From assembly GCA_009103225.1 (NCBI GenBank), contig RHPI01001946.1:371207-435206 (forward strand): DNA of 64,000 nt. The letters are read 5' to 3'. The translations under genes and the position numbers were made by a program. The notes beneath the pieces are model-generated. The model saw only the letters and a list, made by a program, of their open reading frames with translations. It searched no databases and was not told the origin of the DNA. This document shows positions 1-64,000 of the stretch, piece after piece; the first letter of the stretch is position 1, and every line of letters begins with the position of its first letter. The stretch comes from Chlorokybus atmophyticus. Its lineage: Eukaryota; Plantae; Mesostigma and Chlorokybus algae.

Positions 1-189
1 ATCCGTGCTGAGTGGTTATGCACATACCCACGCACTCATTGCTGACTGCTTGTGTACATGCACACGCACTCATTGCTGACTGCTTGTGCACATACACACG
101 CACTCTTTGCTAACTTACACACACAATCCTTGCTGAGTGGTTGTGCCCATACCCACGCACTCAATGCTGACTGCTTGTGCTTATGTGTA

Positions 190-1884
190 CATGCTCAAAC
201 GAGCGCTTGCGAAGCAGCTGATCGCAGAGGCCAATGAACAGTCACCCGACAAGCCTGAGCTGTGCACTTCAACGCCTCCTTATATTGGGCAGTGCGTTTT
301 TGCAAACGCCACAATCTTGTCGTGCGTGCTCGCACGAAGGTGGGCCAGAGAGCGCCTGCTCAGCAAGCAGAGATTATGACATCCTTTAAGTTGTTAATTG
401 ATGGCATGCGGAAGAAGAATAAGTACACTATGCAACAGGTGCATTTTATAGAGTAAATGCTTGATCAACCACAAGCAAGCAATCAAATGATAATCATACA
501 CTTTGTGGCAAATCATCAACATGGATGAGATGCCGATGGTGCTTGACATGCTGTCGTTAAATACTTTGCATTAGCGAGGCGCACGAACGATGCCCATAAC
601 AACGACCGGTCATGAGAAGGCGAGCTTTACCCTTATTTTATCAGTTTGTGCTGATGGTTCTAAGCTGCCTCCTCTTGTTGTGCTCAAGCGGAAGACGGTG
701 CCGCGCAACCTCAAGGTTATGGGCATGCACATCTACGCCAACAAGATAGGGTGGATCAATGAAGATATGTGCGTGGAGTGGGTGGATCAATGAAGAAGCG
801 CCCGCAGGTGCTGAGTGATGTGCATTGACTGCTTGTGCTTGTACACACATGTAACATACATGTGTGTACAAGCAGCGCTTGTTGCTTGTGTGCATGCATG
901 TGTATTTGGTGTTGTTGGTGTTGTGCACGCTAACTGGCTGACTGGTTGCGGAGCACGCACACTTGTTTGTGTGCACACTGGCTGGCTCCTTGCTTCCGAC
1001 TGCTTGTGCGCATGCTGCTTGTGTGCATGCATGCGTACTTGTTTGTGTGCACACTGACTGGCTGGCTGGTTGCTGAGCACGCACACTTGTTTGTGCACAC
1101 GCTGGCTGGCTCCTTGCTTCCGACTGCTTGTGTGCATGCGTACTTGTGTGCATGCATGCGTACTCGTGTGTGTGCATGCTGATTTGCTGGCTGACTGGCT
1201 CCCACGCTTGTTGTGGCTTGTGTGCAGATTTTCGGCGAACGAGCTCTGCTTGTATGGGACAACTTATTGGCCCATTTGTGTGACTCCGTGGGCAAGGCGC
1301 TGCAACACATCCGCGTTTACCAAGCTGTCATACCAGGTGGTATGATAAGTGCCTTGTAGCCCTTGGACATTGGCCTAAACAAACCTCTCAAGGACATGGT
1401 TGGAGCAAAGGTGCGTTATTGACGATAATTGTTGTTGTTGACATGGCATGCCTTTGTTATAGCAAGATTCACTTATCAAGGTGTTATGCATATGTAGTGG
1501 CAAATGTGGATGGCGGATCCAAGCCAGCACACCTTCACTGCTGGCGGCCATCAACGGGCGTGCTCTTTCACAGAGATTCTGACGTGGATCATGGAGAGTT
1601 GGGAGGCTATCCCTGCACGCATTGTGCAGAACTCCTTTAAGAAGGCCGGCATCAGCATTGCTCTTGATGGCAGAGAGGATGACAGGGTCATTGAGGACAT
1701 TGAGGATGAGGACGATGGTGTGATCCTCGTGGAGGAGCAGGAAGCGTTGGAAGATGAGCGTGAAGCCGCAGCGGCAGGGCATGGTGGTGCGGAAGCCAGT
1801 GAGGAGGAGGAGGAGGAGGGGGTGGAGGACGTGCATGCCGTTACTGATAGCATTGACATTACGAGTGATGATAATAGGTTGTAG
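190..1884 (+). pseudogene. pogo/Tigger-like (CENP-B HTH + DDE_1) DNA transposase, spliced, with in-frame stops and a frameshift
   Basis: Translated pieces: FNASLYWAVRFCKRHNLVVRART (HTH), NMDEMP (first D), TGHEKASFTLILSVCADGSKLPP, LLVWDNLLAH (second D), IPGGMISAL*PLDIGLNKPLKD and an acidic C-terminus. Pieces join across GT..AG introns at 808-1227 and 1411-1497, and probably one starting at 439. Confidence 0.85.
808..1227 (+). repeat. TG-rich low-complexity tandem repeat filling an intron of the transposase; similar repeats at 1-190
   Basis: Recurrent units such as gcacacttgtttgtg, gctggctccttgcttccgactgcttgtg and tgtgcatgcatg; bounded by cag|gt and cag|at. Confidence 0.75.
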
Positions 1885-2099
1885 AAGGTTGCATGTCTGT
1901 TGACGTAGCATGCATGCTTGGCTCATGTGTCTTGTGTTTATGTATGAACGGCAATGATGTTGGGGGTGATTGTTGTTGCACATGGGCTTGGGCTTGATGC
2001 GCCTACAACTCAACTTATCCAACACCACTTTTGCTACCTCCACCTTGCTAAACTGCACATACCCCTAGGAAGCATACTACCCCGCGGGCGGGGCGAGGG

Positions 2100-2764
2100 N
2101 NNNNNNNNNNNNNNNNNNNNNNNNNNNNNNNNNNNNNNNNNNNNNNNNNNNNNNNNNNNNNNNNNNNNNNNNNNNNNNNNNNNNNNNNNNNNNNNNNNNN
2201 NNNNNNNNNNNNNNNNNNNNNNNNNNNNNNNNNNNNNNNNNNNNNNNNNNNNNNNNNNNNNNNNNNNNNNNNNNNNNNNNNNNNNNNNNNNNNNNNNNNN
2301 NNNNNNNNNNNNNNNNNNNNNNNNNNNNNNNNNNNNNNNNNNNNNNNNNNNNNNNNNNNNNNNNNNNNNNNNNNNNNNNNNNNNNNNNNNNNNNNNNNNN
2401 NNNNNNNNNNNNNNNNNNNNNNNNNNNNNNNNNNNNNNNNNNNNNNNNNNNNNNNNNNNNNNNNNNNNNNNNNNNNNNNNNNNNNNNNNNNNNNNNNNNN
2501 NNNNNNNNNNNNNNNNNNNNNNNNNNNNNNNNNNNNNNNNNNNNNNNNNNNNNNNNNNNNNNNNNNNNNNNNNNNNNNNNNNNNNNNNNNNNNNNNNNNN
2601 NNNNNNNNNNNNNNNNNNNNNNNNNNNNNNNNNNNNNNNNNNNNNNNNNNNNNNNNNNNNNNNNNNNNNNNNNNNNNNNNNNNNNNNNNNNNNNNNNNNN
2701 NNNNNNNNNNNNNNNNNNNNNNNNNNNNNNNNNNNNNNNNNNNNNNNNNNNNNNNNNNNNNNNN
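2100..2764. other. Assembly gap (N run)
   Basis: Run of N. Confidence 1.
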
Positions 2765-3174
2765 ACTTGAGTACGAGACGGGGGGACTATAGGGGTTTAC
2801 ACAGCCCCCCCCTCCCCCCCCGAAAAAGGGGGGTGTAACTCTATTAGGGGGGGGACAGTGATTGGGTAAATACGGTACGCACTTATATATGAGTAATCTT
2901 ATATTATATATACATTACATCATATATATATGCAAGATATGCATATATGTCATAATAATACATAGCATTATACACATTATATGCATATAATACTATAATA
3001 TCATAGAATGTCATATATATAGATAATTTTGTATGCATAATATATATGATACATGCAATCTTTGATACATAATATATAGATAGTTTCACATGGCTTATAT
3101 GATCTGAACATGTCCCACATGTATCAAGATAATACATCAAGTACTAACGTTTTTGCCACGTTACGTGCGGAGAT

Positions 3175-5150
3175 AAGTGGTGCGGCTGTTTGGTCGGGCC
3201 ATCACACGGCACCCGCGACTGCCGGGCTGCGGGGCAGTATGTGCGGCCCGGCTTCTCATTGGCTAGGCGGCGAGTACAAGCGTTGCACTGCTAGATCTGC
3301 CTTAACAATCATGGCCGTCCAAAGCACATGTAATTGTTTAAACGCATGCCAATAAGCGTAGTATTAAGCACATTTTTGCATACGTGGCCGCTTATGGCAT
3401 GTTGATCATCTTTATGTCGTACATCAGTTATTTTACTAAATATGGAGATACGATGATACATGTTGATATTTCATATGTGCTGCAAAATGAAGCACATCTG
3501 TTGCAATATGGTGCAATCTGGTGCAATATGGCTACCAACCTGCAGTTAAGCGTTATAAAATATAATAATTAACGTAACGTTCATGCCACGGTACGTGCTA
3601 ACATATTCAGTCAATAATGCCAAGGTTACAACCACTAAAATTAATGCTAACCTAAATTACCTTAACGTTAAGATTTACCTAAACGAAAATTTGCATCGTT
3701 AGGCTACCATTTGGTCACGCTTGAATTTGATCCAATGGGATCGCAACGGTGACAACAGCCGTTGCTCAAAAAGGCAGCGATTTCGCCAATCATTCCAGAT
3801 ATGCATAAAAGATGCTAAAAACCATCTCGACGGCAACTGCTAGCCAATGGCGACCCAAAATCGCTAGCCATCTTGTGCAATTGCAGCACAATTGGTGGTT
3901 AGATCGGCCACGTTTTTTGCGGTACGAGGTCGGGGCAGGCCCCATACCCCAAAGACATGCCGGCACTACTCACCCTCGTTCTAATTGATCCACTCTTCCC
4001 TTTAACGCTAATTGATTACACGCTATAGTTACTGCGTCACCAAACATGGTCAACAGCCGAAATAAGTGTTTTAATACAACTATGGGTGCGGCTGTTTGGT
4101 CGGGCCGGCATTCAACCTACATCACACATCCCGCGCAAGGGTCGGCACCCGCGACTGCCGGGCTGCGCGGCAGTATGTGCGGCCCGCCTGCTTTTCATTC
4201 CCTAAGTGGCGAGTACGAACGTTACACCGTTAGAGCTGCCTAAACAATCCTGGCCGTCCAAAGCACATTCAATTGTTTAAACGCATGCCAAAAAATGTCA
4301 AATTAAGCACAGTTCTGCAAACGTTGCCGCTTATGGCTGCATGTTCATTATTTGTATGTGTTACAGTAATAATGTTAAATATAGAGATACATTAATACAT
4401 GACGATATTTCTGTGTTGCAAAACGAAGCACATATGTTGCAATATGGTGCAATATGGCTAGCAACCTGCAGTTAAGTGTTACAAAACTTCATATTCAATG
4501 TAACGTTTACGCCACGGTACGTGCTAAGATATTCAGTAAGTGATGCCAAGGTTACAACCATTAAACTTAATGGTAACCTAAATTACCTTAACGATAAGAT
4601 TCAGCTAAACGAAAAATTGCATCTTTAGGCCACCATTTGGTCACGCATGAATTTGATCAAATGAAATTGCAACGGTGTCAACAGCCGTTGCTGCAAAAGG
4701 CAGCGACTTGGCTAATCATTGCAGAGATGCATAGAAGATGCTGAAAACTATCTCGGCGGCAACTGCTTACCAACGGCGACCCAAAATCGCTAGCGGTTTG
4801 GTGCAATTGCAGCACGGTTAGTGGTTAGATCGGCCACGTTTTTGGCGGTGCGAGGTTGGGGCATGCCTCATACCCCAAAGACATGCCGCCACTACTCACC
4901 CTCGTTTTAAGTAATCCACTCTACCATGTAATGCTAATTGATTACACGCTGTAGTTACTGCGTCATCAAACATGGTCACAGCCGAACAAACTTGAGGTGC
5001 GGCTGATGGCGCATTTGATTCGGCCGGCCGGCCTGCCGGCATTAAGGCACACAAACACCACGCGGAAGGCCATCATACGGCACCCGCGACTGCCGAACTG
5101 CGCGATATGCGGCCCGCCTGCCTCTCATTGGCTAGATGGCGACTACAAGG
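3175..5150 (+). repeat. Diverged tandem repeat, unit ~0.9 kb (two full copies, ~3177-4070 and ~4085-4990, plus a partial third)
   Basis: ggtgcggctg...cggcacccgcgactgccg...gcggcccg starts each unit; the long downstream blocks (tagcc/caaaatcgctagc, ggcatgc..ccccaaagacatgcc) recur in the first two. Confidence 0.85.
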
Positions 5151-6096
5151 TATCGGCCGTTCTATCTAATTTCAACAAATCTCGATCGTCCGTAGCACAT
5201 CCCCACGTCATATTTGCAAATAAATAATAAAAATGGAGCACAATGAAGTGCACAGATGGCGGCATTATTTTATGTGGTCCATATAATATGGGCATGTATC
5301 ACACATATTATGGTGGATTAAGTAGTAACGTTTTGACTACACTACGTGCAGCAATTTACAGCGCATAACGTAAAGTGTACAAGCAGCAAAATACTGCTAG
5401 CCTTTAACACTGTAACGGATTTAATTAAACAGAAATCAGCGCCGTTAGATCACCATTTGATTGTAAACACTATAAAGCAAGTGGTGTATCGATGTTGACA
5501 AGGGCCATTGCCACAAAAAAGGCAAAAAGATGCCAATCATTGCAAAATGCTCAAACATGTCTCTGTCGTGCAAGGAGGCCTCGATTGCGGGGTGTGTCTC
5601 GCAGTGGGAGTATGTACACGAATGTTTACAGGTGTCAAGAACAAGTCAAGTTACTGGGCAGCCTGCAGGAGGCCAAGCACGGGACATTGACACTATGGCA
5701 GCGTGTGCGGGGGACAGTGAGGAGGAAAAGTAACTTAATAATCCCCTTGGCTTGATAGAGAGGGGGAATCACTCAACAAGCTCCCCCTCCCCTGCCTGGT
5801 CATTGGCGTCCTCGCGATGAGCTTGGCACCGGTGAGAATGCCATGGCAGCTCCGCGGAGGTGGTGGCACTGTCGGGATCAGCCATAGCAAGTGTGACACC
5901 GATGCTGCATGCCAAGTGCCAGTACTCCCATCAGGTGTCACACTTCTTTGACGGCTGATCGGTGGAGGCACACCCGGCGCATTTCATGATGCGAACCCGC
6001 GGGTGGGGTTTGCTCGATCCTTCGACATACACGAGATAACAGGAAAAAAGTTGTTCACATGGTCGGTCATGAGGGCGCCTGAGGGGTCACGCAGTC

Positions 6097-6722
6097 TGTC
6101 ATGCCTAGTGCCCACACATAACAGCCTTCATCGGGCATGTCTACATCGAAACCATCGCCCGGCCTACCAGCATACCAACGCGTGCGCGTCTTTGACCAGT
6201 AGCTGGGTTAAGACTTCGGGATAGCTCACGACCATAGTCTACATAGGCACCGCGCGTAGCTATTCAGTTGTGAGTTCAGTTATAAGTTGTGTTTTATATC
6301 AAGTGACAATCGCTGTGGAAATAGCCTCGATATAACCGTTAGCTTATGTCCTGAACAATTATGATTTTACTTGTATAAGTAGTCACAGTGTTCACCGGAT
6401 CAGCTGGTGACACTGTGAGTGAGAAAGCCAAGAGCTAAGAGCTAAGAGCTAAGAGCTTGTGAAACGACTTGAACTGCGAACATACCATCCCAGTTACCAA
6501 GAACCCCTTCACTGTGTGAGAGCCTGTGCATGCTCGTGTGTGCATCGTGCTTATCATCACTGTAAGCTTGGTGTGCCTGATTGCAGTGTGTTTGTTGGCA
6601 ACAGTCAGGGCATAGTATCCGCGTGTTGCTTGCTTATTCACCTCACTTAACAGTTTAACACAAACTCCGCTCATGCAAATAACTGTGTAAACAGCACTAC
6701 CTATAGTAGTGGCTTGTTGACT
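6097..6722 (+). repeat. 5' terminal repeat A of copy B1, with TATA-like tataa at 6374
   Basis: Homologous to 26581-27213 and 38669-39307; ends gtggcttgttgact. Confidence 0.75.
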
Positions 6723-6981
6723 CACAGTGTCACCCTCTTTGCTCAAGTAAGTGCGTTGCATTCTGCACCAGATAGTGCAGTCCGTATCTGGGGATACATC
6801 CTTTTGCATACGTTATCATTGTCATTACACAGTGCGCACACAAGCACTAGTGTGGTGAGTGGTAGCAGCAGCAAGACAGGCAGTTGAGCGCAAACACTCT
6901 ACCCTGCGTACACTTTCAACTGCGGACTAGCTATATGAGCAGGCCCACCCCGTTCTCTCCAATAGACGAGGGTGACCTCAG

Positions 6982-7348
6982 TGTTGAAGGTATTACATGG
7001 GTGATGCTTGTATCCGGTCAGCTTGCCCTTCATACAGGAGTCGAGGGTCGAAGGTACCAGGAAGAAGCGCGTGGACTCCATCCTTAGCAGGCGTGGCTTA
7101 GCTTGTTGGAAAGCTCTGGTTGTGAGCTAGACAGCGTAGCTTACAGAACAGCAATCGGCTGAGTATAGCGCACGCGGTGCTTGCCAATATAGACGTGTGT
7201 AGAGACTGGCGTGGTATAAAGCCCAGACTTGTTGCAATGAAGATGAGAGGTCACGATGTAGCATGTGTGCGGATGCTATGGCGGCAATAGCAATCATGCT
7301 TTTGCGTTGATGTTGTTGGCGTGTCACTTGCACGTGTGTATGTCAATA
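6982..7348 (+). mobile_element. Copia-type solo LTR inserted in B1, 5-bp TSD CTCAG
   Basis: ctcag|tgttga...tcaata|ctcag; the B copy at 27450 has the empty site gacctcagcagc; internal similarity to the LTRs at 40880-41390 and 56561-56992. Confidence 0.85.
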
Positions 7349-10300
7349 CTCAGCAGCCGGAGCCCAACCTCACCTACGAGCGAACAGCGACGGGAGCAAT
7401 GATTGTAGCAGCAGAGGCTCGCATTCTGTCTCCGACTTTACTCTGTTCTTGTCCACTCCTCGGCTCGATGCAACAGTGACGACTACAAGATGGAGTCTTC
7501 CAGCTCAACCACGTCCCTGCGCTTCTCCAGACGTGTTGGCACTACCTCGCTAGACAAATTCATCATCAAGTTCCGCTCCAAGATGCGACAGTAGGCTCTG
7601 AAGAACAAAGACTGATCAGATGAGATCTCTTTTCACATTGCCGCTCATGGATCATGAAGCACATAATGTCCTGAGGTCTGTTGCTGAACTGCATCGAGTT
7701 GATGGCTATGGCGAGCTCGCCAGTACCATGGCATCTGCGTCACTGCATAGTCCAGCAGCCGTCTTTCCACCTGCCACTCCCGCTGCAGTTACCGGGTTGT
7801 CCATAGCGGCAGCCATTGACAGAGCAGAGGAGGAGGAATCTGAGTTGGTCATTGTCAGCTTGACCCCTGCAGAGATCAAGACGGCCGCACGACGGGCCTG
7901 GATTCCGGACCGCTCTGCTGTCATCCATGAGGAACATTAACAACAGCAGTTGAGGTGGGCACACCCATACCTTTGGCAACACCTGGCTCTCGTGCGGGAG
8001 GCAGTGCTTTTACCCATGGGTCAGTTGCACTGCGCGCACTAGCCATCACTTTAGGTGCTGCCATCTCTAACTCTCCACTCAAAGATCTATACGCTGCACC
8101 TCGTCGCACCTTCCCGCCGCAGACCACGAGCAAAGTGGAAGAGTTGAGGCCGTTCCGACGCAAGCCCAATGAGGACCCTCTACGCCTGTACACCAGCCTG
8201 GAAGGTCTGTTGAAGGACACTGACTACAAGATTGTCAGTGACGAGGCTGCTGCAGTGGTATTTGTCAATGAGTTGGATGCCACCCTGAGCGAGTCGACGC
8301 ACCTGACCCTGAACTACAGCAGACCCCTTAGCTACACGCTCATGAACGCTTTCGAGACTGCACAAGCCATCCACAAGCGCTTGGTATATGAAAAGGCAGT
8401 GCTGGACACCAACCGCAGCGCCTCATGGCCTATAGCCAGCACAACTGTCGAGCCTCCTTGCCGCGAACGTGACCTGGACGCTCCACCAGCGCGCAACAAA
8501 GGGAAACGGTCGGCGCATATTGCCTTGCCTGCCCCTGTGCCGTGTCATCGCTGTGGACGGCATGGGCACTATTAAAAGGAGTGCACCGAAGAGTACTCGA
8601 CTCTGATCTGCGACTACTGTCACAAGACAGGCCACTTGGAGTCAGTCTGTTGGGTCAAGTTCCCTGAGTTGGGACCCGTCAACAGCTACAACAGCAACAA
8701 CACTGGAGGCCACAACGGCAACAACTCTGGTGGCTACAACAGTAATCACACCGAAAGCCATAACAACACCAAGAACTATGCCAACACTTGCAAGGAAGAG
8801 CAAGGCTATAGGGGGAAGAATCGCCCTCTTCAGCGTAAGGGATTGGAAGAACGTCCGCGCGCTGCTGCTGTTGCCGCCAAGGCTCCCGCCAACCCGCCAG
8901 CTGATGACCATATGGCTGCCCTCATGGCGCGTATGGCATGCTTGGAGGAAGACAAGGAGGAGGACTACCGCGCATGTTGCTCTGCCCGGTGGGCACTGAT
9001 GGCTCCAAAGCACGAGAGACACCAGCACTCCATCACGTTTTTAACCTACCCAACGAGTTCAAGGGGAAGCCGCGACATCGTCAGCAGCTGCCTCCTCTGA
9101 AGTCACCAGTGGTACTGCACCAGCAGCAACAGTTACACCGGCTACGACGTTGACTCCGTCAATGTCAGCAGCAACTTCTCTAATTTCACCAGAAGTTGCT
9201 ATTATTGTGAGCACCGTAACGCCACCACTGGTGAACACGCTAGCAACAGCCACTGCTGTCACCGACCCTGCAGCAATAGGTCGCGCCGGTCTCGCTCCAA
9301 TTGTAGAGCCACCTGTGTCAGCAAGCGTTGAGACCACCCTCGCGCCATTGCGCGGCACGCTCGCCACCATCGGCAGTGCTATTATCGAGCCTGCTGCCAC
9401 CGTAGCGACACGCGCAGCTACACTGCCCGCCCTCGACGTCAATCAAGCTGTCCCGCGAGGTCAGCAAGCTGAGCGTGCTTGGGAAACCATCATGCGTGGA
9501 GCAGATCCCACCACCATTGCTTTTGGGCGCGGAGGGGAGCGCACAACACGCGTTGAACGCAGTGACCGAGTCTTCCCACTGCATGAATATTACGCGCTGT
9601 CAGAACAACGGCAATCGGAGGATGAAATCCTCGCCGGCACGGCGCCACCTATGCGAGACCGTGTCTTCTTAGTCAGAACACCTGTTATACGGGAGTTGGC
9701 ACTACAGTTGTTCTGGACTCTGCATAACGACATGCAGACGGCGCCACGCCAACCCGCACCAGTCCGTCATGAACCCTTTAAGCCCAGCCCACTGGACACG
9801 TATTGGGACCGGCAACCCAACGTACAGCAGCATATCGCTAATACAGCCGACATGCCTCTGAGTGACAACGAAGCACTGAGGCCCCTCAATACCGTTCGAC
9901 TTCATGAGCGCTACACCGCGCTGGAACAGGCGTTCAACTGCCGACAGGACCAAGCAGCAGCAATCAACACAAGAGCGCACGCCCTTGTTAATGCTCGCGC
10001 TGGCGTTCCTCAACCCACAGTCGCTGGCCCATTATCCAGTACGACACCTCTCGTTTGTGGGCCCAACATTGACCAGACGAGGGCGCTTGCCCAACAAACC
10101 AAGGGGGTGATCGCCCCGCTGCTACCCGCTTTGTTGGAAGACTTGCCTGAAGATCAACGGAATTCCGGGAGAGGCTACCTCACACCGCAAGGGTGGACAC
10201 AACGAGATGGAGCAGGTTCAATTGAGGAACAGCAACTTCGCACTGCCTTATTGCAACCAGCAACCATGCTGCACGGACAAGAAGGCATTGGCCTTTGACG

Positions 10301-12000
10301 GATATTGGGGATGCGGGAAGGTGGTAATGCAGCTCGAGCAAGACTGGTGACTTGGCTAGTCACCAACCACCTCGCAGCTCCCCTGTTCGCGTTCGGCACC
10401 AAATTGTTTTGGTTGGACGCCTTCCTGCGTTTGCTACGGCAAGCCTATGACGAGGTTGCCTCGACAGCCATTGACACCTTGGAAGGAGCACAAGAGGCCA
10501 TACTGCGGTTGCCAGGGGTGGAAGCAGCGCGGCAACGCAGACGCATCGCAGCTGCTTATGAGCAGCATGTCCACCAGCCAGAGATTTACCTCACTGGGCG
10601 CGAGCAACAACGGTGTTGGAGGTGGGAGTGGTCAATGGCAGGTGGGATGCCTACATGGCAGGGATCGTATGAGTTCCCATCATCACCCACGACATAAGAG
10701 CGCGGCTCCTGCGCGCAGTGTATCTCCAACCAATGCCTCAGAATCGCCGCTGGAGTGACGTAGTCAACAACCCAACAGCCACATGGGAAGGTACACTAGT
10801 CAGGGAGGCAGCTCATGCAGTACGCTGGACTTATGTGGAAGCACAGGTTGCACGGGAGGCGGGCCCATAAACACCCGGTCCTCCAGGGTTTCTACACTAG
10901 CCATTGGCTACGCCGCCAGGAATGACCCCGGCCACACATAGGTGCAATCCCCCCGCGCCGCAACCAGGGCAGCCACAGGCAGCACCGCCAGCACCCAGGC
11001 CACATCGTGTTTATCAACAGCCAAGACAAAGACGGTTTGGGCCAGGCCGCGGTCAACAAGGCGCTGGAGACCCAGCTGGTCGAGGGGCGCTTGCCGCACT
11101 GCGCTCGACACCACCGGAGGAGACTGCAGCAGCAGACACCCCACGCACACGCTACCGACGATTCAAGCGGTTGCGCATCCACGCCAACGCAGGCATAATC
11201 GCCAATTAAGGCAAGCATGTCACTATTGATGGATGAGCACCCAAGCGTGTAATGCTGGACTTTGGAGCCCAGCCTGTCATCATCAGACATTACCTCGCAC
11301 GCGACCTTGGCATCACTAGCGCTGAGCTGATGCCGTGCTCGTATGTACTCGACACCGCAACCGGCAGGCGTGACAAGGTAATTGGCATCACCAAGCAAGC
11401 GCTCTGCATTCGCTTGACAGGAGTGGACCCGTCCCACAGCACCGAGGTCATATAGAAGTGTGTGGTTACCGATGCAGGATCCTTCGACCATATATTGGGA
11501 CAGGACTTCAGCTTCCCTTTTGGCATGGGGCTGGACTGCTGGACAAAGAAGGCTTGGTTCGTCCTCATTGGGATGAGGAGGACGGAGAGGTTCAAGGATA
11601 TCTGCCTCTCGAGCTGGTGGCTCGCGCTCGTTCCCATTGGAAGTCAGCTGCAACAGCCACCTACAGGTCGTTGTCGGCAACCACTAACAGGTCAGCAGCG
11701 ACAGCCACAGGTCGGGTTCAACAACCACTGACAGATCATCTGCGGTGGTCACCCACAACTCGGACCAAGACTCTCCATCCCATACAACGAGTCTCAAAAA
11801 GATGCCACTAAAGAAGTGGCCCACCGGAAACCAGCGGAACGCCGCTTGCGCGCACAGGTGGTCGCACATCTACTACTGACCAGATCACGGCTCACTTCAC
11901 GGTTCCCTCTCCACAAGGAACAAGCCGCGGTCCAAGAACAACATCAGGTGGCCACTGGAGTAGTAGAGTCTCACGTATTCCGTTGCCAGCAAGGCATCAC

Positions 12001-12231
12001 TGTATGGAACTATTTGGAGGAATGGGTAGTGGCCTCGCCGCTGTCCTCAACACCGGTGCAATGGTCACCAAGTACTTCTACTGTGAACCGGATCCACACG
12101 CACAGATTGCCCTGGGCCACCACCTGCGCCACCTATACAAATGCTACCCGCAGCGACTGCCGCTATTGGCACTGCAAGGCACTTTGAAGGCACTGCCACA
12201 TGACATCCGCTTAATCACTGCGGATCACCTC
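12001..12231 (+). pseudogene. C5 cytosine DNA methyltransferase, N-terminal part (motifs I-III), inside retroelement pol
   Basis: ELFGGMGSG (motif I FxGxG), YCEPD (motif II), HDIRLI (motif III); collinear with the fuller copy at 33750-34170. Confidence 0.8.
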
Positions 12232-12400
12232 AAGGGGGTGGGGATGACAGTGCACCCCGACAAGTGCACCTTTTTCACTCGCAAGGTACCCTACCTAGGG
12301 CACATGATTATGCCCCACGGTGTTGCCAACATTCGCCAGATGCACCAAGAAGCATGCACCTCTTGTCAAGCCCCCCCATCCCCCCCCCCCCCCCCCCCCC

Positions 12401-12621
12401 NNNNNNNNNNNNNNNNNNNNNNNNNNNNNNNNNNNNNNNNNNNNNNNNNNNNNNNNNNNNNNNNNNNNNNNNNNNNNNNNNNNNNNNNNNNNNNNNNNNN
12501 NNNNNNNNNNNNNNNNNNNNNNNNNNNNNNNNNNNNNNNNNNNNNNNNNNNNNNNNNNNNNNNNNNNNNNNNNNNNNNNNNNNNNNNNNNNNNNNNNNNN
12601 NNNNNNNNNNNNNNNNNNNNN
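12401..12621. other. Assembly gap flanked by poly-C runs
   Basis: Run of N. Confidence 1.
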
Positions 12622-13424
12622 NCCCCCCCCCCCCCCCCAAAAAAAAAAACATTGAAAAGGACCATATTTGGTCCTTGAACGTCAAGCCGTGTGGTGGCAA
12701 TTTCCGCCAATGTGGCAACTTTTTTATTAACATTTACCTCAAGGTGGTTATAAATTGCATTAGCGTGCCCCCCCTCCGCAGCCACAAAATAGCAGACGGT
12801 AGCATATGACCTGATAGGCGTTGCCTGCGCTTACCCAAAGCAGAAAGAACCACAATTCACATGCAATTTAACGTTTTCCTAAACTCCGTATGTTCCAATT
12901 CGAGCATCAAAAAATCTTCGTGTTTACCTGCGCGTGTGCACGCCAAATTTCGTGTTTATAATGCCATATATTACTTTAGCTATCCATATGATGATATCTG
13001 AAAAATTGATAACATAAATGTATTTCGCTCTTGATCTCCCCTCGTAAGCAGTAAAGGTAATGGCTGTCGGTGACTGTTAACCATGAAGCTAAACGATTTT
13101 AGATATTAATTGGGGTTGGACGATGTGAGATCTAAAAATGGCCAACATTGGCAACTGTCATACCATGGTATGGGACATGCTTCAATGGCATGTGGATCTT
13201 TCTATGGCAGCGACTTTGCTGCCATAGCTTAGTGGCTAAGGCGCCGATGTTACAGCGATTAGCATGCGTGTTGGTGGGCGCTGTGTTAGCTCTCTGTGTC
13301 CACCATTGGGCGCTGAGCTGCCACACGATAGATATGTGCTGTTTGTGATCTCATGTGTGAGTATCATGGTGTGCCTGTCCGTTTCACGATTGATGTTGTT
13401 GTTGTTAAGGGTGCTTTGAGTCAA

Positions 13425-14220
13425 TATTACGTGCTGCACGCTTGCCTTTGTCGGGTCGAGGAGAGTCGAGGGTCACGTTGTCTCATGCAGCTAGCAGGAA
13501 ACACATGATTGCTGAACATGCCACTTTGGCATGCTATAGCACGCCTGGTGGTGTTAACAAAAGCAAAAAGATAACCCACCTCTTATATCAGTAGGTGCTT
13601 TTTGGAGCACGTCCGCCGATGTGGAGTGGTGCGAACATGTGGAGAGAATCCCCTGCCGTAGTATACATGCTGTGCCATGGGACACACAGTTAACAAGCCA
13701 CGCCCCCTGAGCCTCTGGGGAGGTTCCAGCTGTAGAGCTCAATGTCAGCGTGAGTGTAAAGGGCGGTCGATGCGGCAGTTATTACACCAGTACTCCTCCA
13801 TGGGTACCGCGTCCAGTGTGGGCGTTAGACAGTAGCTATGCAGGCCTTTGTTGCAGCCATTGCAGAGCATCATGAGCGAATCGCCGTCGGCGCTGCCGCA
13901 GCGCTCGCAACGCGTGCTGCGGGCGGGGCAAGGTTGTTTGATGCACCGAAACCCTACTACGTAAGGAATGCGACACGGCGCGCAGTTCACCATGTTGTCC
14001 TTCAACCCCTCGCCGTCCCAGCCGAGGAGGTCCACTACCCCTGTGGGGTACACCTTAAGCACCTTGTAGACTGTGCGGCCAGCGGAGGTGTCAAGCGCGT
14101 CTTTAGTGGCCTCCATATGGTGGGCAAAGTCTTCTGCTTGAAACCGGCGCTGGCGCTCCTTGTAGAAACCACTGCGCACGCGCTCATGGCGTAGCGGGTC
14201 GCGGTGCTGCGTAATGCGCT
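13425..14220 (-). mobile_element. Family B-related element, copy C: 3' end (integrase C-terminus, PHD finger, repeat X)
   Basis: ORF 13745-14179 has CERCGSADGDSLMMLCNGCNKGLHSYCLTPTLDAVPMEEYWCNNC (C4HC3 PHD), homologous to 38000-38370; gtggcttgttaact at 13701-13688 starts X; the gagacaacgtgaccctcgac motif matches the X end. Confidence 0.8.
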
Positions 14221-15942
14221 AGTTGTTGAGTGTCATAAGGATTGTGCGCTCAAATAGTGCTGCGCGCGTGATAATGTCGTGGTGCATCAAGTTGGGGTCG
14301 TTGGGGTTGTTCACCATGCGATCCACTAGGCTGGTGCAGACAGCCGTGGTGGATGGCATCAACATTCAGCCGGAGGAGTTCAAAACCATGCAAGAGGTGT
14401 TGTGTGAACACTGTGTGCTGGCGAAGCAACGAAAACTCCCATTCCCAGCACCACAGAGTGTGACAACCAAGCCTCTGCGACTGGTACACTCTGATGTATG
14501 CAGACCACTGCCTGTTGCAACTACTGAAGGGTACATGTATTTTTGGGCATTCTTTGATGACTACAGCAAGGTTGCGGTGGTGGTGCCCCTGCATTTGAAG
14601 TCAAAAGTGTCGGCACGGATGAACAAGATACTCACTCCAATGGAGAAGCAACTAAGAGAGAAGGTGGTGACAGTGCGGTTACACAGAGATGGAGAACACA
14701 TCATCAAGAAGCTGAAGACCTGGTTAGCTGAACACGGGATCATGCACCAATTCACGGCACCCTACACCCCGCATTAAAACGATGCAGTTGAGAGGCTGAA
14801 CAGAACCCTGTCGGAGAAAGTTAGAGCAATGTTGGTAGACGCAAAAATGCAAGACCATAGGTGGGGAGATGCACTGCTTGCTGTAGCGTATGTGCGCAAT
14901 TGCTCACCGAAAGCATCTCAAGCAAAGACACCGTGGGAGCTTTTCACCAAGCAAAGGCCAGACATCCTTATAATGTTGAAGGTTTTCGGCTCTACATCGT
15001 ATGTTTCTCATTCCCAAGCAACTGCAAAAGAAGCTTGCGCCCAAGAAGCAAGAAGGGCGTGTTCATTGGCTATGAGTTCAATATTAAAGGCCTACCGCGT
15101 GCGCTGCTGAAAGACCACAAGGTGGTGGCGAGTAGGGATGTGATGTTTGTGGAGTAAGGCATCACAAGTGCTGTCTTAGAGGTTGTTGTTGTTGAGTATA
15201 TTAAGGAGTGACGTTCAGTCAGCTTGACCTCGACAGGCAAAGGCATCAAGTGCTAAAATGTGGTTAAGTGTAACAGTCAAGGCCAAATTCTGTGATTTTC
15301 ATGGCCGTTTTAGGCCTTATTTGTAAGGTACATGTTTTTAATGACTTGTGGCGGATATCGGCGAGTTATGAGTCTGCCGCGGATATCGACCGGGGCCCCA
15401 AGACCAGTCCGGAAGGTGCCAGAAAACGGAGGGCCAGTCGAGAAGGGCTCGACCAGATTTCTGGAAGGGCCTGGCGCCAAGTAGTATAACTTGACCATAT
15501 GAGCAGCAAATTAGGAGATCTTTGGTGCGTTGGAAAGGTCTAGAAGTGTACTACAAGATTCTGCAAGAATATCTTAGCTTCTAGTTCCGTCTAGCGCTAG
15601 AATCGTCTAGACAGTAGCATGTGCAGACTGGTAGGTATAAAAGTGACATTCTACAACTTGCAATACAACCTTTAGCTCCCTAGTTTCTGGTGTGCAAGCT
15701 TGGTGGTGGTTAGCAGGGGTTGCTAGCGTGTGGCCACCGGTGTGTGCTTGCTTGTGTGACGATCCAAGGCGCTACACAAGTCGGTGTGTAGCTTCGAGCG
15801 CATGCGCGTGCGTACGCGAGTGGCGGGGCGCGCGTGTGTGCTTGGCAGAGGGGGCAAGGTTCCGGTGTGAATACCGTGTCTTGGTGAGAGGGTTGTGGAT
15901 TGGACCAACTCACAGGTGACAAGGCACGAGCACCGTCACAAC

Positions 15943-15954
15943 TGGTATCGGAGC
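15943..15954 (+). promoter_or_regulatory. Primer-binding site complementary to the tRNA-iMet 3' end
   Basis: tggtatcggagc 2 nt after the 5' LTR, one change from the plant consensus TGGTATCAGAGC. Confidence 0.85.
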
Positions 15955-15983
15955 ACGGTTTACGAAGGTGAGAGAGGAAGTGT

Positions 15984-17063
15984 GTGGGCGTTTACACTTT
16001 TCATTCGGAAGCGGAGTGTAGTGTGTTAGTGGAGATGGAGGATGCTCGCATGGAAGAGCTTCAAGCTGCCATCTTGGCACTGAGGGAAGAGCTTCATCAC
16101 ACTCAAGCGGCGGCACAAGCACAACGCGAGGCGTATGAGCATGCGATGGCGCGTGTACAAATTCCCATGGCATCAAGCTCGCGCGTGCATGTGAAGGTGC
16201 CAAAGCCCAAGCCATTCAGGGGTCAACGTGATGGAGATGCAGTGGATGAATGGATTTTTCAAGTATCGTCTTGGTTGAAGCTCACGGAGGTGCCCACGCA
16301 TCTGCACGTGGAGGTTGCAGCGACATTGCTTGAAGGTGCAGCACTTGTGTGGTGGAGGCATCGATGTACGCGTGTTGCAAACGGGTTGGCGCTACCATTG
16401 ACCACCATGGAAGAGTTGGCACTGGAGGTCAGGCATCAATTTGTTCCCGTTGAGAGCGTGAAGGCCGCACGCGACAAACTTGCAGCCCTTGTGCAAATGG
16501 GGTCGGTGATGGCGTACACGGCCGCGTTTCAGCGATTGGTGATGTCCATACCCAATATGACCGAGGAGGAGCAGTTGGACAGGTATACACGTGGTTTAAA
16601 ACCTTTGGGGCGTAAAGAAGTGGAGCTACGGGACCCGAAGACACTCGCGGAGGCTATACGCATCGCGGAGCGTCTCGACGCGTTGTACTTCAAGTCCACC
16701 ACAAGAAACACTGACTGGAGGCAAAGGCATGGTGATCAGCCCCGGGGAGGCTTTCAACATGCATGGAGACGAGGAGAACCAAGTTCAGCACTTGCCAATG
16801 GAGGTGGAGCTGACTCTGGGCCTGCACCAATGGAGGTGGGTGCCATACACACGCATGGAAGTGAGGCGAAGCACGGCGGACGTGGTGAAAGAGGTAAAGG
16901 TGTGCGCAAGTGTTATGCGTGTGGGTCGACGGAGCATTTGGCGTACGGATGCCCCAAACGAAGCACGCAAAGGCCAACACCGGATGGCAACCCTCGCCGT
17001 GATCGTCGCGTCAACACCATGGAGCAAAATGGCGTGGAGCAGGAAAACGACTTCCCCCAGTAG
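15984..17063 (+). CDS. gag: Gag (retrotransposon gag domain + CCHC knuckle)
   Basis: 359-aa ORF; KPKPFRGQRDGDAVDEWIFQV, LLEGAALVWW, CYACGSTEHLAYGC. Confidence 0.95.
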   Translation: MGVYTFHSEAECSVLVEMEDARMEELQAAILALREELHHTQAAAQAQREAYEHAMARVQIPMASSSRVHVKVPKPKPFRGQRDGDAVDEWIFQVSSWLKLTEVPTHLHVEVAATLLEGAALVWWRHRCTRVANGLALPLTTMEELALEVRHQFVPVESVKAARDKLAALVQMGSVMAYTAAFQRLVMSIPNMTEEEQLDRYTRGLKPLGRKEVELRDPKTLAEAIRIAERLDALYFKSTTRNTDWRQRHGDQPRGGFQHAWRRGEPSSALANGGGADSGPAPMEVGAIHTHGSEAKHGGRGERGKGVRKCYACGSTEHLAYGCPKRSTQRPTPDGNPRRDRRVNTMEQNGVEQENDFPQ

Positions 17064-20000
17064 GTGAGGAGGCTACTGCTGGGGATAGGAAGGAGCCTCA
17101 TGCACGGACGGATGCTGTGACATTTCCATTAAAGAAGCAAGAGGAGATGGCTTTGAACGCGCCAATGGTGGTGAGTTATGCAAACGAGGAGACAACAAAG
17201 TACTTCGGGCTTCGAGCACACATTTGCGATGACCAAGGACGATGGAGAGAGTGTAAGCTCATGATTGATAGCGGTGCCAACAGCAACTTCATGAGTATTG
17301 ATATCGCGCGGCGTTACGGTTGGCTTTCGTCATTACGAGGAGGTGAAGTGAAGCTCGCTGATGGAGAGCCACCCTCTGGAGGTGATGGCGCTGCGTTTAT
17401 GACCAAAGAGTTGTGCGTTCGCATTGGGAAGATGAAGGAGAGCATGCGATTTTGCTGCATCACCCTACGGAACGGGTTTGATGGGATTTTGGGACTACCG
17501 TGGCTATGGCAACATAATCCAGCCATCAATTGGAGGAAGCGCGTGCTCACCATCGAGCGAAACGGTGGAGAGTCCATTCAAGCTGCATCGGACGTCATCG
17601 AGGCGCGGCACGCACAATTAGGTGGTACGACAATTGCCCAGATCTCTTATGTGCAATTGAGGAAGTTATTGTCTCCACGGAAGGCAAAGGCTGCATGGTT
17701 GTGCGTGGTGCGCGAAAACACTGCAAAGTCAGCACCGGAGCTGAGTGACGATGTTCAGACGGCTACTATGGACCCCGAGGTGTGTAAACTTGTTAAAGAA
17801 TACCAAGATATCATGGTGGACGGACTTCCATCTGGTCTACCACCTCCACGGAGCGTAGACCACCGTGTGGAGCTGATTGAGGGCGTGCACAAGCCACCGT
17901 ATCGACCCGTATACAAGTTGTCACCTTTGGAACTGGAAGAGGCCGAGAGGCAGGTGGCGGACTTGCTGAAAAGAGGCTACATCAGGCCTAGTAAGTCCCC
18001 CTATGGTGCACCTATTTTGTTTGTACGAAAGAAGAACGGGAGCTTGCGCATGTGCGTCGACTACCGAGCTCTCAACAACATCACGAAGAGGAATTGCTTT
18101 CCACTCCCACGTATCGACGAGTTGCTGGAGCAATTGCAAGGTGCGCAGTACTTCACAACACTTGATCTTGCTGGAGGTTATCACCAAATTCGCATCGCGC
18201 CCGAGGATGTGGAGAAAACAGCTTTTAACACACGTTATGGGCACTACGAGTGGTTGGTCATGTCCTTCGGACTTACGAACGCACCGGCAACATTTCAAAC
18301 GCTTATGAACAGCGTTTTTGCTGACTTGATTGGTAAGGGAGTCCTCGTGTACCTCGACGACATTTTGGTGTACGCGACAACAAAGGAGGAGCACGTGGCA
18401 CTTCTACGGCGCGTGTTGCAGCGTTTGCGCGAACACAAGTTGTACGCCCAGCTACAAAAGTGCAAATTCTTGCTTCGAGAGGTGGAGTACCTAGGCCACA
18501 TTGTGTCGCATGAAGGCATCAAGCCGGACCCCAACAAAGTGCAGGTGGTGCGCGAGTGGGCTGCCCCGACCAATGTAAAGGAGGTGATGTCCTTTTTAGG
18601 CCTTGCGGGGTATTATCGCAAGTTTATCATGGGGTTTTCGCGCATAGCTGCTCCCTTGACTACCCTACTCAAGAAGGGAAAGCATTGGAGCTGGTCAGCA
18701 ACAGAGGAACATGCATTTGCTGCGTTGAAGAAGGCGCTGACGGAGGCACCAGTCCTGGCTCACCCCAACATGGAAAAGACATTTATTTTGGCTTGCGACG
18801 CGTCCGACACAGCCGTAGGAGCTGTTTTGCAGCAAGACCATGGCAACGGCCTTCAACCAGTAGCATTCTTCAGCAAGAAGATGAGTGGTGCGGAGCTGAA
18901 TTACCCCGTGCACGAGAAGGAACTTTTAGCGCAAGTCATGGCGCTACGACAATGGCGTTGTTTTTTGGAAGGCAAAAAGTTCGTGCTTGAGACGGATCAC
19001 TCTCCACTGAGGTACTTACAAACACAACCTCATCTGAGTCGCAGACAAGCTCGATGGCTTGAGTTCTTTCAACTTTTTAACTTCGATATCAAGTACAAGC
19101 CCGGTACGTCAAATGGTGTTGCTGACGCGCTGAGCCGGCTTAATGCAATTGAGGCACTCGCTCAAGTGCAGCCCGAGTGGACCGACCAGATTCGGCAAGT
19201 GCTTCGTGAAGACACGGAGGGTATGAAAGTGTTGCAAGAGCTGGAAAATACAGCTACGGACACAAGTGGGCACTGGTCAATGCGCGACGGGCTGCTGTGG
19301 CACCATGGGCGCTTGTACATCCCCAACGTCGCGCATATCCGTGTGAAGTTGCTGAAGGAAGCTCATGACGTGCCCATTGCTGGTCACCAAGGGTTGGAAA
19401 GGACTTTGGCAAGCTTAAAACAGCGTTTTTACTGGCGAGAGATGCATCGCGATGTGCGCGACTACGTGGCGTTGTGCGACGCATGCCAAAGGGTGAAGGC
19501 AAGCAACCAAAAGCCAGGTGGGTTGCTGCAACCTCTCCCTGTGCCATTGTCCAAGTGGGAGCAAGTTACCATGGACTTTATCACGGGGCTACCAAAGACA
19601 AAAGAAGGGTACGACGCTATACTTGTGTTCGTCGATAAAACCAGCAAAATGGTACGCTTGGCACCGTGTAGTGAGTCTTGCACGGCACCGGAGGCAGCAC
19701 GCTTGTTCGTGAAGCATGTATTTCGTTCTCATGGATTACCACGAAGCATTGTGAGTGATCGCGACCCGCGCTTTACAAGTAAGTTTTGGGAGGCGCTGCA
19801 TAGTGCACTGGGTACCACACTGAAGTTTAGCACGGCATTCCACCCGCAAACTGATGGGCAAACGGAGCGGGCCAACCGTGTGATCGAGGACATGCTGCGT
19901 TGCTACGTTAACGCGCGACAAGACAATTGGGAGGAGCTGCTTGAGTTGGTTGAGTTTGCGATCAACAGCCACCACAATGCAAGCACAGGTGTCACTCCCT

Positions 20001-20650
20001 TCCTTATGAACTACGGGCAACATCCATTGACACCGTTGACGGCATGGACACCGCGACGACATGACGTGCGTGTGGAGGCAGCTAATGACTTCCTTACAAA
20101 GTGCGCGGACATTAACAAGGCAGCTAGGGATGCGTTATTGGTGGCACAAAATCGGCAGAAGCAGTACGCGGACGCGCATCGCCGACACCTCACGTTTCAG
20201 GAAGGCGACATTGTGTTACTCTCCGCGAAGCACGTCCAGGTGCGTACGGGAGTTCGCAAGCTGAATGAACGCTGGTTGGGACCATTTAAGGTCAGCAAAG
20301 TTATCTCGGACGTGGCGTACAAGTTGGAGCTACCCGACACCATGCGTGTGCACCCCGTTTTTCACGTCTCCCTTCTGAAAGCATATCGAGGACAACCGCC
20401 AGAAAGGCCACCCCCCGAAGTTGGCACGGACGGTGAACCCGAGTGGGAGGTAGAAGACATCCTTGGTGAGAAGTTTGTGCATGGCGTACGCAAGTTCTTA
20501 GTGAAATGGAAGGGCTATCCGTTGCATGAAGCATCCTGGGAGCCAGAGGCACACTTGACTAATGCTCAAGACGTTGTGCGTGCCTATCTTGCTCGACGAC
20601 AACCTCGCGAGCTTCGAGGACGAAGCTCACCTGGGGGGGGAGGAGTGTAA
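17042..20650 (+). CDS. pol: Pol (protease, RT, RNase H, integrase, chromodomain), in the -1 frame to gag and open from 17042
   Basis: MIDSGA, YLDDILV, ACDASD, H2C2 finger, GPF motif, EWEVEDIL...FLVKWKGYPLHEASWEPE; the stop codon lies in the first bases of the 3' LTR. Confidence 0.95.
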   Translation, partial: GKRLPPVGEEATAGDRKEPHARTDAVTFPLKKQEEMALNAPMVVSYANEETTKYFGLRAHICDDQGRWRECKLMIDSGANSNFMSIDIARRYGWLSSLRGGEVKLADGEPPSGGDGAAFMTKELCVRIGKMKESMRFCCITLRNGFDGILGLPWLWQHNPAINWRKRVLTIERNGGESIQAASDVIEARHAQLGGTTIAQISYVQLRKLLSPRKAKAAWLCVVRENTAKSAPELSDDVQTATMDPEVCKLVKEYQDIMVDGLPSGLPPPRSVDHRVELIEGVHKPPYRPVYKLSPLELEEAERQVADLLKRGYIRPSKSPYGAPILFVRKKNGSLRMCVDYRALNNITKRNCFPLPRIDELLEQLQGAQYFTTLDLAGGYHQIRIAPEDVEKTAFNTRYGHYEWLVMSFGLTNAPATFQTLMNSVFADLIGKGVLVYLDDILVYATTKEEHVALLRRVLQRLREHKLYAQLQKCKFLLREVEYLGHIVSHEGIKPDPNKVQVVREWAAPTNVKEVMSFLGLAGYYRKFIMGFSRIAAPLTTLLKKGKHWSWSATEEHAFAALKKALTEAPVLAHPNMEKTFILACDASDTAVGAVLQQDHGNGLQPVAFFSKKMSGAELNYPVHEKELLAQVMALRQWRCFLEGKKFVLETDHSPLRYLQTQPHLSRRQARWLEFFQLFNFDIKYKPGTSNGVADALSRLNAIEALAQVQPEWTDQIRQVLREDTEGMKVLQELENTATDTSGHWSMRDGLLWHHGRLYIPNVAHIRVKLLKEAHDVPIAGHQGLERTLASLKQRFYWREMHRDVRDYVALCDACQRVKASNQKPGGLLQPLPVPLSKWEQVTMDFITGLPKTKEGYDAILVFVDKTSKMVRLAPCSESCTAPEAARLFVKHVFRSHGLPRSIVSDRDPRFTSKFWEALHSALGTTLKFSTAFHPQTDGQTERANRVIEDMLRCYVNARQDNWEELLELVEFAINSHHNASTGVTPFLMNYGQHPLTPLTAWTPRRHDVRVEAANDFLTKCADINKAARDALLVAQNRQKQYADAHRRHLTFQEGDIVLLSAKHVQVRTGVRKLNERWLGPFKVSKVISDVAYKLELPDTMRVHPVFHVSLLKAYRGQPPERPPPEVGTDGEPEWEVEDILGEKFVHGVRKFLVKWKGYPLHEASWEPEAHLTNAQDVVRAYLARRQPRELRGRSSPGGGGV
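20631..20645 (+). promoter_or_regulatory. Polypurine tract of the chromovirus
   Basis: G/A-rich run ending ...ggggaggag immediately before the 3' LTR. Confidence 0.85.
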
Positions 20651-23600
20651 CAGTCAAGGCCAAATTCTGTGATTTTCATGGCCGTTTTAGGCCTTATTTG
20701 TAAGGTACATGTTTTTAATGACTTGTGGCGGATATCGGCGAGTTATGAGTCTGCCGCGGATATCGACCGGGGCCCCAAGACCAGTCCGGAAGGTGCCAGA
20801 AAACGGAGGGCCAGTCGAGAAGGGCTCGACCAGATTTCTGGAAGGGCCTGGCGCCAAGTAGTATAACTTGACCATATGAGCAGCAAATTAGGAGATCTTT
20901 GGTGCGTTGGAAAGGTCTAGAAGTGTACTACAAGATTCTGCAAGAATATCTTAGCTTCTAGTTCCGTCTAGCGCTAGAATCGTCTAGACAGTAGCATGTG
21001 CAGACTGGTAGGTATAAAAGTGACATTCTACAACTTGCAATACAACCTTTAGCTCCCTAGTTTCTGGTGTGCAAGCTTGGTGGTGGTTAGCAGGGGTTGC
21101 TAGCGTGTGCCCACCGGTGTGTGCTTGCTTGTGTGACGATCCAAGGCGCTACACAAGTCGGTGTGTAGCTTCGAGCGCATGCGCGTGCGTACGCGAGCGG
21201 CGGGGCGCGCGTGTGTGCTTGGCAGAGGGGGCAAGGTTCCGGTGTGAATACCGTGTCTTGGTGAGAGGGTTGTGGATTGGACCAACTCACAGGTGACAAG
21301 GCACGAGCACCGTCACATTAAGTCCTTGTGCACGTTGTAGTTGCAGTAAGAAGACTGATACCGAGCAGTTGTGAGTCTAGAGCTCGATATCTGAATAGTC
21401 TAATGAAGGACGCTCGAAGACTCCGGACTTGGAGCTCTGGAACAGTCTGGCAAACAGTCCAGAGCTCCGATAGAAGTAGTAGAACTTTTTGACTACTTAG
21501 TCGCTAGGGACGTGGCATAGCCTGTTGGACAGCTCTTGAAGTCAGCTACGCGGTGCAACTTAGAGCGTCCGATATAGACGCGTGTGAAAGGAATAGTGAT
21601 TGCTATTGGCTTAACACCTTGGCGGCTGATGTGTTGTGCGTGTCATGCTTAGCCCTGCTGCATGTGTACATTAGCTTCCAAACAATAGGTTATGGGCCCA
21701 CTGCACGCGTGAAGAGTGTGAGTTCGCGAAAGCGTGGTAAACTGGTAGCTGTGTTTATAGCTTAGTCTTGAGTGTTTACTGGAGAGGCGCGTTCAACTAT
21801 AATGGAAACTAGCTACGGCAAATTGCAAAGTTGGACACCGACAACTACAGTACCTGGTGTGTGGAGATGAAGGCGTTGCTGATGTACAAGACACTGTGGA
21901 AGTATGTGGATTCGAAGGCGACAGCACCACAACTACGGGAGCACTCCGTTTGGCTTGAGACTTCATTATAGGCACATGCCTTGATAGTGTTGAACTGCAA
22001 GCCGCATCACTTTCCCATGCTATCTGCATGTGAGCATGGTAAGCAAGCTCGGGAGAAGCTTGCATCCCTGTACCAGGCTAGAAACAACAAGGCAAGGAAG
22101 CTGACCTGAAGAAGCAGTTGAACTCCATCAAGAAAGAGGCAGGAGAACCGGTCACAAAATATGTGGCACGTGCAAGGGATCTCTGGGCGGACCTTACGGC
22201 TGTTGGCAACAAAGTGGAGGAGGAGGACGTTGTACTGGCTGTACTGGCAGGACTACTATTCGAGTTTGAAGTGGTCTCAACTCCACTGGAGACGTCGTCA
22301 TCAGTCTTGCCCTGAACGATGTGCTGCCCAAGCTACTCACCGTAGAGCAGAAGACAACAAGCAAGGAGTATCATGCAGATGCAGTGGCTTTCTACAACAG
22401 AGGAAAGCCTGGAGCACACAACAAGCAGCGGAGAATTGGCAACTACAACAAGACCACAATTCGTGGTGGGAATCCATATAGCAAGCTGACTTGTCATACC
22501 TGTGGAGTGGTTTGGCATATCAGTAGAAACTGTACTAAGCGTCATCGGGAAGGAGGCGCAAGCACCAGCAATGGCGGCGGCAAGGAGAAGTCGGTTGCAT
22601 TTGCTGCAACATTGAGACGACATCATGCATTTGGAGGCTGGATAATCGACTCTAGCTGCGGCAGGCACAGTACCCCTTATGCGGAGTTGCTGGAGGGCTA
22701 CACAAAGCTGACTCATCCAATCATGGTGGAAGGCTTCAATGGTCAAGTGCAAAAGGGCATTGGCATTGGCATAGGCATATTGCAATGCCATGTTGGTGAC
22801 AGTTTGAGGGAAGTCTTGTTGCGAGAGGTGTTGCACATTCCTGGGGCTGCTAAAACTCTGTTTATTGTGTCGACCGCTGAGCGCGTGGGAGCTAGAATTG
22901 TGTTCGAGAAGGGGCGCTGTAAGGTTTAACTGGATGGGGTCGTTTGCATGGAAGGCACCAAGCATGGGAGCTTTCACCTGATGAACCAACCTCGTCATGC
23001 GCAAGCCTGTGCCTGTGATGAAAGAGAAGGAGACTGCGGAGCTATGGCATCACCAATTTTAGCACCTGAGCTACGGCAATCTCTCTCGCCTGGTCTTTAA
23101 AGGCATGGCATGATCGATGGCATCAACATAAAAAAGGCGGACTTTGAGGCTGCATTTGGTGTGCTCTGTAAACCATGTGTGATGGCGAAGCAGCATCGCA
23201 TGCCATTTCAGTCATCTGCCTCGCATAGTCGGCATCTTGATGAATTAGTGCACATTAGTGTTTGCGGGCCTATGCGCGTTATGGCAAAGGGATGGATAAG
23301 GTACTTTGCAACTTTTCTCAATGACCACAGCAAGCTTTCTGTCATCTATTCTTTAAAGTTGAAGTCAGACGTTGCTGGAGCTATTTGAACTTTTGTGGCA
23401 TTGCTGAAAACGCGGTCTGGCAAGAAGGTAAAAGCGATGCGGAGCGATCGAAGAGGGGAGTACGTCCAATACGAGTTGAAGGAGTACATCGCCAGCAACG
23501 GCATATGCCACGAGACAACGGCACCCTGTACACTGCAGCAGAATGGAGCGGCTGAGTGACTGAACAGGACACTGATGGAGCGTGTACGCGCCATGCTCAA

Positions 23601-26600
23601 CGATAATCAGCTGCAGGACAGTCTGTGGAGTGAAGCTATTCTCACCGCCAATTACATACGCAATTGGTCACCTGTGAGTTCTGAGCAGAAGACACCGTGA
23701 GAGCTCTTCTATGGCTCTGCACCAGATGTGAGTGGCATGCGTGTGTTCGGGTGCATCGCATATGCACCGGTGCCCAAGCAACTCAGGCACAAGTTGGAGC
23801 CAGTTAGCAAGAAGGGAGTCTTCGTCGGCTATGCAGCTGGTTCCAAGGCGTACTAGATCCTGCTAGAGCAAGAGAAAAAGGTTATTGCAAGCAGAGAGGT
23901 GGTGTTTCATGTGGGTTCATCACAATTGAAAGCTGACTTCTACCCTAAGGACAACAACGCGCGGGCGCAAGAGTTTTCTGAGGTTGAGGTTGAGGAGACA
24001 AAGGGCGCGGCAGTCATCCTGGATGAGCACGACTTGACTGAGGCTAGCAATGTGGAGCAACATCAGCACCAGTCAACTTGCAGGTGTCCTGAGAGGGAGA
24101 GAAGCGCACCTAACTTTTATAAGGCACACGTGGCGAGTGTGCGAAAGGATAAGGAGGAGCCAAGCACCCATGTGGAGGCGCTGCGCGCACCTGACGCGGA
24201 GCAGTGGCAACGGGCTATGGACGAGGAGATTGCGTCACTTTACGCCAATAATACATGAATGCTGGTTAAGGTGCCTGAAGGTGCCAAGCCCATTCCTGTC
24301 AAGTTGGTCTTTAAGGTGAAGCGTGATGGTCGAGGCAACATTGAGCGGTACAAAGCAAGGCTGGTGGCAAAGGGCTTCCTGCAACGAAATAGCGTTGACT
24401 TTATAAAAGTTTTTGCTCCCGCAAGTAAGCATGTCACCTTTCATGCATTGTTGGCTATGGTTGCTGCTGAGGACCTGAAGATGCATCACTTCGACATGAA
24501 GACTGCCTTCCTTTATGAAGAGTTAGAGGAAGAGATCTACATTGAACAACCACCTGAATATGAAGAAGGAGAGCGCGGTGTGGCCTGCAAGCTGATCAAG
24601 GCATTATATTGGCTACGGCAAGCACCTCGTATGTGGCACATTCGGCTTACAATGGAGTTGGAGTCGTTGGGCTTTAAGGCATCAACTGCTGACCTTGGGC
24701 TCTTCTTCCACGAGGCAAAGAAGGTGTGGTTGTTAATGTATGTGGACGATATTATCGTTATCGCAAGGCAAGCGAAGTTCGTGCACGAGACCAAGCTTGC
24801 ATTGCAGCAAGCATTCTCGATGCGTGATCTTGGAGAGGCCAAGTTCTTTTTTGGCATGGTGGTTGAGCGCAATAGAGCGACGCGCACTATTCAGATCAGC
24901 TAGGAGCAGATGGTAAAGAGACTGGTTGCCAAGTTTGTATTAACTGAGGCAAAGACCAAGTCTACACCACTGGCGGTCGGTACCAACCTCGTCAAGGCGA
25001 AGGAGGGAGAGGTACTTAACAAGGCTCAATACCCTTTCGGTCAACTGGTAGGCAGCATGCTTCATCTGGCAGTGTGCACGCCTCTAAACATTGCACATGC
25101 TGTTGGAGTCCTTGCTCGCTACATGTTTGCACCGTCCATTGAGCACTGGAGGGCTGCAAAGGGGGTACTACGCTATGTGGCGGGAAGCGCTTTTATTGGC
25201 ATCAAGTTTGGTCGTGGCGACACTGAGCTGATAGGCTATTGCAACTCGGACTTTGCTGGAGACCTCGACAGCAGAAGGTCTACTACTGGCTATGTGTTCA
25301 TACTCAACAGAGGAGTTGTGAGCTGGAACATGAGGCTGCATGCAATTACAGCGGCATCCACATTTGCAGCGGAGTACATGGCGGCAGTGGCAGCGATGAA
25401 GGAAGCATTATGGCTTCGCAAGCTAATGGCGGATCTTTGAAGCATCCCATGGATTGCATAACATTCAAGTGGCGACAATCAAGGCGCCATCCAATTGCTG
25501 AAGCACCCAATCGCTTCTTCACGCATAAAGCACATTGACGTCATGCATCGTTTTCTGTGAGACAAAGTCATGAGAAAGGAGGTTGTCTTCTCGTATTGCA
25601 AGACTGAAGACATGCTCGCGGCCTTCATGACGAAGGCACTATCACCAATGAAGTTCAAGGCATGCTGTGTTGGTCTTGGCATTTGTGTTTGGGTAGGAGC
25701 TTGGGTCAAGCTGCTTGTGTGGGAGTATTAAAGAGTGACGTCCAGTTAGCTCGACCTCGATAGACAAAGGCATCGAGTGCTAATAGTTGGTTAAGTCCTT
25801 GTGCACGTTGTAGTTGCAATAAGAGGACTCATACCGAGCAGTTGTGAGTCTATAGCTCGATATTTGCATAGTCTAATTAAGGACGCTTGAAGACCCGAAC
25901 CTGGAGCTCAACAACAGTCTGGTGAACAATTCAGAGCTCCGGTGGATGTAGTGGAACTTTCTGACTACTTAGTTGCTAGAGATGTGACATAGCTTGTTGG
26001 AAAGCTCTCAAAGTTAGCTACGCGGTGCAACTTAGAGCGTCCAATATACACGCGTGTAGAAGGAATAGTTGTTGCTATTGGCTCAACACTTTGGCGGCTG
26101 GTGTGTTGTGCATGTCGTGCTTGGCCCTGCTGCATGTATGCAATAGCTTCCGAACAATAGAGGAGGAGGAGGACCCAATATGGAGGAGTCACCAATCAAC
26201 AACATTCCACACCCTCAGAATACAGATACTTGCCATCAGTCTCAGCAGCAAGCATTGGAGGACGAAGCTGTGGAGGTCCAGTAGGAGCCCAGGTACATGC
26301 TGAGGAGCATGAGACCGGAGGAAGGACGCTTCATAATCTTGGCAACATTAACCAAAGAAAAGGAGCCTACCACAAATGAGGAGGCAATGACAGCCCTGGA
26401 CACGGAGCTGTGGCAGCATGCAATGGACGAGGAAATAGCATCCTTGCACGCCAATGGCACATGCAGGCTAGAGAAGGTCCCACCTGAAGCGAAGCCCTTA
26501 CCGGTGAAGTGGGTGTACAATATCAAGCACAATGGGCAAGGCCGCATTGAGAGATGAAAGGCACGGTTGGTAGTGAAGGGTGTCATGCCAACTACCCTCG

Positions 26601-28860
26601 CATGCCAGTCCTCCTCGAGCATGCCTACATCCAGCTCCAAGCCCGAACTGCCAGCATGAAGACCGCACGCGCCCCAGCCTACTCCTAGCTACTGCAAACT
26701 TCATATAGCTAGGGCTACTCTACAGACCTCGCTGTAGGAACCGCGCGTAGCTGATCAGTTATGAATCTGTTATGAGCTCATGTGCTATAACGAATCTTAG
26801 AGGATTGCCGTAGTAGCATACGGCCTCAATGTGACCGTTGGCCTAGTGCGCGCTTGGCACTGCATAGTCATGATTGTACATGTATAACTAGGAAGTCATG
26901 TCACTAGACTCAATGGTGACACTGTGAGTGAGTACCGAGAGTAGAGACTCTTAATTTAAGAGCTTGTGAAGTGACTTGAATTGAAAGCGCACCGTTCCGG
27001 TTGCCAAGAATTGCCGTACTACGTGAGACATAGTGTATGCTCTTGTGCGATGTGCTTGTCATTGCTGTGAGCTTAATGGTGGTGTGTTTGCTGTATCAGT
27101 TGGGACATAGCATCTTTGAGTTGCTTAATTATTCACCTCACTTAACAATGTAACACACCATCCACTCATACAACGAATTGTGTAAATCACTATTATCGTA
27201 GTGGCTGTTCACTCACAGTGTCACCCTCTTTGCTCAAGTGAGTGCGTAGCATTTTGCGTCAGGTAGTGCAGTCTGTATCTGAAGATACATTTTTGTGCAT
27301 TCATTATCATTGGCATCACATAGTGCGCACACAAGCGCTAGTTTGGTAAGTGGTAGCAGCATAAAGATAAACAGTAGAGCACAAACACTCTACCCTGCAT
27401 ACACTTTCACCTATGAACTAGTTGTATGTAGGCCCACCTCCAATACACGAGGGTGACCTCAGCAGCTGGAGCCCAACCTCCAATCTCACCTACGAGCGGA
27501 CCCGCGACGGGAGCAATAATCGCAGCAAACTCTCGCATTTTGTCTCCGGCTTCATCCGCTTCGGTCTACTCCTCGCCATCGAGCTTTCCCACTATTGTCC
27601 GACAGCGACAACTACGAGATGGAGTCTTTAAGTTCAACCACATCTCTGCACTTCTCCGGACCTGTCATCACTACCGCATTGGACGAATTCAACATCACCT
27701 TTCATTCCAAGACGCGACAGCAAGTTCTGAAGAACAAAGATTGGTCAAATGAAAATTTTCCACATTGCTGCTCAATATGTGGAGCAGCAATAAAGCACAC
27801 AATGTCTGAAAGTCTGTTGCTAAATTGCATCGAGTTCATGGCTATGGCGAGCTCGCCAACACCATAGCATCTGCATCACTGCCCGTACGGCAGCCGTCGC
27901 TTCACCCGCCATTCCAGTTGCAGACGCCGGCTTGTCCATAGCTGCAGCCATTGAGCGGGCAGAGGAGGAGGAGCCTGAGTCGCTGATTCCACCAAACCCG
28001 TGCAGAGATTGAGACCAAGATGGTCGCACGACGGGCCCGGATCCTGGACCGTTCTGCAACTATCCTTAAGAACAACGAGCTGCAACCGCTAAGGTGGGCA
28101 CACCTCTGGTAATACCTGGCTTTCGTACAAGGAGCAGTGCTTTCACCCTCGGGTCAGTCGCACTGCGCGCAATATGAGTTCATGAAGCGCACGAAATGCG
28201 CGCCCATGAACTCAAGAACTCGTTAATCAGTTATGAGACTCTTGTGCCCCTAGTGCCTTGGGCACTTGGGGGCACAAGCACTCACCACATGTGAGTTGTG
28301 AGTCACAAGCTCCTTATCTGGTCGCTTGAAACCCTAGCGCGGCGGCGCCATCCTTGGCGAGGGTGGCGAGTGTGGTTAGGAGGAAGAATAGGCGGTCGAC
28401 CTCCATGATCACCATACGGTCAAAAGGTGCCCGTGGCGATGGAGAGGACGTGGAAGCCACGGCCAAGGCGGCTAGGCTTGCCGCCAATAGGCTGGCGCGG
28501 GCTACAAGTCGGCGTCGCCACACCTTGAGTGAGGAGGAGGAGAGAAGAGCGGCGAGTGAGGAGAGACGGGTGCGCCCCCCCCCCCCCCCCCCCCCCCCNC
28601 CCGTGGAGGTGGGAGAAGAGGAGGTGAACAAGGAGGGTGACGATGATGAGGACGAGGATGATGAGGACCCGCCCGTCGTCACTTACAAGCGTAAAAAGAG
28701 GGAGGCAAGCCCGCTCTCCAACACTTCCACCCCGTCCATGACACCCACGGGGGCCATGGCGAGGAGGTTGGAGGAGTTGGAGGCGAAAAACATGCGTCTT
28801 AGGCATGGGAAGGCGCCCGTCATCCCTCATGATGAGCCCATCGATGAGCCCAACCACCCG

Positions 28861-29757
28861 CTACTCAGCCTTCACGGCTTGGGTCGCAGCTCCCGAACGA
28901 GCACAGTGTGTGCCAAAACGCGTGGGGTCCTCCCCTGCCGCCTTAATGGCTGCCTTCTCCCAACCAAGGATAGTGCCGTATGGCACCACAGTGTTGCGTA
29001 TGACACACGTTCCCCCGGCTCGGATAATGGAGCGCAGCAACTTGCCTGGTCCCGCGTGCCGATATCCCGAGGCAAATAACAACTTCTCGGTGTGCATCAC
29101 CGGGCATAAGTCACCGCCCACAGCAGCTATGTGCACTGTGGCGCCCACACCATGTTGCTCGGTTTTGTTGCGCGGGATGACGAGATCTATACGGCCTGGG
29201 CGAAAAACAATGTTCTGCGCGTTTACCTCCGCCAGGTCAGAATATCGCATCATACCCGCAAATCTCAGCAGCACCGTCACTGTTTGCAACATGGCCACCA
29301 AGTCCCACCCGTCGCGAGCAAAGTGCGACACCATGGCTCGCAAGAGCTCAGGCGTGTAGGCGTCCTTCTGCCGTGTGTTCAAGGGCAGCAGCCTGGCAGC
29401 GGCCTTACGAACCACCGCAACGAGTGCATGCGCAGTGGGAGAGGCCTGGCCTGCCATGGCATGCGCAGCATGTATGGCCGAAGAGGCAAATTTCACAGGT
29501 GCCGGGGTGGTTGAATCCACCAACATCTTGGTCAAGAACAGGTCCACTGTGCCAGGGTCTGCTGGCCGGGCAGCCCAACCACAAGGCGTGCAGAACTCCA
29601 CAAAGCGACGCCAGTAGCCCTCATAGCCCCGCAGGGTGCTAGTAGCACGTGACGCCGCTGCCACTGCTGGGTATAAGGTGCGCAGGCGCTCAATCTCGTA
29701 GTCTCCGGGGACGTTGGGCATGAGCGACTGTACGCTTCGCTCAATAGTATACAGCAT
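28861..29757 (-). pseudogene. Inverted, C-terminally truncated tyrosine recombinase copy
   Basis: ORF nearly identical to 29892-30968 (RYSDL, HCARSGAAT); lacks the C-terminal catalytic Tyr region. Confidence 0.9.
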
Positions 29758-29891
29758 GTGTCAATGGCCAGAATCAAAGGCCCAGCAGAATCAAAGGCCC
29801 AGAATCAAAGGCCCAGCTTGCTTGTGGCCCAGCCCGCAAGTCACGGAACTTCAAGGGGGCTTGCCCAACAGTCGTATGTGGGCATTGCGAA

Positions 29892-30968
29892 TTGACTTGC
29901 ATTTTGGCCATTGACACATGCTGTACTATTGAGCGAAGCTTACAGTCGCTCATGCCCAACGTCTCCGGAGACTACGAGATAGAGCGCCTGCGCACCTTAT
30001 ACCCAGCAGTGGCAGCGGCGTCACGTGCTACTAGCACCCTGCGGGGCTATGAGGGCTACTGGCGTCGCTTTGTGGAGTTCTGCACGCCTTGTGGTTGGGT
30101 TGCCCTGCCAGCAGACCCTGGCACAGTGGCCCTGTTCTTGACCAAGATGTTGGCGGATTCAACCACCCCGGCACCTGTAAAACATGCCTCTTCGGCCATA
30201 CATGCTGCGCATGCCATGGCAGGCCAGGCCTCTCCCATTGCGCATGCACTCGTTGCGGTGGTTCGTAAGGCCGCTGCCAGGCTGCTGCCCTTGAACACAC
30301 GAAAGAAGGACGCCTACACGCCTGAGCTCTTGCGAGCCATGGTGTCGCACTTTGCTCGCGATGGGTGGGACTTGGTGGCCAGGTTGCAAACAGTGACGGT
30401 GCTGCTGAGATTTGCGGTTATGATGCGGTATTTTGCCCTGGCGGAGGTAAACGCGCAGGACATTGTTTTTCGCCCAGGCCGTATGGATCTCGTCATCCCG
30501 CGCAACAATACCGAGCAACATGGTGTGGGCGCCATAGTGCACATAGCTGCTGTGGGCGGTGACTTATGCCCGGTGATGCACACCGAGAAGTTGTTATTTG
30601 CCTCGGGATATCGGCACGCGGGACCAGGCAAGTTGCTGCGCTCCATTATCCAAGCCGGGGGAACGTGTGTCATACGCAACACTGTGGTGCCATACGGCAC
30701 TATTCTTGGTTGGGAGAAGGCACCCATTAAGGCGGCAGGGGAGGACCCCACGCGTTTTGGCACACACTGTGCTCGTTCGGGAGCTGCGACCCAAGCCGTG
30801 AAGGCTGGTGTGCCCCAACACCTGTGGCAGCAGTTTGGACGTTGGAAGTCTGCCACTGCAGCTGGGGGCTATGTGCGCGCAGCGTTGCCTGAGTTGCACA
30901 CACTTACGAGGAGCCTTGGCTTGGGTGGCACGTGCTCTTGCTGTTTTTATCCATCTATCGACCCATAG
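29892..30968 (+). CDS. DIRS tyrosine recombinase (phage-integrase fold)
   Basis: 358 aa; MRYFAL (RYSDL equivalent), HCARSGAAT, GRWKSATAAGGY. Confidence 0.85.
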   Translation: MTCILAIDTCCTIERSLQSLMPNVSGDYEIERLRTLYPAVAAASRATSTLRGYEGYWRRFVEFCTPCGWVALPADPGTVALFLTKMLADSTTPAPVKHASSAIHAAHAMAGQASPIAHALVAVVRKAAARLLPLNTRKKDAYTPELLRAMVSHFARDGWDLVARLQTVTVLLRFAVMMRYFALAEVNAQDIVFRPGRMDLVIPRNNTEQHGVGAIVHIAAVGGDLCPVMHTEKLLFASGYRHAGPGKLLRSIIQAGGTCVIRNTVVPYGTILGWEKAPIKAAGEDPTRFGTHCARSGAATQAVKAGVPQHLWQQFGRWKSATAAGGYVRAALPELHTLTRSLGLGGTCSCCFYPSIDP

Positions 30969-31969
30969 CGACCCCCCTGCGTGAGGTGTGTGTCGCATAT
31001 AACTTGTGTGTGAGTTATATGAGTTCATAAGCGCATGAAATGCGCGCCCATGAACTCAAGCATTCGTCAATGAGTTATGAGACTCTTGTGCCCCTAGTGC
31101 CTTGGGCACTTGGGGGCACAAGAACTCACCAGACGTGAGTTGTGAGTCACAAGCTCCTTATCTAGTCGCTTGAAACCCTAGCGCGGCGGCGCCATCCTTA
31201 GCGAGGGTGGCGAGTGTGGTATACTTTGCAGGCGTACAGGCTTCTCAAGCTTCAACCTCAATGTCGGCAGCACTGACGCCATCCACGAGTCGAAGACCGA
31301 CGAAGCGCGTGACTTTCGCACCTGGCGTGAAGAAGTAGTTCTTGTAGTTGTAGCCTAGCGCCCTAGTGCAAACTTGTGTATGAATCAGCCTAAATCTGTA
31401 CACTTGTACATTTGTATTGTAATGCACTTGGGTGCTGGGCATAGCCACCGTGCTATCGACCCATAGCGACCCCCCAGTATGAGCTGTTTGTCGCATATAA
31501 CTCGTGTGTAAGTTGGCAGGGACGCGAGCAAACTCATGATGCTTTATCCAGTCGTGAACAAGGTCCTCCTCTGTGCTAGTGTAGGATACTGCACACGACT
31601 ACAAAGTGATCTCAACAACGGAGCTTAGCCAGAGCTTTAATGGCATGATGAGCGTAAAATGGCCACAACTTGTGCAAACAGTGTCCGCATTGGGTCCTGT
31701 TTTGCTCGGCACAACGCCATCCACCTCATTGTAATAGTCATAACATGTCGATCCATTCGAGGGGGTTCTGAGGACCCCAGCAAAAGTTACAAGCAAAATA
31801 GCGATTTTGTAAATAATGGATCACAAATCCAACACTTTCATTCATCCAGCTCGCAATTTGATTCACTAAAGCAGCAGCTGCAAACACAGAAGAGTGCCCC
31901 ACCCGGCTATAACATCAACAGTGCAAGTGTACAGCTACTAGGCTGTCATAACAGCTACAGAGCTGCGCT

Positions 31970-33693
31970 ACCAAATCAGTGGCCGCCACGCCCTGCTGAG
32001 GGCTTACGGCAATAGGCACGCAAGTGCCCTGTCTCCCCACAGTTGTAACGCGTGCGGACATCGCGCTGGCCCCCCGTAGATGCGGCCTGAGACTGCATAG
32101 GCGCGGTCTTGTTACTGGTACGCCCCGCACCAGATGCATAAGATCCAGAGTAGCGGGGGGGGNTGGCCTCGCCCTTTGTTGGGAGTGTAGGCCGCCTTCG
32201 CCTTAGGCTTGGGCTGCGCCGCAGCTGCCTCCTTGATTGCCTTCTTAAGGCGCTTTGCCTCTGCATCGTCCGTAGCTAGAGGGTCTCTCGTGAGCTCCTC
32301 CATCACTTTCCAATTATGCTTGTTGGCCACTTCCACATGGTGGAACTGCGTGCACACCTCGTCCAATGCTGGTGCACAGAGCACTTGTGAGCAACACTGG
32401 TTGCGGCCATTCATGCATAGGCTCAGAGCCATTGGGTTTAACGCCAGGCGCATCCGCATTGACATCACCATCTCCCACATGCAAATGTAATGGCAAACCT
32501 GTTGTGCCTTTTACCTTGCTATGAAGTAGTCATAATGTGAATACAGAGGTGGACATGCAAGGGTATTAAGTGCGGGCCCTCCCCCCCTACCAGACACGGG
32601 GGGAGGAGGGATGCGGAACAATGTATGTATATAGATGCCTCTACGTAGATGACAAGCCCGCACCTTCATAAGGCCGATGATGCACGCATGTGCATGTTCA
32701 CATGAGTAAAGTCCGCACCCTCATGCGTGTCCTACATGTGTGCTTGTGCAAATGGCCATGCTCAATAAAGAATGAGCCCACCTTTCATGTTGTCTTTGCG
32801 GCCTTTGGCGAAATGGGGATCCTCGGCGAGGTGAGAGGGCACACGGTCGATGGAGGCCGCCGCCGAGGTGATGTAAGCCGCCACGTCGATGTGTTGCCGA
32901 GCCCGCTTTTTCATGTTCTCCTTCCAAGGGACTGCGGGATCGCTAAAGCGAATGGCCAATGCCTCCGCACGAGCATTCATTGTGGTGGAGTCGCCTTTGT
33001 CGCGGCGAAAGATGCTCATGAGTAGCGGGTGGTTGGGCTCATTGTTGGGCTCATCATGAGAGATGACGGGCGCCTTCCCACGCCTAAGACGCATGTTTTC
33101 CGCCTCCAACTCCTCCAACCTCCTCGCCATGGCCTCCGTGGGTGTCATGGACGGGGTGGAAGTGTTGGAGAGCGGGCTTGCCTCCCTCTACGCTTGTAAG
33201 TGACGACGGGCGAGTCCTCATCATCCTCGTCCTCATCATCGTCCTCATCACCCTCTTTGTTCACCTCCTCTTCTCCCACCTCCACGGGGGGGCGCACTGT
33301 CTCTCCATATCGCCGCTCTTCTCTCCTCCTCCTCACTCAAGGTGTGGCGATGCGGACTTGTAGCCCGCGCCAGCCTATTGGCGGCAAGCCTAGCCGCCTT
33401 GGCCGTGGCTTCCACGTTCTCTCCATTGCCACTGGCACGTTTTGACCGTGTGGTGGTCATGGAGGTTGACCGCCTATCCTTCCTCCTAACCACACTCGCC
33501 ACCCTTGCCAAGGATGGCGCTGCCGCGCTAGGGTTTCAAGCGACTAGATAAGGAGCTTGTGACTCACAACTCACATCTGGTGAGTGCTTGTGCCCCCAAG
33601 TGCCCAAGGCACTAGGGGCACAAGAGTCTCATAACTCATTAACGAGTTCGTGAGTTCATGGGCGCGCGTTTCATGCGCTTCATGAACACATAT
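31970..33693 (-). mobile_element. 5' part of a second DIRS copy in inverted orientation (repeat A, ORF1, gag-like ORF2 with CCHC)
   Basis: Reverse complement of atatg(t/a)gttcatgaagcg ends at 33693; ARRLEELEAENMRLRRGK; DEVCTQFHHVEVANKHNWKVMEEL; YNCGETGHLRAYC. Confidence 0.85.
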
Positions 33694-33749
33694 TACAGTA
33701 GTGGAGTTCCACGTGTTTCGCCGACAACAAGGCATCATCGTGTTGAAAA

Positions 33750-34170
33750 CTGTTTAGAGGTACAGGTAGTGGCCTCGCCGCTGTCCTTGACACCGGCACA
33801 ATGGTCACCAAGTATCTCTATTGTAACCCTGATCCACTCGCACAAGTGGCCCTGAGCCACTACTTGCGCCGCCTATACAAGTGCTACCCGCAGCAGCTAC
33901 CACTATCAGCACTGCAAGGCTGCCTGAAGGCACTGCCACATGACATCCGCTTAATCACTGCGGATCACCTCGTAGCTGTGGGCAACATCGACTTGCTGAT
34001 AGCAGGATGGGAGTGTCAAAGACACTCCAGAGCAGGCAGAGGCCAAAGACTCTCCAATCCTCGCTCGCAACCATTCTTGGAGTTAATGCGCGTCATAAAA
34101 CTCCTGCAAAGCAACCAGATTTTTAGGCCCCTGGGGTACATTATCAAGAATGTGCACTCACAGGACAATA
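33750..34170 (+). pseudogene. C5 cytosine DNA methyltransferase domain (motifs I-VI) in family B pol, upstream of RT
   Basis: LFRGTGSG (I), YCNPD (II), HDIRLI (III), IDLLIAGWECQRHSRAG (IV, catalytic Cys kept), GQRLSNPRSQPFLE (V), YIIKNV (VI, ENV-like). Confidence 0.85.
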
Positions 34171-36689
34171 AGCGTCATCACGTGGCCAGCAGCTCTGACA
34201 GATGTCCTCCTTGCTGGACAAACCTCTCAATATCAGTGCAGCGCGTCATGGGTCCCGTGCTCATTGCGTTCACGCCAAATGGACAGCCTAACGGGGGGTG
34301 GAGGATCTCTTTGCTGCTGAGCATCTGCATAATAGTCGTCCACGCAATCGCACCGTCGACGCCATCTTTGACCTTGGGCGCACAGCACAACCAGTCATGC
34401 AACACGATCACCAGCACTTCTACTAGTGCAACCAGCCTGGTTAACCGCGCCGTGCGCTTTTAACTCTGGTGTCTTGCCCAGGTTCATACGCCTTTCGCGA
34501 TCAAGGCGACGGTATGGAGGAACCCAATGCTCATGAGTGCGAACGCGCTATGAGATTTTGTTCCAGAAGTAATACAGGTTCCATGCTGACCGATAGTCAA
34601 TAGTGTTAGTTGTTGGGGTGCGCCATGGACCAGAACAGCATAGTGTGGTTGTTAAGAAGGTGCTTTGCTCCAAGACTACCATGTGCCCTTCCAAGAGCTC
34701 AAACATTTGGTCGGGGGGTGGGCTGATCGCGTTTGAGAAAGCGGCACACACTGCCCTCGAGATCGCTCACATGGAGGAGCAGGCAGCATTGTGGAGGACA
34801 TCTTAATGGTCCCATGCCATTGGACCGCTAGCTACAGGCCAGACGCGAGAACAACTCGAGGCTCTCCTCAACAAGTGGAGAAGCCAGTTTAGCTTCAGCG
34901 TGAAAGGGCTAGGCAGCTGCTCACTTTACTGGATGGACATTAAGGTGGTGGACACCGAACCGGTGTTCTTATGATAGCACAGACTAATCAAGTTTGAAGA
35001 AGACTTGGTGGAGCAGAGGTGCAAGGCTCTATTTAATGCGGGCCAAGCGAGGAGTCCACATCGGACTTACGGTCGCGACCATCATGCCCCTGAAACGATA
35101 TTTAGCAGTCAACTGGACAGACCGACATATGTGCGGTAACTTCCGCCCCCTCAACAACAAGCCCAAGCAAGACAGGTATCCAATGCCTATTGCGGAAGGT
35201 ATCTGTAATGAAATAGAAGACTATATAGTCTTCTTTGAAGTATAGGATACTGGCGGTATCTTGGACATGCGCCGAGCGTACAACCAAATCGCCATAAAGG
35301 TGGAGGACAAGCACAAGACCTTTTTCAAAGGCAACCGGCAGCTGTAGCAGTGAAAGGTCATGCCGTTCGAACTGAAATATGCCAAATTTCATCGCGTTAT
35401 GGACAAAGCCCTCAAGAGATTGAATTTTGCACGCTGCTACATTGATGACATCTTCATCTTTGGTTGCAGCAATTAGCAGCATCTCAGGCACATTGAGGAG
35501 GTGCTGCAGACACTGAAGAAAGTAGGGATAACAGTGCACCCCGACAAGTGCACCTTCTTTACCCACAAGGTACCTTACCTAAGGCACATGATTGTGCCCC
35601 ACGGCGTGTATGTACAATAGGCCCAGGTGGAGGCACTGGTGGCCATCCCTGCCCCTACAGATCTTATGCGATTGCGTGTTGTCCTCGGCAATGCCAACCA
35701 CTAAAGACGTCTCGTCAAGGACTTTGCGAAGATCGCGCGGCCACTCACCGAGCTGCTAAAGGAAGGCACGAAGTCCTGTGGAAAGAGGCACAATAAGGGG
35801 CCTTCGAGAAGCTGAAGCTACGACTCACCCTAGCGACCAGACTACAGCAGGTTATTCATCCTGCACACAGATTGGAGCACGCTCGGCATGAGAGTAGTGC
35901 TCGTGCAGCACGATGAGAACAAGAAAGAGCGCGTAGTGTCGTATGCCAACCGCAGCAACAACAGCGCTAAGGCTAACTATGGTAGCTATAAGGGGGAGCA
36001 TCTCGCTGCAGTATGGGCCATCTCCTTCTTCCGCCCCTTTGTGTTTGGTCAGCAGTTTCAACTGATCATCAACCACCATCCATGGACGTGGCTGATGACC
36101 AAACAGCATCTTGCAGGCAAGCTGGCATGGTGGGCACTATTGCTGCAGAAGAATGATTTTGAGGTGGAGCATCGGGCAGGCTTGTCCAATCAACACGCAG
36201 ACGGCTTTAGTCGCAACCCCCGCCTCAGCATCAACAATGCAACAGGAGCCCGACACGAGTTGGGTCCTGCAGTCGCACCTAAAAGTGTGTGTGTGTGTGT
36301 GTGTGTGTGTAGCGGCCATGTTCGCTATTGCTGCACTACATCCAGGACAAAAGACCTAGGCCACTGAGGCAGCAGCAGACGAGGACATGCCTTCTTTCGG
36401 GCCCACTATCATCGTTACCGTTATCGACCCATTACCTGAGGAAGCGCTCGCCACCGACCCTGAGGTGGACGCTGAGGAGTTGGCACCCACCGATACACAA
36501 CAGAATATCTGGCTTGACAAGCCATCCCTCGCATTGCTCCGGACTGGACAATTTCCAGCAGGCATGAGTGCGCGAGAAGGATTGCATCGGTTGACGCACT
36601 CAACGCTATCGCTGGGCCGACGACAAGCTATATCAACAGATACAAAATGATGACTCGGAGGTCTCAACGCCCGTTGCGCGAGAAGGCAC

Positions 36690-37124
36690 TATTGAAGGTT
36701 AAGCATATGAGGTTTGCTAGTATAGTGTGCTTATAGTACATGTTGAAGGTTAAGCATATGAGGGTTGCTAGTATAGTATGCTCATAGTACAACTTGACGA
36801 TGTTACTTAAACCATGTGCGGCGGTTGCGCAATAGGAGTTACAGTTAACAGGAGTTACAGGAGATACGAGAATTACGGTAAATTTTGACCATTGACTAGG
36901 GTTGACTAGGGTTGACTTTAACCATTGACTATTGTTGACTAGAGTTGACTTTGACTAGGGTTGACTAGACTTTTCTAGTGTTGACTAGCTCAGTATATGA
37001 GTCACTGTATGTGGCGCATATAGGTGGAACTGCAATTGTTGTTGACATGCTATTGCACTTGTTGTTCCCGTAGTGTGAGCGCATGTATGAGGTAGGGCGC
37101 ATACATGCACACTACTTCTTAACA
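36690..37124 (+). mobile_element. Copia solo LTR (family R1) in family B pol, TSD GGCAC
   Basis: ggcac|tattgaaggttaag...cttaaca|ggcac; same family as the LTRs at 51381-51791 and 53155-53617. Confidence 0.9.
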
Positions 37125-38442
37125 GGCACCATTGCTGCATTTTGCAGCGAGCTCGGACACTGTAGTGTCGAGCGCACGATCAGTCTGCTCAGGACTCAGT
37201 ATTTGTGGTATAAGGTACACAAACAGGTGCGCGAGTTTGTTAGCAACTATCAATAGTGTGACAAAGTCCGCGCGGGCCTCTACACGCGCACCACCACTTT
37301 GGACCCCCTCCGCATTCCGGGACGGATCTATTGCTGGGGATTAAACATTCTCTGGGACATATTGCCCTCAGCACGAGGCAATACTTACATCCTCGTCATG
37401 ATTGAGCACTTCTTTGAGTGGGTGGAGCTGGTGCCCCTGCCCGACAAGAGCAGCAAGGGAGTAGCCTAGGCTTTCCTCTCCTATATACTTGAACGCTTCG
37501 GCAGCTGTACTGAAGTCATTACCAACGAAGGTACGGAGTTCAGGGGAGCCTTCGGCAAGCTCAGGGACAGATGGTTCATCGACCATCGCTGTACTTCACG
37601 CGACCATCCACAAGCCAATGGTCTTGCTGAGCGTACCGTGCAGACCATAAAGGAGGCCTTGCGCAAGTATGTCCTCGACTACGTGAAGAGCACATGGGAT
37701 GACCACCTCCTGGGTAGCACTGGGGTACCCGCTGATCGATCAAACAGCACTGCGGGTGTACAGCCCATACTATTTGTTGTTTGAAAAGCAACCATTACTC
37801 CCTTTCCGCGCACAGCAGGAGGTCGACAGAAATGATGGACAATCTCGACAACCCCGGCGAGATGTATTGTATAATCTGACGGTGCGCAGCGTGCTGCTTG
37901 AGCACATTGTCCCCATGGCCTTCCACACCTTGCGCATCGCTCAGCACCGCGACACGCTTCGCTACGAGCGTGTGCGCAACGGTTTTTAATAGGAGCGAAA
38001 ACGCCGCTTTCAGCCATGAGACTTCGTCTACCGCATGGCGCCCACAAACAACACCCTTGACACCTGCGTCTGGCGCATTGTCTATAAGATATTGAAGGTG
38101 TATCTCACAGGGGTACTGAACCTCCTAAGACAACAAGGCGAGCGCATGAAGGACAACATGGGGAATTGCAAGCCCTGTCATCTTCCCCACGTAGTTGGCT
38201 TTGGCAAGATCCAGCACCCGCGACCGCTGCGAAGAACCCGCTGCGAGAAATGTGGCAGTGCCGATAATGACCATGTGATGTGAAGGCTGCAATCAAGGCA
38301 TGCACTGTTACTGCCTTGACCCTGCGTTGGGCAAGGTGCCGTTGTGGGAGTATTGGTGCGATGACTACCGCATCGACGGTCCCCCACACAGTTGGTAGAA
38401 GCTGAGTACCAGAGCAGGAGGCTACCTCAGAAGCTCAGGGCG

Positions 38443-38666
38443 GTGGCTTGTCAACTGTGTGTACTATAGCACAGTAGGTACAGTAAGGAGGAGAGCGTCA
38501 CCAGCTCTACCACATATCACATCCGCATAGGTTGAGCCTATGTCGGGGGGGGTAACTTCATATATGGTGCTCTGATGCTGCATTTAGCACCAGCATGCCC
38601 ACGGCATGGGCGCTCGGCTGTAGTGTGCCCGAGACGGCGTGACCCTCGACCGTGGCAAGCACGACA
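38443..38666 (+). repeat. Repeat X1 of copy B (second copy X2 at 39294-39543)
   Basis: Both start gtggcttgt(c/t)(a/g)act, share caggtacag..gagagcgt.accagctcta and end gtgaccctcgacc.tgg.a.gcacgaca. Confidence 0.85.
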
Positions 38667-38668
38667 GC

Positions 38669-39307
38669 TATCATGCCAACTACCCTCACTTGGTAGTCCT
38701 GCTCGAGCATGCCTACATCTAGCCACAAGCCCAAACCGCCAGCATGAAGACCGCGCGCGCCCCAGCCTACTGCTAGCTACTTCTTACTTCATGTAGCATG
38801 TAGCATGTAGGGCTACTCTTCAGACCACTGTAGGAACCGCGCATAGCTAATCAAGAATCTATTTCAAGCTCATGTACTATGTCGAGTCTTTAAGGATTTT
38901 CGGAGTAGCATACGGCCTCGATGTGACCGTTAGCCTAGTGCCTGCGTGACATTGCACAGTCATATGTTGACACGTATAAGTAGGAAGTCATGTCGCTAGA
39001 CTCGCTGGTGACACAGTGAGTGAGTACTATGAGTAGAGACTTTGACGTTAAAAACTTGTGAAGCGACTCAAACTGGAAGCACACCGTCCCCATTACCAAG
39101 AACTGCCTTAATGTGTGAGACATAGTGTATGCTCTCGTACGCTGTGCTTGTCATTGCTATGAGCTTAGCGGTGGTGTGTTTGCTACATCTGCTAGGATAT
39201 AGCATATTTGAGTTGCATAATCATTCATCTCACTTCATAGTGTAACACATCATCCACTCATGCAAAACTTTGTATACAGCACTACCTATTGTTGTGGCTT
39301 GTTGACT
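38669..39307 (+). repeat. Repeat A2 of copy B
   Basis: Collinear with A1 (26581-27213) over its full length, roughly 75-80% alike by eye. Confidence 0.85.
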
Positions 39308-42300
39308 GTGTATACTACATCACAGCAGGTACAGTCCGGGGGAGAGCGTTACCAGCTCTACAACTGATTAGATCCTCACATAGGTTCATCCCGAGTGTAT
39401 GCCTATTTTAGGGGGGTTGGGGGGTGGGGGGTGTTTAATTGTGTTGCTCTGATGCTGCGTTGAGCACCAGCATGCCCACGGCATGGGCGCTCGTTTGCAG
39501 TGTGCCCGAGACGGCGTGACCCTCGACCATGGTAGGCACGACAAGGGGTAATTACAGGAAGAGGGCATCGACTTCAATGAGGTGTTCACCCCTGCTAGTA
39601 AGCTTGTAACCTCTCGCACCATGTTTGCACTTGTGGTAGCTGAGGGTCGGGAGCTACACCACTTGGATGTGAACACTGTATTCCTTCACGCAGAATTTGG
39701 AGAACAATGTGCAGTAACCCAAGGGCTATGAGGAGGGAGGACCAAGCATTGCTTGTTGACTTGTGAAGGCCTTTCACCGGCTCAAGCAAGCGTTAAGAGT
39801 ATGGCACATCCGGCTCCATTGAGGAGTTGGAGAAGATTAGCTTTACACCTTCTGAAGCTGATCCTAGAATCTGCACGCACAAGGAGAAGAAGATCTTGCT
39901 TTTGGTCTACGTCGACAACATCATGGCTGCTGCGAAGAAGCTGAAGTACTTGGAGGAGGTGACGACATTGCTCAAGTCTGCCTTTGACATAAGGGACTTG
40001 GGAGAGGCAAGTCTGTGTTCTAAGCATGGTAATCGAAAGGGACAACAAAACAGCTAAGATTAGCTAGGAGTTGATGGCGCGAAGGATTCTGCAGAAATTT
40101 GCAATGGGAGACGACCAAGGGCAAGGTAATACCCATGTGCGTGAGCCAAGCTGTAGCGAGTAATGAGTGAGACAGCACCTCGACAGGAGCAAGTTCCCTT
40201 AGAGTGAGTGAATTGGGAGCATGCTTTACATGTTCGTGAGCACTAGGCCAGAAAATTGCACATGATGTGAGAGTGCTTGCACGCTACATATCAGCACCCA
40301 CCATGGAGCATTTGAGAGCTGCAAAAGAGTTGCTGCGTAGTATGATGGGGAGCACAAGCGTGTGGGCATTCACTTGAGAGAGGGAGCTGGTGCTGTAGAC
40401 AAGAAGTTCAAGGGCTATTGTGATGCTGACTACGCTGGGGACCTCGACACGAGGAGGTCAACTACGGGCTATGTGAACTTGATCAATGGTGGGATTGTTA
40501 GCTGGAGTAAGCTGCAACCTACCGTGGCTGACTAAAAAGCAGAGGCGGAGTACATGGCGGCCTCATCCGCAGTGATGGAGGCATTGAGGTTGAAGAAGCT
40601 GATGGTGGACTTAGGCTACCCTGTAAGTTGCATCAGCATCAATTGCGACAATCAAAGCGCAACCAAGGTATTAAAGCATTCGGTTGCATTGACCCGATCA
40701 AAGCACATTTACTGTGAATCACCACTTCATGCGCGAGAGTGTGGCAAGGAAGGAGGTAGCATTCGGGTACAATAACACGGAGGAGATGGTGGCTAATTGC
40801 ATGACCAAGCCTTTTGCACTGATGAAGTTCCATGACTGCACTGGAGAATTTCGAGTCTACTAAGCTGCCTGCGTGGGAGTGTTGGCATGAGCATATCTTG
40901 CACACTATTTAGTCCAGTTAGCTTGTAAATTGGCTAAGGCATGAGCCTTCACAATACTGCTACTAGTATGAGCTGATATCGATCAATCATGAGTCTGCAG
41001 CAGATATCAAGTCCACTACGCGAAGCATGAGCAAGCAAGAGACTCCGGACTTGCTCACGAGGTTGGCGCAGCCTGACGCAGCCAACGCCTTGGAAGATTG
41101 GCGAAAACTCCGCGTATACCAAGCCATAGAAGGCGTGGCTTACCTTGTTGGAAAACTTTGGTTGCAAGCTATACAGCTAAGCTTACATATTAGCAATCGG
41201 CTCAACATAGCTGACACGGTGCTTGCTAAAGTAGACATGTATAGTCTGATTGGTATAAAGGCCAACGAAACCAACAAGTTGCTGGTTCGGGTTCGGGTGA
41301 AACCCCTTTGCAAGCCTTGTGTGCATGCCTTGTGTGTATGTTCTGGTGCATGTGTATGCTCTTTGGCCAGTGCTAGCTCAGTGTTCAACACGCTGAGGCA
41401 GCAGATGCTGGGCTATATGTCGGTGCAGGTGCTATAGTGGTGGCAAGCTCGCCATAGCCAGCAACTATGTGCAGCTCAGCAATGGACTTCCACACATCGT
41501 GTGCCTCATGTCATGCGCAAGCATGTAGTGTCATGTGCATGGTGCCCTCGGGGCTAGCGGCATGGGTGGACCTTATGATTTCGGCTCTCATAGCCATTTA
41601 CAGGGTTTATATGTTGGGTTTTCGTGGAGACTTATGCTTGGGTTCTCATAAATGTGAGGGAGGTGTATTCAAGGCGTTTATTCAGGCAAATACTGAGCTG
41701 GCAGCATATTTGAGTCATTATGGTATCCTGCGTGACTGTTTTGGAGTCGTGACTTTGTGAAGCCATAACTTACAATTGGAGTGGCGATTTAGCCGTGGGT
41801 TGGCGTAAAAGAATGTGTCTTAATGTGTACGTAAAAAGGACGATCTTGGATAAGCCTTTCTTAACCGTAAAATGTTACACATTTATGCCATCATGATTGT
41901 AATTATGCTGGTGCAGACTAACCATTGAGGTAGTTGGAGAGTCGGTTGCTTTTTGGCTTAATGGTGATGTATAAGGCTTTGCTAGCTTGTTTCCTATTTT
42001 AGTTGGATGCAAGTTGGCCTACCGGAGTGCAAGCAACACCTTTAAAAAGAGGTTCGTGGCTGAGCGGATGCTTGTGCACATGCTTGCATGAATGGTATGT
42101 GTGCACATGTTCGTTGCTGTGCATTGCTGTGCATGAAGGGGTGTGTGTCGCTGTGGCGACATTAACGCACCGTATGGGCTGCCTTGACATGTAGTTAAGT
42201 GAGGATTGAGTTTGGATTACATTACACGTGTGAATGGCTCAATGCAGATCAAGTTGTGGTGACCTTGCCTATTATTTGCCCTTGCAAAGGGGACACGCAC

Positions 42301-45300
42301 CTTTCCCTTGCATCCAACCCATCAGCTGAGTTTGCTTAGGAAAGAAGCAAGTTGCCGGCAAGTTCATGCCCACTTGATATGAAGAAGACTGGCAGTCACG
42401 CCCACCCAAGCCGCCCCAAAAGAGAGGAGGGAAAAGAAGGATCATTCCGGTGGAGGAGGGCCTTACCGAAGAGATGAAGTGTCAAGTGACGAAGAAGAGT
42501 CCGACATTGAGGACGAGAGTGGAGTGAAGCCTGATTTAGCTTCAACCATGAATAGCACACCGTAGTTGAGTGGGAGGCCTGCACGGCGGACCTGCAGGAC
42601 TACATCAATCGCTTCGAACTCGAGATGGTCAAATGGGAGTCTCGGGACAAGTCGGGGTGGGACGAGCACAAAGCCTTTAAGATGTTGCCTCTATACCTCA
42701 TAGATGAAGCCCTTGGCAGAAGAAGAGTCCGACATTGAGGACAAGTCGGGGTGGGACGAGCACAAAGCCTTCAAGATGTTGCCTCTATACCTCATAGATG
42801 AAGCCCTTGGCACGTGGAAAGAGTTAAAGGAGCAGCTGGAGGTGAGGGAGAGGGCGTCGCGGCTCTGCGCAACGGCTGCATTGGAAGCGGAGTGGAAGAA
42901 GGAACAGTCCATAACTTAGTTCAAGGCGCTTTCGAGGAAGACCTACCCACTAAAACTCGTGAGCTAAATTTCTTCAAGCGCAATATTTGGGAGACGGCGA
43001 GAATGATGTATACGCGCATGCTCAAGCTCTTGACGGACTACAAGGTGGTGATTGATTGGACCGCGGCGGTTGTGTGCCTTCAACAACTAGAGGCATACTT
43101 GAGGCTGAAGGTGGAGACCACGTTGACCATTCAGTCCGAGTTCGGCACGTACACGCTTATGGATGTCTTCAAAGTGGCCGAGACGGCAAAAATTTAGCAT
43201 GAGTACCTCAAGAACATTGACCGGCAGCGTCGGGGTTGAAGTTGCTTGGGATTTTAGAGGAGAAGAGTGTTGAGAACAACTGATGCGCCTAGTGTGTGTG
43301 TATTTGCCTCTTATATACAAGTGTGCACACATTAAAGACAAGTGCAGCAAGCATGCCAACTATTGAGACAATGTGCAACCCACTGTATTAAGCTGTATAC
43401 AGTGTCTTATATATTATGCTACTAAGCACTAGTCAACTTCATTCAACTCTGGTCAAAGTCAACACTAGTATACACTAGTCAATGGTAAAAGTCAACGGTA
43501 AAAGTCAACATTGACCATGGTTGACCATAACTGCCGTAACTCCCTTAACTCTCGTAATTTTCGTAACGATAATGGTATATGAGTTCATGAAGCGCATGAA
43601 AAGCGCGCCCATGAACTCAAGAACTCGTTAATGAGTTATGAGACTCTTGTGCCCCTAGTGCCTTGGGCACTTGAGGGCACAAGCACTCACTAGACGTGAG
43701 TTGTGAGTCACAAGCTCCTTATCTAGTCGCTTGAAACCCTAGCACGGCGGCGCCATCCTTGGCGTGGGTAGCGAGTGTGGCTTACTTTGCAGGTGTACAG
43801 GCTTCTCAGGCTTCGACCTCGGCGTCGGCAGCAGTGGCGCCATTGACAAGTCGAAGACCGAAGAAGCGCGTGACTTTTGCACCTGGCGTGAAGAAGCAGT
43901 AGTTCACGTCGTTGTAGCCTAGCACCCTAGTGCAGACCTTGTGTATAGATCAGCTTATATCTGTACACTTGCGCATTTGTATTGTAATGCACTTGGGTGC
44001 TGGGCGTAGCCACCGTGCTATCGACCCATAGCGACCCCCCAGCTGGTGGCATCTAGTCGCTTGAAACCCTAGCACGGCGGCGCCATCCTTGGCGTGGGTA
44101 GCGAGTGTGGTGAGGAGGTGTGGACGGAGGAGGACCTCCACCATGGTTACACGATCACAAGCGAGTGCCCAAGATGATGGAGAAGAGGTGGCGGCCACGG
44201 CCGCGGCGGCCTTGCTAGTCGCCAATTGCTTGTCGCGGGCTAAGAGTCTGCGTCGCCACACCTTGAGTGAGGAGGAGGAGAGGCGAGCGGCGAGGGAGGA
44301 GGGAGAGGTGCGCCCCCCCGTGGGGAGGGGAGCGGATGAGGTAAACAAGGAAGGTGACGGTGGTGGTGAGGAGGATGAGGACGACGAGGACCCGCCCTTC
44401 GTCACCTACAAGCGTAGGAAGAGGGAGGCAAGCCCGTTCTCCAACGCTTCTACCCCGTCCATGACACCCATGGAGGCAATGGCACGGAGGTTGGAGGAGT
44501 TGGAGGCGGAGAACATGCGCCTCAAGTGTGGGAAGGCGCCCGCCATCCCTCGTAATCAGCCCGTTGACGAGCCCAACCACCCCCTACTTGTGAGCATCCT
44601 TCGTCGTGACAACGGCGACTCCACCAACCCCAATGCTCGAGTGGGAGCCATGGCCACCCGCTTCAGCGAGCCTGTTACCCCTTGGAAGGAAAACTTGAAG
44701 AAGCGGGCGCGACAACACCTTGAGGTTGCGGCTCATCTCGGCTCGGCGGCGTCCTCTTTCGATCGTGTGCCCGCTCACCTCGCCGAGGACCCCCACTTCG
44801 CTAAAGGCCGCAAGGAGAACATGAAAGGTGGGCTCATTCTTTGTTGTGCATCACCATTTGCACGCACATATTGGCAAATCATCATGTGGGTGCGAACTTA
44901 GCCCACGCACACTTGCACATGCGTGCATCATGGGCCTTTTGAAGGCGCCAGCCCGACATCTATATAGATGCACAGTCATTCCATTAGTTACATGTGTTCC
45001 GCATCCCTCCTCCCCCCCATATCCGGAGGGGGGGGGAGGGGCCCGCACTTAACACCATTGTATGTTCACCCCTGTATTCACATTATGACTACCCCACAGC
45101 AAGAGAACGAGCACAACAGGGCACAACATCTGCATTTGCATGCGCATATGCACATGATAGGTACGGGAATGGAACAGGGGTGCGCTTGGCGCTAGACCCG
45201 GTGGCTTTGAGCCCGTATGAACATGCAACGCGTGTTGCTCATATGAGCTCTGTGCGCAGCATTGGATGAGGTGTGTAAGCAATTCCACTATGTGGAAGTG

Positions 45301-45979
45301 GCCAACAAGCATGACTGGAAGGTCGTGGACGAGCTGGTGCGCAACCCCCTCGCCGTGGATGATGATGAGGCAAAGCGCCTGAAGAAGGCGTTGAAGGACG
45401 TGGCTGCGGCGCAGCCCAAGCCCAAGGCAAAGCCTGCCTACCATCCCAACAAGGGGCGGGGCCAGCACCCCCCCCGCTACTCTGGGTCCTATGCATCTGG
45501 TGCATGGCATACCAGTTACAGGACCGCTCTTATGCAGTCTCAAGCCGCTTCCACTGGGGGTCAACGTGACTCCCGCACTTGCTACAATTGCGGGGAGCCA
45601 CGGCACCTGCGTGCCTATTGCCGTAAGCCCTCTACAGGCCGTGGCGGCCATTAAATTGGTAGCACAGCTCTGTACATGATGTGACAGCCTTATAGCTGTA
45701 CACTTGTGCGCATGTAGTGCCTATATAATTTGTTGTTGAGGTCTCAAATGACCTCTGAATGGCATGAAATTCTGAGTTTGTTATTGTGGCACAGCTACGC
45801 TTGTGCAGAGCCAAGGAACGTGAAATTGAACGCGATTTGCTATGGTTGCACATTGTTTGGCTTATAACTTTCGTTTGCGGCCTCGGCTAGACGCAAATTT
45901 CTATTATTTGGCCGCTTTTGGGTTTGAGCGCTGAGAAACGCTTTCTTTTGACACCTTAAACGTCCTAATCGGACATCGT

Positions 45980-47100
45980 TTGCAAAAGTTATGCCCGTTA
46001 CAAAGTGGGAATGCTTGCACTCACTTGTTGCACATGCAGGGGCCAGAAACGAAGGCAGTGTGCACTGTGGCCCTTGACTACACTTCCATTGAGTCGGAGT
46101 TGGTGGAGGATTGGATGAAACACCATGAGTTTGCACGCGCACCTAGCAACTTGGTTGTGGAAGGTCCTTATATGAGGCACCGCTTACGAGAGGCCTTGCC
46201 CGCATGGCAGCAATTTTGCGAGTCTACTATGGTTCTGTCCTGGGTGGAGTACGGGTACAAGCTACCATGGGCGGCTGACCCACCCCCCGAATGGGCGTTC
46301 ACCAATCATAAGGGTGTACATGAGTTTTCGGACTTCACTGCAGCGGCCATTGCCAACTTGGTGCATAGTGGGGCTGCACAAGAGTGTGTGACACCCCCCC
46401 TCGTGGTGAGCCCACTCAATGTGGTGGATGATGGCCGCAAGTTGCGCCTCATTATGGACTTGCGCTGTGTTAACTCCTTTTTGGTGAACACGCCATTCAT
46501 ATGAGGATGTGCGCAGCATTCCAGACTTGCTGCAACGTGAGGACTGGTTGTTCTCAACGGACTTAAAGTCCGGATATCATCATGTGGACATTCACCCCGC
46601 CTTTTGGGGCTACCTGGGGTTCTCATTTGCGGGCAAATCGTACAACTTCTGCTCGTTGCCATTTGGCTTGAGCACGGCGTGCTTCGTGTTCACGAAGGTG
46701 ATGAAGCAGTTGGTGCGACGATGGCGTGTGCAAGGCATCCGGGTATTGCCATATATCGACGACTTCCTCTTTGCTGCTCATTCACGGGCAGTGCATGCTT
46801 CCACCCTGGCTGTGGTGCAAGTAGATACAGCATGGTGCGGGCTGGTGATGAATACCAAGGCACAGACTGTACTCAGCAGAATCATCGTCTTTCTCGGCTT
46901 TATGGGATACACACGCTGGCACTGTTCGTATCCCCGGCAAGAAGCGCGATGGGTTGCTCCGAGACTTGCAACGCGCATTTGGTGATAGGCGCCATGTGCC
47001 AGTAAAGTTGCTGGCCCGCATCTGTGGCAAGCTGCAATCCATGTTCATGGTGCTGGGCCCTGCCGTCAAACTAATGACTTGGCATACACGCCGTTAGATT
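45980..47100 (+). pseudogene. DIRS reverse transcriptase (frameshifted)
   Basis: VSPLNVV...KLRLIMDLR, DLKSGYHHV, LPFGLSTAC, RVLPYIDDFL. Confidence 0.9.
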
Positions 47101-47950
47101 GAGACACGCCGATTATGGAGCTCACACATGGTACTGCGCAAGGCGGAGATTGATGAGCTCACGTGGTTGCGAGACCACTTTGAGGAGCTTAATGTGGCGC
47201 CCATATGGCCTACTGCAGCCGAACGTTGTGCAGTTTGTGGCTGCTAGCGGCACCGGTTGGGGACTAGTGCGCCATGGCACAAATACCCCGGTGGCGAAAG
47301 GCACATTCACATCGGGTGAGTGCTTAACTTCATCAACATATCGCGAGTTACTCGGACTTGAGCGTGCCCTACTCACTGTGGAGGAGGAGCTACATGGACG
47401 CACGGTGCTGTGCTATGGCGATGCCCGCAATGTGTACTACATTATGCGCAAAGGGGGCAATGAGGCCGAGCACTTACAGCAAGTGGCATGCCGTATTTTC
47501 TTACATTGCCACCGGCATCGCATCCGCTTGCACGTGGAGTGGTTGCCACGTGAGCTCAATGAGGAGGCGGACGCGCTTTTCAAAGCACCGGAGTGGAACG
47601 GTTGGACCTTGCAAACCCCATGGGTCCGCTTGCTCGCTCGCAAGTGGGGCCCCTTTTATGTGGACCGCTTTGCCACGGATGCCAACACTGTGTGTGTGGC
47701 CTTCAACTCGGTGTTGCCATGTCCGGGCTCATCCGGCAATGCCTTTCATTGTGACTGAAGTGGTTGCAACAACTGGTGCCATCCCCCACCACACCGGGTT
47801 GGCACTGTTCTGCGTCATGCCCGCGAATGCAAGGCTCGCATGTGCCTCAATGTGCCCGAGTGGACAACCCAAACTTGGTGGCCCGTGCTCTGCCCCGGCG
47901 GCGTGTGGGCACCATTTGTCTCAGACGTTTTGAGCCTACCCAGAGGCCCA
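47100..47950 (+). pseudogene. DIRS RNase H followed by an N6-adenine methyltransferase-like (MT) domain
   Basis: STYRELLG, CYGDARNV, EWLPRELNEEADAL; then VDRFATDAN...FNS...NAF...WCHPPP...LNVPEWTTQTWWPVL. Confidence 0.8.
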
Positions 47951-48052
47951 GCCTGCTTGTTGCCCAGCCCGCAAGTTACGGAACTTCAAGGGGGCTTGCC
48001 GGACAGTCGTATGTGGGCATTGCGGATTGACTTGCGTCCTGGCCATTGACAC

Positions 48053-49111
48053 GTGCTGTGTGCAGCTGCTATTGAGCGTAGCCTTCAGTCGCTCATGCCC
48101 AATGTCCCCGGAGACTACGAGATTGAGCGCCTGCGCACCTTATACCCCGCAGTGGCAGCGGCGTCACGTGCTACTAGCACCCTGCGGGGCCATGAGGGCT
48201 ACTGGCGTCGCTTTGTGGAGTTGTGCACGCCTCGTGGTTGGGCTACCCTGCCAGCCGACCCTGGCACAGTGGCCCTGTTCTTGACCAAGGTGTTGGTGGA
48301 TTCCACCACCCCAGCACCTGTGAAGCATGCCTCTTCGGCCATACATGCTGCGCATACCATGGCAGGCCGGGCTTCTCCCACTGCGCATGCACTCGTTACG
48401 GTGGTTCGTGAGGCCGCTGCCAGGCTGCTATCTTTGAACACACGGAAGAAGGACGCCTACACGCCCGAGCTCTTGCGAGCCATGGTGTCGCACTTTGCTC
48501 GCGACGGGTGGGACTTGGTGGCCAGATTGCAAACGGTGGCGGTGCTGCTGAGGTTTGCGGGCATGATGCGGTATTCCGACCTAGCGGAGGTCAACACGCA
48601 TGACATTGTCTTTCGCCCAGGCCGCATGGATCTCGTCATCCCGCGCAGCAAAACCAATCAACGCGGTGTGGGCGCCACAGTGCATATAGCTGCTGTGGGC
48701 GGTGACTTGTGCCCTGTGATGCACACCGAAAAGTTGTTATTTGCCTTGGGATATCGGCACGCGGGCCCAGGCAAGTTGCTGCGCTCCATCATCCGAGCGG
48801 GGGGGGCGTGCGTCATACGCAACACTGTGGTGCCATACGGCACCATCCTTGGTTGGGAGAAGGCAGCCATTAAAGTGGCAGGGGAGGACCCCACGCATTT
48901 TGGCACACACTCTGCCCGTTCAGGAGCTGCGACCCAAGCCGTGAAGGCTGGTGTGCCCCAGCACCTGTGGCAGCAGTTTGGGCATTGGAAGTCTTCCACT
49001 GCAGCTGAGGGCTATGTGCGCGCAGCGTTGCCTGAGTTGCACACGCTGACGAGGAGCCTCGGCTTGGGTAGTACGTGCTCTCACTGTTTTTATCCATCTA
49101 TCGACCCATAG
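48053..49111 (+). CDS. DIRS tyrosine recombinase, intact ORF
   Basis: 352 aa; RYSDL, HSARSGAAT, GHWKSSTAAEGY (R-H-R-H-Y tetrad/pentad). Confidence 0.92.
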   Translation: MLCAAAIERSLQSLMPNVPGDYEIERLRTLYPAVAAASRATSTLRGHEGYWRRFVELCTPRGWATLPADPGTVALFLTKVLVDSTTPAPVKHASSAIHAAHTMAGRASPTAHALVTVVREAAARLLSLNTRKKDAYTPELLRAMVSHFARDGWDLVARLQTVAVLLRFAGMMRYSDLAEVNTHDIVFRPGRMDLVIPRSKTNQRGVGATVHIAAVGGDLCPVMHTEKLLFALGYRHAGPGKLLRSIIRAGGACVIRNTVVPYGTILGWEKAAIKVAGEDPTHFGTHSARSGAATQAVKAGVPQHLWQQFGHWKSSTAAEGYVRAALPELHTLTRSLGLGSTCSHCFYPSIDP

Positions 49112-50529
49112 CGACCCCCCAGCATGAGCTGTGTGTCGCATATAACTCGTGTGTGAGTTTAAGCTGATCGTACCAACTACATGTAGGCGCCGCCTATACA
49201 TGTACCTTCTACAACCTATAACCTATAATTTAACAAAGAGCTCTTTGAAGCCTGCGGCGATATTGGCGGCAAGCAAGGCAATTGATGGGAAGCCAAAAGC
49301 ATTCACGCCCAAAACGCGGTTGTGGAAGGTGTGTCGGGTGCCACTTGCGGGTTGCTCGCCACACGACCACGTGTGGCGAGCAAGGCCACATTGCAAGGAA
49401 TTGTGGGAAAGGGAAGAGGGTGGTGTGCTCTCGTTGCAAGAAGGGCGGGCATATTGATGCCAAGTGTTGGAGTAAGCATCCAAAACTATGTCCAAAACAA
49501 GGAGGGGCAGTCGGAGCTCACTCGAGTGTGAGACAAGAGCCAATAATGATGGAGGTGACAAAGGCATTTACGACAATGCAAGCGGAGTATGCATTATTGA
49601 AAAATGTGCTTGAGCTAGGGAAATGGCCCGAGAGAATAGCGGAGGATAAGCCAAGCAGCTCGGGAGGCTACCTTGCGTATAGTGGGCTCCGGAGGCATTA
49701 AGGTGGCAGCGGTTGCGACGACAAGAGCGTTGGTACAGCGCACCGCCGCACCAGCTCCCCCAATCAGGATAGTTGAGGAGGAGGCCGCGCCCGTCCGCGA
49801 GGAGGGTGCGGATCATGATAGGATGCGGGCACCAGCTGCACGCATGCCTATATCATTCAAGTTGCTGCCAACATCCCCCTTGGAGCAAGAGTTTGCGCTT
49901 GGAGGGTGCGAAAGTGCAGCCAAATGTTACGGCAACGCCGCGACATAATGTCGGCATTGGTGGCGGTGGTGAGCACAAGAGGGTGGAGGAGCTATCCAAT
50001 ATGTGTGAACCTTTTTAAGGGTGCCAAGATGCTTTCCCAACAGCCCGCAACTCAAGGCAATGAAGAAAATTTAAAGTTGAAGGCACCATTGGAGAGCGTT
50101 GTGGCGGAGCTGGTTGGGCAGCCGCTTGTTCGTGTAAAGGACCTCAAAGTCAGCAAGGAACACGTGGTGGAGCTATTGCAAAGCGCTTTAGACACCACAA
50201 TGACAAAGGCTCATAACCATGTTAGCAAGTCTTATGAAGATATGGTGGCGCAACAGGCCATATGGCTGCGCGCGCGGAGCTGGCGGCGCCCGAGGGGTTG
50301 GCGTCGCCAGCGAGCTCTCTCACTTAGCATCAAGACACACTAAAGGAAGGCATTGAGAGTGCAGGGGGGATGTGTTGGCACAGCTTCCGGCCACTCGGTC
50401 AGCCTTGAGAGAAAAGTTATCGCCAAATGTGGCGATGGTGGACACAGCAGCTTAGACGGCTTCGTGCCGATGTTGTCTTGGTGAATACAGGTGCACAAAC
50501 TATTATTGGGAAGGAGAACCCCTGCATGG

Positions 50530-51297
50530 AAGCGTTAATGATCAACAACATTCCGCACCCCGAGGACCAAACTATAGACACCAGGCAATCATCTCTGCAA
50601 TAAGCATTGGAGGAGATGCTGTGGAGGTGCAGGATGAGCCCAGGTATGTGCTAAGGAACACGGGACTTGAAGAAGCTTTTAATACTTGGCAGCATTACTC
50701 AAGGAAGAGGAGCCTACCACATATGAAAAGGCAATGACAGCCCCGGACACAGAGCTATGGCAGCATGCAATGGATGAGGAGATAGCATGTTTGCACATCA
50801 ACGGCGCATGGATGTGAAGAGGGTTCCACCTGGAGTGAATCCCTTACCGGTGAAGTAGGTGTACAAAATCAAGTGCAGTGGGCAAGGCCGCATCGAGAGA
50901 TACAAAGGCTGCAGCAAATATTAAGTCCACTACGCGGAGAATGACCAAGCAGGAGACTTTGGACTTGCTCATCAGGGTGGCGCAGTATGTCGCAGCCAAC
51001 GCCTTTAAAGATTGGCAAAAACTTCGCGTATACCAAGCCTTAGGAGGCGTGGCTTAGCTTGTTAAGAAATTTGTTGTAAATTGGATAGCTAAGCTTACAT
51101 AGAGGCATTTGCTGAGTATAACTAATGTGGTGCTTGCTGAAGTAGACATGTGTAGTTTGACTGGTATAAATGCCAGCGGAATTAACAAGTTGTTAGTTTG
51201 GGTGAAACCCCTTTGCAAGCCTTGTGTGCACGCCTTGTGTGTATGTTTTGGTGCATGTGTATGCTGTAGTTGGCCAGCGCTGGCTTAGTATTCAACA
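50530..51297 (+). pseudogene. Deleted Copia remnant (RT start fused to a partial LTR), same family as H
   Basis: EEPTTYEKAM...WQHAMDEEI...GRIERYK, homologous to 26180-26560; 50908-51297 is homologous to LTR 40880-41390. Confidence 0.7.
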
Positions 51298-51380
51298 TGT
51301 TTGTCCTTTTTCATCACCCTCTGCTCCACGGTGAACAGCTTCGGTAGTACATCATCCAGCGTCATCTCCAATAATGATGT

Positions 51381-53617
51381 TGTTGAAGGTTAAGCATATG
51401 AGGTTTGCTAGTATAGTATGCTTATAATACAGTCAGGTTGTTGATGTTACTTGGAGCATGTGCGGCGGTTATGCAATGGGAATTACAGTCAACAGGAGTT
51501 ACGGGAGTTACAAGAGTTACGATAAATTTTGACTTTGACCATTGATTAGGGTTGACAAGGGTTGATGTTGACCGTTGAATAGTGTTGATTAGAGTTGACT
51601 TTGACTAGGGTTGACTAGTCTTTTTTGGTGTTCACTAGCTTAGTATATAAGTCACTGTATGTGGCGCATACAGGTGGAACTGCAATAGGAACATACTTCT
51701 CTTTGTTGTTGACACGCTATTGCACTTGTTGTTCCCCTAATGTGAGCGCATGTATGAGGTAGGGCGCATACATGCACACTGATTCTTAACAGGTTATGGG
51801 CCCACACATGCTTAGAGTGTAAGTGTGTTGTGGTAGTGTAGGAAGTTGTGGTTGCTTAAGGGGAGTAGGTTGCGGGCTCTATGTGTAGCAGAAGGGCAAC
51901 CAATGCCAAAGAAGCATGGACAACATGAAGATTACAATTGAGCCGCTGGACGTGGACAACTACAGCACCTGGAGCATCAAGATGGAGCTGCTGGTACACA
52001 AGGACATGTGGAAGTATGTGGCCCCCGCGAAGGATGTGCCTTTGAGAAAGGAGGCAACCTGTGAGGAAGAAGGGAAGAAAGCTTTGGCATTGCTGGGTTT
52101 GCACGTTGCTAAGCATCACTTCATTATGGTAAGAGAGTGCAAAGGTGCAAAGGACTTTTGAGCAAAGCTTGAGAGCCACTTTAATCTCGCAACATGGCGA
52201 GGAGGCTGCAGTTCAGGCAAGAGCTGAACGCATTGTGGAAGGAGAGTGGAGAGCCAATCACGAAGTTTGTGGCGCATGCAAAGGCGTTGTGGAAGGACTT
52301 GCTGGGTGTAGGGCACGAGTTGAAAGAAGTGGTGTGGGTTGTGCTTTCAGGGTTGCCAAAGATGTATAAGGTGGTGGTGACCATTATGGAGTCTGCAACG
52401 GAGGAGTTGACACTTGATGGCATAACACCACATCTTCTTCAAGAAGAGCAGCGCTTGCAGAAGGAAGGTTGGGAAGATAGACCAGATGCAGCTATGGCTT
52501 TTATGGTAAAGAAAGGCACTCATGGTAGCGGCAAGGAGTGTTGGCGTTGCGGCGAGCGTGGTCACTTCAAGTATGAATTTCCCAAATGAAGACGTCCACC
52601 TACGGGAGCCCCAATAGCAAGAAGGGTGAGAGAATTGCACTCTAGGGCTATGATGTAGGTTGGAGAAGGAGGAGGAGATGGTGGCAATCTCTTTTGAATG
52701 AAGCTTGGAGGATCTAGCTTCGTGCTGAGTGCGAGCAGTACTTGGTGGAGGAGGCGTCCTTCATACGTGGGAGCTGGTATATGTCACCTTGGAGTGTTGT
52801 AGTGCGTGAAGTACTTGCGGAGCGTGCCAAGAGCGCGTGGTTGCTGTCTGCTCAACAGCATGGTGTTTGAGCGTGATGCTTGAACACGGATATGAGAGGA
52901 GTAGCTGAGCGCGAGAAGCGTGGAGGTTACACTCTGCGAGCATGGTATATAATGGTATAGCATGGTATATAACTCAAGGTATACTATATGTAAGCGAGCA
53001 GGTTGCAGGGTGACAAGTATTGGGAGCGAGCAGCTCGAGGTGCTAGCGTCATGTATTGGAGCGAGAAGTTCCAAGTTACTTTGAAGGCAATGAAGGCCTG
53101 GGAGCTTGTGCATGTTGATATGCAGATGCGGACAACAAGCTGCCTGCATGGGAGTGTTTAAGGTTAAGCATATGAGGTTTGCTAGTATAGTAGGCTTATA
53201 GTACATGTTGAAGGTTAAGCATATGAGGTTTGCATAAGCATACTGTAGTATGCTTATGGTACAGTCAGCTTGTTGATGTGACTTGGACCATGTGCGGCGG
53301 TTACACAACGGGAGTTACAACAGGAGTCACGGGAGTTACGAGAGTTACGGTCAACTTTGACTTTAGCCATTAACTAGGGTTGACTAGGGTCGACTTTGAC
53401 CATTGACTAGTGTTGACTAGAGTTGACTTTGACTGCGGTCGACTAGTCTTTTCTAATGTTGACTAGCTTAATATATAAGTCACCGTATGTGGCGCACAGG
53501 TTGAACTGCAATAGGAACATACTTCTCTTCGTTGTCGACATGCTATTGCACTTGTTGTTTCCCTAATGCGAGCGCATGTATGAGGTAGGGCGCATACATG
53601 CACACTAGTTCTTAACA
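51381..53617 (+). mobile_element. Gag-only Copia-type element (LTRs 51381-51791 and 53155-53617), TSD GATGT
   Basis: PBS ggttatgggccca at 51792-51804; gag DVDNYSTWSIKM...CWRCGERGH with one stop; PPT gctgcctgcatgggag; no recognisable pol in the 1.36-kb interior. Confidence 0.88.
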
Positions 53618-53901
53618 GATGTCTCCAGCAGTGTTGCAACAACCTCGTGCTCTACTGGTAGCGCTGCGAAAATAGCCAGCACGACCTCCATCTCCTCCAT
53701 GTTGTGGCCGACGTTGATGAGGTCTGCCCACAGCTCTCTTGCACACGTAACATACTTTGTGATGGGGTCTGCTGCCTCCTTCTTGAGTGCGCTCAACTGC
53801 TTGCATAATTGCAACTTCTTAGCATTGTTCTTGGCACGGAAAGCGGCTGATGGTTTTTCCTTAGAATGTCCACCATCTTCACATGCCATGAGTATGGGAA
53901 A

Positions 53902-56216
53902 TGTTGAGAACTAGTGATGCGCCCAGTGTGTGTGTATTTGCCTCCTATATACAAGTGTGCACACACTAAGGACAAGTGCAGCAAGCACTCCAACTATAGA
54001 GACAATGTGCGACCCACTGTATTAAGTAGTATACAGTGTCTTATATACTATGCTAGTAAGCACTAGTCAACTCTAGTCAACTTTGGTTAAAGTTAACACT
54101 GGTCAACACTAGTCAATGGTCAAAGTCAACAGTCAAAGTCAACGTTGACCATAACTGCCGTAACTCTCGTAATTCTCGTAACTATAAGGTTAAGCTGATC
54201 GTACCAACTACATGTAGGCGCCGCCTATACATGTACTTTCAACAAGCTATAACATTTAACACTCCCACGCGAGCAGCTTGACCTTGAACTCCAAGTTGTT
54301 CTCGCAAGCTTACCCACATTAACTTACCCCATTGAACACTCCCACGGATCTGTTGCTCCCACGGACTTGATGCTTGTCTCCATAACATCATCTTTCTCCT
54401 CATGCTGCCAGCAAGACTACAAGGTTCCAATACTCCTTGTTTCCTTTTGATAGCTGTCGCATCAGATTCCACCACGCCACGCCTGACCTTGCTTAGGTGG
54501 TTTCAAGAAGATTCCCTCAATGGCAAACTATGCTATAAACTACATCAAGTTCTCTACCTTAGCAATGCTGAACCAGAGTGTAGGCCGTGCAAGGGTTGAG
54601 CAGACCTTCTACCAAGGAAAGCACCCCTCCCATCTTCTGTTAGCTAGCTACACAACTCAGTCCTTGCATGCCAATTACATGAAGTGTTTAATCCGGTACC
54701 GTACACCTGTGCGCTACCAAAAAACAACTCCACAGCAATGCAACCTTTAGTGTATGCAGCTCAGCACCAGCAACTACTCATAGGCTAGCAATAACTCTCA
54801 CAAACCTTTGTGTCTGCGACCTCCATCTACGCATGTCCTTCACGCGCCCTTGCAATGGGAGAGGACGGACGAACACCATCCATTGTAACTCCTTGAGGTC
54901 CTCACCAATGCTAGAAAGCAACTGCCTCCGTGGCGTGCTCCTCCTTGGTTGCCTCATCGTGGATCCTCTTCTGGCACTCGCGAATGAAGTGGCCCTTCAT
55001 CTTGCAGTAGTGACACTCTTTGTCACGTGATGACTTCCCACCACATGCTTTGCTTCTGCTTTGTGTGTGTTGAGAAGATAAGGCAGCAAGTGCGATACGC
55101 TCTCCACCATTCTCTATCTCCTGAACATCCAACTTGCTTTCCACAGCTAGCAGCTTAGGTACTACATCAGCAAACTTCAAAACCACATTTGAGGACTCCA
55201 CCACAGTCACTAGCGTAGCAAAGCTCTTTCCTAAGCCAGCTGAGACTGCCCACATCACCTCCTCTTCCTTCACATCGTGGCCCATTGCTGCAAGGTCTTG
55301 CCAAAGCTCCCTTGCACGTGAGATGTACTTCTGGATTGGCTCTTTGTGCTCCGTTTTTAGAAGTGTCAGCTTGCGTCTCAGCTGCAACTTGAGCGAGTTG
55401 CTATTGGCCTTGAAAAGGGTGTCGAAGACCCCCCACGCCTCACGTTCAGTCTTACAATCCGCAATAAGAGGGAGATGGAAGTCTTTGACGTGCAAGCCTA
55501 TCAGCGCAAAAGCTGATTGTGAGTTCTCTGTCCAGGTACTAGTATCACCTGTTCTTAGCCTCAATGATGTGGAGGAGGTGGGATCGACAAAACTCCAGAG
55601 CTTCTCGCGGATAAGCACCAACTTCATCTTTAGCAACCATGAAGCGTAGTTGTGCAGACCAAGGAACTCACTGGGCATCCTATCTGTGTCAGCCATTGCT
55701 TGCTACACAATAGTACAACTCACCCTCTCCCCAAGAACACTCTACTAGTAGGCGCCTATGCTCAACACTTTCTCTCACTATCACAAGCGATCACACAAGC
55801 GAGCGTGGGCCCATAACCTGTTGATAATTAGTGATGCGCCTAGTGTGTGTGTATTTGCCTCCTACATACAAGTGTGCACACACTAAGGACAAGTGCAGTA
55901 AGAACTCCAACTGTAGAGACAATGTGCGACCCACTGTATTAAGCAGTATACAGTGTCTTATATACTATATTACTAAGCATTAGTCAACTCTAGTCAACTT
56001 TGGTCAAAGTCAACACTAGTCAACACTAGTCAATGGTCAAAGTCAATGGTCAAAGTTAATGTTGACCATGGTTAACCATAACTGCCGTAACTCCCGTAAC
56101 TCTTGTAACTCTCGTAACTCTCGTAACTCCCGTAGTTATACAGGTTAAGCTGATCGTACCAACTACATGTAGGCGCCGCCTATACATGTACTTTCAACAA
56201 GCTATAACATTTAACA
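53902..56216 (-). mobile_element. Gag-only Copia-type element F (LTRs 55819-56216 and 53902-54259)
   Basis: PBS ggttatgggccca on the minus strand ending at 55818; PPT reverse complement ctcccacgcgagcagc at 54260; TSD only partly matching (ggaaa/aaaaa). Confidence 0.85.
54911..55696 (-). CDS. gag: Copia Gag, intact ORF with CCHC knuckle
   Basis: 261 aa; NYASWLLKMKLVL, KLQLRRKLTLLK...IQKYISRAREL, CHYCKMKGHFIREC. Confidence 0.85.
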   Translation of the reverse strand: MADTDRMPSEFLGLHNYASWLLKMKLVLIREKLWSFVDPTSSTSLRLRTGDTSTWTENSQSAFALIGLHVKDFHLPLIADCKTEREAWGVFDTLFKANSNSLKLQLRRKLTLLKTEHKEPIQKYISRARELWQDLAAMGHDVKEEEVMWAVSAGLGKSFATLVTVVESSNVVLKFADVVPKLLAVESKLDVQEIENGGERIALAALSSQHTQSRSKACGGKSSRDKECHYCKMKGHFIRECQKRIHDEATKEEHATEAVAF

Positions 56217-58149
56217 AAAAAGTGAAGCGATTTGCAATTCAACACAAGCAAACAGTGTGCTTTTGCTGAATGCTTTAACCACATAGTGTTAGCTCCTGGT
56301 AGTGGTGGTGATGCCTTCGGATAAACGTACTTCCACATCTTGTTGTGGAGATGAGCAAGGCCTTCGTCTCCGCACACCACATACTGTAATTGTCGGTGTC
56401 AAGCTTTGCAATCTGCCCCTTGTTGTAGGTCGCCTCCATCTTTGTCGCTCCTGCCTTTTTGCAGTTGACACCTTAGGCTCTGCTACTCACAAGCTACCGT
56501 ACAATTAAATCAAACAGTGCACTAGTCTCACACCCCTTATAGGTAGTATGGATCCATACCTGTTGAAGGACTAGCATGCACATGTAGCTGGGACAAGCAT
56601 GGATACACATATCTGTATCCATGGACGAGAGCTATCGCCACCAGAGCATACAGAATTCACATCATAGTCACCTATGGCAAGTTGTCCATTTGCTCTTGTA
56701 CCAGCCGGTTATACACGCATCTACATTTGCAAGCACTACGTAAGCTGTACTCAGACTTTTGCGTCGCTGTAGGTTGCACTGTCTTTCTCACAACCAGAGT
56801 TTTCCAATAAGCTCTTACATGCTTTCTAAGGATCGAAATACATTGAGATAAGAAGTATCATCTAGGCACCTAGTCTAGACACTAGCTGAGCAATGTCTTG
56901 CCAAGTCCGAAGTTCACGTGCTTCACCTTACGAAGTCCTCTACCCCAGTGTGGAGGGGTTGATGCTGATTGTATGTAAGAATACCCTCAACAAGAGCGCA
57001 ACAACATTCACACCTCCTGAAGCTTGTAAATGTTAGAGGCAAACAAGATAACAACAACCGTTATTCACCATCGTGTAGTTGTTAATGCAAGTAAATCTTG
57101 CCCAGCACAGTTCGCTCCCCTCCTATCTATAATAGTGGAGAGGTGTGCAAATAGGCAATGTTGAAGTACGACACAACGGGTGTTCTACTGGTAGTTGCAA
57201 CGATCACTATGTAGACACATCCAATGCACATTATACGTGTATAATACAATGTTTTGGTAAAAGAGCACAGAATGAATCACTCGGAGTTGGTGCTAAGTCA
57301 CTTGCAATGCTCTATGCGTGCAATTCAATTGTAGCACTATAAACATGCTGTACAGGTTGCAAGTGAAGAGAACACAGCTGGCTTTGGGTGGTGCCGTACA
57401 GTCGGGGCGGCTGCAATGTAAGCGAGATGACGGCAGGCCTTTCACCATATTGCAGGCCTTTCAGAAAGCTTCTGATAGGCCTGCAATATGCTCACAACAC
57501 ACTCTCGCAACACTCACACTCTTCAAGTTGAGAATATCTGTTATTACAACAATGTCAAACCATAAAGTCTCAACTCTGACCAGCTAACTATTAGGTATAG
57601 GGAAGGGTAAGAGTCAAAGTATCGTCCTTAAGCGGAAGAGCAAAACTTGCATTATCAACTAACCAGTGGAGGATGCTAGGTGGGTACTTCTACCATTGTG
57701 CAGTCACAACAATTGTAATTGTTGTATCTGTCCTTCCTCTTACATCCGCTTCATTTCACGCGGGAAGCTATCGAGGCTTCTCAGTCATTAATGATGACCA
57801 GCAGTTAATCCGACTATGAATCCGGTTTGAACGCAAAATATTCATAGCAAAAATGGTGCGATAAGGCTGCCTAGGTTGCATGTGAGCGCTTTTGTTATAA
57901 ACGGCCTTGTTCATAGTGCTTGCGGTGGGTGTGTATCTGCAAGCTCCTGCTGTGGCACAATGGCGAGAATGTTGTTGTGGGAGCGGCAGTGCGGAGCCGC
58001 TGAGGTGGCGCGTCGGGAGGCGCAGGCTGTCAATGGTCTACGGAGGCGGAGGAGGCCGTTGTTGCCTTGGAAGCTAAGGAAGTTAGTCTCCCTGTGCTGT
58101 TAGCTAAGCATGATACTTGGCCTAAGATAGGTGAGACCTCTGCTAGTGG

Positions 58150-59420
58150 AGGTCTTGTGGTTGGTGAGGTGAAAGCGCGCCCTGCAAGTGTAGGTGACCC
58201 TGCCACTACATTCCTTGCGCATGAGCTCACTCGCTAGCCGGCCAATGAGCAGGTACACACGGGAGGTGGACTATCCCACATCCTACACGAAGCGCTGAAC
58301 TCTTCTCCACATAGGAGGGAAACGTGCCGAGATCTTTTACGCAATGACGTACATGACAGCGTGATGTTGCGCTAGCTATGTCGAGTTGTACATGTTGCAT
58401 GATGTTGATAGCAAGTGCAATCGCAGATGCTCCAAGACTTGAGGCACCGTCTCTCGTGACCTTGCGACATGATTGCAAGGCGCTGATTGCCGTTGCAACC
58501 AAGTACCAAGAACATGGTTCCCCAACTGCTCATTGCCATGTGCACCAGAGTGTCGCTCCTATAAGGTGACCGCTATATCTCAAGGGTGGGACCCCAACCT
58601 ACCAGCATAGGAAGCTCGTGGGCTACCCGAGCAATGCCCCAAGTGCAGGCGCTATAGGTGCTTAACGCGCTGCATGGTTCTCTAGGAGGCCGACGTTGTC
58701 TGACAGTGTGGTCCCTGGGCCGATCAAGAGCCCCCCTGTGTGGACGCACTACATGCCGCGAAAAGAGTTGCGGATGCTGGCAACTAGGAACCACTACACA
58801 ATGCTTATAGTGTAGCAGCAATAGTGCCATCCATAGTCGTACTGTGATGTGTATACTTGAGTAGCATCATGTATGCCAGTGTTTACTGTGCTCGCATATA
58901 CACCCACTCATGCGATGCTATATATGGCATCGTGCGCGCATAACAACAGCTGCTGCATGGCCTTCCTCTTGTAGTGGTGACAACCTCCCTAGCTGCGTGC
59001 CATAGTGATACCCTCCTAGTTGTGTGCTCAGTGTGGCATGTACGTCATCACGTGCGCATGGCAATGAGTGCTCATGGCATGACATACACCTCCTCTGCAA
59101 CTTAAAGCTCAAAAGTGCTTCGCTCCATCTTGCAATATGCCGCCCCTATTACCCTCAAACTCAATCTTAGCACGAGCAGCAGCCTTCATCGAGAACAGAC
59201 TCGCAGCAACTTAAGGCACCAAATGAAACTTTTTCGAGCTGCACTTGCCTTGTTGACCCCCCAATTTGGCAATTAAGAATAACATTGCCCCGACCACTAG
59301 CAGCCATCACGTTTCCCATCATTGCATACTCAACGGACATGGGCTTGTCCAGGGTTCAGAAGATGACAGAGACAGACTTGTTAACAGTTACACGAGAAGT
59401 AGCACACAATTCTTAAGCAC
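58150..59420 (-). pseudogene. Very degenerate Ty3/Gypsy pol remnant (RNase H / integrase zinc finger)
   Basis: Only weak motif traces (VATAISALQSCRKV; NKASAARKSFIWCLKLLR). Confidence 0.3.
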
Positions 59421-59694
59421 GGATCAAGATAGGAGTTGAAGCACAGGTAGAAGCAGCTACAATTTTAGTTTTGTTTTATTTTTGCCCTTTTTCTGGCTTG
59501 CCATGCTTCTTTTAACATTTCTCCACATCATACCCAAGCTTGCCATAGCGGTTGCACTTGCGTTGCTTTTTCTATTAACCAACCTGGCCTGAGAACCGCT
59601 CTAGCCCAATAACCGGAGCTTGAATTGGGGCTAGAGCTGTAACCATGCTTAAAACAGCAAAAGCAACTGCATCTAAAGCCTCTTTTGTGAGCCT

Positions 59695-60441
59695 TTAATT
59701 GACTTCAAGTAGCCTTGGCATCACCTCATTTAATGTGGGGATCAGTGGCAGGACCTTCCAACACCGTGACCAAGGTGTCAAACGCAGGCAAGTCTGAAAG
59801 TTCATAAAGTACAGCTTAAACAAGCTCAGCTTTTGCAACCGGCAGCCCACGCCCGTAAGGTCCTTCCAAAGCTCTCTTGCCCTTGCAAAGCACTTGGTAG
59901 CAGGCTTCCTCGAGTCGTTCCTCAAATTGTTTACATAATGCTTCAGCTGAACACGCCTGGCATTTTTCTTCGCTTTGAAAGACTTAGAAGAATCAAAGTC
60001 ACAACTTCTCCCAAGCCTCTCTAGCAGTGCAGCAAGCATGTAATGTCAAACGGAACTCCCTTACTTGTAAAACAACAATTGCAAGTGCTTTCTTAAAGTT
60101 TTGCTTATAAACAGTGCTCCACCTTGTAGGTATGGGGTCAACCTCCTCCGGGGTCACAAATTACCACAAGCTCTTGTGCCCGTTCGACCACTTCATGCTA
60201 CTGCTGCAGGTGTTGTAGTTATCATCTCCCAGCGGCTCAAGCACCGCCTTGTTGTAGCTGGTCGCCATAGTACAACCCCTCAAGGAGAATAGGCCAATTA
60301 AGCCAAAGATTAGCAATTTAGGCTCCCAGACCTCCACAGTCTCGCCATAAATAGCAGAGTCGTAAACCTTTGCTACAGTAGTGCACACTTCCTCCAAGAT
60401 GTCTATATAAACTCTTAACCCAACATATGTGGGCCTTAACC
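59695..60441 (-). pseudogene. Degenerate Copia gag with a PBS remnant
   Basis: LEPLGDDNYNTCSSSMK; KAKKNARRVQLKHYVNNL...KCFARARELWKDL; ggttaaggcccacatatg on the minus strand at ~60424-60441. Confidence 0.7.
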
Positions 60442-60799
60442 TTTTAAGATGCAAGCTTTTTAGGGGTAGACACACAACATGACAACCTCAAACCGTCTGT
60501 GCAAGCAAAAAAGAGCAAACGACACCATGTCAGTTTAGATTATTTATAAGTTTGCACCTCAAAATATGTGGGAAAAGCGCTGAAGCAGGAGCTGCAACAT
60601 GCGCAACCTCTGAAATGTACGAAAGAGGTGGTTGAAGCTGATGAAGAGGCGATAGAGATGGAGAGGGAAGCCCATCTACCTAGGAGCAGAGATAAGCGTC
60701 CACTTGCTGTACCCAGCTATGAACGCGTTAGCATGCGGCGAAATGTCGCAGAAGTATGCAATGAGCGAGAATGAAGACGCGTCAATGGCAAGTTGCCTG

Positions 60800-61876
60800 G
60801 TTGCTAGGTGACAGGAGCGAAATTAGTCATTCCGGGTGGAAGAGTTGCTCAGGTGTTGGGGCTGCAAGACATTCATCTCCTAGCTCTTATTGCTCCATAT
60901 GATCAAGACTGCCTCCTTCGCTAGTCTTCATCAGTGACCATCTAAATGTTAGGGCAGCGGGGAGGAAAAAACTCTTATATGTCGCACTGCTTTGTCATTG
61001 ACGCCATTGGATACGACATGTTTCTGGGTTAAAAGGCACTTTTGCCAGTGGGTGGAGGCTTAGACAACTGCATTTGAAAAAAAATCTTTTGGCCAGAGTT
61101 GAAGGATGACCAAGGCATAAAAAGTTGGCCTACTTTCTCCTGACAATGCTCAAGAATGTCATGAGTTGGGACACAAGGATGGCAACATCTTGCTAAATTA
61201 AGGTGGCATGTTACACAAAGTTGCCATCCACTTAAGATGTTTGAGAGCAATGTGAATAGGAAGCTCACACACGCCTTCAGCAACAGATCTGAGTTAATGA
61301 CATCAGTAGCATTTACGGAGGAGCAACTACTTGGGTAGAGCTTGTTTAACAGAAGCTTTTCGCACGACGCTTTGAAGCGTTGCGCAAGGTGGAAGGGGAA
61401 TGGGTGAAAGTAGTGCACGCAAGACCACCTGCAAAGAGATCTGAGGGGGTGTCGTTGCAACAGCTACCCCTCGATCCTGCAGCTATCCATTAGAATGTAC
61501 CCAAAGAAGGTTTTTGTCTAGCAGACATCTTTGCTGGATCGATAAGTAGATTAGCTGCATTAAATGCCGGCATTAAAGTACGACAATACTTATACAAGGA
61601 TCCAAACCTTGTGGCTCAGCAAAGTGTGGCACATCATGCCACCATTGTATTGCAAAAGTATCCGCAAATTCTGCCACGCAGCGCGTTGCGAGACAGTAAA
61701 AAGGCACTGTCTTCTGACATACGATTGGTTACAGTAGCGCACCTGTTTGCTGCATGGCAGATTGACATGGTGGTTGCCGGGTGGGATGTCAAGGGGATTG
61801 CAGAGCAAAAGCAGAACTTGGAAAAGGGCTGAAAGACTCACATTTTGAACTATTTTCGGAAATTCCCAGTCCTACA
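60800..61876 (+). pseudogene. Divergent family-B-like pol fragment: protease, linker, C5 DNA methyltransferase
   Basis: TGAKLVIPGGRVAQVLGL...VIDAIGYDMFLG*KALLPVGGGLD matches the B1 protease; then DIFAGSISRLAALNAG, SDIRLV, IDMVVAGW(frameshift)CQGDCRAK..GKGLKDSHFELFSE at 61506-61870. Confidence 0.75.
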
Positions 61877-64000
61877 TGTAACAATGCTCGTGCTCACAGC
61901 ACACAAGTCATACAACACATGTGTGCAGCTGAGCACAGTCTTCACACCGGAACCTTGTCTTCTCCCGCACACGCACACACGCATCGAGCACGCACACGCA
62001 TGCGAACACTACTACTTCCCACACCAAGCAAGAACGAAGCCGTGTACCTTGGATCACGCCTCTCTCAAGCGTACACCAGCATACTCACAGCAAAAAACAA
62101 GAGCTGGATGTATTACACAGGGTTTCTATTTATACAAGCACAACAACTAAGCAGCCTAGTAATCAGGCATTTTGACAATGATTTACCAAATCTAAAGAAC
62201 CTGTATAAGTGCAGACTGCTACCCCGCGCCTTGGAGTACATTTCACGCGGCAGCTGACTGGGCAGTCCGCGTTACAAGGTACTGCGCAGCGGTAGACTGA
62301 CTATGTCCGCGTCACATACATACCGTGCAGTCTGGTCAGCTGCGTCACCGCTGCCTCTGTAGGTTGCGTCGCAGGCAGGCAGCTGCCGGGCTGGTTGCAG
62401 GCGAAGTCGCACGCGGCAGCAGAGCACCGCCTGTAAAGCTTGTAAAAGCTCTATATAAATCTTTAATAAAGCCTAAAAAAAAGGCAAAACACATACTGTA
62501 CATGTAGTAAATTACGGAAAAAGGTCCAAGCTGTTACACCCCTTCCCCCCTGCGGGAGCTTTGTCCTTAAAGCTTACGAGTGCCTCTTCTGGTCTTGTAC
62601 TCTTGCAAAATTTGTTTGGCATTCGTGAAGCTAAAAAATAGCTCTCCTCGGGTTCGTACATTGCCTCGTGCATCGGATAGCCGCGCCACTTCACCAAGTA
62701 CTTGCGCACACCTCCCACCATCTTGTCCTTAATGATTGCCTCCACTTCCCACTCAGCTTGGTCCTCACCAACCAGCATCGGAGGTGGACGAGGTGGCGGC
62801 TCCCGCTTGTAAGCTTTAAGAAGCGAGACATGAAAAACGAGGTGCACGCGCATGGTATCGGGCAGCTCCAGCTTGTAGGCTACCTCCGAGATGACCTTGA
62901 TCACTTTGAAAGCTCCCAACCATCGCTCACTTAGCTTGCGCACATCCGTGACCAGCTGCACATGCTTGGTAGAGAGCATCACACAATCACTATTCAAAGA
63001 GACAACATGCTTGCGATGCGCATCGGCGTATTCCTTTTGCCAGTTTTGTGCCACAACTAGAGCCTCACGAGCTGCCTTGCTAATGGCCGCACACCTCTTG
63101 AGAAAGCCATCCACGGCCTCCACATCTAAATATTGCATGCTAGGCGCCCACGGCGTCAACGGATGTTGCCCATAGTTCATGAGAAAAGGTGTCACACCCG
63201 TGCTTGCACTTTTGTGGTTGTTGATGGTAAACTCAGTCAGCTCCAGCATGTCTCCCCAATTGTCTTGTCGGCTATTCACATATAGCACCGTAGCATGTCC
63301 TCGACCACACGGCTAGTGCGTTCCTTTTAGCCGTCCGTCTCAGGGAGGTATGCGGTGCTGAACTTTAAAGTCGTGCCCAAAGCTGAATGGAGAGCCTTCC
63401 AGAAGTTTCCTGTGAACCGCGGGTCCCTATCACTCACCATACTCGGGAGGCCATGAGAGCGCACCATATGCTTGATGAACAACTTGGCAGCCTTGGGAGC
63501 CGTGCACGTCTCCATACATGGCGCCAACCGCACCATTTTGCTGGTCTTATCCACAAACACCAAGATAGCATCATGTCCTTCATGTGTTCGTGGCAGCCCC
63601 GTGATGAAGACGAGAGTAACTTGCTCCCACGTCGTCAAAGATATCGGCAATGGTTGGAGCCCGTTGACGCATTGGTTGCTCGCCTTCACCCTTTGACAAG
63701 TGTCGCACATTGCCACATAATCCTTAACATCACGATGCATCTCCAACCAGAGAAATCGCTATTTCAACAAGGCTAGCGTCCGCTCCAGCCCTTGATGATC
63801 AGCCATTGGCGCGTCGTGTGTTTCCTTCATCAATCCCACGCGCATGTACGCAATGATGGGTATGTACATGCGATCTCCGTGCCATAGCAGCCCGTCCTCC
63901 CATGCCCAAAGGTCGCCATGATCAGTTCCATTCTCGAGCGCTTCAATAGCCTTCTTACCAACAGCGTCCTCGTGCAACAAGGCTCGGATCTGCTTCAACC
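61877..64000 (-). mobile_element. Degenerate chromovirus 3' part (integrase, chromodomain, PPT, 3' LTR 61877-62538), relative of the 15269-21317 element, inserted in the DNMT fragment
   Basis: ERWLGAFKV...EWEVEAII...YLVKWRG; PPT ggggggaagggg before tgtaacag; LTR ends gcacgagcattgttaca versus gcacgagcaccgtcaca; runs off the window. Confidence 0.88.

Follow-up and report, generated by a model that had tools for sequence, protein, structure and literature searches.

An ancient Ty3/Gypsy insertion in Chlorokybus atmophyticus with split terminal repeats, and their probable origin from joined cDNA cut at a palindrome within the LTR

In the stretch of Chlorokybus atmophyticus DNA analysed here (64,000 nucleotides, hereafter the window), positions 26581-39543 are one Ty3/Gypsy-type retrotransposon with its parts in the order A1-body-X1-GC-A2-X2, a single ancient insertion from a green-lineage Ty3/Gypsy clade. 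The element is not bounded by two equal LTRs; its 5′ end consists of A only, and its 3′ end of X-GC-A-X. The same repeat order, with an invariant CA-GC-TG palindrome at the X/A junction, is common to six loci of four other genera, and members of this clade normally stand in the chromosome as A-body-X-GC-A-X. Judged from sequence comparison, the best explanation of the layout, and one we consider somewhat favoured, is that the termini of the cDNA were joined and the product was then cut by the DDE integrase at the palindrome in the LTR.

The integrated ends of the element, TGTCATG...CACGACA, carry a 4-bp target duplication, AGGG, which brackets the start of A and the end of X, as the preliminary description had placed the termini, and the insertion splits the reading frame of a Copia reverse transcriptase (...KARLVVKG before it and LQEEGIDFNEVF... 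after it; RVT_2, E=1.7e-9). Only these outer ends share a duplication; neither A1-X1 alone nor A2-X2 alone has one of its own, so the reading as one element survives the possibility that A2-X2 was a separately inserted mini-element. The two repeat pairs are equally diverged (K2P 0.203 for A1/A2 and 0.212 for X1/X2), so both are of the same age and the product of one event.

Table 1. Features of the Chlorokybus element and of related copies in the window.
Feature	Position	Strand	Remarks
Copy B1, related family	6099..12324	+	flank, A, primer site, gag, protease, DNMT...; cut by assembly gap
Copy C fragment	14281-13445	-	integrase C-end, PHD, polypurine tract, single X, then unrelated DNA
Target-site duplication AGGG, left copy	26577..26580	+	flank frame ...KARLVVK(G) stops at 26580
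Repeat A1, 5′ terminal repeat	26581..27213	+	starts TGTCATG; holds inferred transcript start and R-U5
Transcript 5′ end, inferred	26915..26931	+	GGTGACACTGTGAGTGA, complementary to primer site
Putative self-priming (Tf1-like) primer-binding site	27209..27225	+	straddles A1 end
Leader and gag N-terminal part, decayed	27226..28170	+	homologous to copy B1 6735-8041
Tyrosine-recombinase (PAT-like DIRS) element, nested	28171..33696	.	rearranged, inverted arms; Phage_integrase matches
C5 cytosine DNA methyltransferase (DNMT) domain of pol, decayed	33750..34654	+	PF00145; 35% identity to DNMT part of P0029
Reverse transcriptase and RNase H, decayed	34843..36277	+	RT_RNaseH E=5e-25; 41-44% identity to P0029, P0011
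Small nested repeat between RNase H and integrase	36692..37126	+	copies at 51381-51793, 53157-53618
DDE integrase: zinc-binding part, catalytic core, C-terminal part	37131..38262	+	44-45% identity to P0011/P0029 integrase
C-terminal PHD finger remnant	38279..38395	+	PHD E=0.0014
Polypurine tract, decayed	38434..38442	+	CTCAGGGCG, directly before X1
Repeat X1	38443..38666	+	14-mer at start, CACGACA at end
End-GC-start junction inside element	38662..38673	+	CA-GC-TG palindrome, one substitution (TAT for TGT)
Repeat A2	38669..39307	+	starts TATCATG, one substitution vs TGTCATG
Repeat X2	39294..39543	+	shares single 14-mer copy with A2; CACGACA is the element's 3′ terminus
Target-site duplication AGGG, right copy	39544..39547	+	Copia RT frame resumes here; RVT_2 positions 45-100

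The domain content (DNMT, reverse transcriptase, RNase H, DDE integrase and PHD finger), with the reverse transcriptase, RNase H and integrase in the order expected of a Ty3/Gypsy pol and the DNMT ahead of them, bears out by domain and homology matches the earlier assignment of a Gypsy-type DDE integrase followed by a PHD. The body is heavily decayed and its frames are broken: the PF00145 match upstream of the reverse transcriptase spans 33747-34460 (E=3.3e-5), the integrase has frame breaks and a weak rve_3 match, an RNase H piece at 35834-36364 is still intact, and the homologous PHD piece in copy C is intact as well (E=1.3e-10). The C-terminal part of gag and the protease are replaced by the nested tyrosine-recombinase element, a separate copy of which lies at 43577-49159, and which does not belong to the Gypsy insertion itself. 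The history after insertion would comprise about 20% divergence, the loss of these gag and protease parts and the gain of two nested elements.

The split repeats, the GC spacer, the internal junction, the shared 14-mer and the two further copies, B1 and C, were all found where the preliminary description had located them. A1 and A2 are 80% identical by BLAST (82.5% in the MAFFT alignment) and X1 and X2 76-82%, with the GC dinucleotide at 38667-38668 between X1 and A2, giving CACGACA-GC-TATCATG at 38660-38675; the ancestral X/A junction, GACAGCTGTC, forms a palindrome of 10 bp. The 14-mer GTGGCTTGTYRACT is present at 6709, 13688 (minus strand), 38443 and 39294, against a chance expectation of 0.12, and its A1 version at 27201-27213 has a 1-nt deletion. 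Copy B1 begins TGTCATGCC at 6099, with no X upstream of its A and with A adjoining the primer site. Its interval equivalent to 28171-33696 holds a protease and a gag-like cysteine/histidine motif, recognized by eye and with no Pfam zf-CCHC match, and its DNMT comes after the protease. The single X of copy C ends CCCGACA; recombination between X1 and X2, or an A-int-X form, accounts for it as well as the alternative opening of a circle does. A chromovirus at 15267-21317, in contrast to the Gypsy element, has the ordinary arrangement: its LTRs are 99.7% identical, its primer site is of the tRNA type and its duplication is 5 bp long.

The priming signals tell which sequence reverse transcription would treat as the LTR. 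The segments at 26915-26931 and 27209-27225 are perfect 17-nt complements, a match found in 0 of 200 shuffles, and in every copy examined the primer site stands directly after A and is self-complementary to the inside of A. Perfect complements of 12-19 nt, pairing an internal stretch of A with the site at its end, were found at all seven 5′ ends (0/200 shuffles each); their sequences differ between genera and co-vary across the seven copies, and the internal stretch would be the 5′ end of the transcript. Likewise, a G-rich polypurine tract immediately precedes X in every copy examined, reading CTCAGGGGGCG in copy C and AGGGGGG(N)G at the same position in the relatives. Given these positions of the two priming signals, the LTR set by reverse transcription should be X-GC-A, in agreement with the earlier proposal that the true LTR is X+A, and the expected linear cDNA is X-A-body-X-A. 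In the chromosome, by contrast, the element opens with the start of A (TGTCA...) and closes with the end of X (...CGACA), two ends that lie head to head across GC within every LTR and, together with the 4-bp target duplications, are marks of DDE integrase. The A/X joint corresponds to the right terminus of the cDNA fused to the left one. By these signals, what is integrated is the cDNA in circularly permuted form.

For comparison, six loci from Klebsormidium, Closterium, Marchantia and Calypogeia were chosen through protein hits, making seven with Chlorokybus. In Klebsormidium, L006 has repeats that are 97-100% identical and the target duplication TCTT, while L010, like Marchantia L007, shows the X-GC-A-X 3′ end; Calypogeia L009 and L012 have the duplications GTCA and AGTG, and Closterium L008 has the full repeat order with X2 truncated. 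The GC spacer and the CA/TG on either side are unchanged in all seven junctions from five genera, which upholds the earlier view of the X/A junction as an attachment-like site, and 4-bp target duplications with TG...CA ends are present in all four complete copies. No copy with ordinary [A+X]...[A+X] LTRs was found among those examined, so on this count too the permuted reading survives. The nearly intact Calypogeia L009 has three long ORFs, for DNMT, for RT-RNase H-integrase and for PHD, and encodes no tyrosine recombinase; the Pfam domains found in the relatives are RVT_1, RT_RNaseH, Integrase_H2C2 and rve. In the RT-RNase H-integrase tree, all layout-bearing loci fall in one clade (SH-aLRT 99) apart from the chromoviruses, among them the one in the window. 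This clade of 14 rows takes in elements of K. nitens, Calypogeia, Marchantia and Closterium, and also the window's 177-aa RNase H piece, which, filling only 18% of the columns, is placed in the clade but not on a particular branch of it. In the clade's members the integrase is followed by a PHD finger, and in many of them the RT is preceded by a DNMT.

Since the ends used for integration lie inside the LTR, a head-to-tail A/X joint, in a 2-LTR circle or a tandem LTR, is needed, with cutting at the palindrome. It can be envisioned that the cDNA termini are first joined, either in a 2-LTR circle or in a tandem LTR formed when the template is switched once more; the joining would use the 14-nt redundancy of the termini in the Chlorokybus-window family and be blunt elsewhere. 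The integrase would then act at the palindrome in the 5′ LTR and cut each strand behind its CA, which would leave recessed CA-3′OH ends and 5′ overhangs of GC, and the molecule, now permuted, would be inserted. As there is neither an ordinary-LTR copy nor a target duplication around A2-X2, an A/X joint cut at the internal X/A is the simplest route to A-int-X-A-X, and its recurrence in plants and algae of four further genera implies an ordinary DDE integrase cutting the palindrome in the repeat after end joining. The circle proposed in the preliminary description thus stands in outline; its 14-mer step is limited to the Chlorokybus-window family, the A/X joint in Klebsormidium, Marchantia, Calypogeia and Closterium being blunt, with 0-1 nt of overlap, so that two different joining routes must be assumed. 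There are further difficulties. A 2-LTR circle contains two identical palindromes, whose random use predicts about half of the insertions to be A-X-A-body-X, a form seen at none of the seven 5′ ends, which all read flank, A, primer site; the alternative opening that had been invoked for copy C thus finds no support. The intermediate must then be asymmetric, and the model gives no account of the asymmetry. It is equally silent on why the two palindromes are not both cut internally in linear cDNA, which would give A-body-X.

The strict one-way permutation at all seven 5′ ends is easier to reconcile with deterministic synthesis than with random use of sites on a circle, and this speaks for a linear A-body-X-A-X cDNA, made by reverse transcription from unrecognised primers or from a read-through RNA containing X2 and integrated by its ordinary termini with no joined or circular form. 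An RNA from the A1 start site to the end of X2 would miss only the 5′ part of A. However, the conserved G-rich polypurine tract precedes X and not A, the conserved self-priming site follows A and not X, the sequence preceding A (the X end) is not purine-rich, and we found no template-switch scheme in which X would come to lie rightward of the primer site for the minus strand, so that we regard such a cDNA as unlikely. A tyrosine recombinase, either that of the nested element or one acting in trans, would account for the layout in the manner of PAT, Ngaro and DIRS elements, A...B-A-B being the classical DIRS/PAT arrangement (PMC5890265), and a Phage_integrase-type ORF does lie inside the interval. 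That ORF, however, belongs to the independent element interrupting gag, with its own copy elsewhere in the window, and the four complete copies all have the integrase-type duplications and ends, which to our knowledge no tyrosine-recombinase retroelement makes. As the nearly intact L009 has none, a tyrosine recombinase is not needed for the layout, and this origin is very improbable. Least probable of all is a one-off composite, with A2-X2 a separate mini-element or solo repeat beside A-body-X, or a tandem from unequal recombination, which could draw on the roughly 80% identity of A1 and A2, the much rearranged interior and the single X at the end of copy C, but which is ruled out for practical purposes by the relatives, where order and GC spacer recur at six loci in four other genera, several with 97-100% identical repeats, and is opposed also by the outer-ends-only target duplication and the equal divergence of the A and X pairs.

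The cut proposed for joined cDNA resembles that of IS3/IS30/IS911-type circle junctions, where a DDE enzyme cuts abutted inverted ends a few bp apart, so that both processed ends come from one site. In retroviruses, cleavage of 2-LTR circles is a side reaction and the junction that is cut arises by end joining, whereas the Gypsy palindrome is built into every LTR, with a spacer of 2 bp and not 4 bp, and the permuted product seems to be what the clade usually integrates. Retroviral integrases (PFV, HIV-1) reportedly cleave the palindromic LTR-LTR junction of such circles (PMC1180852, PMC1905944, PMC4372172). With ordinary Ty3/Gypsy elements (including Tf1/sushi-type elements and chromoviruses) the element shares the order of RT, RNase H and DDE integrase, the TG...CA ends, the short target duplication and the G-rich polypurine tract, and with Tf1 a primer site that is putatively self-priming; it differs from them in the circular permutation of its repeats with respect to primer site and polypurine tract. 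PAT-like, Ngaro and DIRS elements have the A1-body-B1-A2-B2 order, with an internal B1/A2 junction equal to the joined outer ends, but the Gypsy element is without their tyrosine recombinase or DIRS-type RT and has target duplications and TG/CA ends. The layout, of which the preliminary description knew no account for Gypsy, is already on record for KnitGypsy-Dnmt3 of Klebsormidium nitens, which combines a Gypsy-type pol with a DNMT3-type methyltransferase domain and is described in the legend to Fig. 4c of de Mendoza et al. (2018; PMC5890265) as having Gypsy domains but repeats structured like those of a DIRS element. That paper concerns one species; it presents neither a junction sequence nor a target duplication, maps no primer site or polypurine tract and offers no mechanism. 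The K. nitens loci L006 and L010 belong with this likeness, sharing the X-GC-A-X layout and the clade of the Chlorokybus element, whereas the Chlorokybus copy is decayed and in its family A ends and X begins with the 14-nt redundancy, which the K. nitens copies lack.

Taken more broadly, it is an evenly balanced question in our judgement whether a whole clade of eukaryotic DDE-integrase retrotransposons integrates only after its cDNA ends have been joined, with the integrase opening the joined form at a CA-GC-TG palindrome built into the LTR. If so, the clade would span streptophyte algae and liverworts and probably extend beyond them, and a pathway of the IS-circle or Panganiban-Temin type would be its normal route, including a directional rule that always gives A-body-X-A-X.

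Repeat finding and BLAST bore out the map of A1, X1, GC, A2 and X2 drawn in the preliminary description of the Ty3/Gypsy-type element at 26581-39543 (the window copy), in which the terminal repeats A and X are split in the order A1-body-X1-GC-A2-X2. X1 and A2 are separated by two bases, GC. A starts with TGTCATG (TATCATG in A2) and X ends in CACGACA, and the internal junction reads CACGACA-GC-TATCATG; with TGT, as in A1 and in the related copy B1, it is a 10-bp palindrome, GACAGCTGTC. A second exact match of the junction 12-mer, at 54448-54459, was set aside as chance (0.76 expected, neither A nor X nearby). The last bases of A are also the first bases of X, forming a 14-mer, GTGGCTTGTYRACT, that has four matches against 0.12 expected and carries a 1-nt deletion in A1.

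Features in the window (window coordinates) and fetched loci of relatives (locus coordinates)
Feature	Position and order	Strand	Repeat identity	Duplication	X-A junction or other detail
Repeat A1	26581-27213		80-82% to A2		repeat finding, BLAST
Repeat A2	38669-39307		pairs with A1		repeat finding, BLAST
Repeat X1	38443-38666		76-82% to X2		repeat finding, BLAST
Repeat X2	39294-39543		pairs with X1		repeat finding, BLAST
Copy B1	6099-12324, then assembly gap	+			starts TGTCATGCC
Fragment C (copy C)	14281-13445	-			integrase C-end, PHD, CTCAGGGGGCG, X ending CCCGACA, then unrelated DNA
Chromovirus	15267-21317				internal control with ordinary layout
Rearranged tyrosine-recombinase (PAT-like DIRS) element	28171-33696				nested in window copy; separate copy at 43577-49159
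Repeat of ~435 bp	36692-37126				inserted between RNase H and integrase of window copy
L006, Klebsormidium	A 360-1018, body, X 13917-14099, GC, A, X to 14937		97-100%	TCTT	CACGGCA-GC-TGCCATG
L009, Calypogeia	full order		99-100%	GTCA	CACGACA-GC-TGTCAC
L012, Calypogeia	full order		97-100%	AGTG	CACGACA-GC-TGTCATG
L008, Closterium	full order, X2 truncated		98-100%	not readable	CCGACA-GC-TGTCAG
L007, Marchantia	X-GC-A-X 3' end; second element starts flank-A-primer site		X pair 97%	not paired	CACGATA-GC-TGTCATG
L010, Klebsormidium	X-GC-A-X 3' end		X pair 97%	not paired	GTGACA-GC-TGTCATG

The window copy sits within a Copia reverse-transcriptase frame, which ends ...KARLVVK(G) in the left flank, a piece unrecognised by Pfam and assigned by frame reading, and resumes as LQEEGIDFNEVFTPA... 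in the right flank, where it matches RVT_2 positions 45-100. AGGG is found on either side (26577-26580 and 39544-39547), while no matching duplication surrounds A1...X1 alone or A2-X2 alone. Since divergence is equal in the A and X pairs (K2P 0.203 and 0.212, respectively) and the only duplication is that of the whole composite, both repeat pairs were created by one insertion event, long ago. The window copy is thus old, and it is also broken; its value is that of a further dated, target-duplicated example and of evidence for a family-specific 14-nt terminal redundancy. Directly upstream of the interrupted Copia frame, direct repeats of ~370 bp (21318-21688 and 25791-26160, 85-92% identical, 4.47 kb apart) enclose a Copia-type RNase H motif at 25369-25433, and are probably another old Copia element.

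From A1 to X1 the window copy encodes a decayed leader and N-terminal part of gag, a C5 DNA methyltransferase (PF00145, E=3.3e-5), RT, RNase H (E=5e-25), a DDE integrase and a PHD remnant; the decayed RT pieces and the integrase core piece at 37257-37466 were missed by Pfam and assigned by tblastn with relatives or by frame reading. The tyrosine recombinase in this interval is a passenger and no part of the Gypsy element, because the nested PAT-like element that carries it has its own separate copy and occupies the interval that holds the rest of gag and the protease in copy B1, where the gag cysteine/histidine motif was read by eye without a Pfam match. The nested copy, a rearranged pair, has inverted arms of 884 nt at 97%, outer arms at 91-95% and an end-to-start joint at about 31016, and a 352-aa ORF of the separate copy gives a Phage_integrase match (E=5e-7). 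The ~435-bp repeat, which starts with a 51-bp tandem duplication (36692-36793), has further copies at 51381-51793, 53157-53618, 54031-54183, 55948-56120 and 43397-43501, with 74-84% identity among them.

The RNase H piece served as query in an exhaustive protein search for relatives, and a full-length match in a word-based search after it; together they returned RT-RNase H-integrase-PHD and DNMT-bearing polyproteins; six genomic loci (L006-L010 and L012) were informative. Counting these loci and the window copies, the element begins with flank, A and primer site at 7/7 5' ends and finishes as X-GC-A-X at seven of eight 3' ends, including L008, in which X2 stops short of the flank. A 4-bp duplication borders all four complete copies, the window copy among them, and ordinary paired LTRs were found in none of the six loci or the window copies. 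The layout is therefore not a one-off. An RT-RNase H-integrase tree groups the piece from the window with all these loci in a single clade (SH-aLRT 99), apart from chromoviruses. L009 is nearly intact and encodes DNMT, RT-RNase H-integrase and PHD on three long ORFs, without any tyrosine recombinase. The body of L006 (1019-13916) is unusually long at 12.9 kb; ORFs of 836 and 494 aa, more than 1,300 aa in all, lie between its gag zinc knuckle and RT and match nothing in Pfam.

The remaining loci were left out of these counts. L001-L004 (metagenome and Logan contigs) end at or before the repeats and are uninformative on element ends, and L005 (Klebsormidium, polyprotein P0193), which lies at a contig start with no polypurine tract or junction after the integrase, was taken as truncated. 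L011, the locus of P0235, a PHD-finger-bearing polyprotein sister to the clade, has no A/X repeats of at least 50 nt. At 11580-11610 of L011, ~450 nt past the ORF of this more distant relative, stands GCACGACA-GC-TGTAG, a lead only, by which the palindromic junction may be older than the tested clade.

At 7/7 5' ends the sequence straddling the end of A is perfectly complementary, over 12-19 nt, to a site within A; the paired sequences vary between genera but remain complementary, which no shuffle matched. This arrangement is that of Tf1-type self-priming and would place the start of the transcript within A; a primer of 11-15 nt would follow from the overlap of the self-complementary stretch with the end of A. 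A G-rich tract, AGGGGGG(N)G, directly precedes X in all loci (decayed to CTCAGGGCG in the window copy). With the primer site after A and the polypurine tract before X, the LTR as synthesised is X-GC-A, and the expected linear cDNA should be X-A-body-X-A. At the chromosomal A-X joint, the base preceding the primer is fused to the base following the polypurine tract, which corresponds to the right tip of the cDNA joined to its left tip.

The route from cDNA to the chromosomal form is one that we infer throughout from sequence. The chromosomal copy would be the expected cDNA in circularly permuted form, with the opening at the 5' LTR palindrome. Cutting CA-GC-TG after CA on both strands would leave two recessed CA-3'OH ends with GC 5' overhangs, and would explain the absence of GC from the outer ends; recessed CA-3'OH ends are the standard strand-transfer substrate, and retroviral integrases reportedly, going by the titles of PMC1905944, PMC1180852 and PMC4372172, cleave palindromic LTR-LTR junctions. 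The A-X joint would have to exist before cutting, either in a 2-LTR circle or in a tandem LTR that arose through an additional template switch. In the family of the window copy, the 14 nt common to the end of A and the start of X, present as a single copy at A2-X2, would point to homology-guided joining, perhaps by annealing or by the growing strand jumping, as when hepadnavirus DNA circularises. The A-X joint is blunt in the other genera, and the joining through the 14-mer, put forward in the preliminary description, is specific to the family of the window copy. Paper schemes for a linear A-body-X-A-X product (a second plus-strand primer, the G-run in X, RNA 3'-end priming, a rolling 1-LTR circle) were rejected, because they are all at odds with the conserved positions of the primer and polypurine sites, and the G-run is missing in Klebsormidium.

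A symmetric circle would offer two equal palindromes, and their random use would yield A-X-A-body-X in half of insertions, a form seen at 0/7 5' ends (binomial p about 0.008, assuming that the loci are independent). For this reason the earlier reading of copy C as the other opening of the circle is not supported; its single X is explained equally well by X1/X2 recombination or by an A-body-X product. As guesses, the palindromes of the linear cDNA might be spared by a flap over the polypurine-proximal site, or by cutting coupled to synthesis.

The PHD of fragment C is intact (E=1.3e-10). Copy B1 has no X upstream of A, and its primer site directly follows A. Assembly gaps (N runs) lie at 12380-12640 and 2100-2764; the gap at 12401-12622, with long G runs on both sides, stands between copy B1 (+) and fragment C (-). 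The two 674-bp LTRs of the chromovirus are 99.7% identical and have TG...CA ends, and its 5-bp duplication is TTAAG. Its primer site, which begins with TGG, follows the 5' LTR immediately, and GGGGGGGGAGGAG immediately precedes the 3' LTR. This young element looks recently active, with an intact pol of 1177 aa (RT, RNase H, integrase, SH3, chromodomain) and a gag of 359 aa. Near the window end, weak DNMT-like and integrase-like matches to the clade's polyproteins at 61503-61796 (+) and 63264-63890 (-) are probably more decayed fragments.

A figure legend on KnitGypsy-Dnmt3 (de Mendoza et al. 2018, PMC5890265) gives the layout for one species, and full-text literature searches returned no other description of it, nor any mechanism. 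Its spread, its sequence signals and the integration route that they imply go beyond that publication. In the genomes of algae and bryophytes, such elements will be mis-annotated or missed by LTR finders that expect two equal LTRs. In the textbook account, LTR retroelements integrate by joining both tips of a linear cDNA, and 2-LTR circles are regarded as dead ends. If the standard form of a natural clade needs a head-to-tail joint, an internal junction of the circle type can be a regular substrate for DDE integrases. If true, this would be a mechanistic tie between LTR retrotransposons and the circle intermediates of bacterial IS elements, and would mean that DIRS-like split repeats can arise without a tyrosine recombinase.
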